Part shown: positions 1 through 64,000 of the stretch, piece by piece
Layout of the letters: each line of letters begins with the position of its first letter
Position numbering within the stretch: position 1 is the stretch's first letter
Assembly (NCBI RefSeq): GCF_044704955.1
Contig: NC_091999.1
Location: 40,672,001-40,736,000, forward strand
Direction: 5' to 3'
DNA: 64,000 bases
Source of the DNA: Pristiophorus japonicus
Taxonomy: Eukaryota
Notes under the pieces: generated by a model
The model's database searches: none
What the model saw: the letters and a program-made list of their open reading frames with translations, nothing else
Told to the model about the DNA's origin: nothing
Program-made: the position numbers and the translations under genes

Positions 1-141
1 CCTTTTCTCGGGTCCAGGACATGGTGAGCCCATAAGGAGCGTCAGACACGACGCAGGTTAAGGTCACCGTCGCCTCCAGTAAGACCTGTTCCAGTGACGG
101 TGGGCGAAGAGTGATTTTTGAATCGCTGCATGGGACATCCA
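1..141 (-). pseudogene. IGHM: IgM heavy chain Cmu3 exon, 5' part (runs off the window edge)
   Basis: Acceptor ttttgcAG at 143-142, then a phase-1 frame reading (V)[46 protein letters not shown], which matches the shark IgM CH3 signature [16 protein letters not shown]. Pseudogene status is inferred from the broken Cmu1. Confidence 0.88.
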
Positions 142-844
142 CTGCAAAACAGGAATGAAAGTCAGGAAAAGCTGCAGCTTCAGAATCCGGACACAATATT
201 TAGCCTTAACTCGTTCAAGGGGAATACATCACTTTTGAGATATCAACCTCTCGCTGTTGCTTTAACACCGGCGGTATTGGAAGGGCAATGAATTGGCAAC
301 GATTCCGGGAGATCTGTAACATTTCTTGTGTATTTGCAGTCAGAGCCACCTGTAATGGGCTGTGAAGCAAATAACCAGCGTAAAACGGGAATACATTGTG
401 GTGCAATTGTGTTAGGCACTGAATAGCGCTCTTCCTGAAATCTCTTGCTCCTTTACACCCATCTATAGATCCTTGCCTCCAAACGCATCTCCGCTGGTTA
501 TAATAGTGAAGCCCAAATAGCCCGAAGTTCAAGAGGTCTACACCAACATTACTGGTTCAAAACAAGTGTCAAATTGATTTCAGGATTTATGGGATAACAG
601 GAAACAAAGTTAAGTTTCTGGTCACTTGCTGTGATCTTTGTTGCGGTGAAAATGTGCAGGAACTAGTCACAGCCCCCGTCAGAGGAGAAGTGCAAGGTCG
701 GGAATATGGAGTTCCAAGGGGTCTTTTGTGGTGGGGCATCATTTTTAATGATGTGAGGTAGTTTGTTAATTTCTGTCATTACTGAACATTTATCATGTCT
801 GGTGAGAGAGAGTTAGAGTTAAATATGACCTCAGGGCATTAATA

Positions 845-1350
845 TCAACATAGGAACTGGATGAGGCCACTCAGCCCATCCATCCTGTCCCGCAATCCAG
901 TTAGATCAGGGCTGATCTACACTCAACACCATCTTCACGCCTTGGTTGTGTAACCCTTGATAATCTTGCCGAACAAAAATCTATCAATCTCAGTTTTCAA
1001 CTTTTCAATTGAAACCAAGCTTCAGCAGCTTTTGGGGAGGGAAATGCAGACTTCCTGTGAAGAAATCCTTCCTGACATCACTTCTGCACGATCTAGCTCT
1101 AATTTTAAGATTCTGCTATTTGTTCTGGACTTTTCCAACAAAGGAAATAATTGTTCAACATCTACTTGATCAATTGTATTTATCTACTTGAACACCTCAA
1201 TTGTATCACCTCTTAATATTCTCTACTCGTCTCCTCATCATTTTATTTTATTAGCCCCGGTATCATTCGGATAAACCTGAACTTTACCGCCTCCATGACC
1301 AGTATATCCTTCCTGAGGTGCGGAGCCCAGAATTGGGCTCAGTGCTCTGA
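845..1350 (-). mobile_element. Old CR1-type LINE 3' fragment
   Basis: Diverged similarity to the 3' ends of the other CR1 copies in the window (aacatagga..ggcca.tcagccc; tatccttcctgaggtgcggagcccagaa). Confidence 0.6.
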
Positions 1351-1546
1351 ATAGGGTAGATGCCCATTCCAACAGTGGGTTCCTGGACAGCTAGCAGTAA
1401 AGGGTTCCAGACCCTGACTGCCGCTCCGTATATGATCAGCCAACTCAGGATAAACGTGAGAATAAGGGCACGTTACTCACTGCCTGAAATCAGAGCAGGG
1501 GGAAAGCTTCGTTGGCGAGTTTATTAAATCCTGAACAATGAGGAAT

Positions 1547-1972
1547 CCTGAACCAGAAGATCGTGGGTTGAAGTCTCACTCCAGATACTTGATCAAAAAA
1601 TGTAAGCTGAGTCTCCCAGTGCAGTACTGGGGGCGTGGTGCACTATCGGAGGTGCCGTCTTTCGGATCACGTTTTAAACCGAGGATCCATTTGGCCTCTT
1701 AGGTGGACATAAATGATTCCCTGGATCTATTTCAATGAAAAGCCGAGGACTTTTCCTTAGTGGCCTGGGAATATTTATAGCTCAAAAAACACCACTAAGC
1801 AAAATATAATCTGGTCATTATCACACTGCTGTTTGTGGGAGATTGCTGTGCACTAAATGATTGCTGCACGTTGTACATTACAACTGTGACCACATTTCAC
1901 AACTTAATTCATTGGCTGGCAAGCGATTTGGTTCAGACTAAGGTAGCTGAAGGCGCTGTTTCAAGGCAAGTT
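1547..1972 (+). mobile_element. tRNA-derived DeuSINE (SacSINE1/AmnSINE-like)
   Basis: Contains the Deu-domain-like core ggtgccgtctttcggat..ttaaaccgagg..tcttaggtggacataaa and is homologous to the copy at 52003-52430. Confidence 0.75.
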
Positions 1973-2107
1973 TGTAAACGCAAGAATACACAAACTGCAT
2001 GATTGGAAATTAGGAATAGTTCGGTGCTTTTTATTAATTTCAATAAAAGTCCTGACTGAGATCAGCGCTCAGAATGGTCTATAACCTCCTGGGATTGTGC
2101 CTCTTAC

Positions 2108-2425
2108 CCAGAGATCTGATGAAGTTACGGCTTTGCGTGACCCCTTCATGAGTGTCCTGGCAGGTGTAGACCGAGCCGGTGAACCATTCCTCGGCGGGGA
2201 CTGTCAGCCGACTGGCCGCCGAGAAGTTCCCGTTCACCTCAAATACGGGAGAGGTGACGGAGCCAGAATCCAGGAGTTGTCCACTCTCCAGCAAATTCAC
2301 GGTCAGTGACTGTGGCCGGAAATCGATGATTGAACACACGGCGCTTGCATATCTGCTGCTGGTGATTTGTTCAGTAGAACTCAGCGTGAGGAGAACAGTT
2401 GGAGGGATGATGTCGCGTTCAGAAT
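2108..2425 (-). pseudogene. IGHM: IgM heavy chain Cmu2 exon
   Basis: 318-nt phase 1-1 exon (AG at 2427-2426, GTAAG from 2107) encoding [78 protein letters not shown], typical of shark IgM CH2. Both Ig cysteines are present but the core C-strand Trp is replaced by Leu. Confidence 0.9.
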
Positions 2426-2544
2426 CTTCAAGAGAAGACAAATGATTGACATTGCTTGCAAAATCAATCATTAAGAAATGCAAAGTGTCCTTATATTTTA
2501 ACAGGTTCTTCGCTGTCAGACGAACACTAACCTGGCATTTACAG

Positions 2545-2957
2545 AGAGCAGAACTGTGCACAGTCTTTTCAGTGTAATCTGCAGACCGGAACTGTGCATA
2601 ATATTCTTAGTATGATCTGGAGACCAGAACGTTACTCAGTATTCCAAGAGTGATGAGGAGACCAGAACTGTAAACAATATTCTTAGTATGATATGGAGAC
2701 CTGAACTGTGGACAGTATTCTAAATGTGATATGGAAACCAGAACTGTGCATAATATTCTAAGTATGATACGGAGACCAGAACTAAACACAATATTTTAAT
2801 TGTGATATGGGAGACCAGAACGGTGCACAGTATTATAAGTGCGATAGGGAGACCAGAACTATACACAGTACTCTAAGTGTGATATGGAGAACAGAACTGT
2901 ACACAGCATTCTAAGTGTAATATGGAGATCAGAACTGTACACAGCACTCTAAGTGTC
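2545..2957. repeat. 38-bp minisatellite (about 11 copies) in the Cmu1-Cmu2 intron
   Basis: Unit approx. ggagaccagaactgtRcacagtattctaagtgtgatat; period 38 (2619 to 2657). Confidence 0.9.
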
Positions 2958-3034
2958 GTCTAACCAAATTTCTGTACAAGTTGAACATACCTTCTCTTCT
3001 TATCACAGTTTGCCCTGTATCCCACATAACTAAC

Positions 3035-3222
3035 CTAGCATTGTGATGGCCCAGACCGACACACCACGTCAAACCTCGCAGTAGATGGTGCTGCTGCACA
3101 CCTCTGACTCGCTGATGGTTAACCGGCTCTTTATCTTTCTTCCAGGAAAGGCTGGTGATTTTATCTTTCTTCCAGGAAATGCTGGTGATTTTGGGGGAGT
3201 AGTCCATCGCCAAACAGCTGAA
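3035..3222 (-). pseudogene. IGHM: IgM Cmu1 exon remnant (5'-truncated, with duplication, deletion and stop)
   Basis: Reads FSCLAMDYSPK[ITSISWKKDK][ITSLSWKKDK]EP, then a deletion plus frameshift, then LTISESEVCSSTIYCEV*RGVSVWAITML and a GTTAGT donor at 3034. Matches the shark CH1 motifs GCLAMDYSP and LTITESEV..KIYCEVRRG. Confidence 0.88.
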
Positions 3223-3504
3223 GCAGTTTCTCCCTACTCAGCGCACTGTGACCTGGGCTCTATTCCATCCTATTGAATGGACGTCTCTTGAGTTTCCTCC
3301 TTCCTCCCACTCAATAAATAATCCGAATTAAATACCATTCCAAAATCCGGTTAATTGGAAGTTTCTCCTTAAAACGGTCCATTTCAATTCCCATTGTTGT
3401 TCTTGTTATATAAAAATGACCTGGACTTGGTTATAGGGATTCCATCTCGAAGTTCGAATATGAAGCAAAACCTGGCAACGTAGCCAATAGTGAGCATGAT
3501 AGTA

Positions 3505-3650
3505 ACAGACTTGAAGAGGAATCAGAGAGACGAGTGAAATGGGCCGGGACATGGCAGGTGCAATTTAATGCGGAAAATTGAGAAGCGGTGCACTTTGGGT
3601 GGAACATGGAGAGGCAGTATCATCTAAATAGTATTGTTTTGAGGGGATAC
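3505..3650 (+). mobile_element. Short old CR1 RT fragment
   Basis: Translates to a W-A-x-x-W-Q-V-Q-F-N-A-E..HFG motif as in CR1 ORF2. Confidence 0.55.
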
Positions 3651-3799
3651 AAAAACAAAAATATCTGGATATTGCCCCCGAGTCAATATTACTAAAAATG
3701 TTCGTAAATGCTCACTGAAAGCCGATGTGCATGTGTTTGTATGTGGGGTTGGGGTTGAAGCCCAGATTCTCACAGAGACAGAATCCAGGTTCTCACAGG

Positions 3800-3881
3800 A
3801 CCAGGCTAGCCGAGTGGTTGAGGCGTTGGCCTTAAAATTCAATGGGTTTTTCCCGCGTGAGTTCGTACCCAACTCCTGGTA
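3800..3881 (+). tRNA. tRNA-Leu(TAA), degenerate copy 1
   Basis: ACCAGG..CCGAGTGG..CTTAAAA..GTTCG..CTCCTGGTA matches vertebrate Leu-TAA; mismatches in the anticodon and T stems. Confidence 0.85.
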
Positions 3882-4624
3882 TTTCTTTAATTTAACACGG
3901 ATTTCCTCCCATTCTGATCAATGAGACCGGATTTTCATCGGTTGAATCAGCAATATTCTCTAACAATGTGACACTCTGTACCGATAATGAAATGAAATTG
4001 TGAACTGTATCTGTGTCGCTCGGTCTCTGCCTCTCTCTCTCTCTTCAGAGAGTTGTGTATGTGTTTGTATGTTTGAGTCTTTGTCTCTCTCAGTCTGACT
4101 CAATCTGTCTGTCCCTGTTTCTCTGTTTGTCTCTGTCTCTCAATCTGTCTCTTTCTCACGGTGCCACGTCTGTTCCAATGGGATTCTCTCAGACTCTTTG
4201 CCTGACTGGCTCTCTCTTTCCCATCATTTCGGTCTGTCCATGCCTTTGCCTGTCTGTGTTAGTCCCTGCCTGTAAGCTGAGAAGTATTTCCATCATTTTC
4301 TGTTTTAGTCTCTATCGCTCTCTCTCCATCTGTCTGCTTGTCACTGTCTTTATCATTGTCTTTCTATCACTCTTTCCTTCTCTCTCTTCATAGATCACAC
4401 ACACACATCTCTGTATATGTATATGTTTGAGTCTTTTTCTCACTCAGTATGCCTCTCCTTCTCAGTCTCACACTTTCTGTCTCTCGTTGTCTCTATCTCG
4501 CTGTCTGTCTCTCCCTGTTTGTCGGTTTGTCTCTGTCTCTCAATGTGTCTGTCGACTTCTCATGGTGTCCAGTTCTGTTCACAGTGGCTCGATTCCTGTT
4601 CTGACAGAACTGGTACCCGTCAGT

Positions 4625-4696
4625 TCCTCATTAGTATAGTGCTGAGTATCCCCGCCTGTCATGCTGGAGACTGGGGTTCAATTCCCCGACGGGGAG
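4625..4696 (+). tRNA. tRNA-Asp(GTC), best-preserved Asp copy
   Basis: 72 nt, TCCTCATTAGTATAGTG..CTGTCAT..GGTTCAATTCCCCGACGGGGAG; a few substitutions relative to canonical vertebrate Asp-GTC. Confidence 0.9.
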
Positions 4697-4915
4697 GCAG
4701 TTATTTAAAAATGTAGAATGTTACTTCTGTTTCTTGGTAGAGATTCATATTAAATGTTCCAGAGCAATATCGAACGATAAAAATACAGGTAGAGGAGATT
4801 GCCTCGTTCAGATTTTCAGCAACGGAGAATTTTTCAGGAGTCTTTGGCCGACTGCTGCACAGACATGGATGACTGAGTTTTTTCTTAGGCCAAGTACGGA
4901 CCACGTTCTCACAGG

Positions 4916-4997
4916 ACCAGGATAGCCGAGTGGTTAAGGCGTTGGTCTTAAAATTCAATGGGTTTTTCCCGCATGGGTTCATACCCCACTCCAGGTA
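4916..4997 (+). tRNA. tRNA-Leu(TAA), degenerate copy 2
   Basis: Near copy of Leu copy 1 with the same flanks (local duplication). Confidence 0.85.
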
Positions 4998-5238
4998 TTT
5001 CTTTAATTTGACACGGATTTCCTCCCATTCTGATCAGTAAAACCGGATTTAAATCGGTTCAATCAGCAATTTTCTGCAACAATGTGACACTCTGAACCGA
5101 TAATGAAATGAAATTGTGAAATGTATCAGTGTCGCTCGGTCTCTGCCTCTCTCTCTTCAGAGAACTAAGCATGTGTTTGGATGTTTGAGTCTTTGTCTCT
5201 CTCAGTCTGACTCACTCTGTCTGTCCCTGAAAGACACA

Positions 5239-5318
5239 GTAGTCGTGGCCGAGTGGTTAAGACGACGGACTCGAAATCCATTGGGTTATCCCGCCAGGTT
5301 CGAATACTGCCGACTACG
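5239..5318 (+). tRNA. tRNA-Ser, AGA-type body with CGA anticodon, probably a pseudogene
   Basis: GTAGTCGTGGCCGAGTGGTTAAG..CTCGAAA..GGTTCGAATACTGCCGACTACG; anticodon 5272-5274 = CGA. Confidence 0.85.
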
Positions 5319-5612
5319 ATTCTCACCATTTTTCATTCCATTTCACAATTTAACCGGTTCTCTGCCAAACCGATCCTGAGATAGATGGAATAACGTCCCA
5401 CACCTTTCAACACTGACATTTTATTCTCATTTTTATTAATCTGCAATATTCACGATACAACCGTTTCAAAAATCGCAAACATCAGTCAAAGTTGCGACAG
5501 TGATTCAGCCTGTCTATCCCTCGAGATGTCTAAGGCATCTGTGCATGCCCGTTGGTGCGTGCAAATTTTTGGTTATGTGTGTGTGTGTCTCTGTGTCTGT
5601 CTATCTCTATAT

Positions 5613-6268
5613 ATGGCATGTGCGCCTTCATAGCTAGGTGATTTGAGTATAGAAGCAGGGATGTCTTACTGCAGTTGTACAGGGCCTTGGTGAGGCCATA
5701 CATGGAATGTTGTGTTCAATTTTTGTCCCCGAATCTGAGAAAGGACGTCCTTGATATTGAGGGAGTACAGCGAAGGTTCACCAGCATGATTCCCGCAATG
5801 GCAGGATTGACATCTGAGGAGAGACTGGATCAACTGGACTGGTATCCACTGGAGTTTAGAAGAATGAAAGGGGATCACACAGAAACATATAAAATTCTGA
5901 CGAGATTGGACAGCTTAGAGACTGGAAGAATGTTCTCGTTGCTGGGGAGTATGCGACCAAGGATTAGAGTCGAAGAGTAAGGGGTAAGCCATTTAGGACC
6001 GAGATGACGAGAAACCTATTCACTCAGAGAGTGGTTATCCTGTGAAATTTTCTACCGCAGAAAGTAGTTGAGGCCAGTTCGTTAGATATAATCAAAAGGG
6101 AGTTAGATATGCCCCTTATGGCTAAAGCGATCAAGGGGTATGGAGAGAAAGCAGGAAATGGGTACTGAGGTTGAATGATGAGCCATGATCTTATTGAATG
6201 GTGGTGCAGGCTCGAAGGGCCGAATGTCATATTCCTGCACCTAATTTCTATGTCTCTATGTTTCCATG
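5613..6268 (+). mobile_element. CR1 LINE 3' fragment carried in the tRNA unit
   Basis: LYRALVRPYMECCVQFLSP..QRRFT motif, 3' UTR and (TTCTATGT)-like tail. Confidence 0.9.
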
Positions 6269-6444
6269 TTGATGCGTGTATATTTTTGATTATTGTGTGT
6301 GCGTGTATCTGTGTATGTCTATCTGTATGTATATCTCTGTGTATGTGCAAATGTCTGTGGAAATCATCACCATGAATTTGGTAAGTCCTGGAACTTTTTA
6401 AAAAACTTGGGGAAAATAATACGGTTGTGATCTTTGGTATCGGT

Positions 6445-6700
6445 TTTGGTTCAGTGGCTCCATTCTCGACTGAATCAGGAGGTTGTGTGTGAGACCCACT
6501 CCTGAGACTTGAACACATCATCTTGGATGACACTCAAATGCAGCATTTGGGGAATGTTGCATTATTGAATCTGTTGACCATCGGCTGAAATTTTAAATTG
6601 AAGCTCCATCTGCACCCTCGGGTGGATGTGAAAATTCCCAGAGCCTTAGTCGAAAAAGAATCGGAGAGCTGCGCCCGTGTCAATATTACGAAAAATGTTC
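6445..6700 (+). mobile_element. Truncated DeuSINE in the tRNA unit (paralogous copies at about 9565-9830, 12845-13090, 15105-15350, 21248-21500)
   Basis: Aligns with the 5' tRNA-like head and Deu domain of the SINE at 52003 (ctgcaccctcgggtggatgtgaaa..ccca). Confidence 0.7.
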
Positions 6701-6802
6701 GTAAATGCTCCCTGAAATCCAATGTGTCTGTGTGTCACTGTGGGGGTGGAGCTGAAGCCCAGATTCTCACAGAGATAGAGTCCAACCACTGACAGGATCA
6801 GG

Positions 6803-6886
6803 ACCAGGATGGCCGAGTAGTAAAGGCGTTGGACTTAAGATGTAATGGGTTTATACCCGCGTGGGTTCAAACCCCGCCTTCTGGTA
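6803..6886 (+). tRNA. tRNA-Leu(TAA) copy 3
   Basis: ACCAGGATGGCCGAGT..GGACTTAAGAT..GTGGGTTCAAACCCC; stem mismatches. Confidence 0.87.
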
Positions 6887-8068
6887 ATTCCTTAATAAAA
6901 CGGAGATTTTTCCCATCCTGCTCAGTGATACCCGATTTTCATCTGCTGAATCTCCAATTTTCTGTAACTCTGTGACACTCTGAGCCGAAAAAGAAATGAA
7001 ATTTTGAAATGTATCTGTGTCGCTCTCTCTCTTTAGAGAGCTGTGTTTGTGTTTGTGTGTTTGAGTCTTTGTCCCTCTCAGTCTACCTCTCTCTGACCCA
7101 CTCTGTTTGTCCCTGTTTCTCTGTTTGTCTCTGTCTCTCAATCTGTCTCTTTCTCACGGTGTCTAGTTCTGTTGCCATGGGATTCTCTCAGACTCTCTGT
7201 CTGACTGCCTCTCTCTGTCCCATTATCTCTGTCTGTCCATGTCCTTGCCTGTCTCTGTTAGTCTCTGTCTCTAACCTGATAAGTATTTCCATTATTTTCT
7301 GTTTTTGTCTCTATGTCTCTCTCTCTATCTGTCTTTCTCTCGATCTGTCTCCCTCTTTTTCTCTCTCTTTGTCCCTGTCCTTTTCTCTGTCATTCCATCA
7401 CAATTTGCCTCCCTCTCTTTATGGAGCATGCAAATACATCTCTGTGTATGTATGAGTTTGAGTCGTTTTCTCATTCAGTCTGATCCTCCCTTTCAGACTC
7501 AAAGTTGATGTCTCTCTTTGTCTCTATCTCGCTGTCTGTCTCTCCCTGTTTCCCTGTTTGTCTCTGGATCTCAATGTGTCTGTCTCTTTCTCACCGTGTC
7601 CAGTTCTGTTCGAACGGGATTCTCTCAATCTCTCTGTCTGACTGTCTCACTCTTTCCCATCATCTCTGTCTGTCTATGTTTCTGCCTATCTGTCTCTCTT
7701 TGCCTGTCGCTGGTAGTTCCTGTCTCTAACCTGCTGAGTATTTCCATCATTTTCTGTTTATATCTTTGTCTCTCTCTCTGTCTGTCGCTCTCTCTCCATC
7801 TGTCTCTCACCTTGTCACTGCTTTATCACTGTCTTTCTCTCACTCTTTCCCTCTCTTTTTTTATAGATCACACACACGCATCGCTGTATATGTAGGTGTT
7901 TGAGTCTTTTTCTCGCTGACTCTGACTGACTTTTCAGTCTCACCCTTTCTGTCTCTCGTTGCCTCTCTCTCGCTGACTGCCTATCTCTGTTTATCGGTTT
8001 GTCTCTGTCGATCAATGCTTCTGTCGACTTCTGTTCACAGCTCGATTACTGCTCTGACGCAACCCGTT

Positions 8069-8140
8069 CCCTCGTCCGTGTCATGCCGATTCTGCCCCCC
8101 TTTTACGTGGGAGAACCAGGTTCAATTCCCCGACGGAAAA
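8069..8140 (+). pseudogene. Highly decayed tRNA-Asp copy
   Basis: At the Asp position of the unit; the 3' half ggttcaattccccgacgg is retained but the D arm and anticodon are eroded. Confidence 0.7.
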
Positions 8141-8358
8141 GCAGCTTTTTCAAAATGTTGAATTTTACTTCTGTTTCTTGGTATAGCTTTTATTAAAAAG
8201 TTCCACATCAATATAGAACAGTAAAAATACAGCAAGAGGAGATTGCCTCTTTCAGATCTTTTGCAAACGGAGACTTTTTCAGGATTCTGTGGCCGTCTGT
8301 TGCACAGAGATGGATGACTGAGTTTTTTCTGAATAACATTTAAAGTGCCAGAGACGCA

Positions 8359-8440
8359 GTAGTTGTTGCCGAGTGGTTAAAGCGAAGGTCTAGAAGTCCT
8401 GTCGGTTTGCTGCTTGTAGTTTCGAATCCTGCCGACTACG
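8359..8440 (+). pseudogene. tRNA-Ser(AGA) pseudogene
   Basis: GTAGTTGTTGCCGAGTGGTTAA..CTAGAAG..TTCGAATCCTGCCGACTACG with many stem mismatches. Confidence 0.8.
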
Positions 8441-8667
8441 ATTCACTGCATTTTTCTCTACAATTTAACCAGGTTTTTGCAAAACGGATCCTGAGATAGG
8501 CAGAATAACGTCCCACACATTTCAACACTGACATCTATTTCTCATTTTTATTAATCTGCAATATTCATGATTCATACGGATAGAAAAACGCAAAAATCAG
8601 CCAAAGTAGCGACAGTGACCCTGCCTGTCTATCCATCTACTTGTCAAAGGCAATCTATGTATATCTT

Positions 8668-9387
8668 GACCTGGGTGCCATGGTACATCAGTCATTGATT
8701 GTTGGTGTGCAGGTGCAGCAGGCGGTGAAGAAGGCTAATGGCATGTTCCCCTTCATAGCTAGCGGATTTGAGTATAGGAGCAGGGAGATCTTACTGCATT
8801 TGTACATGGCCTCCGTGAGGCCACACCTGGAATACTGTGTTCAGTTTTGGTCTCCGAATCTGAGGAAGGACGTCCTTGCTATTGAGGGAGTACAGCGAAA
8901 GTTCACCAGCATGATTCCTGGGATGGCAGGACTGACATATGAGGAGAGACTGGATGAACTGGGCTGGTATCCACTGGAGTTTAGAAGATTGAGAGTAGAT
9001 CAGAAGAAACATGAAAAATTCTGACGAGATTGGACAGCTTAGAGGCTGGAAGCATGTTCTCGCTGCTGGGGAGTTCGAGACCAAGGATCAGAGTCTAAGA
9101 GTAAGGGGCAAGCCATTTAGAAACCGAGATGAAGAGAAACGTCTTCACTCAGAGAGTGGATAACCAGTGAAAATTTCCATTGCAGAAAGTCGTTGAGGCC
9201 AGTACGTTAGATATATTCAAAAGGGAGTTAGATATTGCCCTTACGGCTAAAGGGATGAAGGGGTATAGAGAGGAAGCAGGAAAGGGGTAATGAGGTTGAA
9301 TGATCAGCCATGATGTTATTAAATGGTAGTGCAGGCTCGAAGGGCCGAATGGCATATTCCTGCACCTAATTTCTATGTTTCTATGTT
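8668..9387 (+). mobile_element. CR1 LINE 3' fragment carried in the tRNA unit
   Basis: DLGAMVHQSL..VRPHLEYCVQFWSP..; tail ttctatgtttctatg. Confidence 0.92.
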
Positions 9388-9905
9388 GATGCGTGTATAT
9401 TGTTGGTTATTGTGTGTGTCGTGTGTCTGTGTATGTCTATCTGTATGTATGTCTCTGTGTATGTGCAACTGTCTGTGGAAATCATCACCATGAATTTGGT
9501 ACGTCCTGGAACTTTTTAAAAAACTTGGGGTAAAATAATACAGTTGTGAACTTTGGTATCGGTTTTGGTTCAGTGGCTCCTTTCTCGACTGAATCAGGAG
9601 GTTGTGTGTGTAAGTCCCACTCCTGAGACTTGAACCCATAATCTTGGCTGACACTCAAATGCAGTACTTGGGGAATGTTGCATTGTTGAAGCTGTTGACC
9701 ATCGGCTGAAATTTTAAATTGAAGCTCCATCTGCACCCTCGAGTGGATGTGAAAGTTCCCAGAGCCTTAGTCGAAAAATAATAGGAGAGTTGCGCCCGTG
9801 TCAATATAACGAAAAATGTTTGTAAATGCTCCCTGAAATCCGATGTGTCTGGAGCTGAAGCCCAGATTCTCACAGAGGCAGAGTCCAACCTCTGACAGGT
9901 TCAGG

Positions 9906-9988
9906 ACCCGGATGGCGGAGTGGTAAAGGCGTTAGACTTAAGATCTAGTGGGTTTATACCCGCGTGGGTTCGAACCCCACTCCTCGTA
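9906..9988 (+). tRNA. tRNA-Leu(TAA) copy 4
   Basis: Intact T arm GTGGGTTCGAACCCCAC; anticodon stem TTAGA/TCTAG; acceptor stem mismatched. Confidence 0.85.
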
Positions 9989-11056
9989 ATTCCTTAATTA
10001 AACAGAGATTTTTCCCATCCTGCTCAGTGATACCCGATTTTCATCTGCTGAATCTCCAGTTTTATGTAACGCTGTGACACTCTGAGCATGAAATGAAATT
10101 GTGAAATGTCTCTGCTGCTCTCTCTCTCTTTCGAGAGCTGTGCATGTGTTTGTGTGTTTGAGACTTTGTCTCTCTCTGACCCACTCTGTCTGTCGCTGTC
10201 TCTCAATCTGTCTCTTTCTCACGGTGTCTAGTACTGTTGCAATGGTATTCTCTCAGACTCTCTGTCTGACTGTCTCTCTCTGTCCCATTATCTCTGTCTG
10301 TCCATGTCCTTGCCTGTCTCTGTCTCTAACCTGATAAGTATTTCCATTATTTTCTGTCTTTCTCTCTATCTGTCTTCCTCTTTTTCTCTCTCTTTGTCCC
10401 TGTCCTTTTCTCTGTCATTCCATCACTATTTGCCCCCCTCTCTTTTTGGAGCACGCAAGTACATCTCTGTGTATGTATGTGTTTGAGTCTTTTTCTCATT
10501 CAGTCTGATCCTCCCTTTCAGTCTCAAACTTTCTGTCTCTCTTTGTCTCTATCTCACTGTCTGTCTCTCCCTGTTTCCCTGTTTGTATTTGGTTCTGAAT
10601 GTGTCTGTCTCTTTCTCACGGTGTCCAGTTCTGTTCGAAAGGGATTCACTCAGTCTCTCTGTCTGACCGTCTCATTCTTTCCCATCATCTCTGTCTGTCT
10701 ATGTTTCTGCCTATCTGTCTCTCTTTGCCTGTCGCTGGTAGTTTCTACCTCTCACCTGCTGAATATTTCCATCATTTTCTGTTTGTATCTGTCTCTCTCT
10801 CTATCTGTCGCTCTCTCTCTATCTGTCTCTCTCCTTGTCACTGTCTTTCTCTCACTCTTTCCTCTCTCTCTTTATATGTAGGCGTTTGAGTCTTTTTCTC
10901 ACTGAGTCTGCCTCACTTTTCAGTCTCACCCTTTCTGTCTCGCGTTGTCTCTCTCTCTCGCTGTCTGTCTATCCCTGTTTGTCGGTTTGTCTCTGTCGAT
11001 CAATGTGTCTGTCGACTTCTGTTCACAGCTCGATTACTGCTCTAACGCAACCCGTA

Positions 11057-11128
11057 CCGTCGTCCATATAGTGGTGATTATTCCCGCTTGTTATGCGGGA
11101 GAACTGGGTTCAATTTCCCGACGGCGCA
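11057..11128 (+). pseudogene. tRNA-Asp-derived pseudogene (anticodon decayed to GTT)
   Basis: TATAGTGGTGA..TTGTTAT GCGGGAGA..GGTTCAATTTCCCGACGG at the Asp position of the unit. Confidence 0.75.
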
Positions 11129-11346
11129 GCAGTTTTTTCAAAATGTCGAATTTTACTTCTGTTTCTTTGTATAGATTTTATTAAAAAGTTCCAGAGCAAT
11201 ATAGAACAGTAAAAATACAGCAAGAGGAGATTGCCTCTTCCAGATTTTTTGCAAACGGAGACTTTTTCAGGATTCTGTTGCCGACTGCTTCACAGAGATG
11301 GACGACTGAATTTTTTCTGAGTAACATTTAAAGTGCCAGAGATGCA

Positions 11347-11428
11347 GTAATTGTGGCCGAGTGGTTAAAGCGATGGACTAGAAATACTTTGGGTTTTCTG
11401 CGCGTAGGTTAGAATCCTGCCGACTACG
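11347..11428 (+). pseudogene. tRNA-Ser(AGA) copy, probably a pseudogene
   Basis: GGCCGAGTGGTTAA..ATGGACTAGAAAT..; B box mutated to GGTTAGAATCC. Confidence 0.82.
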
Positions 11429-11940
11429 ATTCTCAGCATTTTTCATTCCATTTTATAATTTAACCAGGTTTTGGCAAAACTGATCCTGAGATAGATGGAA
11501 TAACGTCCCACACCTTTCAACACTGACATTTTTTTCACATTTCTATTAGTCTGCAATATTCACGATACATACGGATAGAAAAATGCAAAAATCAGCCAAA
11601 GCAGTGACTCAGCCTGTCTATCCCTCGATATGTCAAAGGCATCTGTGCATGTCCGTTGGTGCATGTATATTTTTGTTTATGTGTGTGTGTTTGTGTGTGT
11701 GTTTCTGTGTCTGTCTATCTGTATATATGTCTCTGTGTATGTGCAACTGTCTGTGGAAATCATCACAGTCCTGGAACTTTTTCAAAAGACTTGGAGAAAA
11801 TAATACGGATGTGAACTTTTGCATTGGCTTTGGTTCAGTGGCAGCATTCTCGACGGAAAAACGCAAAAGCCAGCCAAAGCAGCGACAGTGACCCTGCCTG
11901 CCTATCCGTCTATTTGTCTAAGGCACTCTGTGTATATCTT

Positions 11941-12668
11941 GATCTGGGTGTCATGGTACATCTGTCATTGAAAGTGGGCATGCAAGCGCAACAGGCAGTG
12001 AAGAAGGAAAATGGCATGTTCGCCTTCATAGCTAGGTGCTTTGAATATAGGAGCAGGGAAGTCTTCCTGCAGTTGTACAGGGCCTTGGTGAAGCCACACG
12101 TTAAATATTTTGTTAGTTTTGGTCTCCAAATCTGAGGAAGGACGTCCTTGCTATTGATGGAGCACAGCGAAGGTTCACCAGCTTGATTCCAGGGATGGCA
12201 GGACTGACATATGAGGATAGACTGGATCAACTCTGCTGGTATCCACTGGAGTTTAGAAGAATGAGAGAGGATCTCATCGAAACATATCAAATTCTGACGA
12301 GATTGGACAAGTGAGAGGCAGGAAGAATGTTTCTGTTGCTGGGGAGTTCGAGAACCAGGGGTCACAGTCTCAGAATAAGGGGTAAGCCATTTAGGACCAA
12401 GATGAGGAGAAACAGCTTCATTCAGAGAGTGGTTAACCTGTGGAATTCTCTACCGCAGAAAGTTGTTGGAGCCAGTTCGTTAGATATATTGAAGAGGGAG
12501 TCAGATATGGCACTTACGGCTCAACGGATCAAGGGATATGGAGAGAAAGGAGGATATAGGTACTGAGGTTGAATGATCAGCCATGATTTTATTGAATCGT
12601 GGTGCAGGCTCGAAGGGCCGCATGGCCTACTCCTGCAACTAATTTCTATGTTTCTATGTTTCTATGTT
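11941..12668 (+). mobile_element. CR1 LINE 3' fragment carried in the tRNA unit
   Basis: Same 5' truncation point (gaYctgggtg) as the copy at 8668; (TTCTATGT)3 tail. Confidence 0.92.
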
Positions 12669-13185
12669 GATGCGTGTATATTTTTGGTTATTTTATGTGT
12701 GTGTGTGTCTGTGTATGTCTATCTGTATATATGTCTCTGTGTATGTGCAACTGTCTGTGGAAATCATCACCAAGAATTTGGTATGTCCTGGAACTTTTAA
12801 AAGAACTTGGGGAAAATAATACGGTTGTGATCTTTGTTATCGGCTTTGTTTCAGTGGCTCCATTCAAAAGGCCGAGTGTGTAAGTCCCTCTCCTGAGACT
12901 TGAGCGCATCATCTTGGCTGACACTCAAATGCATTACTTCGGGAATTTTGCATTGTTGAAGCTGTTGACCATCGGATGAAATGTGAAATTAAAGCTCCGC
13001 CTGCACCATCGGATGGATGTGAAAGGTCCCAGAGCATTACTCGAAAAAGAATAGGAGAGTTGCCCCGTGTCAATATCACGAAAAATGTTCGAAAATGCTC
13101 CCTGAAACCCTCTGTGTATGTGTGTGTCTGTGGGGGTGGAGTTGAAGCCCAAATTCTGACAGAGACAAAACCCATTTCTGCCCGG

Positions 13186-13268
13186 ACCAGGATGGCCGAG
13201 TGGTTAAGGTGTTGGACTTAAAATCCAATGGTTTTATAACTGTGTGGGTTCGAATCCCACTCCTGGTA
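13186..13268 (+). tRNA. tRNA-Leu(TAA) copy 5, the most intact tRNA in the array
   Basis: Perfect acceptor (ACCAGGA/TCCTGGT), anticodon (TTGGA/TCCAA) and T (GTGGG/CCCAC) stems; A and B boxes intact; internal TTTT in the variable arm. Confidence 0.9.
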
Positions 13269-14346
13269 ATTGTTTAATTAAACAGAAATTATTTCCCATG
13301 CTGCTCAGTGTTACCCGATTTAGATCTGTTGCATTTGCATGTTTCGGTGATACTCTGAGCAGATAATGAAATGTATCTGTGTCGCTCAGTCTCTGCCTCT
13401 CTCTTTCGAAAGCTGTGTCTGTGTTTGAGTCTTTGTCTCTCGAAGTCTGCCTCTGTCTCGTTCTCACTGTGTCCAATTCTGTTCCAAAGGGATTCTCTCT
13501 GTCTGACCGTCTCACTATTTCCCATCATCTCTGTCTGTGTTGGACCCTGTCTCTCGCCTGATGAGTCATTCCATCATTTTCTGTTCTTATTTCTGTGTGT
13601 GTCTCTCTCTCTCTATCTGTCTTTCTCTCTATCTGTCTCTGTCTTTTTCTTGTCATTCCATCACTATTTGCCTCCCTCTCTTTATGGCGCACGCAAACAC
13701 ATCTCTGTGTATGTAAGTGTTTGAGTCTTTGTCTCACTCAGTCTGACCCTCCCTCTCAGTCTAAAACTTTCTGTCTCTCTCTGTCTCTATCTCGCTGTCT
13801 GTCTCTCCCTGTTTCCCTGTTTGTCTCTGTCTCTCAATGTGTCTGTCTCTTTCTCACGGTGTCCAGTTCTGTTCGAATGGGATTCTCTCAATCACTCTGT
13901 CTGACTGTCTCTCTTTTTCCCATCATCTCTGTCTGTCTATGTTTCTGCCTATCTGTCTCTCTTTGCCTGTCGCTGTTAGTTCCTGTCTCTAACCTGCTGA
14001 GTATTTCCATCATTGTCTGTTTATATCTTTGTCTCTCTCTCTATCTGTCGCTCTCTCTCTATCTGTCTCTGTCCTTGTCACTGTCATTAACACTGTCTTT
14101 GTCTCACTCTTTCCCTCTCTCTCTTTATAGAGCACACACACATATCTCTGTATATGTATGTGTTTGAGTTTTTTCTCACTGCGTCTGCCTCTCCTTCTGA
14201 GTCTCACACTTTCTGTCTCTCGTTCTCTCTCTCTCGTTGTCTGTCTCTCCCTGTTTGTCGGTTTGTCTCTGTCTCTCAATGTGTCTCTCTACTTCTCATG
14301 GAGTCCAGTTCTCCTCACAGTTCGATTCCTGCTTTGACTAAACCCA

Positions 14347-14418
14347 CATTCATTTGTATAGTGCGTAGTATCCCGGCCTGTTATGTAGAAGACAGGGTTT
14401 CAATTCCCCAACGGACAG
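14347..14418 (+). pseudogene. tRNA-Asp-derived pseudogene
   Basis: GTATAGTG..AGTATCCC.GCCTGTTAT..TTCAATTCCCC.ACGG at the Asp position. Confidence 0.72.
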
Positions 14419-14606
14419 GAAGCTTTTTCAAAATGCAGGATTTTACTTCTGTTTCTTGGTATAGATTCATGTTAAAAAGTTCCAGTGCAATACAGAATAG
14501 TAAAAATACAGGAAGAGGAGATTTTTTTCAGAATTCTGTGTCATCTGCTGCAGAGAGGTGGATGACTGAGTTTTGTCTGAGTAACATTTAAATAAATAAC
14601 TAGTCA

Positions 14607-14688
14607 GTAGTCGTGGCCAATAGGTTACAGCGATGAGCTAGAAAATCCATCGTATTTTACCCCTGAAGGTCGAATCCTGCCGACTACG
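14607..14688 (+). pseudogene. tRNA-Ser(AGA) pseudogene
   Basis: GTAGTCGTGGCC..CTAGAAAATCCAT..TCGAATCCTGCCGACTACG with indels. Confidence 0.8.
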
Positions 14689-15442
14689 ATTCTCAGCATT
14701 TTTCATTCCATTTCACAATTTAACCAGGTCTTTGCAAAACTCAACCTGAGATTGATGGAATAACGTCCCACACCTTTCAAAACTGTCATTTTTAAAATAA
14801 TTTTAATTAAACTGTAATATTCACGATACTTACGTATAGAAAAACGCACAAATCAGCCAAAGTTGCGACAGTGATTCAGCCTGTCTATCCCTCTATATGT
14901 CGAAGACATCTGTACATGTCCGTTGGTGCGAGTATATTTTTGCCTATGTGTGTGTGTGTCTGTGTCTGTCTATCTGTATTTATATATATATCTGTGTATG
15001 TGCAACTGTCTGTATAAATCATCACCATGAATTTGGTATGTCATGGAACTTTTTAAAAAGATTTGATGAAAATAATACGGTTGTGAACTTTGGTATCGGC
15101 TTTGGTTCAGTGGCGGTATTCTCGACTGAATCAGGAGTTTGTGTGTTTAAGTCCCACTCCTGAGACTTGAGCAGATAATCTTGGCAGACACTCAAGTGCA
15201 GTACTTGGGGAATTTTGCATTGTTGAAGCTGTTGACTTTCAGAAGAAATTTTAAATTAAAGCTCCGTCTGCACCCTCGGGTTGATCACAGCATTACTCGA
15301 AAAAGAATAGGAGAGTTGCCCCCGTGTCAATATTACTAAAAATGTTCCTAAATGCTCACTGAAACCCGATGTGTATGTGTGTGTCTGTGGGGTGGAGTTG
15401 AAGCCCAGATTCTCACAGAGACAGAATCGAAACACTGGAAGG

Positions 15443-15524
15443 ACCAGGATGGCCGAGTGGTAAAGGCGTTGGCCTTAAAATTCAATGGGATTTTCCCACG
15501 AGATTTCGTACCCCACTCCTCGAA
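15443..15524 (+). pseudogene. tRNA-Leu(TAA) pseudogene, copy 6
   Basis: 5' half intact; T arm and acceptor 3' strand decayed. Confidence 0.82.
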
Positions 15525-15937
15525 TCTCTTTAATTTATCACTGATTTCCTCCCATGCTGATCAGTGATACCTGAGTTTCATCTGTTGAATCAACAATTTC
15601 TGTTACTCTGTGACACTCTGAGCCGATCATGAAATGAAATTGTGAAATGTATCTGTGTATCTCAGTCTCTGCCTTTCTGTCTTTAGAGAGCTGTGCATGT
15701 GTTTGTGTGCTTGAGTCTGAGTCTGCCTCTCTCTGACTCACTCTGTGCCTGTTTCTCTGTTTGTCTCTGTCTCTCAATCTGTCTCTTTCTCACGGTGCCA
15801 ACGTCTGTTCCAATAGGATTCTCTCAGAATCTCTGTCTGACTGTCTCTCTCTTTCCCATCATCTCTGCCCATGTCTTTGCCTGTCTCACTTTGTTCCTGT
15901 CTCTAACCTGATGAGTATTTTCATTATTTTCAGTTTT

Positions 15938-17864
15938 AGAAACATAGAAACATAGAAAATAGCTGCAGGATTAGGCCATTCGGCCCTTCGAGCCTGCGCC
16001 GCCATTCAATATGTTCATGGCTGACCATTCCTTCAGTTCCCCTTTCCTGCTTTCACTCCATACCCCTTCACCCCCTTATCCGTAAGGGCCATATCTAACT
16101 CCCTCTTGAATATATCCAATGATCTGGCATCAACAACTCTCTGCGGCAGGGAATTCCACAGGTCAACAACTCGCTGAATGAAGAAGTTTCTCCTCATCTT
16201 AGTGCTAAATGGCCTACCCCTTATCCTAAGACTATGTCCCCTGGTTCTGGATTTCCCGAAAATCGAGAACTTTCTTCCCGCATCGAACCTGTACAGTCCC
16301 GTCAGAAACTTATATTTTTCAATGAGATCCCCTCTCATCATTCTAAACGGCAGTGAATAAAGGCCCAGTTGATCCAATCTCTCCTCATATGACAGTCCTG
16401 CCATCCCTGGAATCAGTCTGTTGACAATATCGGACCGAGTCAGCATGGATTTATGAAAGGGAAATCATGCTTGATGAATCTTCTGGAATTTGTTGAGGAT
16501 GTAACGAGTAGAGTGGACAAGGGAGAATCAGTGGATGTAGTCAAGAGATTGGTGCACAAAGTCCAAGCGCATGGTATTGGGATTAATGCACTGACGTGAA
16601 TAGAGAACTGTTTGGCAACTGGTTTGCTGCACTCCCTCAATAGCAAGAACGTCCTTCCTCAGACTAGGAGACCAAAACTGAACACAATATACCAGGTCTG
16701 GCCTCACTAAGGCCTTGTACAACTGCAGTTAGGTCTCCCTGCTCCTATATTCAAATCCCCTAGCTATGAAGGCCAGCATACCATTTGCCTTCTTTACCGC
16801 CTGCTGTACCTGCAAGCCCACTCTCAGTGACTGATGAACCATGACACCCAGGTCTCGTTGCTCCTCCCCTTTTTCTAGTGTGCCGCCATTCAGATAATGT
16901 TCTGCCTTCGTGTTTTTGCCCCCAAAATGGATAACCTCACATTTATACACATTATACTGCATCTGCCATATATTTGCCCACTCACCTAATCTGTCCAAAT
17001 CACCCTGCAGCCTCTTAGCATCCTCCTCACAGCTCGCACCACCACCCAGTTTAGTGTTATCCGCAAACTTGGAGATATTACACTCTATTCCTTCAACCAA
17101 ATCGTTAATGTATATTGTAAAGAGCTGGGGTCCCAACACTGAGCCCTGCGGCACCTCACTAGTAACTGCCTGCCATTGTGAAAAGGACCTGTTTATCCCG
17201 ATTCTCTGCTTCCTGTCTGTCAACCAGTTCTCTATCCACGTCAGTACATTAATCCCAATACCATGCGCTTGGATTTTGTGCACCAATCTCTTGTGCGGGA
17301 CCTTGTCAAAAGCCTATTGAAAGTCCAAATACACCACATCCACTGGTTCTCCCTTGTCCACTCTACTTGTTACATCCTCAAAAAATTCCAGAAGATTCCT
17401 CAAGCATGATTTCCTTTTCATAAATCTATGCTGACTCGGTCCGATCCTGTCAGTGCTTTCCAAATGGGCTGCTATTTCATCCTTAATGATTGATTCCAAC
17501 ATTTTCCCCACTACTGATGCCAGGCTAACCGATCTATAATTAACCGCTTTCTCTCTCCCTCCTTTTTTAAAAAGTGCCATCACATTAGCTACCCTCCAGT
17601 CAATAGGAACTGATACAGAGTCGATAGATTGTTGGAAAATGATCACCAATGCATCCACTATTTCTAGGACCACTTCCTTAAGTACTCTGGGATGCAGACT
17701 ATCAGGACCCAGGGATTTATCGGACTTTATTCCCATCAATTTCCCTAACACAATTTCCCGCCAATAAGGATATCTTTCAGTTCCTCATTCTCACTAGACT
17801 CACAGTCCCCTCGTACATCTTCAAGGTTTTTTGTATCTTCCTTTGTAAAGACAGAACCGAATTA
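15938..17864 (-). mobile_element. 5'-truncated CR1 LINE (ORF2 RT and 3' UTR) with an internal inverted insert
   Basis: GPDSLHPRVLKE, DVVYLDFQ, VPQGSVLGP, KFADN motifs; (TTCTATGT)n tail at 15938-15957. Confidence 0.95.
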
Positions 17865-17916
17865 TTGTCTCGATCTCTCTCTATATCTGTCTTTCTCTCT
17901 ATCTGTCTCCCCCTTT

Positions 17917-20353
17917 GAACATAAGAACATAAGAACATAAGAATTAGGAACAGGAGTAGGCCATCTGGACCCTCGAGCCTGCCCCGCCATTCAATAAGAT
18001 CATGGCTGAACTGGTCGTGGATTCAGCTCCACTTACCCGCCCTCTCCCCGTAATCCTTAATTCCCTTATTGGTTAAAAATCTATCTATCTTTGACTTGAA
18101 AACATTCAATGAGCTAGCCTCAACTGCTTCCTTGGGCAGAAAATTCCACAGATTCACAACCCTCTGGGAGAAGACATTTTTTCTCAACTCGGTTTTAAAT
18201 TGACTCCTCCGCATTTTGAGGCTGTGTCCCCTAGTACTAGTCTCCCCGACCAGTGGAAACAATCTCTCTGCCTCTATCTTGTCTATCCCTTTCATGATTT
18301 TAAATGTTTCTCCAAGATCACCCCTCATCCTTCTGAACTCCAAGGAGTAAGGACCCAGTCTACTCAATCTTTCATCATAAGGTAACCCCCTCATTTCTGG
18401 AATCAGCCTAGTGAATCGTCTCTGTACCCCTTCCAAAGCTAGTATATCCTTCCTTAAGTAAGGTGACCAAAACTGCACGCAGTACTCCAGGTGCAGCCTT
18501 ACCAATACCTTATACAGTTGCAGCAAGACCTCCCTGCTTTTGTATTCCATCCCTTTCGCAATGAAGGCCAATATTCCATTTGCCTTCCTGATTACATGCT
18601 GCACCTGCAAACTAACCTTTTGGGATTCATGCACAAGGACCCCCAGGTCCCTTTGCACCACAGCATGTTGTAATTTCTCCCCATTCAAATAATATTCCCT
18701 TTTACTGTTTTTTTCCCAAGGTGGATGACCTCACTCTTTCCGACATTGTATTCCATCTGCCAAACCTTAGCCCATTCGCTTAACCTATGCAAATCTCCTT
18801 GCAGTCTCTCTGAGTTCTCTACACAACCCGCTTTCCCACTAATCTTAGTGTCATCTGCAAATTCTGTTGCACTACACTCTGTCCCCTCTTCTAGGTCATC
18901 TATGTATATTGTAAACAGTTGTGGTCTCAGCACTGATCCCTGTGGCACACCACTAACCACCGATTTCCAACCAGAAAAGGACCCATTTATCCCGACTTTC
19001 TGCTTTCTGTTCGCCAGCCAATTCTCTATCCATGCTAATACATTTCCTCTGACTCCGCGTACCTTTGTCTTCTGTAGTAACCTTTTGTGTGGCACCTTAT
19101 CCAATGCCTTTTGGAAATCTAAATACACCACATCCATCGGTACACCTCTATCCACCAAGCTCGTTATAGCCTCAAAGAATTCCAGTAAGGTAGTTAAACA
19201 TGATTTCCCTTTCATGAATCCATGCTGCGTCTGCTTGATTGCACTATTCCTATCTAGATGTCCCGCTATTTCTTCCTTATGATAGTTTCAAGCATTTTCC
19301 CCACTACAGATGTTAAACTAACCGGCCTATAGTTACCTGCCTTTTGCCTGCCCCGTTTTTTTAAACAGAGGCGTTACATTAGCTGCTCTCCAATCCGCTG
19401 GTACCTCCCCAGATTCCAGAGAATTTTGGTAGATTATAACGAATGCATCTGCTATAACTTCAGCCATCTCTTTTAACACCCTGGGATGTATTTCATCATG
19501 ACCAGGGGACTTGTCTACCTTCAGTCCCATTAGCCTGTCCAGCATTATTCCCCTAGTGATCGTGATTGTCTCAACATCCTCCCTTTCCACATTCCTGTGG
19601 CCTGCAAATTGTGACATTGTTTTTGTGTCTTCCACTGTGAAGACGGAAGCAAAATAATTGTTTAAGGTCTCAGCCATTTCCACATTTCCCATTATTAAAT
19701 CTCCCTTCTCATCATCTGAGGGACCAACATTTACCTTAGTCACTCTCTTCCGTTTTATATATCGGTAAAACTTTTACTATCTGTTTTTATATTTTGCGCC
19801 AGTTACTTTTGTAATCTATCTTTCCTTTCTTTATTGCTTTCTTAGTAATTCTTTGCTGTCATTTAAAATTTTCCCAATCTTGTAGTTTCCCACTAACCTT
19901 GGCCACCTTATACGCATTGGTTTTTAATTTGATACTCTCCTTTATTTCCTTGGTTATCCTCTGCTGGTTATCACTTCTCTTGCCGCCCCTCTTTTCACTG
20001 GAATATATTTTTTTTGCGCTCTATGAAAGAGGTCCTTAAAAGTCCTCCACTGTTCCTCAATTGTGCCACTGTTTAGTCCTTGTTTCCAGTCTACTTTAGC
20101 CAACTCTGCCCTCATCCCACTGTAGTCCCCTTTGTTTAAGCATCGTAACCTCGTTTCTGATACAACTTCCTCATCCTCAATCTGTATTACAAATTCAACC
20201 ATATTGTGATCACTCATTCCGAGGGGATCTTTTACGAGGAGATCGTTTATTTTTCCTGTATCATTACACAGGACCAGATCCTAGATGGCTTGCTCCCTTG
20301 TAGGCTCTGTTACATACTGTTCTAAGAAACAGTCCCGTATGCATTCTATGAAT
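17917..20353 (-). mobile_element. 5'-truncated CR1 LINE, second subfamily
   Basis: SDHN endonuclease end, KSPGHDEIHPRVLKE, YLDFQKA, PQGSVL, FADD motifs; (TTCTTATG)n tail at 17917-17942. Confidence 0.95.
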
Positions 20354-21077
20354 TATCTCTCTCATTGTCCCTGTCTTTGTCCCTGTCATTCCATCACTAT
20401 TTGCCCCTCTCTTTATGGAGCACACAAACACATCTCTGTATATGTATGTGTTTGAGTCTTTCTGTTATTCAGTCTGACCTTCCATCTCAGTCTCTAAGTC
20501 TCTGTTTCTCTTTGTCTCTATCTCGCTGTCTCTCTCTCCCTGTTTCCCTGTCTCTCAACTTATCTGTCTCTTTCTCACGATGTCCAGTTCTGTTCCAATG
20601 GGATTCTCTCAGTCTCTCTGTCTGACTGTCTCTCTCATTCCCATCATCTCTCTCTGTCCATGTCTCCACCTGTCTCTCTCTTTGCCTGTCTCTGTTAGTT
20701 CCTGTCTCTAACCTGCTGAGTATTTCCATCATTTTCTGTTTATATCTCTGTCTATCTCACTATCTGTCGCTCACTCTTTCTCGGTCTCTCTCTTTGTCAC
20801 TGTCTTTGTCACTGTCTTTCTCTCACTCTTTGCCTCTCTCTCTTTAAAGAGCACACACACACATCTCTGTATATGTGTGTGTTTGAGTCTTTTTCTCACT
20901 CAGTCTGCCTCTCCTTCTCAGTCTCATACTTTCTGTCTCACGTTGTCTCTATCTCGCTGTCTGTCTCTCCCTGTTTGTCGGTTTGTCTCTGTCTCTCAAT
21001 GTGCCTGTCGACTTCTCATGGTGTCCAGTTCTGTTCACAGCTCGATTCCTGCTCTAACAAAACAAATACGCGTCAGT

Positions 21078-21149
21078 TCCTCGTTCGTGTAGTAGTTAAT
21101 ATCCCTTCCTGTCACGCGTGAGGTCGGGGTTCAATTCGCTGACGAGGTT
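21078..21149 (+). pseudogene. tRNA-Asp(GTC) pseudogene
   Basis: TCCTCGTT..CCTGTCACGCG..GGGGTTCAATTC. Confidence 0.78.
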
Positions 21150-21588
21150 GGAGCTTTTTCAAAATGTTGCATATTACTTCAAAATGTCCTGGAACTTTAT
21201 AAAAAGACTTGGGGAAAGTAATACGGATATGAGCTTTGGTATCGGCTTTGTTTCAGTGGCAGCATTCTCCGCTGAATCATGAGGTTGTGTGTGTGAGTCC
21301 AACTCCTGAGACTTGAGCATATCATCTTGGCTGACACTCAAATGCAGCACTTGGGCAATTTTGCATTGTTGAAGCTGTTGACTTTCGGATGAAATGTTAA
21401 ATTGAAGCTCCGTCTGCACCCTCGGGTGGATATGAAAGGTCCCAGAGCATTACTCGAAAAAGAATAGGAGAGTTGCCCCTGTGTCAATATTACTATAAAT
21501 ATTTGAAAATGCCCATTAAAAACCTATGTCTGTGAGAGTGGATCTGCAGCCCATATTCTCACAGAGACAAAATCCGAATACTGACGAA

Positions 21589-21672
21589 ACCAGGATGGCC
21601 GAGTGGTTTAGGCGTTGGACGTAAAATCCAATGGGTGTATAGCAGCGTGGGTTCGATACCCCACTCTTGGTA
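21589..21672 (+). pseudogene. tRNA-Leu(TAA) copy 7
   Basis: ACCAGGATGGCCGAGTGG..TTGGACGTAAAATCCAA..GGGTTCGA; U33 changed to G and an extra base in the T loop. Confidence 0.82.
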
Positions 21673-21872
21673 AATCTTTAAATTGAAACCGATTTTCTCC
21701 CATCCTGCTCAGTAATGCGCGAATGTATTCTGTTGAATCTGTTCATGTCGATAACTTTATAGCATTCTCAACTGACAAAGAGATGGGGTTATGCAATGTT
21801 TCTGTGCCTCTCACTCTCTGTGTTAAGAGAGCTCTTTATGTGTTTGTGTTTGAGTCTGACTCACTCTGTCTG

Positions 21873-24189
21873 AGGAATTACGAGCTGAATTTAGGGAGCC
21901 TGGAGCTAAATTAACAAATAGGACATCAAAGGTAGCAATTTCAGGATAGCTACCACTGACACCTGCTAGTCAGAGTAGGAATCGCAGGATAGCTCAGATG
22001 AATGTGTGGTGCAGAATGGAGGGATTCAATTTCCTGGGACATTGGAACCGTTTCACGGGGAGCTGGGACCAGTGCAAACCGGACGCTCTGCACCTGGGCA
22101 GGACCAATGTCCACGGGGGAGAGTTTGCTCGTGTTGTTGGGGAGTGGTTAAACTAATATGGCAGTGGGATGGGAACCTATGCAGGGAGACAGAGGGAAGT
22201 AAAATGCGGGCTGAAAAGTAAATGTGGACGGCAGAGAAACCCAAGGCAAAAATAAAAAAGGGCCACATTGCAGCCAAATTATAAAGGGACAAGATGTGTC
22301 AAGATAACAAGCGTGAAGGCACTGTGCCTCAATGCGAGGAGTATTCGTAATAAGGTGGACAAATTAACTGCACAGGCAGCAATTAATGAATTTGATGTAA
22401 TTGGCATCACGGAGAAATGGCTCCAGGGTGACGAAGGCTGGTAACGCAACATCCAGGGATATTCACCAATCAGGGAGGATAGACAGAAAGGAAAAGGAGG
22501 TGGGGTGCCATTGCTGGTTGAAGAGGAAATTAACGCAATAGTAAGGAAGGACATTCGCGTGGATTCTGTGTGGGTGGAGCTGCGGAATATCAAAGGGAAG
22601 AAAACGCTAGTGGGAGTTGTGTATCAACAAACAATAGTAGTGAGTTTGGGGACAGCATCAAACAAGAAAGCAGGGATGTGTGCAATATAGGTACAGAAGT
22701 TATCATGGGCGACTTTAATCTATATATAGATTGTGCTAACCAAACTGGTAGCAATACGGTACAGGTGGATTTGCTGGAGTGTATTCGGGATGGTTTACTT
22801 GACCAATATGTCGAGGAACCATCTAGAGGGCTGGGCATCCTAGACTGGTTGATGTGTAATGAGAAAGGACTAATTAGCAATCTTGTTGTGCAGGTCCCCT
22901 TGGAAAAGAGTAACCATAATAAGGTAGAAATATTTGTTAATATGGAGAGTGAAACAATTAATTCTGAGACTGGGGTCCTGAACTGAAGGAAAGGTAACTT
23001 CGACGGTATGAGACATGAATTGGCTAGAATAGACTGGGAAATCATACTTAAAGGGTTGACGGCAGATAGGCAATGGAAAACATTTAAAATCACATGGATG
23101 AATTTCAACAATTGGACATCCCTGTCTGGAGTAAAAAAATAAAACGGGAAAGGTGGCTCAACCGTGGCTAACAAGGGAAATTAAGGATAGTGTTAAATCC
23201 AAGGAAGAGGCATATAAATTGGTCAGAAAAAGCATCAACCCGAGGACGGGGAGAAATTTAGAATTCAGCAGAGGAGGACAAAGGGTTTAATTCGGAGGAG
23301 GAAAATAGAGTATGAGAGGAAGCTTGCTGGGAACATAAAAACTTCTGTAGATATGTGAAGAGAAAAAGATTAGTGAAGGCAAACGTAGGTCCCTTGCAGT
23401 CAGATTCAGGTGAATTTATAATGGGGAACAAATAAATTGTAGACCAGTTGAACAAATACTTTGGCTCTGCATTCACGAAGGGAGGCATGCATAACCTTCT
23501 GGAAATAGTACGTGACCGAGGGGCTAGTGAGAAGGAGGAACTGAAGGAAATCCTTATTTGTGGGAAATTATGTTCGGAAAATTGATGGGACTAAAGGCAG
23601 CTGTACAGGGCCTTGGTGAGGCCTCACCTGGAATACTGTATTCAGTTTTGTTCTAATCTGAGGAAGGACGTTCTTTCTATTGAGGGAGTGCAGCGAAGGT
23701 TCACCAGACTGATTTCCGGGATGGCAGGACTGACATATGAGGAGAGATAGGATCGACTGGGTCTTTATTTACTGGAGTTTAGAAGAATGAGAGGGGACCT
23801 CAGAAACATAAAGTTCTGATGGGACTGGGCAAGTTAGACGCAGGAAGAACGTTCCCGATGTTGGGGAAGTCCAGAATAAGTGGTCACAGGCTAAGGACAA
23901 GGGATAAGCCATTTAGGACCGAGATGAGGAGAAACTTCTTCACTCAGAGAGTTGTTAACGTGTGGAATTCTCTTCCGCAGAACGTTGTTGATGCCAGTTC
24001 ATCAGATATATTCAAGAGGGAGTTGGATATGGCCCTTAAGGTAAAGGGATCAAGGGGTACGAAGCGAAAGCAGGAAAGGGGTACTGAGGTGAATGATCAG
24101 CCATGATCTTATTGAATGTTGGTGCAGGCTCGAAGGGGCGAATGGTCTATTCCTGCAACCTTTTTCTATGTTTCTATGTTTCTATGTTT
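21873..24189 (+). mobile_element. CR1 LINE: ORF1 esterase end, ORF2 endonuclease, large RT deletion near 23598, then 3' end
   Basis: LNARSI, IMGDFN and LDQYVEEP motifs, then an abrupt jump to LYRALVRPHLEY; (TTCTATGT)3 tail at about 24163-24189. Confidence 0.92.
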
Positions 24190-27100
24190 CAGGGTGCATG
24201 CATTTAATGGCCCAGTGTGCTGTGCCATTTCTTTCAACTGGGTGCTATTTATTGAACCTGTAACTCGCCCGGTTTGTATCTGATCCATATTGTGTCTCAC
24301 CTGACCAATCATCCATCTCCCATTGCATGACATGTGTCTCTTTTCCTGTCCTCGGCATCGTCCTCTCAATTCCTGCTTATTTTGCTCATTAATTGTTCCT
24401 GCATGGCCTTCCAATACGGATACACCCTCTAGCATTTTTTTTGGATGTTTTAGATCCTAACTCTGAAGATTCTATCCCAATCCTGGCCTGTTTCCTGATT
24501 AGTACCTCCGTTGTTCCCCTCAAGCTATCTACACGTGCCTGGATCGCCTGTCTATCTGGTGCATCTACTAGAAATGACCCTGTAAAGTTAATACGTCATT
24601 CGCTGTAAATCTCCTCTGTCTTCCTTCTTTGTGTCTCCGCTTCTTGTGTTACTCCCTTGCTCCTGATGTGTCACTAGCTATTCTCAGGATTGTGTCTAGC
24701 AATCGTATTTACACCGCTTTAGTCTTGTGGCTAATTTTTTCTGGCAGGTATAGGGCTGATTAATTTATGCTCACAGGTAACATTTCATGCTGCACATTGT
24801 CAAATAACAACATTACTTCTGTTCCAGATTTAACTACCACGCAATTTCCCAAGATTAATTCCCCTGGTTTACAATATTCAGGTAACATTTTTTACATACT
24901 TGTCTTATGGCTTCAAGGCAAACGCTCCTGACACTTAGATGCCGCCCTCGAGAGGCTGCTTTACGTACTTGTTGTACCCTCCGCTGTGGTTAAATGCTTC
25001 TGGGCCCCCGAGGGGCGGCCTTGTAGCTTGTCTTTGTAGAATCTGAAGGACGGTGATGATCACGTTTACATTCTGTTGATAAAACACATCCTGGATATTC
25101 CAGGTTTTAGTTAGAGTCTTACCATTTCCATTACAACCGGATTTTCCTTTCACTAGCCACTGTATTTGTTCTGCAATTGCTGTGGTTAGGTACAAAATTC
25201 CTGCAATAGCTAAAGAACCCCAGTACCTTACAAACCCCTCAGACTGGTTTTGGTAGGGGCATAATCCTAATGTCCTCCTTCCTGTCATTGGACATGGTCC
25301 GAGTTCCTTGGGATATTTCGTGTCCCAGGTACTGTACCACAGCTTGTCCGATTTGTGCCTTTTTGGGATTTACTTTAAATCCTGCTTTCCGTTATCTCAA
25401 ATGTTTCAGTTTCAAAGCCTTTACGTCTCACTTTCTGTGGTTCTTCAATCACTATATCTGAAGTCACAAGTTCAACTTATATTGTCCTTTGTTCTAAACT
25501 GCAAAAGCCTGCCGTTTTAACATTTACTTTTTTTCAAAATTCCTTTTACACTTTCGCAGATAGCTCCCCACTTGCCCAGGAGTTTGACCTGATCCCTGAA
25601 GGTATTTCTATATTGTTTCGAAACATGATAGTTTTACTTATTTTTTTTAAGAGATCAGATTTAACTTTTTATGTTAAATGTATTTCATTTTGTTGTGTAT
25701 TTTCTTAAACAGTGGTACTTGAAATCTTCAGAACAAAATTAACTCTTCACTGCTCCCATCCTGATTTCTGCTCCCCTTTTGTAGTATTTGTATTTATTGT
25801 TGGATTATGAAATGTTAAATATGGTAATACTGTTTTTTAATCGGACTTATCATTTATGTTTATAGTGATTCACAGATCACAGAATGCAAAGTACTTGTTT
25901 TATAATTATGTGCCTGACTTCTGTTTTAGAAGCTGAACATCAAAAACTCTAATCTTTTGCGCTGTAACTTCAATTTTGTGATACAGTATCTCATAAATTT
26001 AATCTTTTTCAGCTTCAGCTTCTGACACAGTATGTTTACTTTTATTAAAAGTCTTCCAAACCCAAGATTTTCCAATACAACCAAAATGTTTATCAAGGAG
26101 AATCACCAGAAATATCTCAAAATCCCAATTCAAATATGCCAATCTTTTATTTAAAAATCTTTTTACTGAGCTCGAAGCTTTCGCATCAAGATTTTACACA
26201 AAGAAATATGGGGCGTACTTCCCAAGCCCGCAGTCTTGCGACACCCATGCAGGATTCTTTTTTTAAGGCATTACAATTTCCCTTCTCCGTTCTTTATCTC
26301 ATTCCTAGACTAAATGTATTGTCTTTCAAACAAATGTAATCAATGATTACATGTTTTCTTTTGACAAGTGAGCGTGTCGAAAATTTTTTATTAAAACCAT
26401 CGGGACCACACATTTTTAATCTTTTGCTCAACAAACCTATCCTTTGTGCATTTCCTAGCACCATAACATATCATCTGAATAAATCCACACCTGGGTTTCT
26501 AAATTAAAATGTCATTCAATTCTAGGTTCACACTTTCTTAAAACTTCCTTCATACAGGACAACACTGCAAAGGGTTAAAACAAATTCACTCTGTCTGAAA
26601 AAGTGGGTGGGGCCATAACAACAGACAGCTCTGCCACTTTCTGAAGCAGGCTTTCAGACACCTGAAAAATTCATTAATTCCCACCTCAAATATTCCGAAG
26701 TCCAAAATCACACAAGCACTTTCATTCAAAGACAGACATTCACAAAAATCTCTCTTTATTCAACAAAGCTTATTGTTTGGCCGGCTCTATTTTTGTATCC
26801 ATACTTCACTTAAGAAAGTCACTAACAGTTTTTGTTATGGACTTCCGAAAACTATCTACTAAGCGAGCCTTCTGGCCCCCAATCAATACTTTATTTTCCT
26901 CAGGTCCTAATCATAACCCTGTTAGTGGGGGATACAAATTTGGGCCAAATTCCTCTGTCCATTCCCTTCTGTCAATTATATCTATTTTTATACTTACATC
27001 CTGTTGTCTTTTGTCACATTCTCTGTCCATCTCACCTTCGGGTATCTTTCTATTCATCTTTCCAGCTGTTAAAATGATCTTTTTCCATTCATCATATCCT

Positions 27101-27544
27101 GCCTTAACCATCTTCATGACCTTTTCAGATTTATCTCTCAGAAACTCTTCTGGTAGTTTATACCTCAGCCCTCCAAGGGCCTTGGCAGATTCATTTGCCA
27201 TTTCATACATTGGGGCTGTTTCCCCAGTTCCTGTTTTACCATCTTTATTAAGCAGAACTTTTTAAACCAAGGCTTTTTACCTTGTGTTGTTTTTCCGCTT
27301 TTACTTATGCGGGACTATTTACACTGAGGCTTTTTTCCTGTATACGTACTTATTGTACCAAAACTTACAGTATTGATTTACAGTGTCCTGACGCGCCCCT
27401 CAACTGGATTTACTGGCTGCATGGATTCTACCTCAGATTCGTTGGATCTCTCGTTACTTTGCGAGGAGAATTTCTCAAGCTAATTCTCTACTCACTCGTT
27501 ATTCGGTTGGTCAGCTTTTTGAGTCTAATCTGCCCGTCCAGTAG

Positions 27545-27562
27545 ATCCTGCTGACTGCGCCA
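27545..27562 (-). promoter_or_regulatory. Primer-binding site for tRNA-Ser
   Basis: Minus strand TGGCGCAGTCAGCAGGAT lies 3 nt after the LTR end (..TAACA) and is 16/18 complementary to the tRNA-Ser 3' end ATCCTGCCGACTACG-CCA. Confidence 0.85.
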
Positions 27563-27565
27563 CGT

Positions 27566-28055
27566 TGTTAGAGTTAACTTCAAACCACCACTCGGAGTCC
27601 GTTAGTCTTAAAGTAAATGCAGTTTTTATTAATAAAAGATAAAAGCTGGCAGGTGAGCTATCCTTGAATGAATGCTCAGAGAAACTGCCAGAGACATCTT
27701 ATTTTATACAGTTTCAGATTATAGTCTTACTTAATTACGCAAGTTACAATTAATATTAGCTGATTGATTAATACATGATTATCTGGTAGGTTGCTTCCTC
27801 CAATCTGGCCTCTATATACTTTAATTGGTAATTCAGGATACATGTTGTTATGATTCTTTTTATTTAACTTGTATCTTATTATATAATTCAAATTCTATGT
27901 TATCTGTGTCTGTGCCCAGCTCCCAAGGCCTTTGGTCTATGAATTGGAACATCTCACCCTCTGTGGAAGGCATCCCACACATGCTTCTCACAATCTGAAA
28001 AACAGGCTGTGGGATCTATTTTAAAAATCTGCTAACTCCATTTTAAAACATCACA
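27566..28055 (-). repeat. 5' LTR of ERV-A (outer boundary approximate)
   Basis: Ends TTAACTCTAACA next to the PBS; TATAAA at about 27703-27708 and AATAAA at about 27625-27630 on the minus strand. Confidence 0.7.
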
Positions 28056-28079
28056 ATTATTATTATTAATTGGAATTAA

Positions 28080-29600
28080 AATTTGTGATCTGCCCTTTCA
28101 GTCTATTATGGGGTATTTTATCGAAGGCCTTTGGAAATCTAGATAAATTACATCTACTACATTACGTTAGTTTACGCTATCTGTTACTTCTTCGAAAAAT
28201 TCAAAGAATTTGGTCAATTCAAGACTTTCCCTTTTCTTATCCATGCTGACTATTCATTTTTGGTTTCTAGTTGTTCTTCCACTTTCTCCTTTAGTAGGGA
28301 ATCCATTATTTTTCCTCCCAACGACGTTAAGTTGACGGGACTATAGTTCCTCAGTCACGTTCAACCTCACTTCTTAAAAATGGGTATTACATTAGGTATC
28401 TGCCAATCCTCTGGCACTGCACTTTATTCTAACAAAATATTAAATATGTTTATTAATGCCTCTGCTATCTCTTCCCTTGATGTAATTTGTCCGAAGCCGG
28501 CATTTTATCCATTTTCGGTTTGATTAGTTGATATAATATTTTCCTCTTGTTATTTTAAATGCAGTTATTTCATTTCTAATATCATCCAATGTCATGTCCA
28601 CCTGTGTTTACTCCCTGATAAATACTGATGCAAAGTAATTGTTTAATATTTCTTCCTATCTCTGTCTGTGGACAACCTTCTGAGCCACGTACCTTGGTAT
28701 GTATTGTGGATGTCCTCCACGCAATCTTTATCCTTATTGTTAGGCAGGAGCAGTGTCTCATTCTCAGTCTCTCCTCAGTTCTCGCTTCACGGCACCCAAT
28801 CAGCCACGGACTTTACTGAACCTGCGCTTTTCTGTGGGATGTGACTGTTTTCTGGATTAAATCACTTCTCCTGTGTGTTTCAGAGTGTGTCGAACTCGCA
28901 CTCCAGGCCAATTATTCTGAGCCAGAGAGAATAAAGCATAGACATTTCCTGCAGATGTGGGAATGTGGGACAGATTTGATGTCCACAAACTCACACACAT
29001 TACAGTCTCGACTCATTGCCTACCCTGCCACCTTTAGTTATTTTTTATAAATTATTTGCTTATTTACACACTGAATTAATTTAATTACTTAGTTTTTATT
29101 CAAATGGTTATTTATAATTATATTAATTAATTAGTAATTATAGTTAAATTATTAATTTAATAAAGTATTGTTATTGCTCCCAGGTCTTAATGTGGACCAA
29201 GCTTCGAGAAAAAAGTTAATACTCTCCAAACGTTCAGCTCCCTGCTGTATTTTGGAGGCCAAAGCAGCACCTCCTTCAACCACTGTTCCCATTCAAACTC
29301 TCACCAAATTCCATTTAATATCACTGTGCAGAACACACTGTGAATCAGCAGTTAGTGTTTAGTTTTATACCTTTGGAGCCACACACAAGTTACAAGTGCT
29401 GTCTCAGCTCCATGCCCATTGCTCGCAGTAATTAGCACATATTTAAGACTAACACTTACAGCTGACTGATAGTTAACTACCACTAACAGGCAGTTTCTGC
29501 TAACTTCTGTTTTTAAAGTTCGAAGTTCAATTCAAAACGTTAATCTAAATGTCCCTTCTTACAGCTAATACTCAGCCAGACTCACCCCGGACTTACCACT
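28080..29600 (-). mobile_element. Old, heavily deleted CR1 (5' UTR, ORF1 N-terminus, ORF2 pieces)
   Basis: ICRKC-like ORF1 knuckle near 28940-28960; YLDFQ.AFD and NYSPVNLTS pieces at 28120-28350. Confidence 0.6.
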
Positions 29601-30775
29601 GAATCTCACTTTCTCTACGTTCCCAAATTTACCACTCTCTTTGTGCACTCCGTTTAAGATCAGGATGTGGTGATAGATTAAGCTCTGACATGCTCTGCTG
29701 GGCCGAAAGAGTCGGGGTGGGGAAGGTCGCTCTGTAAATTTGCAGTCCACAGGCAGATGGGCTGCTAACACTCAGCACCCCCAGAGAAACCTCAGGGGAA
29801 CGGCCTCAGAACAGTTTGCAGCCGCGAGCACCGAATGGCCTATTTCTGTGCTGCAGACATTAAGTAACTCTTTGTAAGGTGATGGGTGAAGGAGAAGGGA
29901 TGTCTGAAATGCGATTCTGGGTCAACCACAGACCAGGGCGTGGTCAGAAGGGCAGGTCTGTGATGTCACAATACTCAGGCACAGTGTCATGGGGGTTTCA
30001 CCGCTTTATTACATCACACATACTGCAATACCTAGCAACAAAGCTCGTTACCACCCTCACTGAACACTGCATATTATGGCCTATGTTTAGCTCGGAGATT
30101 TTACAGAGAGTGAGGAGGAGCTGAGTTTAATGTGTGTCGAGTGTGTGCGGGGAACACTTCATCCTGCAGCTCACCGCATTGTTCTGGCAAACTTACAAAG
30201 GAACGTTATAGTGGTGAATGTCACTGGGATATACTCCGTCTGTTGGAGACCCTTTAATCCCAAAGGTAGATTATCCGAAACAAGGACACGTCGCTATCAC
30301 CAGGTGCTGGGGCTGCTCAGGTTAAACCCCACTGGGAGAAAAACACAAGGAGCCTGCAAAAGGATGAAAGCACTGACCTTTGAGCCTTTGAAACCTTCCC
30401 TCCCTGGCTATTGTTTGGTCCCAGGCCATTTCCCACCAGCTTTCCCTGGGAGTGCTGGGGACTGAGCGACCCGCCCGTGGACTGAAAAGTAACAGAGCCA
30501 CCTTCCCCGTGCCGCTCCCTTTGGGTAAACACATCCGACACGAGCCTGGCGGTCGGGAGCATTATAAAGCCATTCCAGACCGCAGCAGACGTCTTAGCGG
30601 GGATAAAACCTGAAGGAGGCCAACGGGACTGATCTCCGTGGACTTCCCCACCACTACCATTTTTGTTAGTCGCTGACTCCGCGCGGTGAAAGATGAAAAC
30701 AGGCCTCACTGTGTGTGTACCACAGAGATGAGCGGATTGGGCAGAACACCCGCCCAAAACATTGTGTGATTCTTA

Positions 30776-33700
30776 TTATTTAATGCATTTAACAATTACA
30801 GTAAAGGGATATTTCACCGCATTCTTCAACTCCTCTCTGAATTTCGTCTGGGTCACGGCATAAATACATGTGTTGGTGCAGCAACTCAGGAGCTGAAGCA
30901 TTGATCCCATTTCCTGTACATATTGAGGTAGAGATACACGAATAACGTTTAACGAATACAATCGTTCAACCACAGAATATAACAGAAACACTGCCCATAA
31001 CAGGATAAAATTGCCGGATAGAACAAACAGTAAAATGATGGATTTCCTTCGCTTCTCCATCTCTGGGTCACTGGGAATCTCCCCACTGCTGTGGGCCCTG
31101 AGTCTCCTGCGGGCTCTGCTCGACACTAAAACGTGTCTGACAGTTAAAGTATTGAGCAGAAGGATCAGAACAAATGGAATAAACGGTGTTATAATATAAT
31201 GAAGGAATTCAATTACTGCCCATGATACTGATTCATAGACTTCCCATCGAACAAAACAAAACCAGGGACTATTGGAAATATGATACATACCTGCATACAT
31301 AAAGTACCAGAAAGTGTTCTTTACACAGAACAGCGCACTCAATGTTCCCACAACCACAGTCGCCGTTTTCTCGGTGCAATATTTGGTTTTGAGCTTCTGA
31401 CAACAAATGGCTATACATCGATCAAAGGTAAAAGCAACTGTGAACCAGACGGAACAGTCTGTCACTGCGTAAAGCAGGATGGCATGGATATTACAAACAT
31501 TAATCTTCCACATGAACTCAAACACGGTTGAATAAAGAATAGGAATCTGCCTGGATATCAGGTCGAGGATAACGACCAGTAGATCCGCCGCTGCCATTGC
31601 CACCAGGTAACGGCTGACACACTTGGAGAGACCGCACCTTCCTCGAGACAGGATCATTATCGTCACGATGTTCACTGTAAGAAAGAGAAAAACAGGGAAT
31701 GTATACTTCAGATTGAGAGCAACAACAGCAGTCTCAAAGAATTATGTGTGAAATGTGTCAGGATTAAATGAACCAGCCAATGGGACTTGTGGTGTTTGGG
31801 CCAGGACTGATGAAATCATCGGATGGGACGTGTGCTGTTTGGGTCAGGACTGATTACACCAGCGGATGGGACGTGTGGTGTTTGGGACAGTTACTGAAAT
31901 AACCAATATATGGGACGTGTGGGTGTCGGGACAAGGACTGAATGTACTAATGGATGGGACGTGTGGGTGTTGGCTCTGGACTGAATGTACCAGTGGATGG
32001 GATGTTTGGGTGTTGTGACAGGGAGTGAGTGAAGCGGTGGATGTGATGTGTGGGTGCTGGGTCATGACTGAAATAATTAATGTGCTGGAATTTTGCCAGG
32101 TGGGTAAAGCTCCGAATGAGACTCTGATATCACGCCATATCCAAGTCAGAGGAAGCAATAATTCAGCACAAGAAGCCGCGAGTTTGTGAACAGCCTGCGT
32201 CCATTGAGGGAAATAGAATCATTGTCCAGGGATGGGAATGTAGTATGGGGACAGCGAGGGGGATGAAATCTGTGTCCAGAATGGAATTGGGGGCCAAGGG
32301 AGGGAATGGAGTCTGTGGCCAAGGAAAGGAATGGAGTCTGTGACAGGGAGGGGAATGGAGTATGTGGCCAAGGAGAGGAATCGATTCTTTGTCCAGGAAG
32401 TGGAATCGAATCTTTGTACAGGGAGGGGAATGGAGTATGTGGCCAAGGTGGGGAATGAAATCTGTGGCCAGAGAGGGGAATGGAGTCTTTGACGAGGTTA
32501 CTGCGGTTGTGTCGTAGGCTGAAGAAGATGACTTTAATTGTATTATGTGTCGAAATCAGAACCTTTCCAACCATTGTTTTGAAAGTACACTTTGTAACTG
32601 GCTTAAGCTGACTTTCCAAGAATATTGCAAATAATCTTTAAAGAAGGGACTGTCGCATTACAATAGACTGATGATGACCCATGTTGTAAGCTGTCACAGA
32701 AGATTTTCGAACGTGTCTGTTTACAGCTGGAACTGTGTCAACCAACTTCCTTTCACTTGGTGTGAGAAGGTTACAGACTTCCAGTCGACAGAGAGAGTTT
32801 GAGACTGGAAATATCAAAATATTTCACAATATAGTGCTCCATTTTGAATAGTTGCTACTGTGTGGCCCACCCCGAGCTCTCGTGAACTGTGGCTGAACAA
32901 GGGAAATAAATCAATTCAAACACAACTGAATAAACATTTTACTGGAAGACGTGTTGCAGTTTTAACCCTGTCCTGATCATCTGGATTTAGTGACTGTGAG
33001 GCAGAGCGGGAGGCGGTGGAAATTACGACAACTCTCTATAGCTGAATCATTAGTGGATAATGTCTCATATCTCAATGTATTTGTGAAGTATCTCTCAACA
33101 CTGATTTCCACAGATCAGTGTCATTAACAATATCCAGCGGTCCTTAAAACACTTATTACCGCTGAACACATATTTATTATCCAACACTGGGCATCAGTGC
33201 AGTAAGCTGACTTCAGGCTGTTCAGTAATCGAATCGTTCACTAACATATCTTGTGTCAAAATCAAATTTCTGTCAAATCCTGTAAACCACTATCACTGGA
33301 AACAAGTTGTGGAAACAACACACTGTTTATTGAACTGGGAGCAGCGAGTCAGCAAATGATCGAACATTACATGACAGAAACTTCTGTGCATTGCCAGACA
33401 CAGAACAAGAGATTTAATTTGTGAAAACAACATACTGTTCATTGAACTGGGGTCAGCGAATCAGCAAATTATCAAACATTACATGACAGAAACTTCTGTG
33501 CATTGCCAGACACAGAACAAGAGATTTAAATTGTGAAAACAACATACTATTCATTGAACTGGGGTCAGCGAATCAGCAAATTATCAAACATTACATGACA
33601 GAAACTTCCGTGCATTGCCAGACACAGAAAACAGGTTTAAATTGTGAAAACAACATAATGTTCATTGAACTGGGAGCAGCGAATTCACAAATGATCAAAC

Positions 33701-33941
33701 ATTACATGACAGACACTTATTTTCATTGCCAAACTCAGAACAAGAGGTTCAAATTGAATACAATTAATAACTAGAACTAAAGGACAAGGACAGCAAATAC
33801 AGAGAAACATGGGTTACATAATTAATTGCAGATTAAGGACTCACCAGGAACACCAACAGCAGCGAGGAGCGGGTAATAAAAACGTTCCACATTGAAAAAT
33901 GCCCTCAGGATCCAAAGCTCAGTTGGAATCTCCCAGAACAT
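30776..33941 (-). CDS. Two-exon class A orphan GPCR, GPR139/GPR142-like (chondrichthyan expanded type), 331 aa; exon 1 33845-33941, exon 2 30776-31674
   Basis: Exon 1 MFWEIPTELWILRAFFNVERFYYPLLAAVGVP ends at a GTGAGT donor (33844); phase-1 acceptor ttacAG at 31676-31675. Exon 2 has TM1 (V)N, AAADLL, FTFDRCIAICC, TM5 PF, RRKSIILL and CCTNTCIY. No stops. Confidence 0.92.
31780..32490. repeat. Two degenerate minisatellites in the GPCR intron
   Basis: Approx. 41-bp gatgggacgtgtgg..gactga units at 31780-32060; gggaatggagt.tgtg.cc units at 32210-32490. Confidence 0.75.
33315..33760. repeat. Approx. 112-bp tandem repeat x4 in the GPCR intron
   Basis: tgaactggg recurs at 33331, 33443, 33555 and 33666. 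Confidence 0.92.
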
Positions 33942-34033
33942 GATTTGACTTTCTATGAGCTCCAATGAGCGCTGTCCGTTTTAGACAACAACTTAAGTCA
34001 AACATTGCTGTACAGACTGAAGAAAAAATCCCT

Positions 34034-34040
34034 ATTTATA
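34034..34040 (-). promoter_or_regulatory. Candidate TATA box of the GPCR gene
   Basis: TATAAAT on the minus strand about 95 nt upstream of the ATG. Confidence 0.55.
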
Positions 34041-34399
34041 GCCTGAGGGAACTCTCCAGTGAGACAATTAAACTGCACACTGAAGGATATTAATCACAGT
34101 CACTGAATAAACAAGTTGTCCGAACGTTCTCTTTGCATCACTTTCAATTGCAAAATATCTTAAAAGCAACGTGGCTATCAGATCAAATAACCTAATCCAA
34201 AACCAAGCACTATTGGTAAAAGCAGAAATAGTTAATTCCACAGAATCACAGCTTGCATGTAAAGGGAGCAGCTTCATTTAGGGAGTTTCGATTATTACTG
34301 AGATGTAAAATAACTCTGTAATTTCAGAATTTCAATTCACTTCTCGGGGTAACACAAGTGAAATAAAACAAATGGAAGGATAGATGCAGGCTAAGTAAA

Positions 34400-35345
34400 G
34401 GTCAGTAACATACATGGGCACTAACAGTACAGTGCTAATTCAGGATACATGGGCACTGATAAAACAATGGTCAGTAAAGATATACGACGACTGATCACAC
34501 AATGACCAGTAAGGATACATGGGGACTGATAATACAGTGGTCAGTGAGCGTACATGAGGACTGATAATACAATGGTCAGTAAGGGTACATGGGGACTGAT
34601 AATACAGTGGTCAGTAAGGGTACATGAGGACTGATAATACAATAGTCAGTAAGGGTACATGGTGACTGTTAATATAATGGCGAGTAAGGATACATGGGGA
34701 CTGATAATACAGTGGTCAGTAAAGGTACATGGGGACTGATAATACAATTGTCAGTAAGGGTACATGAGGACTGATAATACAGTGGTCAGTAAAGGTACAT
34801 GAGGACTGATAATACAATTGTCAGTAAGGGTACATGAGGACTGATAATACAGTGGTCAGTAAAGGTACATGAGGACTGATAATACAATTGTCAGTAAGGG
34901 TACATGGGGACTGATAATACAATGGTCAGTAAGGTACATGAGGACTGATAATACAATGGTCAGTAAGGGTACATGGTGACTGTTAATATAATGGTGAGTA
35001 AGGATACATGGGACTGATAATACAGTGGTCACTAAGTTTACATGCAGAGGGATAATACAGTGGCCAATAAGGATACATGGGGACAGATAATACAATGGTA
35101 AGTAAGGGTACATTGGAAGGATAATAAAATGGTCAGTAAGGGTACATGGTGACTGTTAATATAATGGTGAGTAAGGATACATGCGGACAGATAATACAGA
35201 GGTCAGTAAGGATATATGGGGACAGATAATACAGTGGTCAGTAAGGGGACATGGGGCAGATAATATATTGGTCAGTAAGGGTTCATGGGGACAGATAATA
35301 CAATGGTCAGTAAGGATACATGTGTGCTGTTAATACAATGAACAG
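34400..35345. repeat. 35-bp minisatellite (about 26 copies)
   Basis: Unit ggtcagtaagggtacatggggactgataatacaRt; period 35 (34574 to 34609). Confidence 0.93.
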
Positions 35346-35417
35346 TTAGGATTCATGGCGACCGATGCCATACTGATAGTTACACGGCATCTTATCGTTT
35401 ATTTTCCTCAGAACAGG

Positions 35418-37433
35418 AATGGAGAGAGTGGAGGTGAAGAAAGGAGATGAAAGGAGCAGAGAGGTGAGGAGGGGAGAAGAGAGAGGACAGGAGGCGGGAG
35501 GGGAGTAGACGAGAGGAGATGAGTGTAGAGGAGAGGAGAGAAGGGGAATAGGAGAGAAGAGGTGAGGGGAGAAGATGAGTGGAGTGGAGAAGACAGCAGA
35601 GCAGAGTAGAGGATAGGAGGTGAGAGGAGAGGTGGGAAGAGGAAAGAGAGAAGATGAGCAGGAAGGGGAGGAGGGTTTAGTGGAGGAGAGGATAGAGGAG
35701 AGGGGAAGTAGAGAGGATAGCAGAGCAGAGATGAGTAGAAGAATGGAGAGGAGAGTTGATAAGAGGACTGGAGCGGACAAGAGAGGAGAAAAGAGGGCAG
35801 AGGAGAAGATAGCAGAGGGGAAGAGAGGAGATGAGGGGAATGGAGATGAGAGTGTAGGGGAAATGGTAGGAGAGGAGAGTGGAATAGAGGTGGGGAGAAG
35901 GTAGGGGAGAGAAGAGAGATGAGAGGGGAGAGGAGGAGAGGAGCGGAACGCAGAAGGGAGGAATGGAGAGAAGTGGAGAGGGGAGAGAGGATGCAAGGGA
36001 AGGAGAGTAGAGCAGAGTAGAGGGGAAGGGTGGCGGTAGAGCAGAGGAGAGACCATCAGAGGGGAAGAGAGGAGGGGCAAGAAGAGATGAGAAGGGAGGG
36101 GAGAAGAGAGGGGAAGTGGGGAGGAGAATGGAGGGAAGAAGAGCTGTGGAGAGTAGAGCAATGGAGAGCAGATGAGAGGAGAGGAGAGAAAAGAAGAAAG
36201 CAGAGTGGAGAGAGGAGGGTAGTAGATTAGAGGAGAGGAGAGTAGAAAAGAGGGCAGGAGAGGAAAGAAGAGTGGGTAGTATAGAGGTGAGTAGAGGTGA
36301 ATGGAAAAGAGGGGTGGTGAAGTTAGGGGAGAGAAGAGGAGAGAGAAGACAGTGAATGAGAGGAGGAGGTGAAAAGAGGGTAGAGGAAAGGAGAGCAGAC
36401 GGGAGGAGAGGGTAGGAGGGCGAGGAGAGGAGTGGAGAAGAGAGGAGTGGAGAGGGTACAGGAGAGCAGAAGGAACGAGAAGAGCGGGAAGGAGAAGAGA
36501 GGGGAGAACATCAGAGGACACAAGTTGAGGAGATGAGTTAAAATGAAAGGGGAGAAGAGGTGAGAAGGAGGGGAGAGGAGAAGAGGGGAGAATTTAGGGG
36601 AGCGGAGTAGAGATGATTGGAGTGGAGAGGAGAGTGGAGATAGAAGCGACTTGAAAACAGGGGAGAGGAGAGGATAGGGGAGGAGGGGAGATGATTGGAG
36701 ATGATAGAGCAGAGGAGAGGAGATGAGAGGAGAATGGAGGAGAGGAAAGGGGAGGAGAAGAGGGTCGGGGTGAGGGGAGAATGGAATGGAGGCGTGGAGA
36801 AGTTAGGCGAGAGGGGAGAAAATGAGGACACAAGAGAGTTGAGGAGAACAGCTGAAAGGGGAGGAGAGTTGTGGAGAGGTTCGGGAGATGGGAGAGGAGA
36901 GAGGAGAGAACGGGAAAACAGGTGAAGAGAGAAGTGGAGAGGAGAGAGGAGGAGATGGGAGAAGGGATGAGCCGAGTGGAGAGGATAGAGGACGAGATGG
37001 GAGAGGAGGAGAGAAGATGAAAGGAAAAGGAGTTGAGCAGAGGAGAGAGGAGATGAGAGGAGTGTGGAGGAGAGGGGAGGCGAGAGGAGGAGAGTTGTGG
37101 AGACGGGAGGAAAAGAGAGATGAGCGGAGAGAGGAGGGTAGAGATGAGCAGGGAGGGGACGAGAGTGTAGGGGAGGAGAGGTGAGAAGAAAGCAGAGCAG
37201 GGGAGAGTAGAGGAAAGGAGAGTAGATGTGATGAGAGGCGAGGAGAGGAAATTGGAGTGAAGAGGGGAAGGGATTAGAGGAGAGGACTGGGGAGAGGAGA
37301 GGAGAGAGTAGGGGCGAGGGTAGGAGAGGAGAATAGAGTAGAGGAGGGGAGAAGGCAGGGGAGAGGAGAGGACACGAGCACAAGAGAGATGTGAGGAGAG
37401 AGGAGAGGAGAGGGGAGGGGTGAGGAGGGGAGG
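35418..37433. repeat. Approx. 2-kb polypurine tract, degenerate (GGAGA)n
   Basis: Almost exclusively A/G on the plus strand. Confidence 0.93.
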
Positions 37434-38030
37434 TGTTGGGGTTAAAAGGAGGCTTCTCTCCTTTAAGGTGGACTAACTGATGTAGTTAAACGACACCTCG
37501 CCCAGCTTCCCACTGTATAACGTCCAAAGAAGTAAACAAACGAAACCTCAGGTTTATTGGTTTTATTCCGAGCAATGCACGGGAAGGTTCAATTTGGAAC
37601 CTCTGAAATAGAAGGGTTTTCAAGCATAATTTATACAGGTGTTGGAGAGGAGCTTTCCTCCTACAAAATCATCGATAGTTCTATTGCTATTAGCGAAGTT
37701 ACATTGATTTGTTGACTCTTATCAGACGGGCTCTGAGTGGTACATGAAACTGCCCATCTCTCATCTTTGTTTTGTTCCATTTTGCCCTCTACCCCAGTCT
37801 ATCCGATGCCTGGTATGGTAGTCCTGGTTTCTTTATCTCTTCTCAGGGACTTATAAAGAAAACTGCTGACTTTGGCTGCTTAAGTCTTACTAAGGTTAAG
37901 CTATAATATACTGCGTATAAGCGTGTTATACCTTTATAAGCAAGTGTTACATACATAGGCAATTGATAAGTTCACAACCTTCAGCATAATTCTGACCCCC
38001 TATCTACAACCTTACTATTTATCCTTTACA
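37434..38030 (-). repeat. 3' LTR of ERV-B
   Basis: Minus strand runs TGTAAAGG..TTAACCCCAACA and is preceded by the polypurine tract TAGGGGGAAT (38031-38040); TATAAA at 37630-37635, AATAAA at 37553-37558 and 37562-37567. Confidence 0.85.
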
Positions 38031-38269
38031 ATTCCCCCTAATGGCCCAAGATAGCCAATGTCGCAATTAATTCCACATGGGTGAGCTTCCAGTGGTGTCC
38101 TTTCACTTGGGTAGTGCTGCTTCCCGAGCTCCTGGACCTATCTGTTGGTTTTCCCATCAAGGTTATACTATGTAAGTCCTTTCTGCCGGACTGTCTGATT
38201 TCCCTTTCTTCAATGTTTTATCCATAGTACGGACTAGGGCCTGCTTCTTACGTCGAATCCAGCTTTTTA

Positions 38270-40219
38270 AAGGATAATACTAGCAAGGTGAGTTCCCTTG
38301 CACTGCAACCAGTACATTGAGTCCAGCATACTTCGTGTATAAGTCCTTTCTAGCCAATATTTGCTCGGTGTTCGAATAATGCCCCGCCTGGGGTATCCTC
38401 TCTTTCTTCTATTTTTCCTCCACTTGGGGTCTTCTCTATTCTACCGAATTCTTGCCCTGCCTGGGGTATCCTCTATGTTGACGAATGGTGTCCAATTCAG
38501 TCCAGTTTGTTTCTCTTTCAGTTCGAGTATCGGTTTTCCTTATTGTCCGATGGCCTTCGCATAACCTCCTCAGGTAATGTCCATCATTGCCCCGTCGATC
38601 TTTCCTCCTTTAGCTCAGGGGTTGTAATAAACCCATTTATATCTGTCTCGTCAAATGGAGTAAAGCAGAAGTCAATATCCATAATGGTGCATGAAGTGTT
38701 CCTATCTTCATTTCAGTTGCCGTGATGCTCACACATCAATCTCCATATCCTCGTGGAACAGCGATAATTTAGTAGTAATGTGTTAGCGGGGTGATACTCA
38801 AGGTGCACCTGTCCACTTGGTTATATCCACAGTCATCTTTGATCATTCGTAGTGGATCTCGACATAAAGCAACTTGGTTATTTTTATAACAATCTACATA
38901 TGCTGGGACTCTTAGTACTGTTGTTCTCCTCAGTTACATTTCTGGTTTTTCATCGTACCGCACACGAGTTTGATTCCTTTTTTCTCCTACATTGTTTGAT
39001 GTAGAGTATCTACCATTGTCACATCATCCTGTCATATAGATAATAAAAAATCTATTTAATGCGCGGTTACACAGCAGGCCTTTGGGACCCAAGCATGAGT
39101 GTTTCTCTACACCTCGCAGGCATGAGTCATGTATTTGTCTAAGGTCCAGTTGGTAAATATATCGAGTGTTATCCAATCCGGCACCTTTCCATTCTGAAGC
39201 TATTCAATGTTATGTTTTATTCCATTCAGCAACCATACTCCATATCCTACACATACTAGTTCTGTCTGTATGGTTTTACTTAAGTTCGTTTCTGCTCTAT
39301 TCATTTTTAGTTCTGGCGTGGTCTCGCAATGTGTGGGCCAGTTTAATAATTCCCTTTCTGCGCCATTACCTAGTTCTGTCTGTAACTTTTCATGATCCTC
39401 ATCCCTTTCCAGCAATCACTGTAAGGTTTGTGTTTCGGCGTTAACTCGATAATCTATCGTGTCTGGCTCTATAGGTTGCAACTCCCGCAATGTATCCCAC
39501 CGTGTACCATTTCTAGCATCCCTCTTTTTCCCCTGTCCCGTTTTTTACCTGACCCTCTTTCGACAATAAATTTCATGGCTTTTGATTGAAGGACTTTAAG
39601 ATTTCGCAGGGTCAGGTTTCTATACAGGCTTATACTGTTTAACCTGCAGATGTTGGTGTTAGTTATATTGTTTAAATTTACAAATACAGTAATTATTCGC
39701 TGACGTACCCTGAAGTGTATCTTATCCTTGGTCTGCCATAGCAATTTCTCTTTTGCCCCAGCGTTCACAGTTGGACACGTTTGTGGCGCTGGGCGTGTGA
39801 TGGTCGAGGCCCTGGTTATGCTCACTGTTGCTAAAGTAGTGGGTGGGGCCGTGTTGGTGGGTCTATCTCTGGAGATATCCCTCCACCACCATTCATAGAT
39901 GTTGAGTGAAATCTGCACCCACTTCCCCGGGTGCAATATGTTTGTCCCTCCTGATTATTAAACACACCGCGGTCTTATTCCCACTAATTATGGTTCTATA
40001 TTATTGTCTCATCCCCAATGTTGTTTCGTTTCCTTGTTACTTTGTTTTATGCCCGTTATTTAACTCTACTATTGTTCTGTCCGTCACCATCAGTGTTTTT
40101 GATTCTTTATTAAACTAATGTCGCCCAAGTCCCTGTAATACTGGCCTTGCCATCCCTCAGTCTGTTGTCCCTGATATGAGGCTGCGTTACTCCACGTTAT
40201 TTCTATGAGCACTTGAGGC
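38270..40219 (-). pseudogene. env: ERV-B env, paramyxo/pneumovirus F-like fusion protein, disrupted
   Basis: Acceptor cttttttgcAG at 40221-40220; furin RGKR at 39523-39534; helical region; CVGYGVWLLNGIKHNIE*LQNGKVPDWI; C-x8-C-x10-C-x7-C at 38805-38891; hydrophobic anchor near 38270-38330. Confidence 0.75.
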
Positions 40220-40249
40220 CTGCAAAAAAGCAATCTTTTCCGGTTGTCA

Positions 40250-43200
40250 CCGGTTAGTTAGTGACCATGCTTTTTTAACTGGGTTCAGTGTTTCCACTTG
40301 CTGATACTCCTTATAAGTACCATAACTTACCATGATTACCTGATAGAGTACAGTCCAGTTGGATGCGAGCCAGGACCTCTCTGGGGTAATGTCTTGACTG
40401 CCTATTTGGGGTGTTTGGAACTTCTGTTTCTTAGTGTCGCTATCTAAATCCTTGATTTGCTAATCTGTAGCCTGTATCTTTACATCATGTAACTGCTTAC
40501 AGAGTTCCATTACAAATTTCCATTTTTTTTTAGTTCAAAGGTATCATTCCTGTCGTCCGACTAGGGGTTGCTTTGAGCTTTATTTCTACTCGGGATATCC
40601 TGTCTACCCGTCCCTTTCCATTCTCCTTTAAGTGGGATATTTTTGCCTAATCCCTAGGCGCAGGCCTGTTTCATTATCATCCCTGTGAAGTGTGTACCTT
40701 GATCTGAGTTCAGCTGCAGTGCCATTATTTTGTTTGCTAGGATCCTGGCCATGGTTTCTACTGAACAATTTCTAGTGGCGAAAGCTTCTACCCACTTCGT
40801 AAACTGGTGTATTATAACTAAGCAGTATGTCTTCCCCTTGTTGCTGGATAATGGTCCAGTAAACTCTACCTGAAAATTTTCTCAGAGTCCCTTCGGTCGG
40901 GGCTGATGTCCCATTCTGATCTTTACTTTCCACCCTGGGTTGTATTTTGTGCATATCATGTACCTTCCACAGAGGTGCTCTATATCTCTACCTAGTCCCT
41001 TCCATCACCAGCATCTGGACATCGAGCTTACCATGCTGGTTCTACCTGTATGGACATACCCGTGGTGTTAATTTAACAGGCTCCCCTGGATACATTCCAG
41101 GGCCACCACATTCCCATCTTTCCTCCATATCCCGTCGGTCCCTTGTTGGACCCTCTCTGCTTCCACCCCTCCTGTTCCTGCGGAGTGACTTCTCCCTGTA
41201 CCGTAAGCATGTTTACTTCCTCAGGCCCGATTGTACATGCTCCGCCTTGGGCTTCCCCGGCCAGTGTACCTGCCACTCGCTTGGTTGCTTCATCTGTCCA
41301 TGCATTCCCCTGTTCATACTGATCATTATTTTTTACGTGTGCTTTGATCTTTATTATCGCACACTCCTGGGGTAGGAAGTAGGCTTCCACTAGATGTTTA
41401 TCAATCTCCTCATGTTTAATCGGTCCTCCTCCTGAGGTCGTGTATACCCGTCTGCTCCAGGCTATCATATAATCATGATCTACTCTGAAAGCATATCGAC
41501 TGTCTGTATAGACGTTAACTCATTTTCCCCTAGCCAGCCTCAGAGCCTCAGTTAGAACCACTAATTCAACCACTTGAGCTGATAGATTCTCTTCTAACCG
41601 TCCTTCCCCTTTGGCCTGACCGCTGCTATCTATCACGACCCATCCTGTCTGTGGTGTCCCATTGATATAGCGCCGAAACTCTTCTACATATAGATCCATG
41701 TCTGCCTCCTCAAGCAGGGTTTCACTTGCCTGACTACTTCCCTCATCTTCTGTTGTGCTACACTGATGCTCCTTTCCCTCTGTAATGATCCACCCTGCAG
41801 GCGTCTTTTATTATTGTTACCGTCCCGTTGAGTGGGGTGGTGGTGGGGGGGGGGAGGAGGGGGGAGAGCGTTATTTACCACCTTGCCCTTTGTGCATCGA
41901 ATACATTTTTAGCCTTCCAGTGTTAAGTAATTCTACTAAGGTACGCTGGGTTTGTAGAATAATGCATCCTGACATTATTATTGGTTTGTTAACTCTGATG
42001 GCCCAAGCCGCACAGTCGAGGGCAGCAACGCACCTGGACAGTCCTGCAGCTACAGGTTGCGGTTTGTCTGAGTAATATGCCACGGTCTATGCCTGTCTCC
42101 ATGTAATTGAATCACCACCGCGTTATAATGATGGTTAATATGGTAGGTATAGACGTAAAAGGGCCTATTCTGGTCTGGTAGTCCCAGGGCTGGAGCACTT
42201 GTGAGAGTTTCTTTTAACCGCACACATGCAGTTTCTTGATCTAGGCCCCAGTTTACTGGCTCTTAGGAGGGTTCCCACCCTTTGACCTGGTCAATATAGG
42301 TTAGGTCATCTTGGCATATTCGGGAATAACATTTCTGCAGTAGTTGAATAGCCCTAGTACCTGCCTGACCCCTTTCACGGTTCCTGGCCTGAGAATTGAT
42401 TGAAATGCTTCCTTACTGTCCTCGGGCATCTGGCTCTTCCCTTACGATATTATGTATCCCAGATATGTTACTTCGCTCCTTCCTTCTCCTAAGTCTACTG
42501 GTTCCAAAATCCCTGACAATATTCGATGAAATATGCTCCGGCTGTGATTGAATCCCTGTGGTACCTTAGCCCATGTGTATTGTTTTCCCTTTACCGTGAA
42601 GACAGCATTTCCTTGGATCACTTTGTCTAAGGGGATGGTCCAAGTTCCATTCACTATACCAGCACGGTGAATATATTACGATCTGGATCCAGGCCATTAA
42701 AAACTGTGGCCGGACTTGCCACTATTGGGTGTTCTCCGGATGTCACCTTATTCAGGGCGTTATAATCGATAGTCAGTCGGTAAGACCTGTTGGGTTTCTT
42801 TATCAGCCACACAGGTGATTTAATGGAGGCTATTACATGTTTCAATACACTTTGCCCCTCTAATTCCTGCACTATCTGAAGACCGCTACCTCAGCTTCAG
42901 GTGTTAATTGGAACTGCCGGTGAGCTTTGTGTTCGGGTCCAGGAATTTTGATGAGTTATATCTCTACTAATCCATAATCTTGTTGCATTGTGCCCACAGA
43001 GTCGGGTATAATTGGCACACGCTACCCCATACAGCCTTTGTTTCCCACTCAGGTTGGATTATGGTTGTTCCTACCACTCGTTGCTGCTGGTGTCCCGGAT
43101 GTTCGAACTTAATTCGGTTTTCGTGCTTATCTCCCAAAATAATCCGGTTATGCTGAGGATCTATCAGTACCCCTATCTCCCTTAATGTATCGATGCCCAA

Positions 43201-43330
43201 TATGTTGTCTTCTGTATTCTGACAGCACCAAAACTGAGCAGGTAGCATTACCCCTGTACTTCTAACAACACCATCTCACTTAGGGTTGCTTTCTGATATC
43301 CCCCACCCTCTATTTGTAAGTTGACGGTCC
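40250..43330 (-). pseudogene. pol: ERV-B pro-pol (PR, RT, tether, RNase H, IN), disrupted
   Basis: ILGIDTL (PR); SPVWLIKKPNRSYRLTIDYNALN and YTWAKVPQGF (RT; the YxDD segment is deleted); AYYS..AAGLSRCVAAL (tether); SAQVVEL, VYTDSRYAF and IKAH..GNAWTD (RNase H); QVEFTGPL and NSDQGTHFTG (IN). Confidence 0.9.
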
Positions 43331-43446
43331 TATGGGTCAGGGGCAAATCTAAGTTGGTTATTGGGTGTTCTCGGGTTGGGGCAGTGGTGGCAGTGGTACC
43401 AGTGGTGCTGGTACCTGTCTGAGCATATCCATCTGATCTTCCCTGG

Positions 43447-44420
43447 TTAATGCTGTTCCCTTCTTTGCCTGTTGGTGGCCTCGCCTCCCCCATTACTCCA
43501 GCAATCTTTGGCCAAATGTCCAAGTTTACCACAATTTTGACATCTCCCTTTAGAATTTCCGTAAACTCTGCTTTTCAGCGGGCAATCCCTACTGAAGTTG
43601 CCTTCCTGATTGCAGTTTAAACATATCAGGTGAGCTGCGCGGGAGTGCGTCTCTTCCTCCTTCGTCTCGGCTGCTACTGCTGTAGCTGCTATTTTTGCTC
43701 TTTTATCCCTTTGTTCTAACTTTAACTCCTCTGCATGTTCTGCCCATTCCAAAGTTTCATCATAATAATCTCCAATGTTAAATACTCACTTAATTATCTT
43801 TTGATGTGCCTTTCAAAGTCTATCCTTAAACATTTTCAAGAATTCTGCATCATTTCTGTTGCGGTCATCAGCCACAGAGTGGTTTTTATATTCAATCCAA
43901 TTTCGTTCCCCATACTCCCCAACCCTTTTCCCTGCCTCTTGAGTCAAAATATTCTTCTCCAAACTTTTGTCAGAATTCTGTATTTCTACTATTTTGCTTT
44001 AGCGGTTGGTAACTTATTCAATAGAATTTGTCTCCTGTGGGCTGAGGGGCACCTCCTGTTTGGTAATGTGGGCTGCTCTACATCCGCTGGAGGGAATGGT
44101 GGTGGTGCGTATCGGTGTCACTGATAAATAGCCATTATCATGTACCGGTGCCCCTCTACTCTGCAGTCATTATCCCTGTCTGATTGACTGTTAGGTTGGG
44201 GTTGTGGACTACACTTACCCACCGTGGGGTACACCGTAGGGATAGTGCACTGCACTATCCGTCTGGTCCTGTCTTTATCTCTTCCAGCTTATTTATCTTA
44301 GCTTCTAACGCTTGAATTTGTTTTGTTTGAGTATCTATCTGTCCTCTGTAGCAGGCAAGTATTATTGCATAGGCTTTCTTCGTTTTATTTTTATTCTGAC
44401 TATCCCACCATGTCTTCTGT
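43447..44420 (-). pseudogene. gag: ERV-B gag remnant
   Basis: Two zinc knuckles, CLNCNQEGNFSRDC (His lost) and CQNCGKLGHLAKDC; coiled-coil-like TKQIQALEAKINKLEE near 44280-44330. Confidence 0.82.
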
Positions 44421-47400
44421 CTGTCGGGTGAGTCTTCTTTCTTTTATTAAGGAATCCAAACTAATAATGTCCAGTGCAAATAAAATAGCTGTCAATGGAA
44501 TGGGTTAACTCCACTACAGGTATGTAAGAAGGTCTGACGTCATTACGTGACTTCGGTTATTCATTTGAAAATATTTCCCCAAGTCTTTGTGCTTTCAAAA
44601 CTTGATAAGAAATTAGGAATCTGTTAAAATAGCAGAAATTATTCGTAAAGTTGTCAAAATAAAACCTTCTCAGCGAGAAAGGCAGCATTTTAGATTAAAC
44701 TCCAATTTCTCTACACATCCAATTCAAATATTTGCCAACGAGTTTTTCATTGATTTAATGCGAGACCACACATTTTTAACAGCTATTCTGTTTACAGAAA
44801 TCCAATTTCCACGCAATCTATATACATTCCAGCAGTTTTTTTTTTTACAATCCCGTTCACTGAGCAAATCTTATGTTTTATTTCTCTCGGCACAAAATCT
44901 AATCTTCGGTGCCGGTCCATCTTTTTTAAAAATTCTGTAACTCCCAGTTTTTTCTTTCTGTGCTGAGTTCGCCTAGCTTACTACTTTTCCCCCTTTTGAA
45001 TCCGAACTTAATCATTTTTTGATGACCTTACTCCAGTCCATAGTTAAACATCGTTGTTTCTCTTTCTCAGCACAAAGCTTTGTCGGGTTTAACTCGTAAG
45101 TTTTTATATTTAAACCAATATCTTTTTCACAGCCAATTTAAATCTCGTTTCTTCAAATGAGGTTTTGTAATTTGATGATCTTCCTCCAGTCCATTTTCCT
45201 CAACATCTTTGTTTCTCTTTCTTGCTGCTGCAGCTTTCAAGTTCGCATTTGTATCTTTTGGTAAAAACAAACTGTCCTTTGTAAATTCAATTTGCTTTTC
45301 CAACATTTTTCTTTTCTTTTATTAATTTTCCATTTATTTCAGCTAGCCTTTTATCCCACTGCCCAGTTTTCCTAGGATCCTGGGGTCCCACCCCACTTTT
45401 TAGCTTGAATTCCTTCTTGCTTGCACTGTGCACGATCAATACCAGCTTCACTGTGTTATTACCATGTCACGCTTCAGGTCATACGCCGTATATTTCCTCG
45501 AACGATCGCTGGGGTACTCTCTCCCTTTAGTTGTATTCCTTCTTTTTCAGGCAATACACCTATCCCACCCTTGGTTTTCAGCCTTCTGTGATTAATTATA
45601 ACTTGTCCGACAGCTTACCCTTTCTAATTCTTTATACAGATTACCTCCTTCCCCGTCAATGCTACAGCCATGTTGCTCCTTTCAGTGTACAACACTGCTT
45701 ATCTGGTGCTATCCAAGTTCCTCCCTTCTGAATCAGATATCTTGGATATTCCTCATACTGTTTATGGATCGGACCTAACTCAGTCTTCCACCCTTGCAAA
45801 CGATTCTACCCTATACACCATCCAAGGTTTCGTTTCATTTTTATTTTTCCTGAGCAAAGGCAAGACCAATCCCACTGGTCTAATATCTTCACTTCTTTCT
45901 CCTTCCCTAGGGGACAAAATCCCCATTCCTATTGGCTGCATCACATCAAAGCCTATGACTTTATTCCCCTAAACCATTTTCTCAGTTGTCCTTCATGAAT
46001 AAACAAAGGGATTTGATTACTCTCTCTCTTGTCTAGTCCCTTCTGTACCACATTCATCATAAATGTCACAGAGGCGACACATGATACCTGTAGTAAGCCA
46101 CATCGTGTTCCCATTCACTTTCTGTATCTATTCTGTTTACTCCTGCTAACCTTGCTGTGGCTCCTATTCTGAGCTATCCTGTCAGCTCCCACTTTCCTTG
46201 CGATTTAAACTGATTCTCCTTGTGTTCCGCATCTTCCTCATCCCTTGGTTCCTGTTTTCTATTCTTTACTAACACATCCTTTCCTAATTATCTTCCAATT
46301 TTGTCTATTAACTGTGAATATCTCCCTTCACATAATCTAGTTGATAGATTCAAGCTCATATTTAAATCTTTTGATTTCAATTCACAACTTAAAAAAACAC
46401 ATTGTTATATGATACATTTCCAGATTCAGTTAATTCTAGTCCATTAAAATGTGGGTTATTTTACTGGATCGGACAGGTCAAGTTCTTTTTGTGAGGTGGG
46501 ATGTCATTTTATTAAAGTCCCACATATGATGATCACTGTCAGCGTTTTTACTTGGCAAACCAATAGTTAACATTACTGATCAACATACGACATGTCTTAC
46601 TTTAAAAAAACCTGCTGTCATTACCTTTTTAGTTTGTATTGAAGTATTTTATAATGGTCTTGAATTGCTTATTGTCCTGGAGTGATACTAACTCTTAAGT
46701 GAACACTATTAATTTAGTGTTTGGGGTCAGGATGTGTCCCAACCCACCTGGTTCAGGGGAGTCTTCCTGGTCTCCCAATCTTCCCAAGGAGCAGGCTTTA
46801 GGGTTCTTTCTCTATTGCCACCAAAATTATGCTTTTGAGGGTCTCTGCATCGGTTTATCATGGATTGCAAAACTAACCCTTTTGAGGTCCTCTGCTTCCT
46901 CCTGGAGATCGCCTCTCACTTGGATCCATGTTTTGTTATGGAGCCTGTGAGGTCTGGCCTCCTTATCTCCCACCTTCAGCTTGTAGCTGATCTGTACACA
47001 GCCATGGCCACCTTGTCCAGACAGAGAGAGGCTGACTTTTTTTGTTTTTAGCCTCTCTACAAGCTTTCTTTGTTCAGTACTTAGTGGAGGCCTTGAAACT
47101 GATGACCATTCCAGCTGTAAGGAAATCCTAATTTGATTAGCATTCTCGCTACTGTTAATTCTAATGCCTCTGACAGGTAGCAGTGTGTTTAACTCTTTCC
47201 TGGTTATTTCAAAGTCGCTTTCTCTATCGAGAATGTGTCACGACCTTGATGGTTTAAAAATTTCTCTCACTCTCCTGAGCCACATTAGCCATTTCATGTT
47301 GTGCTGTTGTCGATAACTGAGCATGCCTGAGACTCGTTCACACAAACACGCAGCGGTATCCCAATATCATGCCACATGTGGCATCTGATCCAAACCATTT

Positions 47401-48100
47401 GAGGTGATCTTATCAAAAGATCGTGGGGTGTCTATAGATCTTTGCTCATCTCCCTCTGCACGGTCCCGATGTCTCGGGTAGTGGCCAGGCGATCAAATTC
47501 AGTTTTCTTATTGTTCAGTATCGGCAATGATACAAACATGTCAGACAGAAATATTAGCAATTTCCTACACTTCCCTGACTTTAACAAGAATTTACATTAA
47601 CACCGGATTGTACCCAGGTGATTTATGACAATTCGCCCAGGAACAATGAGTTAAGAAACATTTCTATTTGGAGGTGTAACTTTCCTGTTTTCCTCTTATC
47701 TCCTCACTCATTTCCTCTCATTACATTTTATACAGTGTTCACCATTTCATTCATGAGCCCGGAGGAACTTTACTGTCTGATACAATATTGTCATACTGTC
47801 TTTAAAACATCAATCAAACATTCCCACTTGGTTCAAGTTTTGACCCAGTTTCTTTGTTTAATTTTATTTAACCAAACCTCTTCTTGGACCTTTTATTCTC
47901 CAAAATATGCCAGAGAGCAATTCAGTCTACAACAAGAAGGATGTTAGTTACCTTGAGCATAACAGTCACCCCCGAAAACTTATTTCTGAATACATAGTTT
48001 GGACAGAACCACAGAGACGGGACCTTTTCAAAAATAAAACTTAATTATTTCAATTTTCAGCTAAATTTTCCTTCCCATGTGTTTGACCAGCGACGCTTAG

Positions 48101-48102
<2 letters not shown>

Positions 48103-48137
<35 letters not shown>
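48103..48137. repeat. (TA)n microsatellite
   Basis: Directly visible. Confidence 0.97.
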
Positions 48138-48141
<4 letters not shown>

Positions 48142-48219
48142 CAGTTTTAATTTCACAAACAAATTATGCCCAGACTTTGTCATTTTACAAAGAAGACTAA
48201 AGTAACAATAGATACAAAC

Positions 48220-48490
48220 ACTGTATCTACTCTATCAAAACCTTTCATCATTTTAAAGCTATTAGGTCACCCCGCAGCCTTTTTTTTCAAGAGAAAAGAG
48301 ACCTGGCCTGTCCATCCTTTCCCAATAGGTATACGATCGCCTTTCTGGTATCATCCTTGTAAATCTTCTCTGCACCCTCTCCAGTACCTCCATATCCTTT
48401 TTATAATATGGTGACCAGAATTGCACACACAAAGTCGAACCAAGGATCGATACAAGTTTAGCATAACTTTACCACTTTTCCATTCTATAA
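48220..48490 (-). mobile_element. Old CR1 3' fragment
   Basis: ctctgcaccctctccagt..ggtgaccagaattgcacac resembles the CR1 ORF2 C-terminus (CVQFWSP). Confidence 0.65.
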
Positions 48491-49754
48491 CAATTCAATT
48501 CAATAACAATCGATCCCAATAATTAAACTCAATACTTTAAATTTCGAAGTCCAACTTTGTCAGCATGCTGTGACATTCGATGTCTGCAGATAACTGGAGA
48601 TAATTTTGTTTTAACTGCTGGATCTTTTGCTATGCCATCAATCTCTTATCCAACTGGAACTGGCATTGCCTAATATGGTCGTCTTTGGTTACGGCATAGT
48701 CCAGAGACACAAGTCTGCATTGTCTTCAACATACATCAACAATGTTGGAAGCACTGGTCTTCCTGTGGCAAGCACAAACCACTAGTCTTTGAACTCTTCT
48801 TATTCGAACATAATATTTCTAATCTAAACATTCTATGATGAAAATATCCACGGCCAGTTGGTTGCAAACACCAACTGCTGCTCAGTGAAATCTCTCTCTG
48901 ATGATAACAACCACATTTTCCCCGATATGGAATGAACTAAACATGAACACCTTTCAGAAGCTGAATTAACCGAGTTCCCTATGCCTACACCCCTCTCATC
49001 TTCCATTCACTTCAACTGAAAGGAAAATGCCAGATTGTATCAGTCGGGATTTGAAAGAAATTTACACAGATGCTAGATATTCTTAGAGTTAGCATTGTTC
49101 TCTATTCTGTCTACTCGAGGAGTTTGATAACAGACTTTCTCTAGTGAATGTAGAGCTGGAATATTGGGCCGGGATGTATTTACTTGTTCATCTTGATGAC
49201 TCGAAACCGTTGGCAATTATTTGATGTGATCTGTATTTTCTTATATACATTTCCTGAGTGGATTCAAATTTAAATTGAACCCAGGTTTGCAGGCGTGATG
49301 CTCCATTCACCCATCGAAGGTGAGAGAGATGCTGTGGGACACACTAAGTCCAGTATCTGAAAGTGATTCACAGACTGGGTTTTGTGTTCAGTTATCCCAG
49401 GCATGTTATCGACACCTTCCCACAATAACAAGGCTAGGAGAGGTACTCTGGAAGGTAAAGGGAACTGGCATTTGTCCACGAGAGTAACCAAAGGTATGAG
49501 AACTGAAATAATCCAGAGTTAGAAAGGAGAAAAAGCCCCAAAATGGTGCAGTCAGTAACAGGACATCAATTAGTCTCCCCTTATCTTGGAACATTAAATG
49601 TCGACACACTCTGTTATTGAAATATCAAAATATTATATTCCAGCCCAGTTATACGGTTATTATCATCAGAAACAAACTTCAACTGTCGGAATGGACACGA
49701 TTCAGTCGGGATGTGATTAACAGCTGCAATGATAGCAGAATCCAACACCTGCAG

Positions 49755-50455
49755 TCACTTGTGAACTTGCTGGTGTCTCAGCAGGTGGGATGAATGAGTG
49801 AATCGCTTCCCACACTCTGAGCAGGTGAATGGCCTCTCCCCAGTGTGAACTCGCTGGTGTATCAGCAGGCGGGATGACACAGTGAATCGCTGCCCACACT
49901 CAGAGCAGGTGAATGGCCTCTCCCCAGTGTGAACTCGCTGGTGTGTCAGCAGGTCGGATGACCGAGTGAATCGCTTCCCACACTCAGAGCAGGTGAACGG
50001 CCTCTCCCCAGTGTGAATGTGTTGATGAATTTCCAGTGCAGACGGGTAGCTGAATCCCTTCCCACAGTCGCCACATTTCCACGTTTTCTCCGTGGTGCAG
50101 GTGTGCTTCCGTCTCTCCAGGTTGGATGATCAGTTGAAGCCTCCTCCACACACAACACGTTTACAGTTTCTCCCCGCTGTGAATGGTGCGATGGTTTTTC
50201 AGGCTGTGTAACTGGTTAAAGCTCTTTACACAATCAGTGCACTGATACACTCTTACTCGGGTGTGTGTGTCTCAGTGCTTTTTCAGTCACACTGATGTTT
50301 GTAATCTTTCCCCACAGACAAAACAAAAAAACATTTCTCCTTCCACATTCAAAGGCCGATGATATTCAAGTCCTGATGAATCGAGTGACTCTATCTGATC
50401 ACGACGTGACGTTAAGTTTGAGTTTCCCTTCTTCAAATCCTCCCCTTCTAACACC
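49755..50455 (-). pseudogene. C2H2 Kruppel-type zinc-finger terminal exon (4 intact and 3 broken fingers)
   Basis: [38 protein letters not shown].. gives four fingers ending at TGA 49757-49755. The upstream fingers carry stops and a frameshift. Acceptor ttttgcAG at 50457-50456. Confidence 0.88.
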
Positions 50456-50574
50456 CTGCAAAAAGAGTTGACAAAAGTCATCACTGTAAGTACCGGATCG
50501 CAATTCAGAAGAGACAATTCTAGTTTCTATGGAACATTCTTCCCTTCTGCTGTGTGGTTTTAATATTGACTTAA

Positions 50575-51905
50575 TAAAAATAATAAAGAGGGAGAAGGTA
50601 GATTGAGAGTAAACTGGCAAGAAATATAAATGCAGTCAGAGCTTCTGCAGATATATAAAAAGGAAGAGATAGTTAAAATAAAGGTTGGTCCCTTCGAGGA
50701 TGAGACGGGTAATTAAAAATGAGAAACAGGGAAATGGCAGAGACTTGAAACAAATATTTTGTGTGGTCTTCACGGTGGAAGACACTAAAAACATCCCAAT
50801 AATAATAGACAATCAAGGGGTCACAGGGAGCGAGGAACTTAAAACAATCACTATCACGAGAGAAAAAGTACTAGACAAACTATTGGGACTAAAGATGGAC
50901 GTCCCCTGGACCTGATGGCCTGCATCCTGGGGTCTTAAAAGAAGTGGCTGCAGAGAAAGTGGATGGATTGGTTGTAATCTACCAAAATTCCCTGGATTCT
51001 GGCAAGGTCCCAGTGGATTGGAAAACCTCAAATTCAACACCCCTATTCAACAAGGGAGGGAGGAAGACAGAAAGCAGGAAACGAAAGAGCAGTTAGCCTA
51101 ACATCTATCATTGCGAAAATGCTGGAGTCCATTATTAAGGAAATAGTAGCAGGACATTTAGAAAATTATAATAGTCAAACAGAGACGGCATGGTTTTATG
51201 AAAGGGAAATCACGTTTGACAAATTTGCTCGAGTTCTTTGAAAATGTAACGAGCAGGGTGGATGAAGAGGAACCAGTAGCAGTTGTGTATTTGCATTTGC
51301 AGAAGTCATTCGATAAGGTGCCAGATAAAAGGTTACTGCACAATATAAGAGCTCACAGGGTTGGGGCTAATATATTAGCATAGATGTAGGATTGGCTAAC
51401 TAACAGAAAACACAGATAAATGGGTCATTTTCAGGTTGGCAAAATGTAACTAGTGGGGTGCCACAGGGATCAGTGCTGGGGCCTCAACTATTTACAATCT
51501 ATATTAATGACTTGGATGAAGGGACGGAGTGCACTGCAGCCAAATATGCTGCTGATACAAAGATAGGTGGGAAAGCAAGTTGTGAGGAGGACACAAATAA
51601 TCAGCAAAGGGTTATAGACAGGCTCAGTGAGTGGGTAAAAATTTGGCAGATGGAGTATAATGTGGGAAAATGTGAGGTTATGCACTTTGGTAGGAAGAAT
51701 AATAAGGAAAATTATTATTTAAATGGAGACTACAAAATGCTGCGGTACAGAGGGATCTGGGGGTCGTTGTGCATGAAACACAAACAATTAGCATGCATGT
51801 ACAGCAAGTAATCAGGAAGGCAAATGCAATGTTGGCCTTTATTGAAGGGGAATGGAGTATAAAAGTAGAGAAGTCTTGCTACAACTGTACAGGGTGTTCG
51901 TGAGA
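50575..51905 (+). mobile_element. CR1 ORF2 (RT) fragment
   Basis: MKGKSRLTNLLEFF, PQGSVLGP and W.M.YNVGKC motifs. Confidence 0.92.
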
Positions 51906-52002
51906 TGATTTTGAGGAATAGACAAAATATCTAAGCATTGATAAATGCATCATCTAACATCTCCAACTGAGCTAACCTGCTGTAACTATGTCAGTATTTG
52001 TG

Positions 52003-52430
52003 TCAGCTGTGACTCAGTGGGTAACACACTTGCCTCTGGGTCACAAGGTTGTGGGTCGCTGTCGCACTCCAGAGACATAAACACAAAAATCTCGGCTGAT
52101 GCTCCAGTGCAGTGCTGAGGAACTGCTGTACTGTCGGAGGTGCTGTCTTTTGGATAAGATGTTTAACCGAGGCCGTGTCTGCTCCCTCAGGTGGACGTAA
52201 AAGGTCCCATTGCACTATTTCAAGCAGAACAGGGGAGTTATCCCCGATGTCCTGGCCAATATTTTCCCTTAACATCAGTAAAGCAAATTATCTGGTCATT
52301 ATCACATTGTAAATTGGTTGCTGTGTTTCCTACATTACGATAGTGACTACACTTCAAAAAGAACTTAATTGACTGTAAAGCACTTTGGGGCATCTGGTGG
52401 TGGTGAACGGTGTGAAATAAATGCATGTAT
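52003..52430 (+). mobile_element. Near full-length DeuSINE (SacSINE1-like)
   Basis: tRNA-like head (gctgtgactcagtgggtaacacacttgcctctgggtcacaaggttgtgggtc), Deu domain (ggtgctgtcttttggataagatgtttaaccgagg..caggtggacgtaaaaggtcccat) and LINE-like tail. Confidence 0.8.
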
Positions 52431-52684
52431 TTTATTACTCTCCCTTCTCCCATTGTGCCTCCTTTTGTCTGCTGTCACTTCCCCACCTCCTCTTCCTCAC
52501 CCAACTTTACAGTTCATTTCTTGTGTACATGGTCACTCACTCTATCTCTCCTTTCCCTCACTGTGTCGCTCCCTATAAGCTGTCCATCTGCCATATCTCC
52601 CAGTTCTGATCAAATGTTCTTCCTGACCCATCACCATTTCTCCTTCCTTTATAGACAACAACTTTCATTTATATAGCGCCTTTA

Positions 52685-52850
52685 AGAACATTAGAGTTAT
52701 GAGCAGGAATAGGCCATACGGCCCCTCGAGCCTGCTCCACCATTCAATAACATCATGGCTGATCATCAACCTCAACTCCACTTTCCCGCCCGATCTCCGT
52801 ATCCCTCGATTCCCCAAAACACCAAAAATGTGTCTATCTCAACCTTGAAA
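52685..52850 (-). mobile_element. CR1 3'-terminal fragment
   Basis: gagcaggaataggccatacggcccctcgagcctgctcc is the reverse complement of the CR1 3' UTR. Confidence 0.8.
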
Positions 52851-52939
52851 TAACTCTGTAAAATGGCCCCTGGTGCTTCACAGGAGCATTATCAGATAGA
52901 ATTTGACACCGAGGGTCAAAGCGGCACATTTTAAAGAGG

Positions 52940-54755
52940 GTTAAAAAGGAAAAGAGTTGCTCAAGTAAATGTTGGTCACCTGGATGATGAGACTGGGGAA
53001 TTAATAATGGAGAACAGGGAAATGGCAGAGACGTTGAACAAATATTTTGTATTGGTCTTCACGGTAGAAGGAACTAAAAACATCCCAATGGTGGATAATC
53101 AAGGGGCTACAGGTAGGGAGGAACTTAATACAATTACTATCAGTAATGAAGAGGCACTGGGTAAAATAATGGGATTAAAGGTGGACAAGTCCCCTGGACC
53201 TGATGCCTTACATCCCAGGGTCTGAAGAGAAATGGCTGCAGAGTGGATGCATTGGTTTTAATCTACCAAGTTCCCTGGATTCTGGGGCAGTCCCAGCAGA
53301 TTGGAAAACCACAAATGTAACGCCCCTATTTAAAAAAGGAGGCAGACAAAAAGCAGTAAATTACAGACCAGTTTGCCTAACATCTGTCGTTGGGAAAATG
53401 TTGGAGTCCATTATTAAGGAAGCAGCAATGGGACATTTGGAAAAGCATGATTCAATCAAGCAGAGTCAGCATGGTTTTATGAAAGGGAAATCATGTTTGA
53501 CAAATTTGCTGGGGTTATTTGAGGATGTAACGAGCAGGATGGATAAGGGGGAACCAGTGGATGTGGTGTATTTGGATTTCCAGAAGGCATTCGATAAGGT
53601 GCCACATAAGAGGTTACTGCACAAGATAAATGCTCACTGGGTGGGGCTAATATATTAGCATGGATAGAGGATTGGCGAACTAACAGAAAACACAGAGTCG
53701 GGATAAATGGGTCATTTTCGAGTTGACAAACAGTGACTAGTGGGGTGCCGCAGGGATCGGTGCTGGGTCATCAATGATTTACAATCCATATTAATGACTT
53801 GGATGAAGGGACAGAGTGTAATATAGCCAAGTTTGCTGATGATACAAAGATGGGTGGGAAAGTAAATTGTGAGGAGGACACAAAAAATCTGCAAAGGCAC
53901 AATGAGTGTCAAAAATTTGGTAGATGGAGTATAATGTGGGAAACTGAGAGATTATCCACTTTGGCAGAAATAATAGAAATGCAAATTATAATTTAAATGG
54001 AGAAAAACTGCAAAGTGCTGCAGTACAGAGAGACCTGGGGGTCCTTGTGTATGAAACACAAAAAGTTAGTATGTAAGTACAGCATGTAATCAGGAAGGCA
54101 AATGGAATGTTGGCCGTTATTGCAAGGGAGATAGAGTATAAAAGCAGAGAAGTCCTGCTAAACCTATACAGGGTATTGGTGAGGCCACACCTGGAGTACT
54201 GCATGCAGTTTTAGTCTGCTTATTTAAGGAGAGATATACTTGCACTGGAAGCTGTCAGAGAAGGTTCACTAGGTTGATTCCGGATGTGAGGGGGTTGTCT
54301 TTTGAAAATAAGTTGAATAGGTTGGGCCTATACTCATTGGAGTTCAGAAGAATGAGAGGTGATTTTATTGAAACATATAAGATAATGAGGGGGTTCGATA
54401 AGGTGGATGCAGAGAGGATATTTGCATCCACTCATAGGGGAAACTAAAACTAGAGGACCCAGTCTTAGAATAAGGGGGCCGCCCATTTAGAACTGAGATG
54501 GGGAGAAATTTGTCCTCTCAGAGGGTTGTAAATCTGTGGAATTCTCTGCCCCAGAGAGCTGTAGAGGCTGGGTCACTGAATATATTTAAGGTGGAGATAG
54601 ACAGATTTTTGAACGATAAGGGAGTAAAGGGTTATGGGAAGCGGGCAGGGAAGTGGAGCTGAGACCATGATCAGATGAGCCATGATCTTATGGAATGGCA
54701 GAGCAGGCTCGAGGGGCCAAATGGCCTACTCCTGCTCCTATTTCTTATGTTCTTA
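52940..54755 (+). mobile_element. 5'-truncated CR1 LINE (RT and 3' UTR)
   Basis: KSPGPDALHPRV, NYRPVCLTSVVGK, YLDFQKAFDKVPH and KFADD motifs; tail ttcttatgttctta. Confidence 0.95.
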
Positions 54756-55027
54756 GGGTGTTAAAGGAGGAGGGAGAGGTTTAGGGAGGGAATTCTGGAG
54801 CTTAGGGCCTCGGCAGCTGAAGGTATGGCCACCAATGGTGGTGTGATTAAAACCCTTCATCCAAGTCATTAATATGTATTGTAAATTGTTGATGACCCAG
54901 AGATCCTGGAGGGTTGTAGGGTGGGAGGAGGTTACAGAGGTAGGGAGGGGCGAGGGCACGGAGGGATTTGAAAATAAGGATGAGAATTTTTAAATTGAGC
55001 TTCGTGCCCAGTCATCATTTCTTCTTC

Positions 55028-55800
55028 CTTTACAGACGCTCCCTGACCACTCTTCATTTCTCCTTCCTTTACAGACGCTCCCTGACCCTCACCATTTCTC
55101 CTTCCTTTACAGACGCTCCCTGACCACTCTCCATTTCTCCTTCCTTTACAGACGCTCCCTGACCACTCTCCATTTCTCCTTCCTTTACAGACGCTCCCTG
55201 ATCACGCTCCATTTCTCCTTCCTTTACAGGCGCTCCCTGACCACTCTCCATTTCTCCGTCATTTACAGACGCTCCCTGACCACTCTCCATTTCTCCTTCC
55301 TTTACAGACGCTCCCTGACCCTCTCCATGTCTCCTTCCTTTACAGACGCTCCCTGACCACTCTCCATTTCTCCTTCCTTTAAAGACGGTCCCTGACCACT
55401 CTCCATTTCTCCTTCCTTTACAGACGCTCCCTGACCACTCTCCATTTCTCCTTCCATTACAGACGCTCCCTGACCACTCTCCATTTCTCCTTCCTTTACA
55501 GACGCTTACTGACCACTCTCCATTTCTCCTTCCTTTACAGACGCTCCCTGACCACTCTCCATTTCTCCTTCCTTTACAGACACTCCCTGACCACTCTCCA
55601 TTTCTCCTTCCTTTACAGACGCTCCCTGACCACTCTCCATGTCTCCTTCCTTTACAGACGCTCCCTGACCACTCTCCATTTCTCCTTCCTTTACAGACGC
55701 TCCCTGACCACTCTCCATTTCTCCTTCCTTTACAGACGCTCCCTGACCACTCTCCATTTCTCCTTCCTTTACAGACGCTCCCTGACCACTCTCCATTTCT
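55028..55800. repeat. 39-bp minisatellite (about 20 highly similar copies)
   Basis: Unit tttacagacgctccctgaccactctccatttctccttcc; diverged copies also at about 56497-56592. Confidence 0.95.
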
Positions 55801-55849
55801 GCTATATTTTTTGAAATATTGGAAGAGTTTAATAAATCTTTGATTGTCA

Positions 55850-56490
55850 CAGGACAGGTTAACAAAGCTGTTAATAAAGCGTAAAGGATCCTGGGCTTTA
55901 TAAATTGAGGCACAGATTACTAAAGCCGGGAAGTTATGCTAAAGCTATATAAAACACGAGCTCGACCCCAGCTGGAGGATTGGGTCCAATTCTGGGCACA
56001 CTTCAGGAAGGACACAAAGGGTTTGGAGAGGGGACAGAAGAGATTTACTGGAATGGTGTCAGGGATGAGGAACTTCATTTATGTGGAGACTGGAGAAGCT
56101 GGGATTGTTCTCCTTGGGGCAGAGAAGGCTAAGACCAGATTTGATAGAGGTGTTAAAAATCATGAAGATGAGATAGAATCAGTAGAGAAACTGTTTCTAT
56201 CGGCTGATAACCAGAGGGCACAGATTTGAGGCGATTGGCAAAAACAGAGGTCACATGAGGAAAACCATTTTCACACAAGGAGTGGTTAGGGTTTGGAATG
56301 CACTGCCTGACGGAGCGGTGGAGAGAGAGTCAATAGTGGCCTTCACAAGTGAATTGGACAAACACTTGAAGCAGAATGATATTGCAGGGATTTGGGGGAA
56401 GTGGGATAACCGGATTGCTCCCCGAAAGTATCGGCGCAGACTTGATGAGCCGAATGGCCCCCTTCAGTGCTAAAATATTCTGTGATTCTA
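55850..56490 (+). mobile_element. Old CR1 3' fragment interrupting the 39-bp array
   Basis: LYKTRARPQLEDWVQFW and FTQGVVRVWNALP motifs. Confidence 0.85.
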
Positions 56491-56657
56491 GAATTCTTTA
56501 CAGACGCTCCCTGCTCAGTCACCATTGCTCCTTCATTTACAGGCGATCCCTGGTCCATTACTATTTCTCGTTGATTTACAGACGCTCCCTGAGAGTTTGA
56601 CACAGACACAGCGCATGCACTGACCGTTCCTTCGGGCTGGAGCGGACCCAGCAGGCA

Positions 56658-57440
56658 GGGGGAGAATGTTCCCCGGTTTATATCACCACCCCCCCCCCCC
56701 GGTGTGGGGAGAATGTTCCCCGGTTTATATCCAGGCACCCCCCCGCTGTGGGGAGAATGTTCCCCGGTTTATATCCACCCGGTGTGGGGAGAATGTTCCC
56801 CGGTTTATATCCCCCCTCCCCCGGTGTGGGGAGAATGTTCCCCGGTTTTTCTCCCCTCCCCGGTGTGGGGAGAATGTTCCCCGGTATATATCCACCCCCC
56901 CGGTGTGGGGAGAATGTTCTCCGGTTTATATCCACCCCCCCCGGTGTGGGGAGAATGTTCCCCGGTTTATATCCCGCCTCTACCGGTGTGGGGAGAATGT
57001 TCCCAGGTTTATGTCCCCCCCCCCGGTGTGGGGCGAATGTTCCCTGCTTTATATCTCCCCCCCTCCCTCCGGTGTGGGGAGAATGTACTCCGGTTTATAT
57101 CCCCCCCTCGGTGTGGGGAGAATGTTCCCCGGTTTATATTCCCCCCCATCCCCCCGGTGTGGGGAGAATGTTCCCCGGTTTATATCCGCCCCCCCCGGTG
57201 TGGGGCGAATGTTCCCCGGTTTATATACCCCCCCGATGTGGGGAGAATGTTCCCCGGTTTATATTTTCCCCCCTCCGGTGTGGGGAGAATGTTCCCCGGT
57301 TTATATCCCCCCCTCCCCCCGGTGTGGGGAGAATGTTCCCCGGTTTATATCCCCCCCACCCCCGGTGTGGGGAGAATGTTCTCCGGTTTATATTCCCCCC
57401 ACCCCCCGGTGTGGGGAGAATGTTCCCCGGTTTATATCCG
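56658..57440. repeat. Approx. 40-bp GC-rich minisatellite (about 20 copies)
   Basis: Constant ccggtgtggggagaatgttccccggtttatat core plus a variable poly-C linker. Confidence 0.95.
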
Positions 57441-57499
57441 GGCCCGGGGCTGCACTCGGTGTTGTTGTCCCCAGCGTTTCTTTAACCCGCACCCTCGAT

Positions 57500-57680
57500 C
57501 TCGCTCACCTCCTGCGTCAACGTCAGCGTCTGCCACCGCCGCCTGCACATGCTCAGCTCACACTGCCCGGGTGATTGACGGCAGCTCACCACCAATAGGA
57601 AGAATGGGGCGGGGCTGAACGACCGAATGAGCAGTTGGTCCTCCAACCAATTGGAGTGTGTAAGGGGCGGGGCTTCCGGC
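57500..57680 (-). promoter_or_regulatory. CpG-rich TATA-less promoter and candidate non-coding first exon
   Basis: CCAAT at 57592 and 57647, GGGGCGGGGC at 57606 and 57664, ETS-like CTTCCGG at 57673, minus-strand donor AG/GTGAGC at 57508. Confidence 0.6.
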
Positions 57681-58640
57681 AGGCTGTAACTAGTGGGGTG
57701 CAGCAAGGATCAGTGCTGGGGCCTCAGCTATTTACAATCTCTATTAATGACTGAGATAAAGGGACCGAGTGTAATATTTGCTGACGATACAAAGCTCGGT
57801 GAGACAGTAAGCTGTGAGCAGAACACAAGAGTGCAAAGATATATAGACAGACGATGTGAATGGGCAGTAAGGTGGCAGATCGAGTATAATGTCGGGAAAT
57901 GTGAGGTTATTCACTTTGGTAGAGAGAATAGAAAAACAGAATATCTTTTAAATGGTGAGAAACTTTAAATGTTGGTGTTGAGAGAGATTTGGGTGTGCTT
58001 GTGCAAGAAACACAGAAGGTGAGCATGACGGTACAGCTAGCAGTAAGGGGATGGAGTATAAGAGTAAGGATCTATTGCTACAATTGTACAGGGCCTTGGT
58101 GAGACCACACCTGGAGTACTGGGCACTTTGGGTCTCCTTTTCTAAGGAAAGATATACTTGCCTTGGAGATGGTGCAACGGAGGTTCACAAGATTGATTCC
58201 TGGGATGAGAGAGCTGTCTTACGATGAGAGATTGTGTAGAATGGACCGATACTCTCTGGAGTTTCGAAGAATGAGAGGGGATCTCAATGAAAAATACAAG
58301 ATTCTGAAGGGTATTGACAGGGTAGATGCTGAGAGCTCGATTCCCCCGGGCTGGAGTGACTAGAACTCGGGGGCTCAAGATAAGGGGTAGGCCATTTAAG
58401 ACAGAGATGAGACATTTCTTCACTCAGAGGGTTGTGAATCTTTGGAATTCTCTGCCCCAGAGGGCTGTGGATGCTCAGTCTATTCAAGGCTGAGATAGAT
58501 AGATTTTTGGACTCTCAGGGAATCAAGGGATATGGAGATCAGGTGGGAAAGTGGAGTTGAGGGCGATGATCTTATTGAATGGCGGAGCAGGCTCGAGGGG
58601 CCGTATGACCTACTCCTGCTCCTATCTCTGATATTCTAAT
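57681..58640 (+). mobile_element. CR1 RT C-terminus and 3' UTR
   Basis: FADDTKLG, WQIEYNVGKC and QRRFTRLIPG motifs. Confidence 0.92.
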
Positions 58641-58674
58641 ATTGACATCTAAGGGGCTCTAGATTTATTAGTCC

Positions 58675-60290
58675 CACCCTTTATCTTAAGGGAACATACT
58701 TGTTCTGAACCCTCACTATCTCCTCCTTGAATGTCTCCCACTGCTCTGACACTAATTTACCTTCAAGTAGCTGTTTCCAGTCCACTTTGGTTAAATCACA
58801 TCTCTGCTTAGTAAAATTAGCTTTACCCCAATTGAGAACTTTTATTCCTGGTCCATCTTTGTCCTTTTCCATCACTACCCTAAATCTAATTGAATTATGA
58901 TCACCAGCACCAAAATGCTCTCCCACTGATACCCCTTCCACCTGCCCAAGCTTCATTCATTAAACCTAAGACCAGAACCACCCCCTCGCTTGTTGGGCTT
59001 GCTACGTAATGGCTAAAAAAGTTCTCCTGGTGCATTTTAAGAATTCTGCTCCTTCTTTATCTTTCAAACTAATTCTATCCCAGTTAATATTTGGGTAGCT
59101 GAAATCCCCGACTATTACTGCCCTATTATTTTTGCACGTATCAGAAATGTGCCGACATATTTGCTCTTCTATCTCCCTCTGACTGTTTGGGGGTCTATAG
59201 TACATCCCCAGCAGTGTGATTGCCCCTGTTTTGTTCTTCACTTCTCCCATGTGGCCTCATTTGATGATCCGTCGAATATATCATCCCTCCCCACAGCTGG
59301 AATTGTTTCTTTAATCAACACTGCGATGCGCCCGCCTTTTTAATCCCCGTCTCTATCTCGTCTTAAAACCCTGTAAACAGGAATGTTGAGCTGCCATTCC
59401 TGTAGTTTCTTTAGCCGTGTTTCACCAACAGTTATCATACCCCCACATGTCTGTCTGTGCCCTGAGCTTATCTGCCTTAATCCCTAGACTCCTTGCATTG
59501 GCATTGAAGTATTTCTATATTTATTCCTGTGATGAGAGGGCTGTCTTATGATGAGATTTTGTGTAAAATGGGCCTATACTCTCTGGAGTTTAGACGAATG
59601 AGAGGTGATCTCATTGAAACACACTGGCACTGGCATTTAGCGCTTCAAACTCCAGTGAGGATATTGTCCGGTCCTGTTGAGGTGCAACCTGTCCGGCTTG
59701 TACTGGTCCCACCTCCCCCAGAAATGCTCTCAATGCCTCAGGAATCTAAAGCCCTCCCTCATGCTCCAATCTTCAGCCATGCATTCATCTGCTCTATCCT
59801 CTTATTTCTGTACTCACCAGCACGTGGCACCTGGAGTAATCCGGACATTACTACCTTTGACGTCCTGTTTTTTAATCTCTTTCCTAGCTCCCTAAAATCT
59901 CCCTGCAGGATCTGATCCCTCTTTCTACCAATGTCATTGGTCCCGATATGGACCACAACCTCTGGATGTTCATCCTCCCCCCTCAACAATGACCTGTAGC
60001 TGCTCACTGACATCCTTGACCCTGGCACCAGGGAGGCAACATACCATCCTGGAATCATGTCTGTGCCTGCAGAAGCACTTGTTTGTTCCCCTAACTATCA
60101 AATCCACCACCACTATTGCTCTTCCACTCTTCTTCCTCCCGTCCTGTGCAGCTGAGCCACCCACGGTGTCGTGGACATGGCTCTGGCTGTACTCTCCAGA
60201 GAAACCATCGCCCTCATCAGTATCCAGAACTGAAAACCGGTTAGTGAGTGAGATGCACTCAGGGGACTCCTGTCCTACTCTTGCCCCATA
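58675..60290 (-). mobile_element. CR1 5' portion: ORF1 SGNH/GDSL esterase and ORF2 endonuclease, with a short plus-strand CR1 piece at about 59520-59625
   Basis: CLPGARVKDV and VVVHIGTNDIGRKR (esterase); YYRPPNS, VGDFSYPNI and GDHN (APE endonuclease). Confidence 0.9.
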
Positions 60291-61349
60291 ACGCTGAAAA
60301 TTTGTTCAACCCATGTTTATCTCTTTCGAAAGTTACAAGTGAATCTGCTTCCAGCACCCGAACAGGCAGTGCGTTCCAGGCCAGAACATCTCACTGCTTC
60401 ATTCGTCCCCTCATGTAGCATCTGCTTCATTTGCCAATCACATTAAATCTGTGCCTCTGGTTACTGAACTTTCTGACACTGAACATTGTTTCTCCTTATT
60501 AAGAGGATTGGAGGGCTGGAGGAGGTTACAGAGATAGGGAGGGGCGAGGCCTTGGAGGGATTTGAACAAGAGGATGAGACTTTTAAAGCCTGAAGCCACC
60601 AGCCATCTCCCCCAATGCAGAATGTGACTCACTGCTGACAGAAAGGATTTTTGTTTACTTACAAAAGATGCATAATGAAGGGAAATCAAACTCTGTATCT
60701 TTAACTAACAGCGACATGAGGGAAATGAATGACCTTTAAACACCTGGTCCACTTGGCACTGAAGTGTCTGAAACTCATAATAGGAACTCCAGGGAAACAA
60801 AATACTGACAAATGTTAAACTCTTTTGCTGACAAAAGAATTCTCGATTTAATTTTGAAAGATAAATTGTTTAACAGGGGTTCACACAGACTCACCTGAAA
60901 TGCCGACTCAGGATCCAGCCCTCAAGCACCGGGATTGGTTGCAGAACACGCTGCTCCCTGGGCTCTCCGGCCTCTGACCTCTCTTCCTGTTGGTTCCCAA
61001 GGCAATCAATCACCACTCGCCAACATTACGCTGACAGATTAAGTTGAGGGGCTCGGAGGAAGAAATAAAATGGGGCTGTGAATCTGAGTTAAGAAATAAA
61101 ATTAGAGAAGCATAATTAAATTTATGAACAAAACTATTTAAAGTCAAATCAAATGAATTGCTGCATTTAATACCTCCATCTGGGCCAAGTGGGAAACAAG
61201 TGATGAGTGGGCTGTGCAGAGTGTCTGTGCCCAGTTACACAGCGTGATCCTGGCTCCCCGCTCCAAGTGCACATGTTTCAGCTCACATCCAACTGACTGG
61301 ATAAACCTCGCTCGTCTAAACCCCATCACACAAATAGCAGCATTTGATG

Positions 61350-61925
61350 TTTAGTTATGCTCAACCTTTATAAAACACTGGTTAGGCCTCAGCTGACACA
61401 TTGTGTTCAATTCTGGGCACCACACTTTCAGAAGGGTATTTACACCTTAGAGAGGGACCAGAAAAGATTAACGAGAATGGTACGAAGGAGGAGGGACTTC
61501 AGTTATGTGGAGATACTGTAGAAGCTGCGGTAATTCTCTTTGCAGCAGAAAAGGTTAAGAGGAGATTTGATAGAGTGTTCAAAATCATGAACGGTGTTGA
61601 TAAACTAAATAAGGAGAAACACTTTCCAGTGGCAGAAGGGTCGGTAACCAGAGGACACAAAGTTCAGGTGATTGGCAAAAGAAGCAGAGGCGACATGAGG
61701 AACCATTGTATAAGCAGCGAGTTGTTGCAATCTGGAATGCACTGCCTGATAGGGCGGTGGAAGCAGATTCAATAGTGGCTTTCAAAAGTGAACTGGATAA
61801 ATACTAAAGGGACAATATTTGAAGAGCTATGGGGAAAGAGCAGGGGAGTGGAACTAAATGGATAGCTCTACCATAGAGCCAGCACAGGCACGATGGGCCG
61901 AATGGCCTCCTGCGCTTTCATTCTA
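61350..61925 (+). mobile_element. Old CR1 3' fragment
   Basis: LYKTLVRPQL..CVQFWAP and VFKIMNG.D motifs. Confidence 0.85.
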
Positions 61926-61974
61926 TGAAAATGGCGGATGATCTTATCCAGAATGCTGTGACCACATATCCCCA

Positions 61975-62435
61975 GAAAACCAAGACCGCCTATTTCCACC
62001 TGTGTAATATCGGCCGTCTCCACCCCAGCCTCAGATCACCCTCTTCGTCCATTCCTCGGTTACATCTAGACTTTACTATTCCAACACACTCCTGGCTGGC
62101 TTCCCACATTCTACCACGCGTAATCTTAACCTCATCCAAAACTCGGCTGCCCGTGTCCTAACTCGCACCAAGTCTCGTTCACCCATCACCTCCTGTGCTC
62201 GCTGACCTACCTTGGCTCACGGTTGAGCTCATCCTTGTTCACAAATACCTCCATGGCCTCGCCACACCCTTTCTCTGTAATCTCCTTCAGCTCCACAACC
62301 CCCGAGATGTCTGTGCTCCTCTCATTCTGCCCTCCTGAGCATCCCTGATTATAATCGCTCAACCTTTGGTGGCCTCGTCTTCTGTTGCCGAGACCCCAAG
62401 CTCTGGAACACCCTCCCGAAACCTCTGTGCCTCCT
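61975..62435 (+). mobile_element. L2-clade LINE 3' remnant (related pieces at about 54757-55000 and 60500-60590 on the minus strand)
   Basis: KTAYFHLCNIGRLHPSL; ..tcacccatcac..ctgtgctcgctgacctac resembles the L2 ORF2 end. Confidence 0.7.
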
Positions 62436-63938
62436 CCCTGAAAGCAGTGACTCTGGCTTTGTTCAGTTCTACACTCTCTGGTTCCCCTCCCCTGAAGGTA
62501 CTGACTCTGGCTGGGTTCAGTTCTACACTCACTGCTTCCCCTCCCCTGAAGGTACTGACTCTGGCTGGGTTCAGTTCTACACTCACTGGTTCCCCTCCCC
62601 TGAAAGCACTGACTCTGGCTTTGTTCAGTTCTACACTCACTGGTTCCCCTCCCCTGAAGGTACTGACTCTGGCTGGGTTCAGTTCTACAATCAGTGGTTC
62701 CCCTTCCCTGAAGGTACTGACTCTGGCTGGGTTCAGTTCTACACACACTGGTTCCCCTTCCCTGAAGGTACTGACTCTGGCTGGGTTCAGTTCTACACAC
62801 ACTGGTTCCCCTTCCCTGAAGGTACTGACTCTGGCTGGGTTCAGTTCGACACTCACCGGTTTCTCTCCAATATATGACCCTTGTGCCCAAACTCCATGTA
62901 TGAACCTCGACAGTGAGTGTCGACTGGCTAGAATGAGCCATTAATCCCTACACTCTGTTTTCTGTCAGTTAGCCAATCCTCCATTCATTCGAATATATTA
63001 CCCCCAACATCGTGAAATGTTATACCCTCCCTGTTCCCGCCCTTAAAAGGTACTGACTCTGGCTGGGTTAATTTCTACACTCACTGGTTCCCCCCCTTAA
63101 AGGGACTGACTCTGGCTGGGTTCAGTTCTGCACTCACTGGTTCCCCTCCCCTGAAGGTACTGACTCTGGCTGGGTTCAGTTCTACACTCACTGGCTCCCC
63201 TTCCCTGAAGGTACTGACTCTGGCTGGGTTCAGTTCGACACTCACCAGTTTCTCTCCAATATGTGACCCATGTGCCCAAACTTCATGTATGAACCTCGAC
63301 AGTGAGTGTCGACTGGCTAGAATGAGCCATTTATCCCTACACTCTGTTTTCTGTCAGTTAGCCAATCCTCCATCCATTCGAATATATTACCTCCAACCCC
63401 GTGAAATGTTATCCCCTCCCTGTTCCCCCCCTTAAAGGTACTGACTCTGGCTGGGTTCAGTTCTGCACTCGCTGGTTCCCCACCCCTGAAGGTACTGACT
63501 CTGGCTGGGTTCAGTTCTGCACTCACTGGTTCCCCTCCCCTGAAGTTACTGACTCTGGTTCGGTTCAGTTCTACACTGACTGGTTCCCCTCCGCTGAAGG
63601 TACTGACTCTGGCTGGGTTCAGTTCTACACTCGCTGGTTCCCCCTCCCCTGAAGGTACTGACTCTGGCTTTGTTCAGTTCTACACTCACTGGTTCCCCTC
63701 CCCTGAAGGTACTGACTCTGGATGGGTTCAGTTCTACACTCGCTGGTTCCCCTCCCCTGAAGGTACTGACTCTGGCTGGGTTCAGTTCTACACTCACTGG
63801 TTCCCCTCCCCTGAAGGTACTGACTCTGGCTGGGTTCAGTTCTACACTCACTGGTTCCCCTCCCCTGAAGGTACTGACTCTGGCTGGGTTCAGTTCTACA
63901 CTCACTGGTTCCCCTCCACTGAAGGTACTGACTCTGGA
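62436..63938. repeat. 54-bp minisatellite with an approx. 390-bp higher-order duplication
   Basis: Unit ctgaaggtactgactctggctgggttcagttctacactcactggttcccctccc; an approx. 190-bp non-repeat block with a CR1 piece occurs twice (about 62860-63045 and 63250-63435). Confidence 0.95.
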
Positions 63939-64000
63939 TGTCTGTGCTCCCGTCACCTCTTTATACAATCTGACCCTCCCTATATATCTGTAATATCTCC

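Follow-up and report, generated by a model that had tools for sequence, protein, structure and literature searches.

Defective endogenous retroviruses (ERVs) with a swapped central segment are known from recKoRV, ETn/MusD and the bovine D-type ERVK forms, as presented in the cited parts of PMC10924933. The element described here, ERV-A, resembles recKoRV/KoRV, ETn/MusD and the D-type of cattle ERVK[2-1-LTR] in that foreign DNA replaces the centre, with the gag start and the env side kept, and it would also share with them spread without coding capacity and recombination with competent copies. In those systems, according to the same parts of PMC10924933, a given defective form has a single helper clade as its partner; in ERV-A and its relatives, by contrast, one cassette occurs in three families and one core lies under four LTR types. 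On this comparison, ERV-A would fit among the defective forms of the recKoRV kind, the features that set it apart being a cassette and a core common to several families. Cassette sharing across ERV families was not found in the literature searched. As regards the host, SnRV-like ERVs of sharks are already known, including lineage I of the elephant-shark CmiERVs (PMC4422223, PMC4977317), which is comparable in its RT motifs in common with SnRV and in its cartilaginous-fish host (PMC4422223); the cited sections of these two accounts describe neither an env fold nor non-autonomous forms.

The window, a 64,000-nt stretch of Pristiophorus japonicus DNA, carries ERV-A as a genuine element on its minus strand. 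The 5' LTR (27566..28100, 535 nt, TG...CA) has TATAAA at 393 and AATAAA at 471; its boundary at 28100 was set from dispersed copies, which corrects the edge at 28055 given in the initial annotation. It is the sole LTR left, no second ERV-A LTR being found within the window. The primer-binding site (27544..27562, minus strand) is complementary to the 3' end of tRNA-Ser, with 2 mismatches to the window's tRNA-Ser(AGA) over its first 18 nt. A 116-codon open frame from the 5' part of gag (26911..27261, minus strand) aligns with the beginning of a relative that has kept gag and runs on into capsid and protease; the frame itself had no Pfam and no Atlas match. With this part surviving at 27261-26911, the earlier description of ERV-A as lacking gag, most of RT, RNase H and IN needs amendment for gag.

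A second gag-start scrap (26773..26890, minus strand), which shares 73% identity with the start of gag in an undeleted relative (contig C8), lies at the 5' edge of an AT-rich non-coding cassette of about 1.5 kb (25410..26880, minus strand, 34% GC), which replaces most of gag, protease and RT and contains a 43-nt RT scrap at 25579-25537. The RT thumb scrap that follows (25146..25391, minus strand) is broken by a stop and a frameshift; its DNA is 87% identical to the undeleted relative, and its amino acid identity to family C, introduced below, is 62%. At the thumb|env deletion junction (25143..25146, minus strand), 0.8-1.0 kb covering the tether and the C-terminus of integrase is gone, with the dispersed copies as reference. 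The 5' half of env (24190..25143, minus strand), with stops and frameshifts, includes the furin site and the first heptad region, and is cut short by a CR1 LINE (22000..24189, plus strand, 5' limit approximate) whose 3' microsatellite tail abuts it; the 3' half of env and the 3' LTR were lost at this tail, at about 24187. At the cassette|RT junction (25410-25370) there is a 22-nt direct repeat with units 67 nt apart, one unit of which is gone in the window and in 5/29 array copies.

ERV-A lies in a segmentally amplified block (1..63755) that contains tRNA genes, CR1s, ERV-A, a 7TM gene and ERV-B; the block spans at least 64 kb, and ERV-B travels with ERV-A. The whole window forms one unit of an extensive amplification at about 14-64 Mb of contig C23, with copies 87-99% identical. 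At a second site, six adjacent stretches match window positions 1-63755 at 98-99%, and two further sites match long parts of the block. Queries with window DNA returned 778 and 1837 candidates, the best 40 of each scoring 92-100% and lying nearly all on C23, and 20/20 fetched matches extend into host DNA on both sides. A U5-primer pattern gave 175 matches (control, 0), and the 100 listed divide into 89 from C23, 7 from other large contigs and 4 from small ones. Identity to the window copy ranges over 88.5-99.7% in the 29 array copies fetched, all 29 of which have in common the host flanks, the host|LTR junction and the env|CR1 junction. Most close ERV-A copies are segmental duplicates, not transpositions. 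Counting copies with shared junctions would therefore mislead, since the top-scoring copies are segmental duplicates including host flanks, and counts based on window-DNA queries were discarded. ERV-A serves as a caution that an array produced by segmental amplification can look like a non-autonomous family. An exact-pattern search for solo or 3' LTRs, a weak test, gave 0 matches. The flanks and CR1 junction common to 29/29 close copies, and the 89 of 100 listed primer matches on C23, speak for a single provirus that decayed in place, with all copies made by segmental duplication and no non-autonomous family at all.

Outside the array, a different picture emerged. The seven off-array U5-primer matches comprised four family-A elements with other flanks and three more distant relatives. 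With DNA absent from the array as query, the best 40 matches were scored (0 on C23) and 20 were fetched, which together with the four family-A elements make a dispersed set of 24 loci, or 22 after merging two duplicate pairs. The cassette|RT junction near 25400 is present in 20/24 dispersed loci. The RNase H/integrase deletion, seen as the tether|integrase junction, is present in 24/24, a count inflated because 20 of the loci were picked by a query spanning that junction; among the unselected loci it is present in 4/4. An upstream RT query, blind to this junction, recovered the same deletion in 16/20 loci (3/20 not covering it, 1/20 undeleted), along with a nested series of RT breakpoints. Uninterrupted dispersed elements measure 7.1-7.2 kb and have 5-bp target duplications, which were perfect at 6/11 loci scripted (5 independent), the other 5/11 failing the automated test. 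The dispersed copies keep their cis signals, namely two LTRs, primer site and purine tract; the window copy has lost the 3' end. As these deletions are shared by loci with other flanks and 5-bp duplications, we conclude that a non-autonomous family exists.

Decay in place is refuted for the family and holds for the C23 copies only, as evident from the array flanks being found in 0/24 dispersed loci, the separate 5-bp duplications and the presence of both LTRs; as an account of all copies it is extremely improbable. The array-specific host|LTR, thumb|env and env|CR1 junctions were each seen in 0/24 dispersed loci. The suggestion that ERV-A represents a non-autonomous derivative was thus borne out in part by the genome-wide search for shared junctions that had been proposed with it: the junction near 25400 (20/24) and the RNase H/IN deletion are family traits, and the junction near 25145 (0/24) is private to the amplified locus, as is the CR1 truncation of env. 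LTR pairs of dispersed copies are 89-97% identical, and a divergence of 3-6% would correspond to about 7-14 million years at a mammalian rate, an age that is poorly fixed because the rate assumed in the cited part of PMC4422223 gives ages ten times greater. Some dispersed loci are segmental duplicates themselves (L112=L115, L113=L123 and a cluster on contig C9).

To copy itself, a retrovirus needs capsid, protease, the RT active site, RNase H and the integrase core. The dispersed elements lack all of these and therefore cannot copy themselves, which points to spread by complementation in trans. The explanation we hold with good confidence is that ERV-A belongs, as a more decayed copy, to a defective 7-kb family that is dispersed and lacks most of gag and pol, and that this family likely spread through packaging and copying by helpers and likely swapped its cassette, LTRs and env. 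Intact helper retroviruses would have packaged and copied the defective family-A genomes, and template switching with other families likely accounts for the exchange of these three parts, co-packaging being the presumable route; the window copy later underwent its private deletion, the CR1 truncation and segmental amplification. Counting against this explanation, no helper for family A was found among the relatives examined, the undeleted one being itself decayed, with another LTR and mostly another env; family C has members with open frames.

Such exchange would be reflected in the mosaic structure of family A, the defective core of which is 90-94% identical whichever of four unrelated LTR types or two env types accompanies it. 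Over the 24 loci, the LTR is of type A in 13, of the L113 type in 5, C-like in 2 and of the L120 type in 2, with none seen in 2. The pol scraps of the core are 84-96% identical to the undeleted but decayed provirus on C8, which has no cassette and carries that other LTR and, mostly, that other env; for the LTR and the start of gag in family A, the resemblance is to another relative, one that has kept gag. A shared shifted RT spacing (229 nt) was found in 8/22 measurable loci; the two mosaics whose LTR and env are C-like are among these, so that the core had probably been broken before its exchange.

ERV-B (37434..45668, minus strand, 3' LTR at 38030-37434) is a decayed provirus representing another dispersed family, and no 5' LTR of it was found in the window; the LTR is missing at 45668-47600, the point at which dispersed B copies have it. 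Comparison of the two elements upheld most of what the initial annotation had listed, namely the cleavage motifs RQRR in ERV-A (24621-24610) and RGKR in ERV-B, the agreement of the LTR U5 tips at 10/12 nt, and TATAAA preceding AATAAA, by 78 nt in A and 68/77 nt in B. The LTRs differ as stated there, being unalignable beyond the U5 tip and this spacing. Homology of the RT thumbs was likewise confirmed (44% of 57 aa, E 2e-8), the A thumb reaching 46-55% over 65-71 aa in its nine best matches among dispersed B copies. The 20-residue env match quoted earlier is insignificant by itself (E about 1); env homology nevertheless holds, as two overlapping B-family env profiles match 24441-24226 with 18.2 and 14.7 bits, far above the maxima of 4.5 and 4.7 bits from 200 codon shuffles. 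Two profiles of other B-family env parts had no match in ERV-A.

The presence of two distinct, related families in the window is therefore supported. As to the radiation of the clade that had been read from it, it is shown by the dispersed families A, B and C and by env relatives; adjacency of A and B is weak evidence because it is one event copied many times. Env relatives occur in four shark genera: the ERV-A env piece had 6 matches, five of them named from Mustelus, Heterodontus, Pristiophorus and Chiloscyllium, and all 8 matches of a related env come likewise from these genera, in keeping with a shark as host. Querying with a shark env homologue revealed family C, with 102 scored dispersed matches. 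Among the 12 loci fetched (the L081-L092 sample), 4 retain gag, another 2 are without gag yet have most of pol, and the remaining 6 consist of env only. The primer site of family C is for tRNA-Ser, its two LTRs are identical in several loci, and some members have open gag, pol and env frames. Env frames of 737 codons or more account for 17/102; 25, 21 and 12 of the 102 have lengths of 570, 559 and 642 codons, and this recurrence of shared lengths suggests that env was often already broken when the copies multiplied. The env proteins of the three families are 23-45% identical.

The DNA replacing gag in 8/8 gag-less family-C loci is homologous to the ERV-A cassette, with 64-94% identity in blocks and E values down to 1e-118. 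The cassette is thus present in 8/12 family-C loci and absent from both gag-intact C loci tested. The gag of ERV-B contains a 920-nt non-coding insert (44438..45357, minus strand) that shares homology with the family-C cassette over the latter's 3' half, this 3' part aligning with the B insert and adjoining B gag at 68-81%; no direct alignment was obtained between the A cassette and the B insert. The insert was present over at least 800 nt in 12/21 dispersed B loci, some of the others not covering the site. Substitutions between cassettes of different families showed no codon periodicity (p 0.21-0.85), like the LTR control and unlike three coding controls (p<0.0005), and an Rfam search of window positions 24000-28300 gave 0 matches. 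A search of sequencing runs listed no RNA data set with a match. The C version of the cassette yielded 4730 candidates, the best 40 of which score 93-100% and lie on many contigs. In the open-access papers and preprint texts searched, neither the cassette nor the shark families that carry it were found described.

What the cassette does is weighed differently by two readings. One, compatible with the core of the helper-spread explanation and differing on cassette function only, takes the family as non-autonomous and the cassette as an inert passenger of one old recombination, spread by recombination and drift. The lack of a frame, Rfam match or codon signal fits this, as do the varying length and blocks of the cassette and its partial deletion in several loci; its recurrence in 8/12 family-C and, as the insert, 12/21 family-B loci, the 4730 candidates for the C version and the persistence of blocks of 85-94% identity between families count against it, and we give it just under an even chance. 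That the cassette instead confers an export, stability or packaging advantage on the RNA is possible, at odds somewhat below even, and is the weakest part of the helper-spread explanation. A bolder version, in which a satellite-like non-coding RNA module would parasitise a whole clade of F-type-env shark retroviruses, replacing gag with a packaging or export advantage and jumping between successive families over millions of years, the latest with identical LTRs, is rather unlikely. In a further reading, an autonomous virus outside the sample would have the cassette as its native leader, and A, B and C derivatives would each have recombined with that virus. Parental sampling is thin (best 40 matches per search), and locus L095 has cassette-like DNA plus RNase H; however, the cassette lies inside or replaces gag in every case examined and is absent from gag-intact relatives, making this origin quite improbable. 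If the cassette acts in cis, it would offer a natural, repeated test of defective high-affinity elements overrunning and extinguishing ERV families, an idea taken from the cited part of PMC10924933; such a test would span families, with the young family C caught mid-takeover at 8/12 sampled loci.

The pol of families B and C has a tether plus RNase H, which is a trait of all retroviruses. RT plus tether, ranked against PDB sequences, scored 185 bits for MLV, 114 for foamy virus and 97 for Ty3; the integrase gave a weak MLVIN_C match. A homologue search with the broken RT gave no match, a longer RT gave 3 matches, none informative by name, and the Atlas search matched the RT family only. Compared by eye with the alignments shown in the supplement of PMC7947760, the B and C RTs have many SnRV motifs and none of the lokiretroviral ones. 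This motif comparison, with ERV-A linked through its thumb, places the three families as probably SnRV-like. Lokiretroviruses, in the cited parts of PMC7947760, do resemble them in gag-pol-env organisation, tether plus RNase H, an RXKR site and a probably F-like env, and the RXKR-type cleavage site, the tether plus RNase H and a weak PF00523 match would favour taking ERV-A and ERV-B as lokiretroviruses that carry that clade into sharks. The RT motifs differ, however, the shark RT scores closer to MLV than to foamy virus or Ty3, and the one chondrichthyan row shown of the table in PMC7947760 gives 0 hits. Lokiretrovirus identity was rejected on the RT motifs and is very unlikely.

The env of family C consists, after the furin site, of about 409 residues with 10 cysteines, no CX6CC and heptads at both ends. 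A post-furin subunit of this length fits the class Ib layout by size, not the usual orthoretroviral TM. Pfam and PDB sequence searches gave no significant match to F, the best being PF00523 with E 0.034 for 1/7 env pieces. Two AlphaFold2 models of env were unusable (pLDDT 35 and 33); with one of them, Foldseek placed F0 proteins at ranks 2, 4, 22 and 35 of 50 at insignificant E values of 0.03-0.77, and with the other no match was named F0. Class Ib fusogens, as defined in the cited part of PMC11468914, include paramyxovirus F and foamy virus Env; the family-C subunit is like them in size, heptads and missing CX6CC, and no significant sequence or structure match to them was obtained. Thus, the F-env label of the initial annotation is suggested by anatomy and unsupported by sequence searches, and we regard an F-like env as probable. 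The natural open env frames make the use of an F-type fusogen by SnRV-like retroviruses testable, and such use would bear on the origin of retroviral env.

Several further features of the amplified block were observed. A single-exon rhodopsin-family 7TM frame (30776-31741, minus strand; PF00001, E 2e-16) was multiplied with the block and is open in two other block copies. The annotated Mustelus protein P0005 appears to be an env joined to a 7TM-like tail resembling this frame; it is perhaps a gene-model fusion, hinting that env and 7TM frames lie close together in another shark as well. At 4624-21672, roughly 3-kb repeats carry nine tRNA genes, of which five are tRNA-Leu(TAA), and a C2H2 zinc-finger array at 49755-50129 (minus strand) is found in other block copies too. 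Contig C9 has, at about 207-223 Mb, a further group of almost identical defective proviruses (L134-L148, L113 and L123), which is probably another segmental amplification.

Follow-up and report, generated by a model that had tools for sequence, protein, structure and literature searches.

Introduction

Does the endogenous retrovirus at this locus, in which a retroviral pol is joined to an envelope resembling the fusion (F) proteins of paramyxoviruses, represent a lokiretrovirus of a cartilaginous fish? The provirus lies in a window of 64,000 nt (the whole stretch of DNA analysed) on contig NC_091999.1 of the shark Pristiophorus japonicus. Lokiretroviruses (loki) are defined by their reverse transcriptase (RT) as the sister group of all other retroviruses and have an RNase H of group I, together with foamy viruses; Wang & Han found them in none of six chondrichthyan genomes (PMC7947760). 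The same study set out four scenarios for the envelope origin of loki and other retroviruses, which were left open because no overall similarity was seen between loki and retroviral Envs (PMC7947760). Foamy virus Env is F-like by structure (PMC11468914), and ERVs related to SnRV are known from a chimaera, as lineage I of CmiERV in the elephant shark (PMC4422223).

The original prediction tentatively assigned the provirus to the lokiretroviruses, as a member that may fill a gap in their host range. Our study indicates that it is very probably a defective shark ERV with an RT inside Retroviridae, likely of an SnRV-like grade (class III, clade Huo), and an Env that is homologous to that of loki and predicted to be of class Ib. 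A retroviral lineage of SnRV grade with a loki-related F-type Env is new; no earlier description was found in the literature searched.

Results

Layout and state of the provirus

Sequence inspection and Pfam placed gag with two knuckles, protease (PR), RT, tether, RNase H, integrase (IN), env, polypurine tract (PPT) and 3' LTR on the minus strand. Pfam was run on single-frame pieces of the provirus DNA, and 6 of the 15 pieces matched a retroviral family: zf-CCHC, RVT_1 (partial), RT_RNaseH_2 (the tether), a separate RNase_H (E about 1e-14), Integrase_H2C2 and rve. This bore out the expectation of a true retroviral pol, including the YTDSRYAF motif of RNase H (41510-41487). The element does not end at 44420, as had been proposed, but continues to about 45673. 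The features are as follows.

37434 to 38030, minus strand: 3' LTR, 597 bp, TGT...ACA; its 5' LTR partner is present in 13/20 sibling loci
38031 to 38039, minus strand: PPT (AGGGGGAAT), adjoining the 3' LTR; position unchanged in the other copies examined
38160 to 40250 (ends approximate), minus strand: env, disrupted by stops and frameshifts and predicted to encode a fusion protein of class Ib (F-type), from tblastn to P0101 and the fold model
38265 to 38325 (approximate), minus strand: predicted transmembrane anchor, mapped by tblastn from the hydrophobicity peak at P0101 residue 679
38805 to 38891, minus strand: cysteine cluster C-x8-C-x10-C-x7-C, from sequence
39523 to 39534, minus strand: furin-type site RGKR, then predicted fusion peptide and heptad repeat A (model helices 270-386)
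40250 to 41100, minus strand: broken integrase with H2C2 finger, rve core and C-terminal part (Pfam PF17921, PF00665; tree)
41274 to 41700, minus strand: RNase H of gamma/epsilon type (Pfam PF00075, E 1.3e-14; tree)
41870 to 42262, minus strand: tether, a degenerate first RNase H (Pfam PF17919, E 1.2e-8)
42268 to 42911, minus strand: RT (Pfam), YxDD region deleted near 42480; YVDD kept in dispersed copies
42990 to 43360, minus strand: what is left of the protease; comparison with other copies shows that the DTG part of the active site, near 43360, has been deleted
43420 to 44650 (5' end approximate), minus strand: gag remnant (Pfam, sequence), with the two predicted CCHC knuckles at 43501-43623, the first H>N in this copy
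44650 to 45673, minus strand: 5' internal region, a leader that may include an upstream coding remnant; it matches copies at sibling and dispersed loci at 85-91% in blastn
45665 to 46475, minus strand: env fragment outside this element, from a second ERV whose Env belongs to the same class (tblastn to P0109, 31% identity, E 3e-13)

The 5' internal region ends where the primer-binding site (PBS) and 5' LTR were lost, and the foreign env fragment is joined at this truncation point in their place. Compared with all three aligned copies of the same subfamily, two stretches are missing, one of about 160 nt that holds the protease DTG and one of about 135 nt that holds the RT YxDD. This copy is dead, having no 5' LTR, no PR or RT catalytic motifs and many stops. 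The family as a whole has the features of Retroviridae, namely LTR-PBS-gag-pro-pol-env-PPT-LTR and a dual RNase H; for the 5' LTR and PBS this rests on copies other than the present one.

Sequence features and predicted fold of Env

The env is not orthoretroviral, as had been proposed: it lacks the hallmarks of a gamma-type TM, an immunosuppressive domain and CX6CC, and CX6CC and LQNR-type motifs were absent from all three frames examined. The furin site is early, about 1.2 kb before the anchor (407 aa in P0101), again as anticipated, and the predicted cysteine cluster is present, its spacing being kept also in sister and related families. The corresponding cluster of measles F is C-x8-C-x14-C-x7-C, and the spacing in loki Env L078 is 9-13-10.

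The fold was modelled on P0101, a natural paralogous Env from a sister subfamily, rather than on the broken provirus env, to which it is 42-48% identical by tblastn over residues 153-560. The model has a pLDDT of 56 overall, mostly 70-85 in the core, and a pTM of 0.39, with residues 1-191 unmodelled. Foldseek against the PDB found RSV F as best match (2e-10), followed by hPIV3 F and NDV F, and the best 12 matches in VIA (48,161 chains) were all paramyxo-/pneumovirus F or foamy Env (Z 6.5-10.3). The superposition on hPIV3 F (Z 8.9, rmsd 5.2 Å over 266 residues) shares the nested domains I-III; whole-chain TM-scores are low, at 0.2-0.3. BFVD matches include baculovirus F, WEHV1, WDSV and feline foamy Env. 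In agreement with the original prediction, the shark Env is thus predicted from the model to be a class Ib (paramyxovirus-F-type) fusion protein.

The predicted nested domains and fold are shared with foamy Env and paramyxo-/pneumovirus F (class Ib, PMC11468914), whereas identity is 10-15% and no PDB match was obtained at sequence level, searches with Env or its profiles returning only coiled-coil or Ig noise. The extra domain of the family is N-terminal, while that of foamy Env is inserted before the furin site. Pfam Fusion_gly, Baculo_F and TLV_coat were not detected in the provirus env pieces, in six natural env ORFs or in full-length Envs; Baculo_F was matched in 1/33 Env homologues (E 0.001), and loki Env matches Fusion_gly weakly (E 0.002). 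F-like clusters came up in a first Atlas query at 0.90-0.91, a weak signal since recognition was low, and a second gave one unnamed cluster at 0.82.

Kinship of Env

A profile of 15 chondrichthyan-labelled Envs scored loki Env at 44-48 bits (40-44 without P0109), WDSV at 9-11, SnRV at 2.6-2.7, foamy Envs at no more than 15 and shuffles at no more than 3.1. With hhalign, the shark Env profile scored 78 against loki, 49 against WDSV and 40 against SnRV, with shuffle maxima of about 28; no signal was seen for any of three foamy Envs, which are partial sequences. A first HMM test on SnRV Env was non-significant (3.0 bits, E 0.25), and it was hhalign only that separated this Env from shuffles; its single-sequence model has a pLDDT of 37. 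Direct pairwise identity to loki Env is 21% (E 0.002). Judged by sequence comparison, the shark Env is related to loki Env, and in this respect the original prediction stands. The loki references comprised three RTs and two Envs (86% mutually identical), all from metagenome contigs.

Two further non-loki retroviral families in the P. japonicus genome bear the same Env class, and relatives were found in other sharks, a skate and frogs. None of three frog Env motifs occurred in the first 817,345 characters of the loki consensus set. A search of viral contigs for related loci found none; matches among sequencing runs were four DNA runs from one study, with no RNA run listed.

Phylogenetic placement

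The RT tree comprised 38 rows with loki, foamy (tetrapod only), gamma, epsilon, SnRV and gypsy references, alpha-, beta- and lentiviruses, fish foamy-like ERVs, Odin, CGIN1 and CmiERV being outside the set. Loki (100/100) was sister to a retrovirus clade (100/96) that contains the studied provirus, and a quick version of a mixture-model tree, the only one with delta rows, gave the same placement. The original prediction was to be refuted by an RT inside known Retroviridae genera; the RT does fall inside Retroviridae at the level of the family, though in no named genus. The basal branches of the retrovirus clade are weak (81/90, 83/82). RT lies outside the gamma+epsilon clade (100/98), and its union with class I (gamma+epsilon) was rejected (p 0.028).

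SnRV is the best named RT match (44%; 234 bits, compared with 194 for WEHV, 184/166 for gamma, 178/176 for foamy and 159/158 for loki). It resembles the family in common RT motifs, in a gag and a pol that share one reading frame, interrupted by a stop (a layout also common to gamma/epsilon), in a knuckled Gag matching the family Gag (E 9e-11) and in a collinear Env. It differs in having one knuckle rather than two and an Env frame of 1134 aa, against 730 aa in the family, that is only weakly similar, and no 3' accessory ORF was seen in the family. A clade of SnRV and the family was not supported in the RT tree, nor was it rejected (p 0.44). CmiERV-I offers a cartilaginous-fish host for the SnRV-related grade, a likeness drawn from its description.

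The provirus RNase H groups with gamma/epsilon (99/98), while that of loki groups with foamy. In the IN tree, which did not include CGIN1, the family is nearer class I (84/95). Since in both trees the family is closer to gamma/epsilon than to SnRV, 'SnRV-like' denotes a grade rather than shown membership. WDSV/WEHV share the RNase H type, and their Env matches the shark Env by fold and profile; they differ in YMDD (YVDD in the family), in an RT of another clade and in a much shorter Env, and their accessory genes were not seen in the family. Epsilonretrovirus WDSV/WEHV Env is without gamma-type hallmarks (PMC9967133).

Discussion

Alternative explanations

The alternative that survives best, unlikely though it seems to us, is a single horizontal swap in an aquatic host, by which a conventional gag-pol acquired the env, and perhaps the IN, of a virus of the loki lineage. 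The Env scores fit such an event, being far higher with loki than with SnRV, which among named viruses is the nearest relative by RT; RH/IN replacement is known in retroviruses (PMC7947760), and env/pol swaps are common in anamniote ERVs (10.1101/2021.11.23.469661). Against this, the same Env class occurs on at least two RT lineages that are not nearest kin (families B and C) and in frogs, shark and frog members share an identity just as low as that to loki Env (21-25%), and WDSV and SnRV Envs also align collinearly with the shark Env. Any swap must therefore be very old. Capture is compatible with a defective ERV of SnRV-like grade and differs from it only on the origin of env.

Far less probable is a fish ERV of foamy-like type (clade Tu). 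The Env of foamy viruses is F-like and among the fold matches, the YVDD motif agrees, and foamy-like ERVs are known from a catshark (PMC10699275). However, tetrapod foamy RTs, the only foamy references in the set, form a separate clade (100/100), the RNase H is not of foamy type, Gag has zinc knuckles, gag and pol are separated by an in-frame stop, and hhalign gave no signal with the partial foamy Envs.

A chondrichthyan lokiretrovirus is more improbable still. Its appeal lies in an Env that, of all reference Envs compared, stands nearest to that of loki, in the shared R-x-K-R site, in the dual RNase H and in IN, for which loki gave the best named pairwise score (193 bits vs 178 for WEHV) and a clade with loki was not rejected (AU p 0.10). 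A tether with a separate RNase H is common to all retroviruses. A clade with loki was rejected for RT (p-AU 1.7e-5) and for RNase H (AU p 0.011), loki RT motifs are absent, Gag has two CCHC knuckles whereas the loki Gag L078 has no Pfam knuckle, and the smc gene was not found in the family. The family Env is also about 190 aa longer at its N terminus, with the furin site at 269-272 rather than about 120 as in loki. The loki motif pattern had no matches in the P. japonicus genome, and a true loki RT query reached at best 40% identity among 144 scored of 198,864 candidates. RTs of families C/D, found with this query, fell inside retroviruses in the tree (98/94), and for these a clade with loki was not rejected (p 0.12). 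On the sequence evidence the studied provirus is not a lokiretrovirus; the claim of a shark lokiretrovirus falls, with it the proposed filling of the host gap, and the locus is a decayed copy.

An env-bearing, errantivirus-like Ty3/Gypsy element, suggested by F-type env in metazoan Ty3/gypsy elements (10.1101/2023.10.26.564294) and by Baculo_F/Gypsy clusters among the Atlas neighbours, is excluded by the RT tree, in which branches of 100/100 and 100/96 separate the provirus from gypsy, and by the dual RNase H with its tether; the best PDB match, at 354 bits, is an RT-RH of MLV type, with Ty3 at 133.

Origin of the F-type envelope

A conventional-RT lineage with an Env matching those of loki, WDSV and SnRV supplies missing intermediates for an Env tree, and ancestral F-type Env versus repeated capture becomes a testable question. 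We tentatively suggest, at slightly less than even confidence, that the envelope of ancestral retroviruses was of the F type (class Ib), the shark and frog Envs bridging in sequence those of loki, the walleye epsilonretrovirus and SnRV. If true, this would point to scenarios 1 or 3 of Wang & Han, in which Envs of gamma and beta type came in later as replacements, because conventional-RT ERVs keep a bridging F-type Env; the largest and youngest reservoir of this Env class would be in sharks. Our data hint that F-type entry machinery is far commoner among fish retroviruses than described, and suggest that neither Pfam nor surveys for gamma-type Env detect a large share of the env genes of shark ERVs.

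The ancestral virus and the fate of this copy

In several dispersed copies env and pol are linked in cis between paired LTRs with target-site duplications (TSDs), which are of 5 bp in family copies. The ancestral virus would likely have integrated with a 5-bp target duplication. Its Gag-Pol was likely made by readthrough of a single stop codon after gag; of 10 family copies checked, three (L038, L052, L064) have an in-frame TAG between gag and PR, the others being broken there. Reverse transcription was likely primed on tRNA-Ser, the PBS of one copy of the same subfamily being complementary to a host tRNA-Ser(CGA) gene. Furin would have cut Env at R-x-K-R, baring a fusion peptide beside a long heptad helix; both subunits would have built F-like beta domains, and the N-terminal extension likely bound the receptor. 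Having lost its 5' LTR and the catalytic motifs of PR and RT, the present copy is capable of none of these steps.

Neighbouring copies on the contig are segmental duplicates. The flank of the studied provirus is common to 20/20 sibling loci at 93-99%, compared with 1/20 loci picked by RT; this copy multiplied passively, by segmental duplication. The C23 matches were considered as independent insertions and rejected as such. Sibling LTR pairs have a K2P of 0.21-0.23 and no clean TSD, and dispersed copies have lower values (0.01-0.05); because of this greater divergence and the lack of a clean TSD, recombination between two proviruses is possible.

Structure of the provirus

The minus strand of the window carries a decayed provirus, in which Pfam searches of single-frame pieces recovered zf-CCHC, RVT_1, a tether (RT_RNaseH_2), a separate RNase_H and both integrase families. 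Together with inspection of the sequence, this bore out the anatomy in the original prediction (gag, RT, tether, separate RNase H, IN, PPT and LTR). The env features that it described were also found, including the absence of a CX6CC/immunosuppressive-domain motif from the env region of the window. The remaining features are as follows.

39523-39534, minus strand: furin-type site RGKR, env region
38805-38891, minus strand: cysteine cluster C-x8-C-x10-C-x7-C, env region
about 1.2 kb past the furin site, minus strand: predicted TM segment, env region
37434-38030, minus strand: 597-bp LTR, preceded by the PPT

The element had been thought to end at 44420, but continues to about 45673, beyond which the env fragment of another ERV replaces the PBS and 5' LTR. 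Compared with same-subfamily copies (three of three), the window copy has lost ~160 nt of protease, including the DTG motif, and ~135 nt of RT, including YxDD, and it is inert.

Copies in the host genome

Searching the 5.9 Gb P. japonicus genome with the window env DNA placed 43 of the 45 matches listed on the window's own contig. UniRef entries under the label Pristiophorus japonicus agree with this genome at 99-100% at the protein level, in keeping with a shark host. All 20 same-contig loci that were fetched share the flank past the 3' LTR at 93-99% identity, and these loci are therefore segmental duplicates of one old locus; the 5' LTR is kept in 13 of them, and LTR pairs differ by a K2P of 0.21-0.23 (four pairs measured). 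The search for further copies proposed in the original prediction also yielded dispersed copies on many contigs, at 84-89% DNA identity for the same subfamily and 65-73% for a sister subfamily, with LTR pairs differing by 0.01-0.05 (six pairs measured). These dispersed copies retain YVDD, LVDTGA, 5-bp target duplications and a PBS, and an in-frame TAG separates gag from protease where readable. The 3' end of a host tRNA-Ser(CGA) gene complements the PBS of one same-subfamily copy (L040).

Gene order, domains, lesions, target duplications and the PBS match were observed directly, and env and pol are linked in cis between paired LTRs. From established retrovirology, the stop codon after gag would be read through, reverse transcription would be primed by tRNA-Ser and Env would be primed by furin. 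The N-terminal extension of Env is predicted to bind the receptor; that of a related family gave a weak Ig_3 match (E 0.002).

Phylogenetic placement

The original prediction had tentatively assigned the element to the lokiretroviruses and proposed RT, RNase H and IN trees. These trees argue against that assignment for RT and RNase H, while IN is ambiguous, and on this basis the window element is a conventional retrovirus of SnRV-like grade, not a lokiretrovirus. The SnRV reference (L076, 10,688 nt) has an RT matching that printed in the supplement of PMC7947760; the lokiretrovirus references (L077-L079) carry lokiretroviral RT motifs, and Env motifs of L077 occur in published lokiretroviral Envs. 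The remaining viral references (foamy, gamma, delta and walleye-virus contigs) were taken from IMG/VR and labelled here according to their motifs and length.

The RT tree (38 rows, 271 columns, LG+G4) placed lokiretroviruses as sister to a retrovirus clade (100/96), inside which the window fell. Constraining the family to group with lokiretroviruses cost 64 log-likelihood units (p-AU 1.7e-5), and lokiretrovirus identity was rejected. When extra shark families were added, grouping with class I was rejected (p 0.028) and grouping with SnRV was not (p 0.44), the base of the tree being unresolved. A clade supported at 90/92 joined the family with horn shark, smooth-hound, fathead minnow and eel cluster sequences, and the nearest named relatives of the window RT and Env are from other sharks. 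The RNase H tree placed the family with gamma/epsilon (99/98) and lokiretroviruses with foamy viruses, the latter as reported by Wang & Han (PMC7947760); here, family plus lokiretroviruses gave p 0.011. IN had its highest pairwise score to lokiretroviruses and a tree position nearer class I (family plus lokiretroviruses, AU p 0.10). Querying the host genome with a true lokiretroviral RT gave a best match of 40% identity among 144 scored candidates, and the four matches placed in trees were other retroviral families.

The envelope

As a stand-in for the broken window env, we examined P0101, an uninterrupted 730 aa paralogue from the sister subfamily that is 42-48% identical to the window pieces. 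Among 1.84 billion representatives it had 34 relatives, and the names found for 20 of the 22 looked up were sharks, one skate and three frog species. The structural comparison suggested in the original prediction was made on an AlphaFold2 model of this paralogue (30-sequence alignment, pLDDT 56, residues 1-191 unresolved). For this model, the PDB list from Foldseek consisted of F of RSV, hPIV3, NDV, henipavirus and hMPV, plus foamy Env, and the top 12 of 48,161 chains in VIA-align were all paramyxo/pneumovirus F or foamy Env. Matches in BFVD also included baculovirus F, insect Mononegavirales glycoproteins, WEHV1, WDSV and feline foamy Env. Env is thus predicted, from the model, to have a class Ib fold with fusion function.

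A profile of chondrichthyan-labelled Envs only scored lokiretroviral Env at 40-48 bits, foamy at ≤15, WDSV at 9-11 and SnRV at ~3, with shuffles at ≤3.1. Long collinear hhalign alignments scored 78 for lokiretroviruses, 49 for WDSV and 40 for SnRV (shuffle maxima near 28), and hhalign with the shark profile gave no signal on foamy Envs or Gag controls. No sequence-level match to paramyxovirus F was found, and Env is therefore much closer to lokiretroviral Env than to F. The proposal of a paramyxovirus-F-type Env holds at the level of the predicted fold.

The Envs of WDSV (L124 5962-9648) and SnRV (L076 6131-9535) align with the shark profile and the WDSV and WEHV1 Env models are matched by Foldseek, which suggests that the Envs of the exogenous fish retroviruses WDSV and SnRV are F-type too. 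Long or full-length homologues carrying host-gene annotations were seen in Bombina, Pelodytes, Xenopus tropicalis and Chiloscyllium (P0123/P0136/P0137, P0125, P0138 and P0109), and some could be co-opted genes. In plain BLASTP, P0125 bridges lokiretroviral (E 2e-15), SnRV and WDSV Env. Similarity to the shark Envs was also seen for an 874-aa chordate cluster in the Atlas. ORF3 of zebra finch Ovex1 has this same length (PMC2717909), and with length as the one link, this ORF, which is conserved in birds, may represent an F-type Env that was co-opted.

Other families with the same Env class

In two further high-copy retroviral families of the host genome, Envs sharing 25-32% identity with P0101 (E ≤2e-46) lie downstream of non-lokiretroviral RTs; one family is a close relative of the window's family and the other branches separately. 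LTR pairs of some copies are 99.6-100% identical, and this Env class has therefore invaded the shark lineage repeatedly and recently.

Loci L137-L142, on several contigs, belong to a related family with this Env class. Their gag, pol and env frames are uninterrupted in four of the six fetched and LTR pairs are identical in three of the six, so these insertions are very recent. A separate family with the same Env class (L126-L136 and L143-L148) has pol frames of 1423 aa, one knuckle and YVDDLL. Its RNase H lies outside the gamma/epsilon group, and its RT is the best match to lokiretroviruses in the host genome and sits inside the retroviruses in the tree.

Relation to published work

Lokiretroviruses were reported in none of six chondrichthyan genomes, and their Env was described as lacking overall similarity to retroviral Env, with four scenarios left open (PMC7947760). 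The host lists seen in PMC6001957 and PMC8922424 hold no cartilaginous fishes for lokiretroviruses, and the same papers report infection of all major vertebrate lineages by clade Huo; elephant shark harbours an SnRV-like lineage (PMC4422223). Foamy Env has been assigned to the F-like class Ib (PMC11468914), reverse-transcribing viruses are said to include F-like proteins (PMC12583693), and WDSV/WEHV Env was noted to lack gamma-type hallmarks (PMC9967133). The combination of an SnRV-grade shark ERV with a lokiretrovirus-related, F-type Env is not described in the consulted portions of PMC10699275, 10.1101/2021.11.23.469661, PMC12440569, PMC11089739, PMC12193657, PMC13709493, PMC2717909 or 10.1101/2023.10.26.564294. 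In the literature covered, which takes in a minority of subscription journals, we found no SnRV-grade or shark ERV reported to have an F-type Env. Against that literature, an SnRV-grade shark ERV carrying a lokiretrovirus-related, predicted F-type Env appears to be new.

Other features of the window

A second ERV relic lies at 24181-25415 (minus strand). It retains part of an RT (25415-25173) and an env (24813-24181) that belongs to the same F-type class and scores 68 bits against the profile; most of the intervening pol is missing. Another env relic, the third of the class (45665-46475, minus strand), adjoins the element where its 5' end was truncated; this relic is closest to bamboo shark P0109 (31%). 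A C2H2 zinc-finger gene exon was seen at 49700-50200 (minus strand), and the contig resembles a zinc-finger-rich region that has undergone extensive segmental duplication. Repeated units ~3 kb apart occupy 4000-24000 and 50900-54800, and long stretches at 16-19.8 kb match 51-54.8 kb in inverted orientation; these are probably LINE-type repeats or local duplications. Next to the LTR lies a purine-rich low-complexity tract; there are also tandem arrays of 35, 39, about 44 and 54 bp (tract and arrays: 35350-37433, 34340-35390, 54970-55900, 56650-57490 and 62430-63995).
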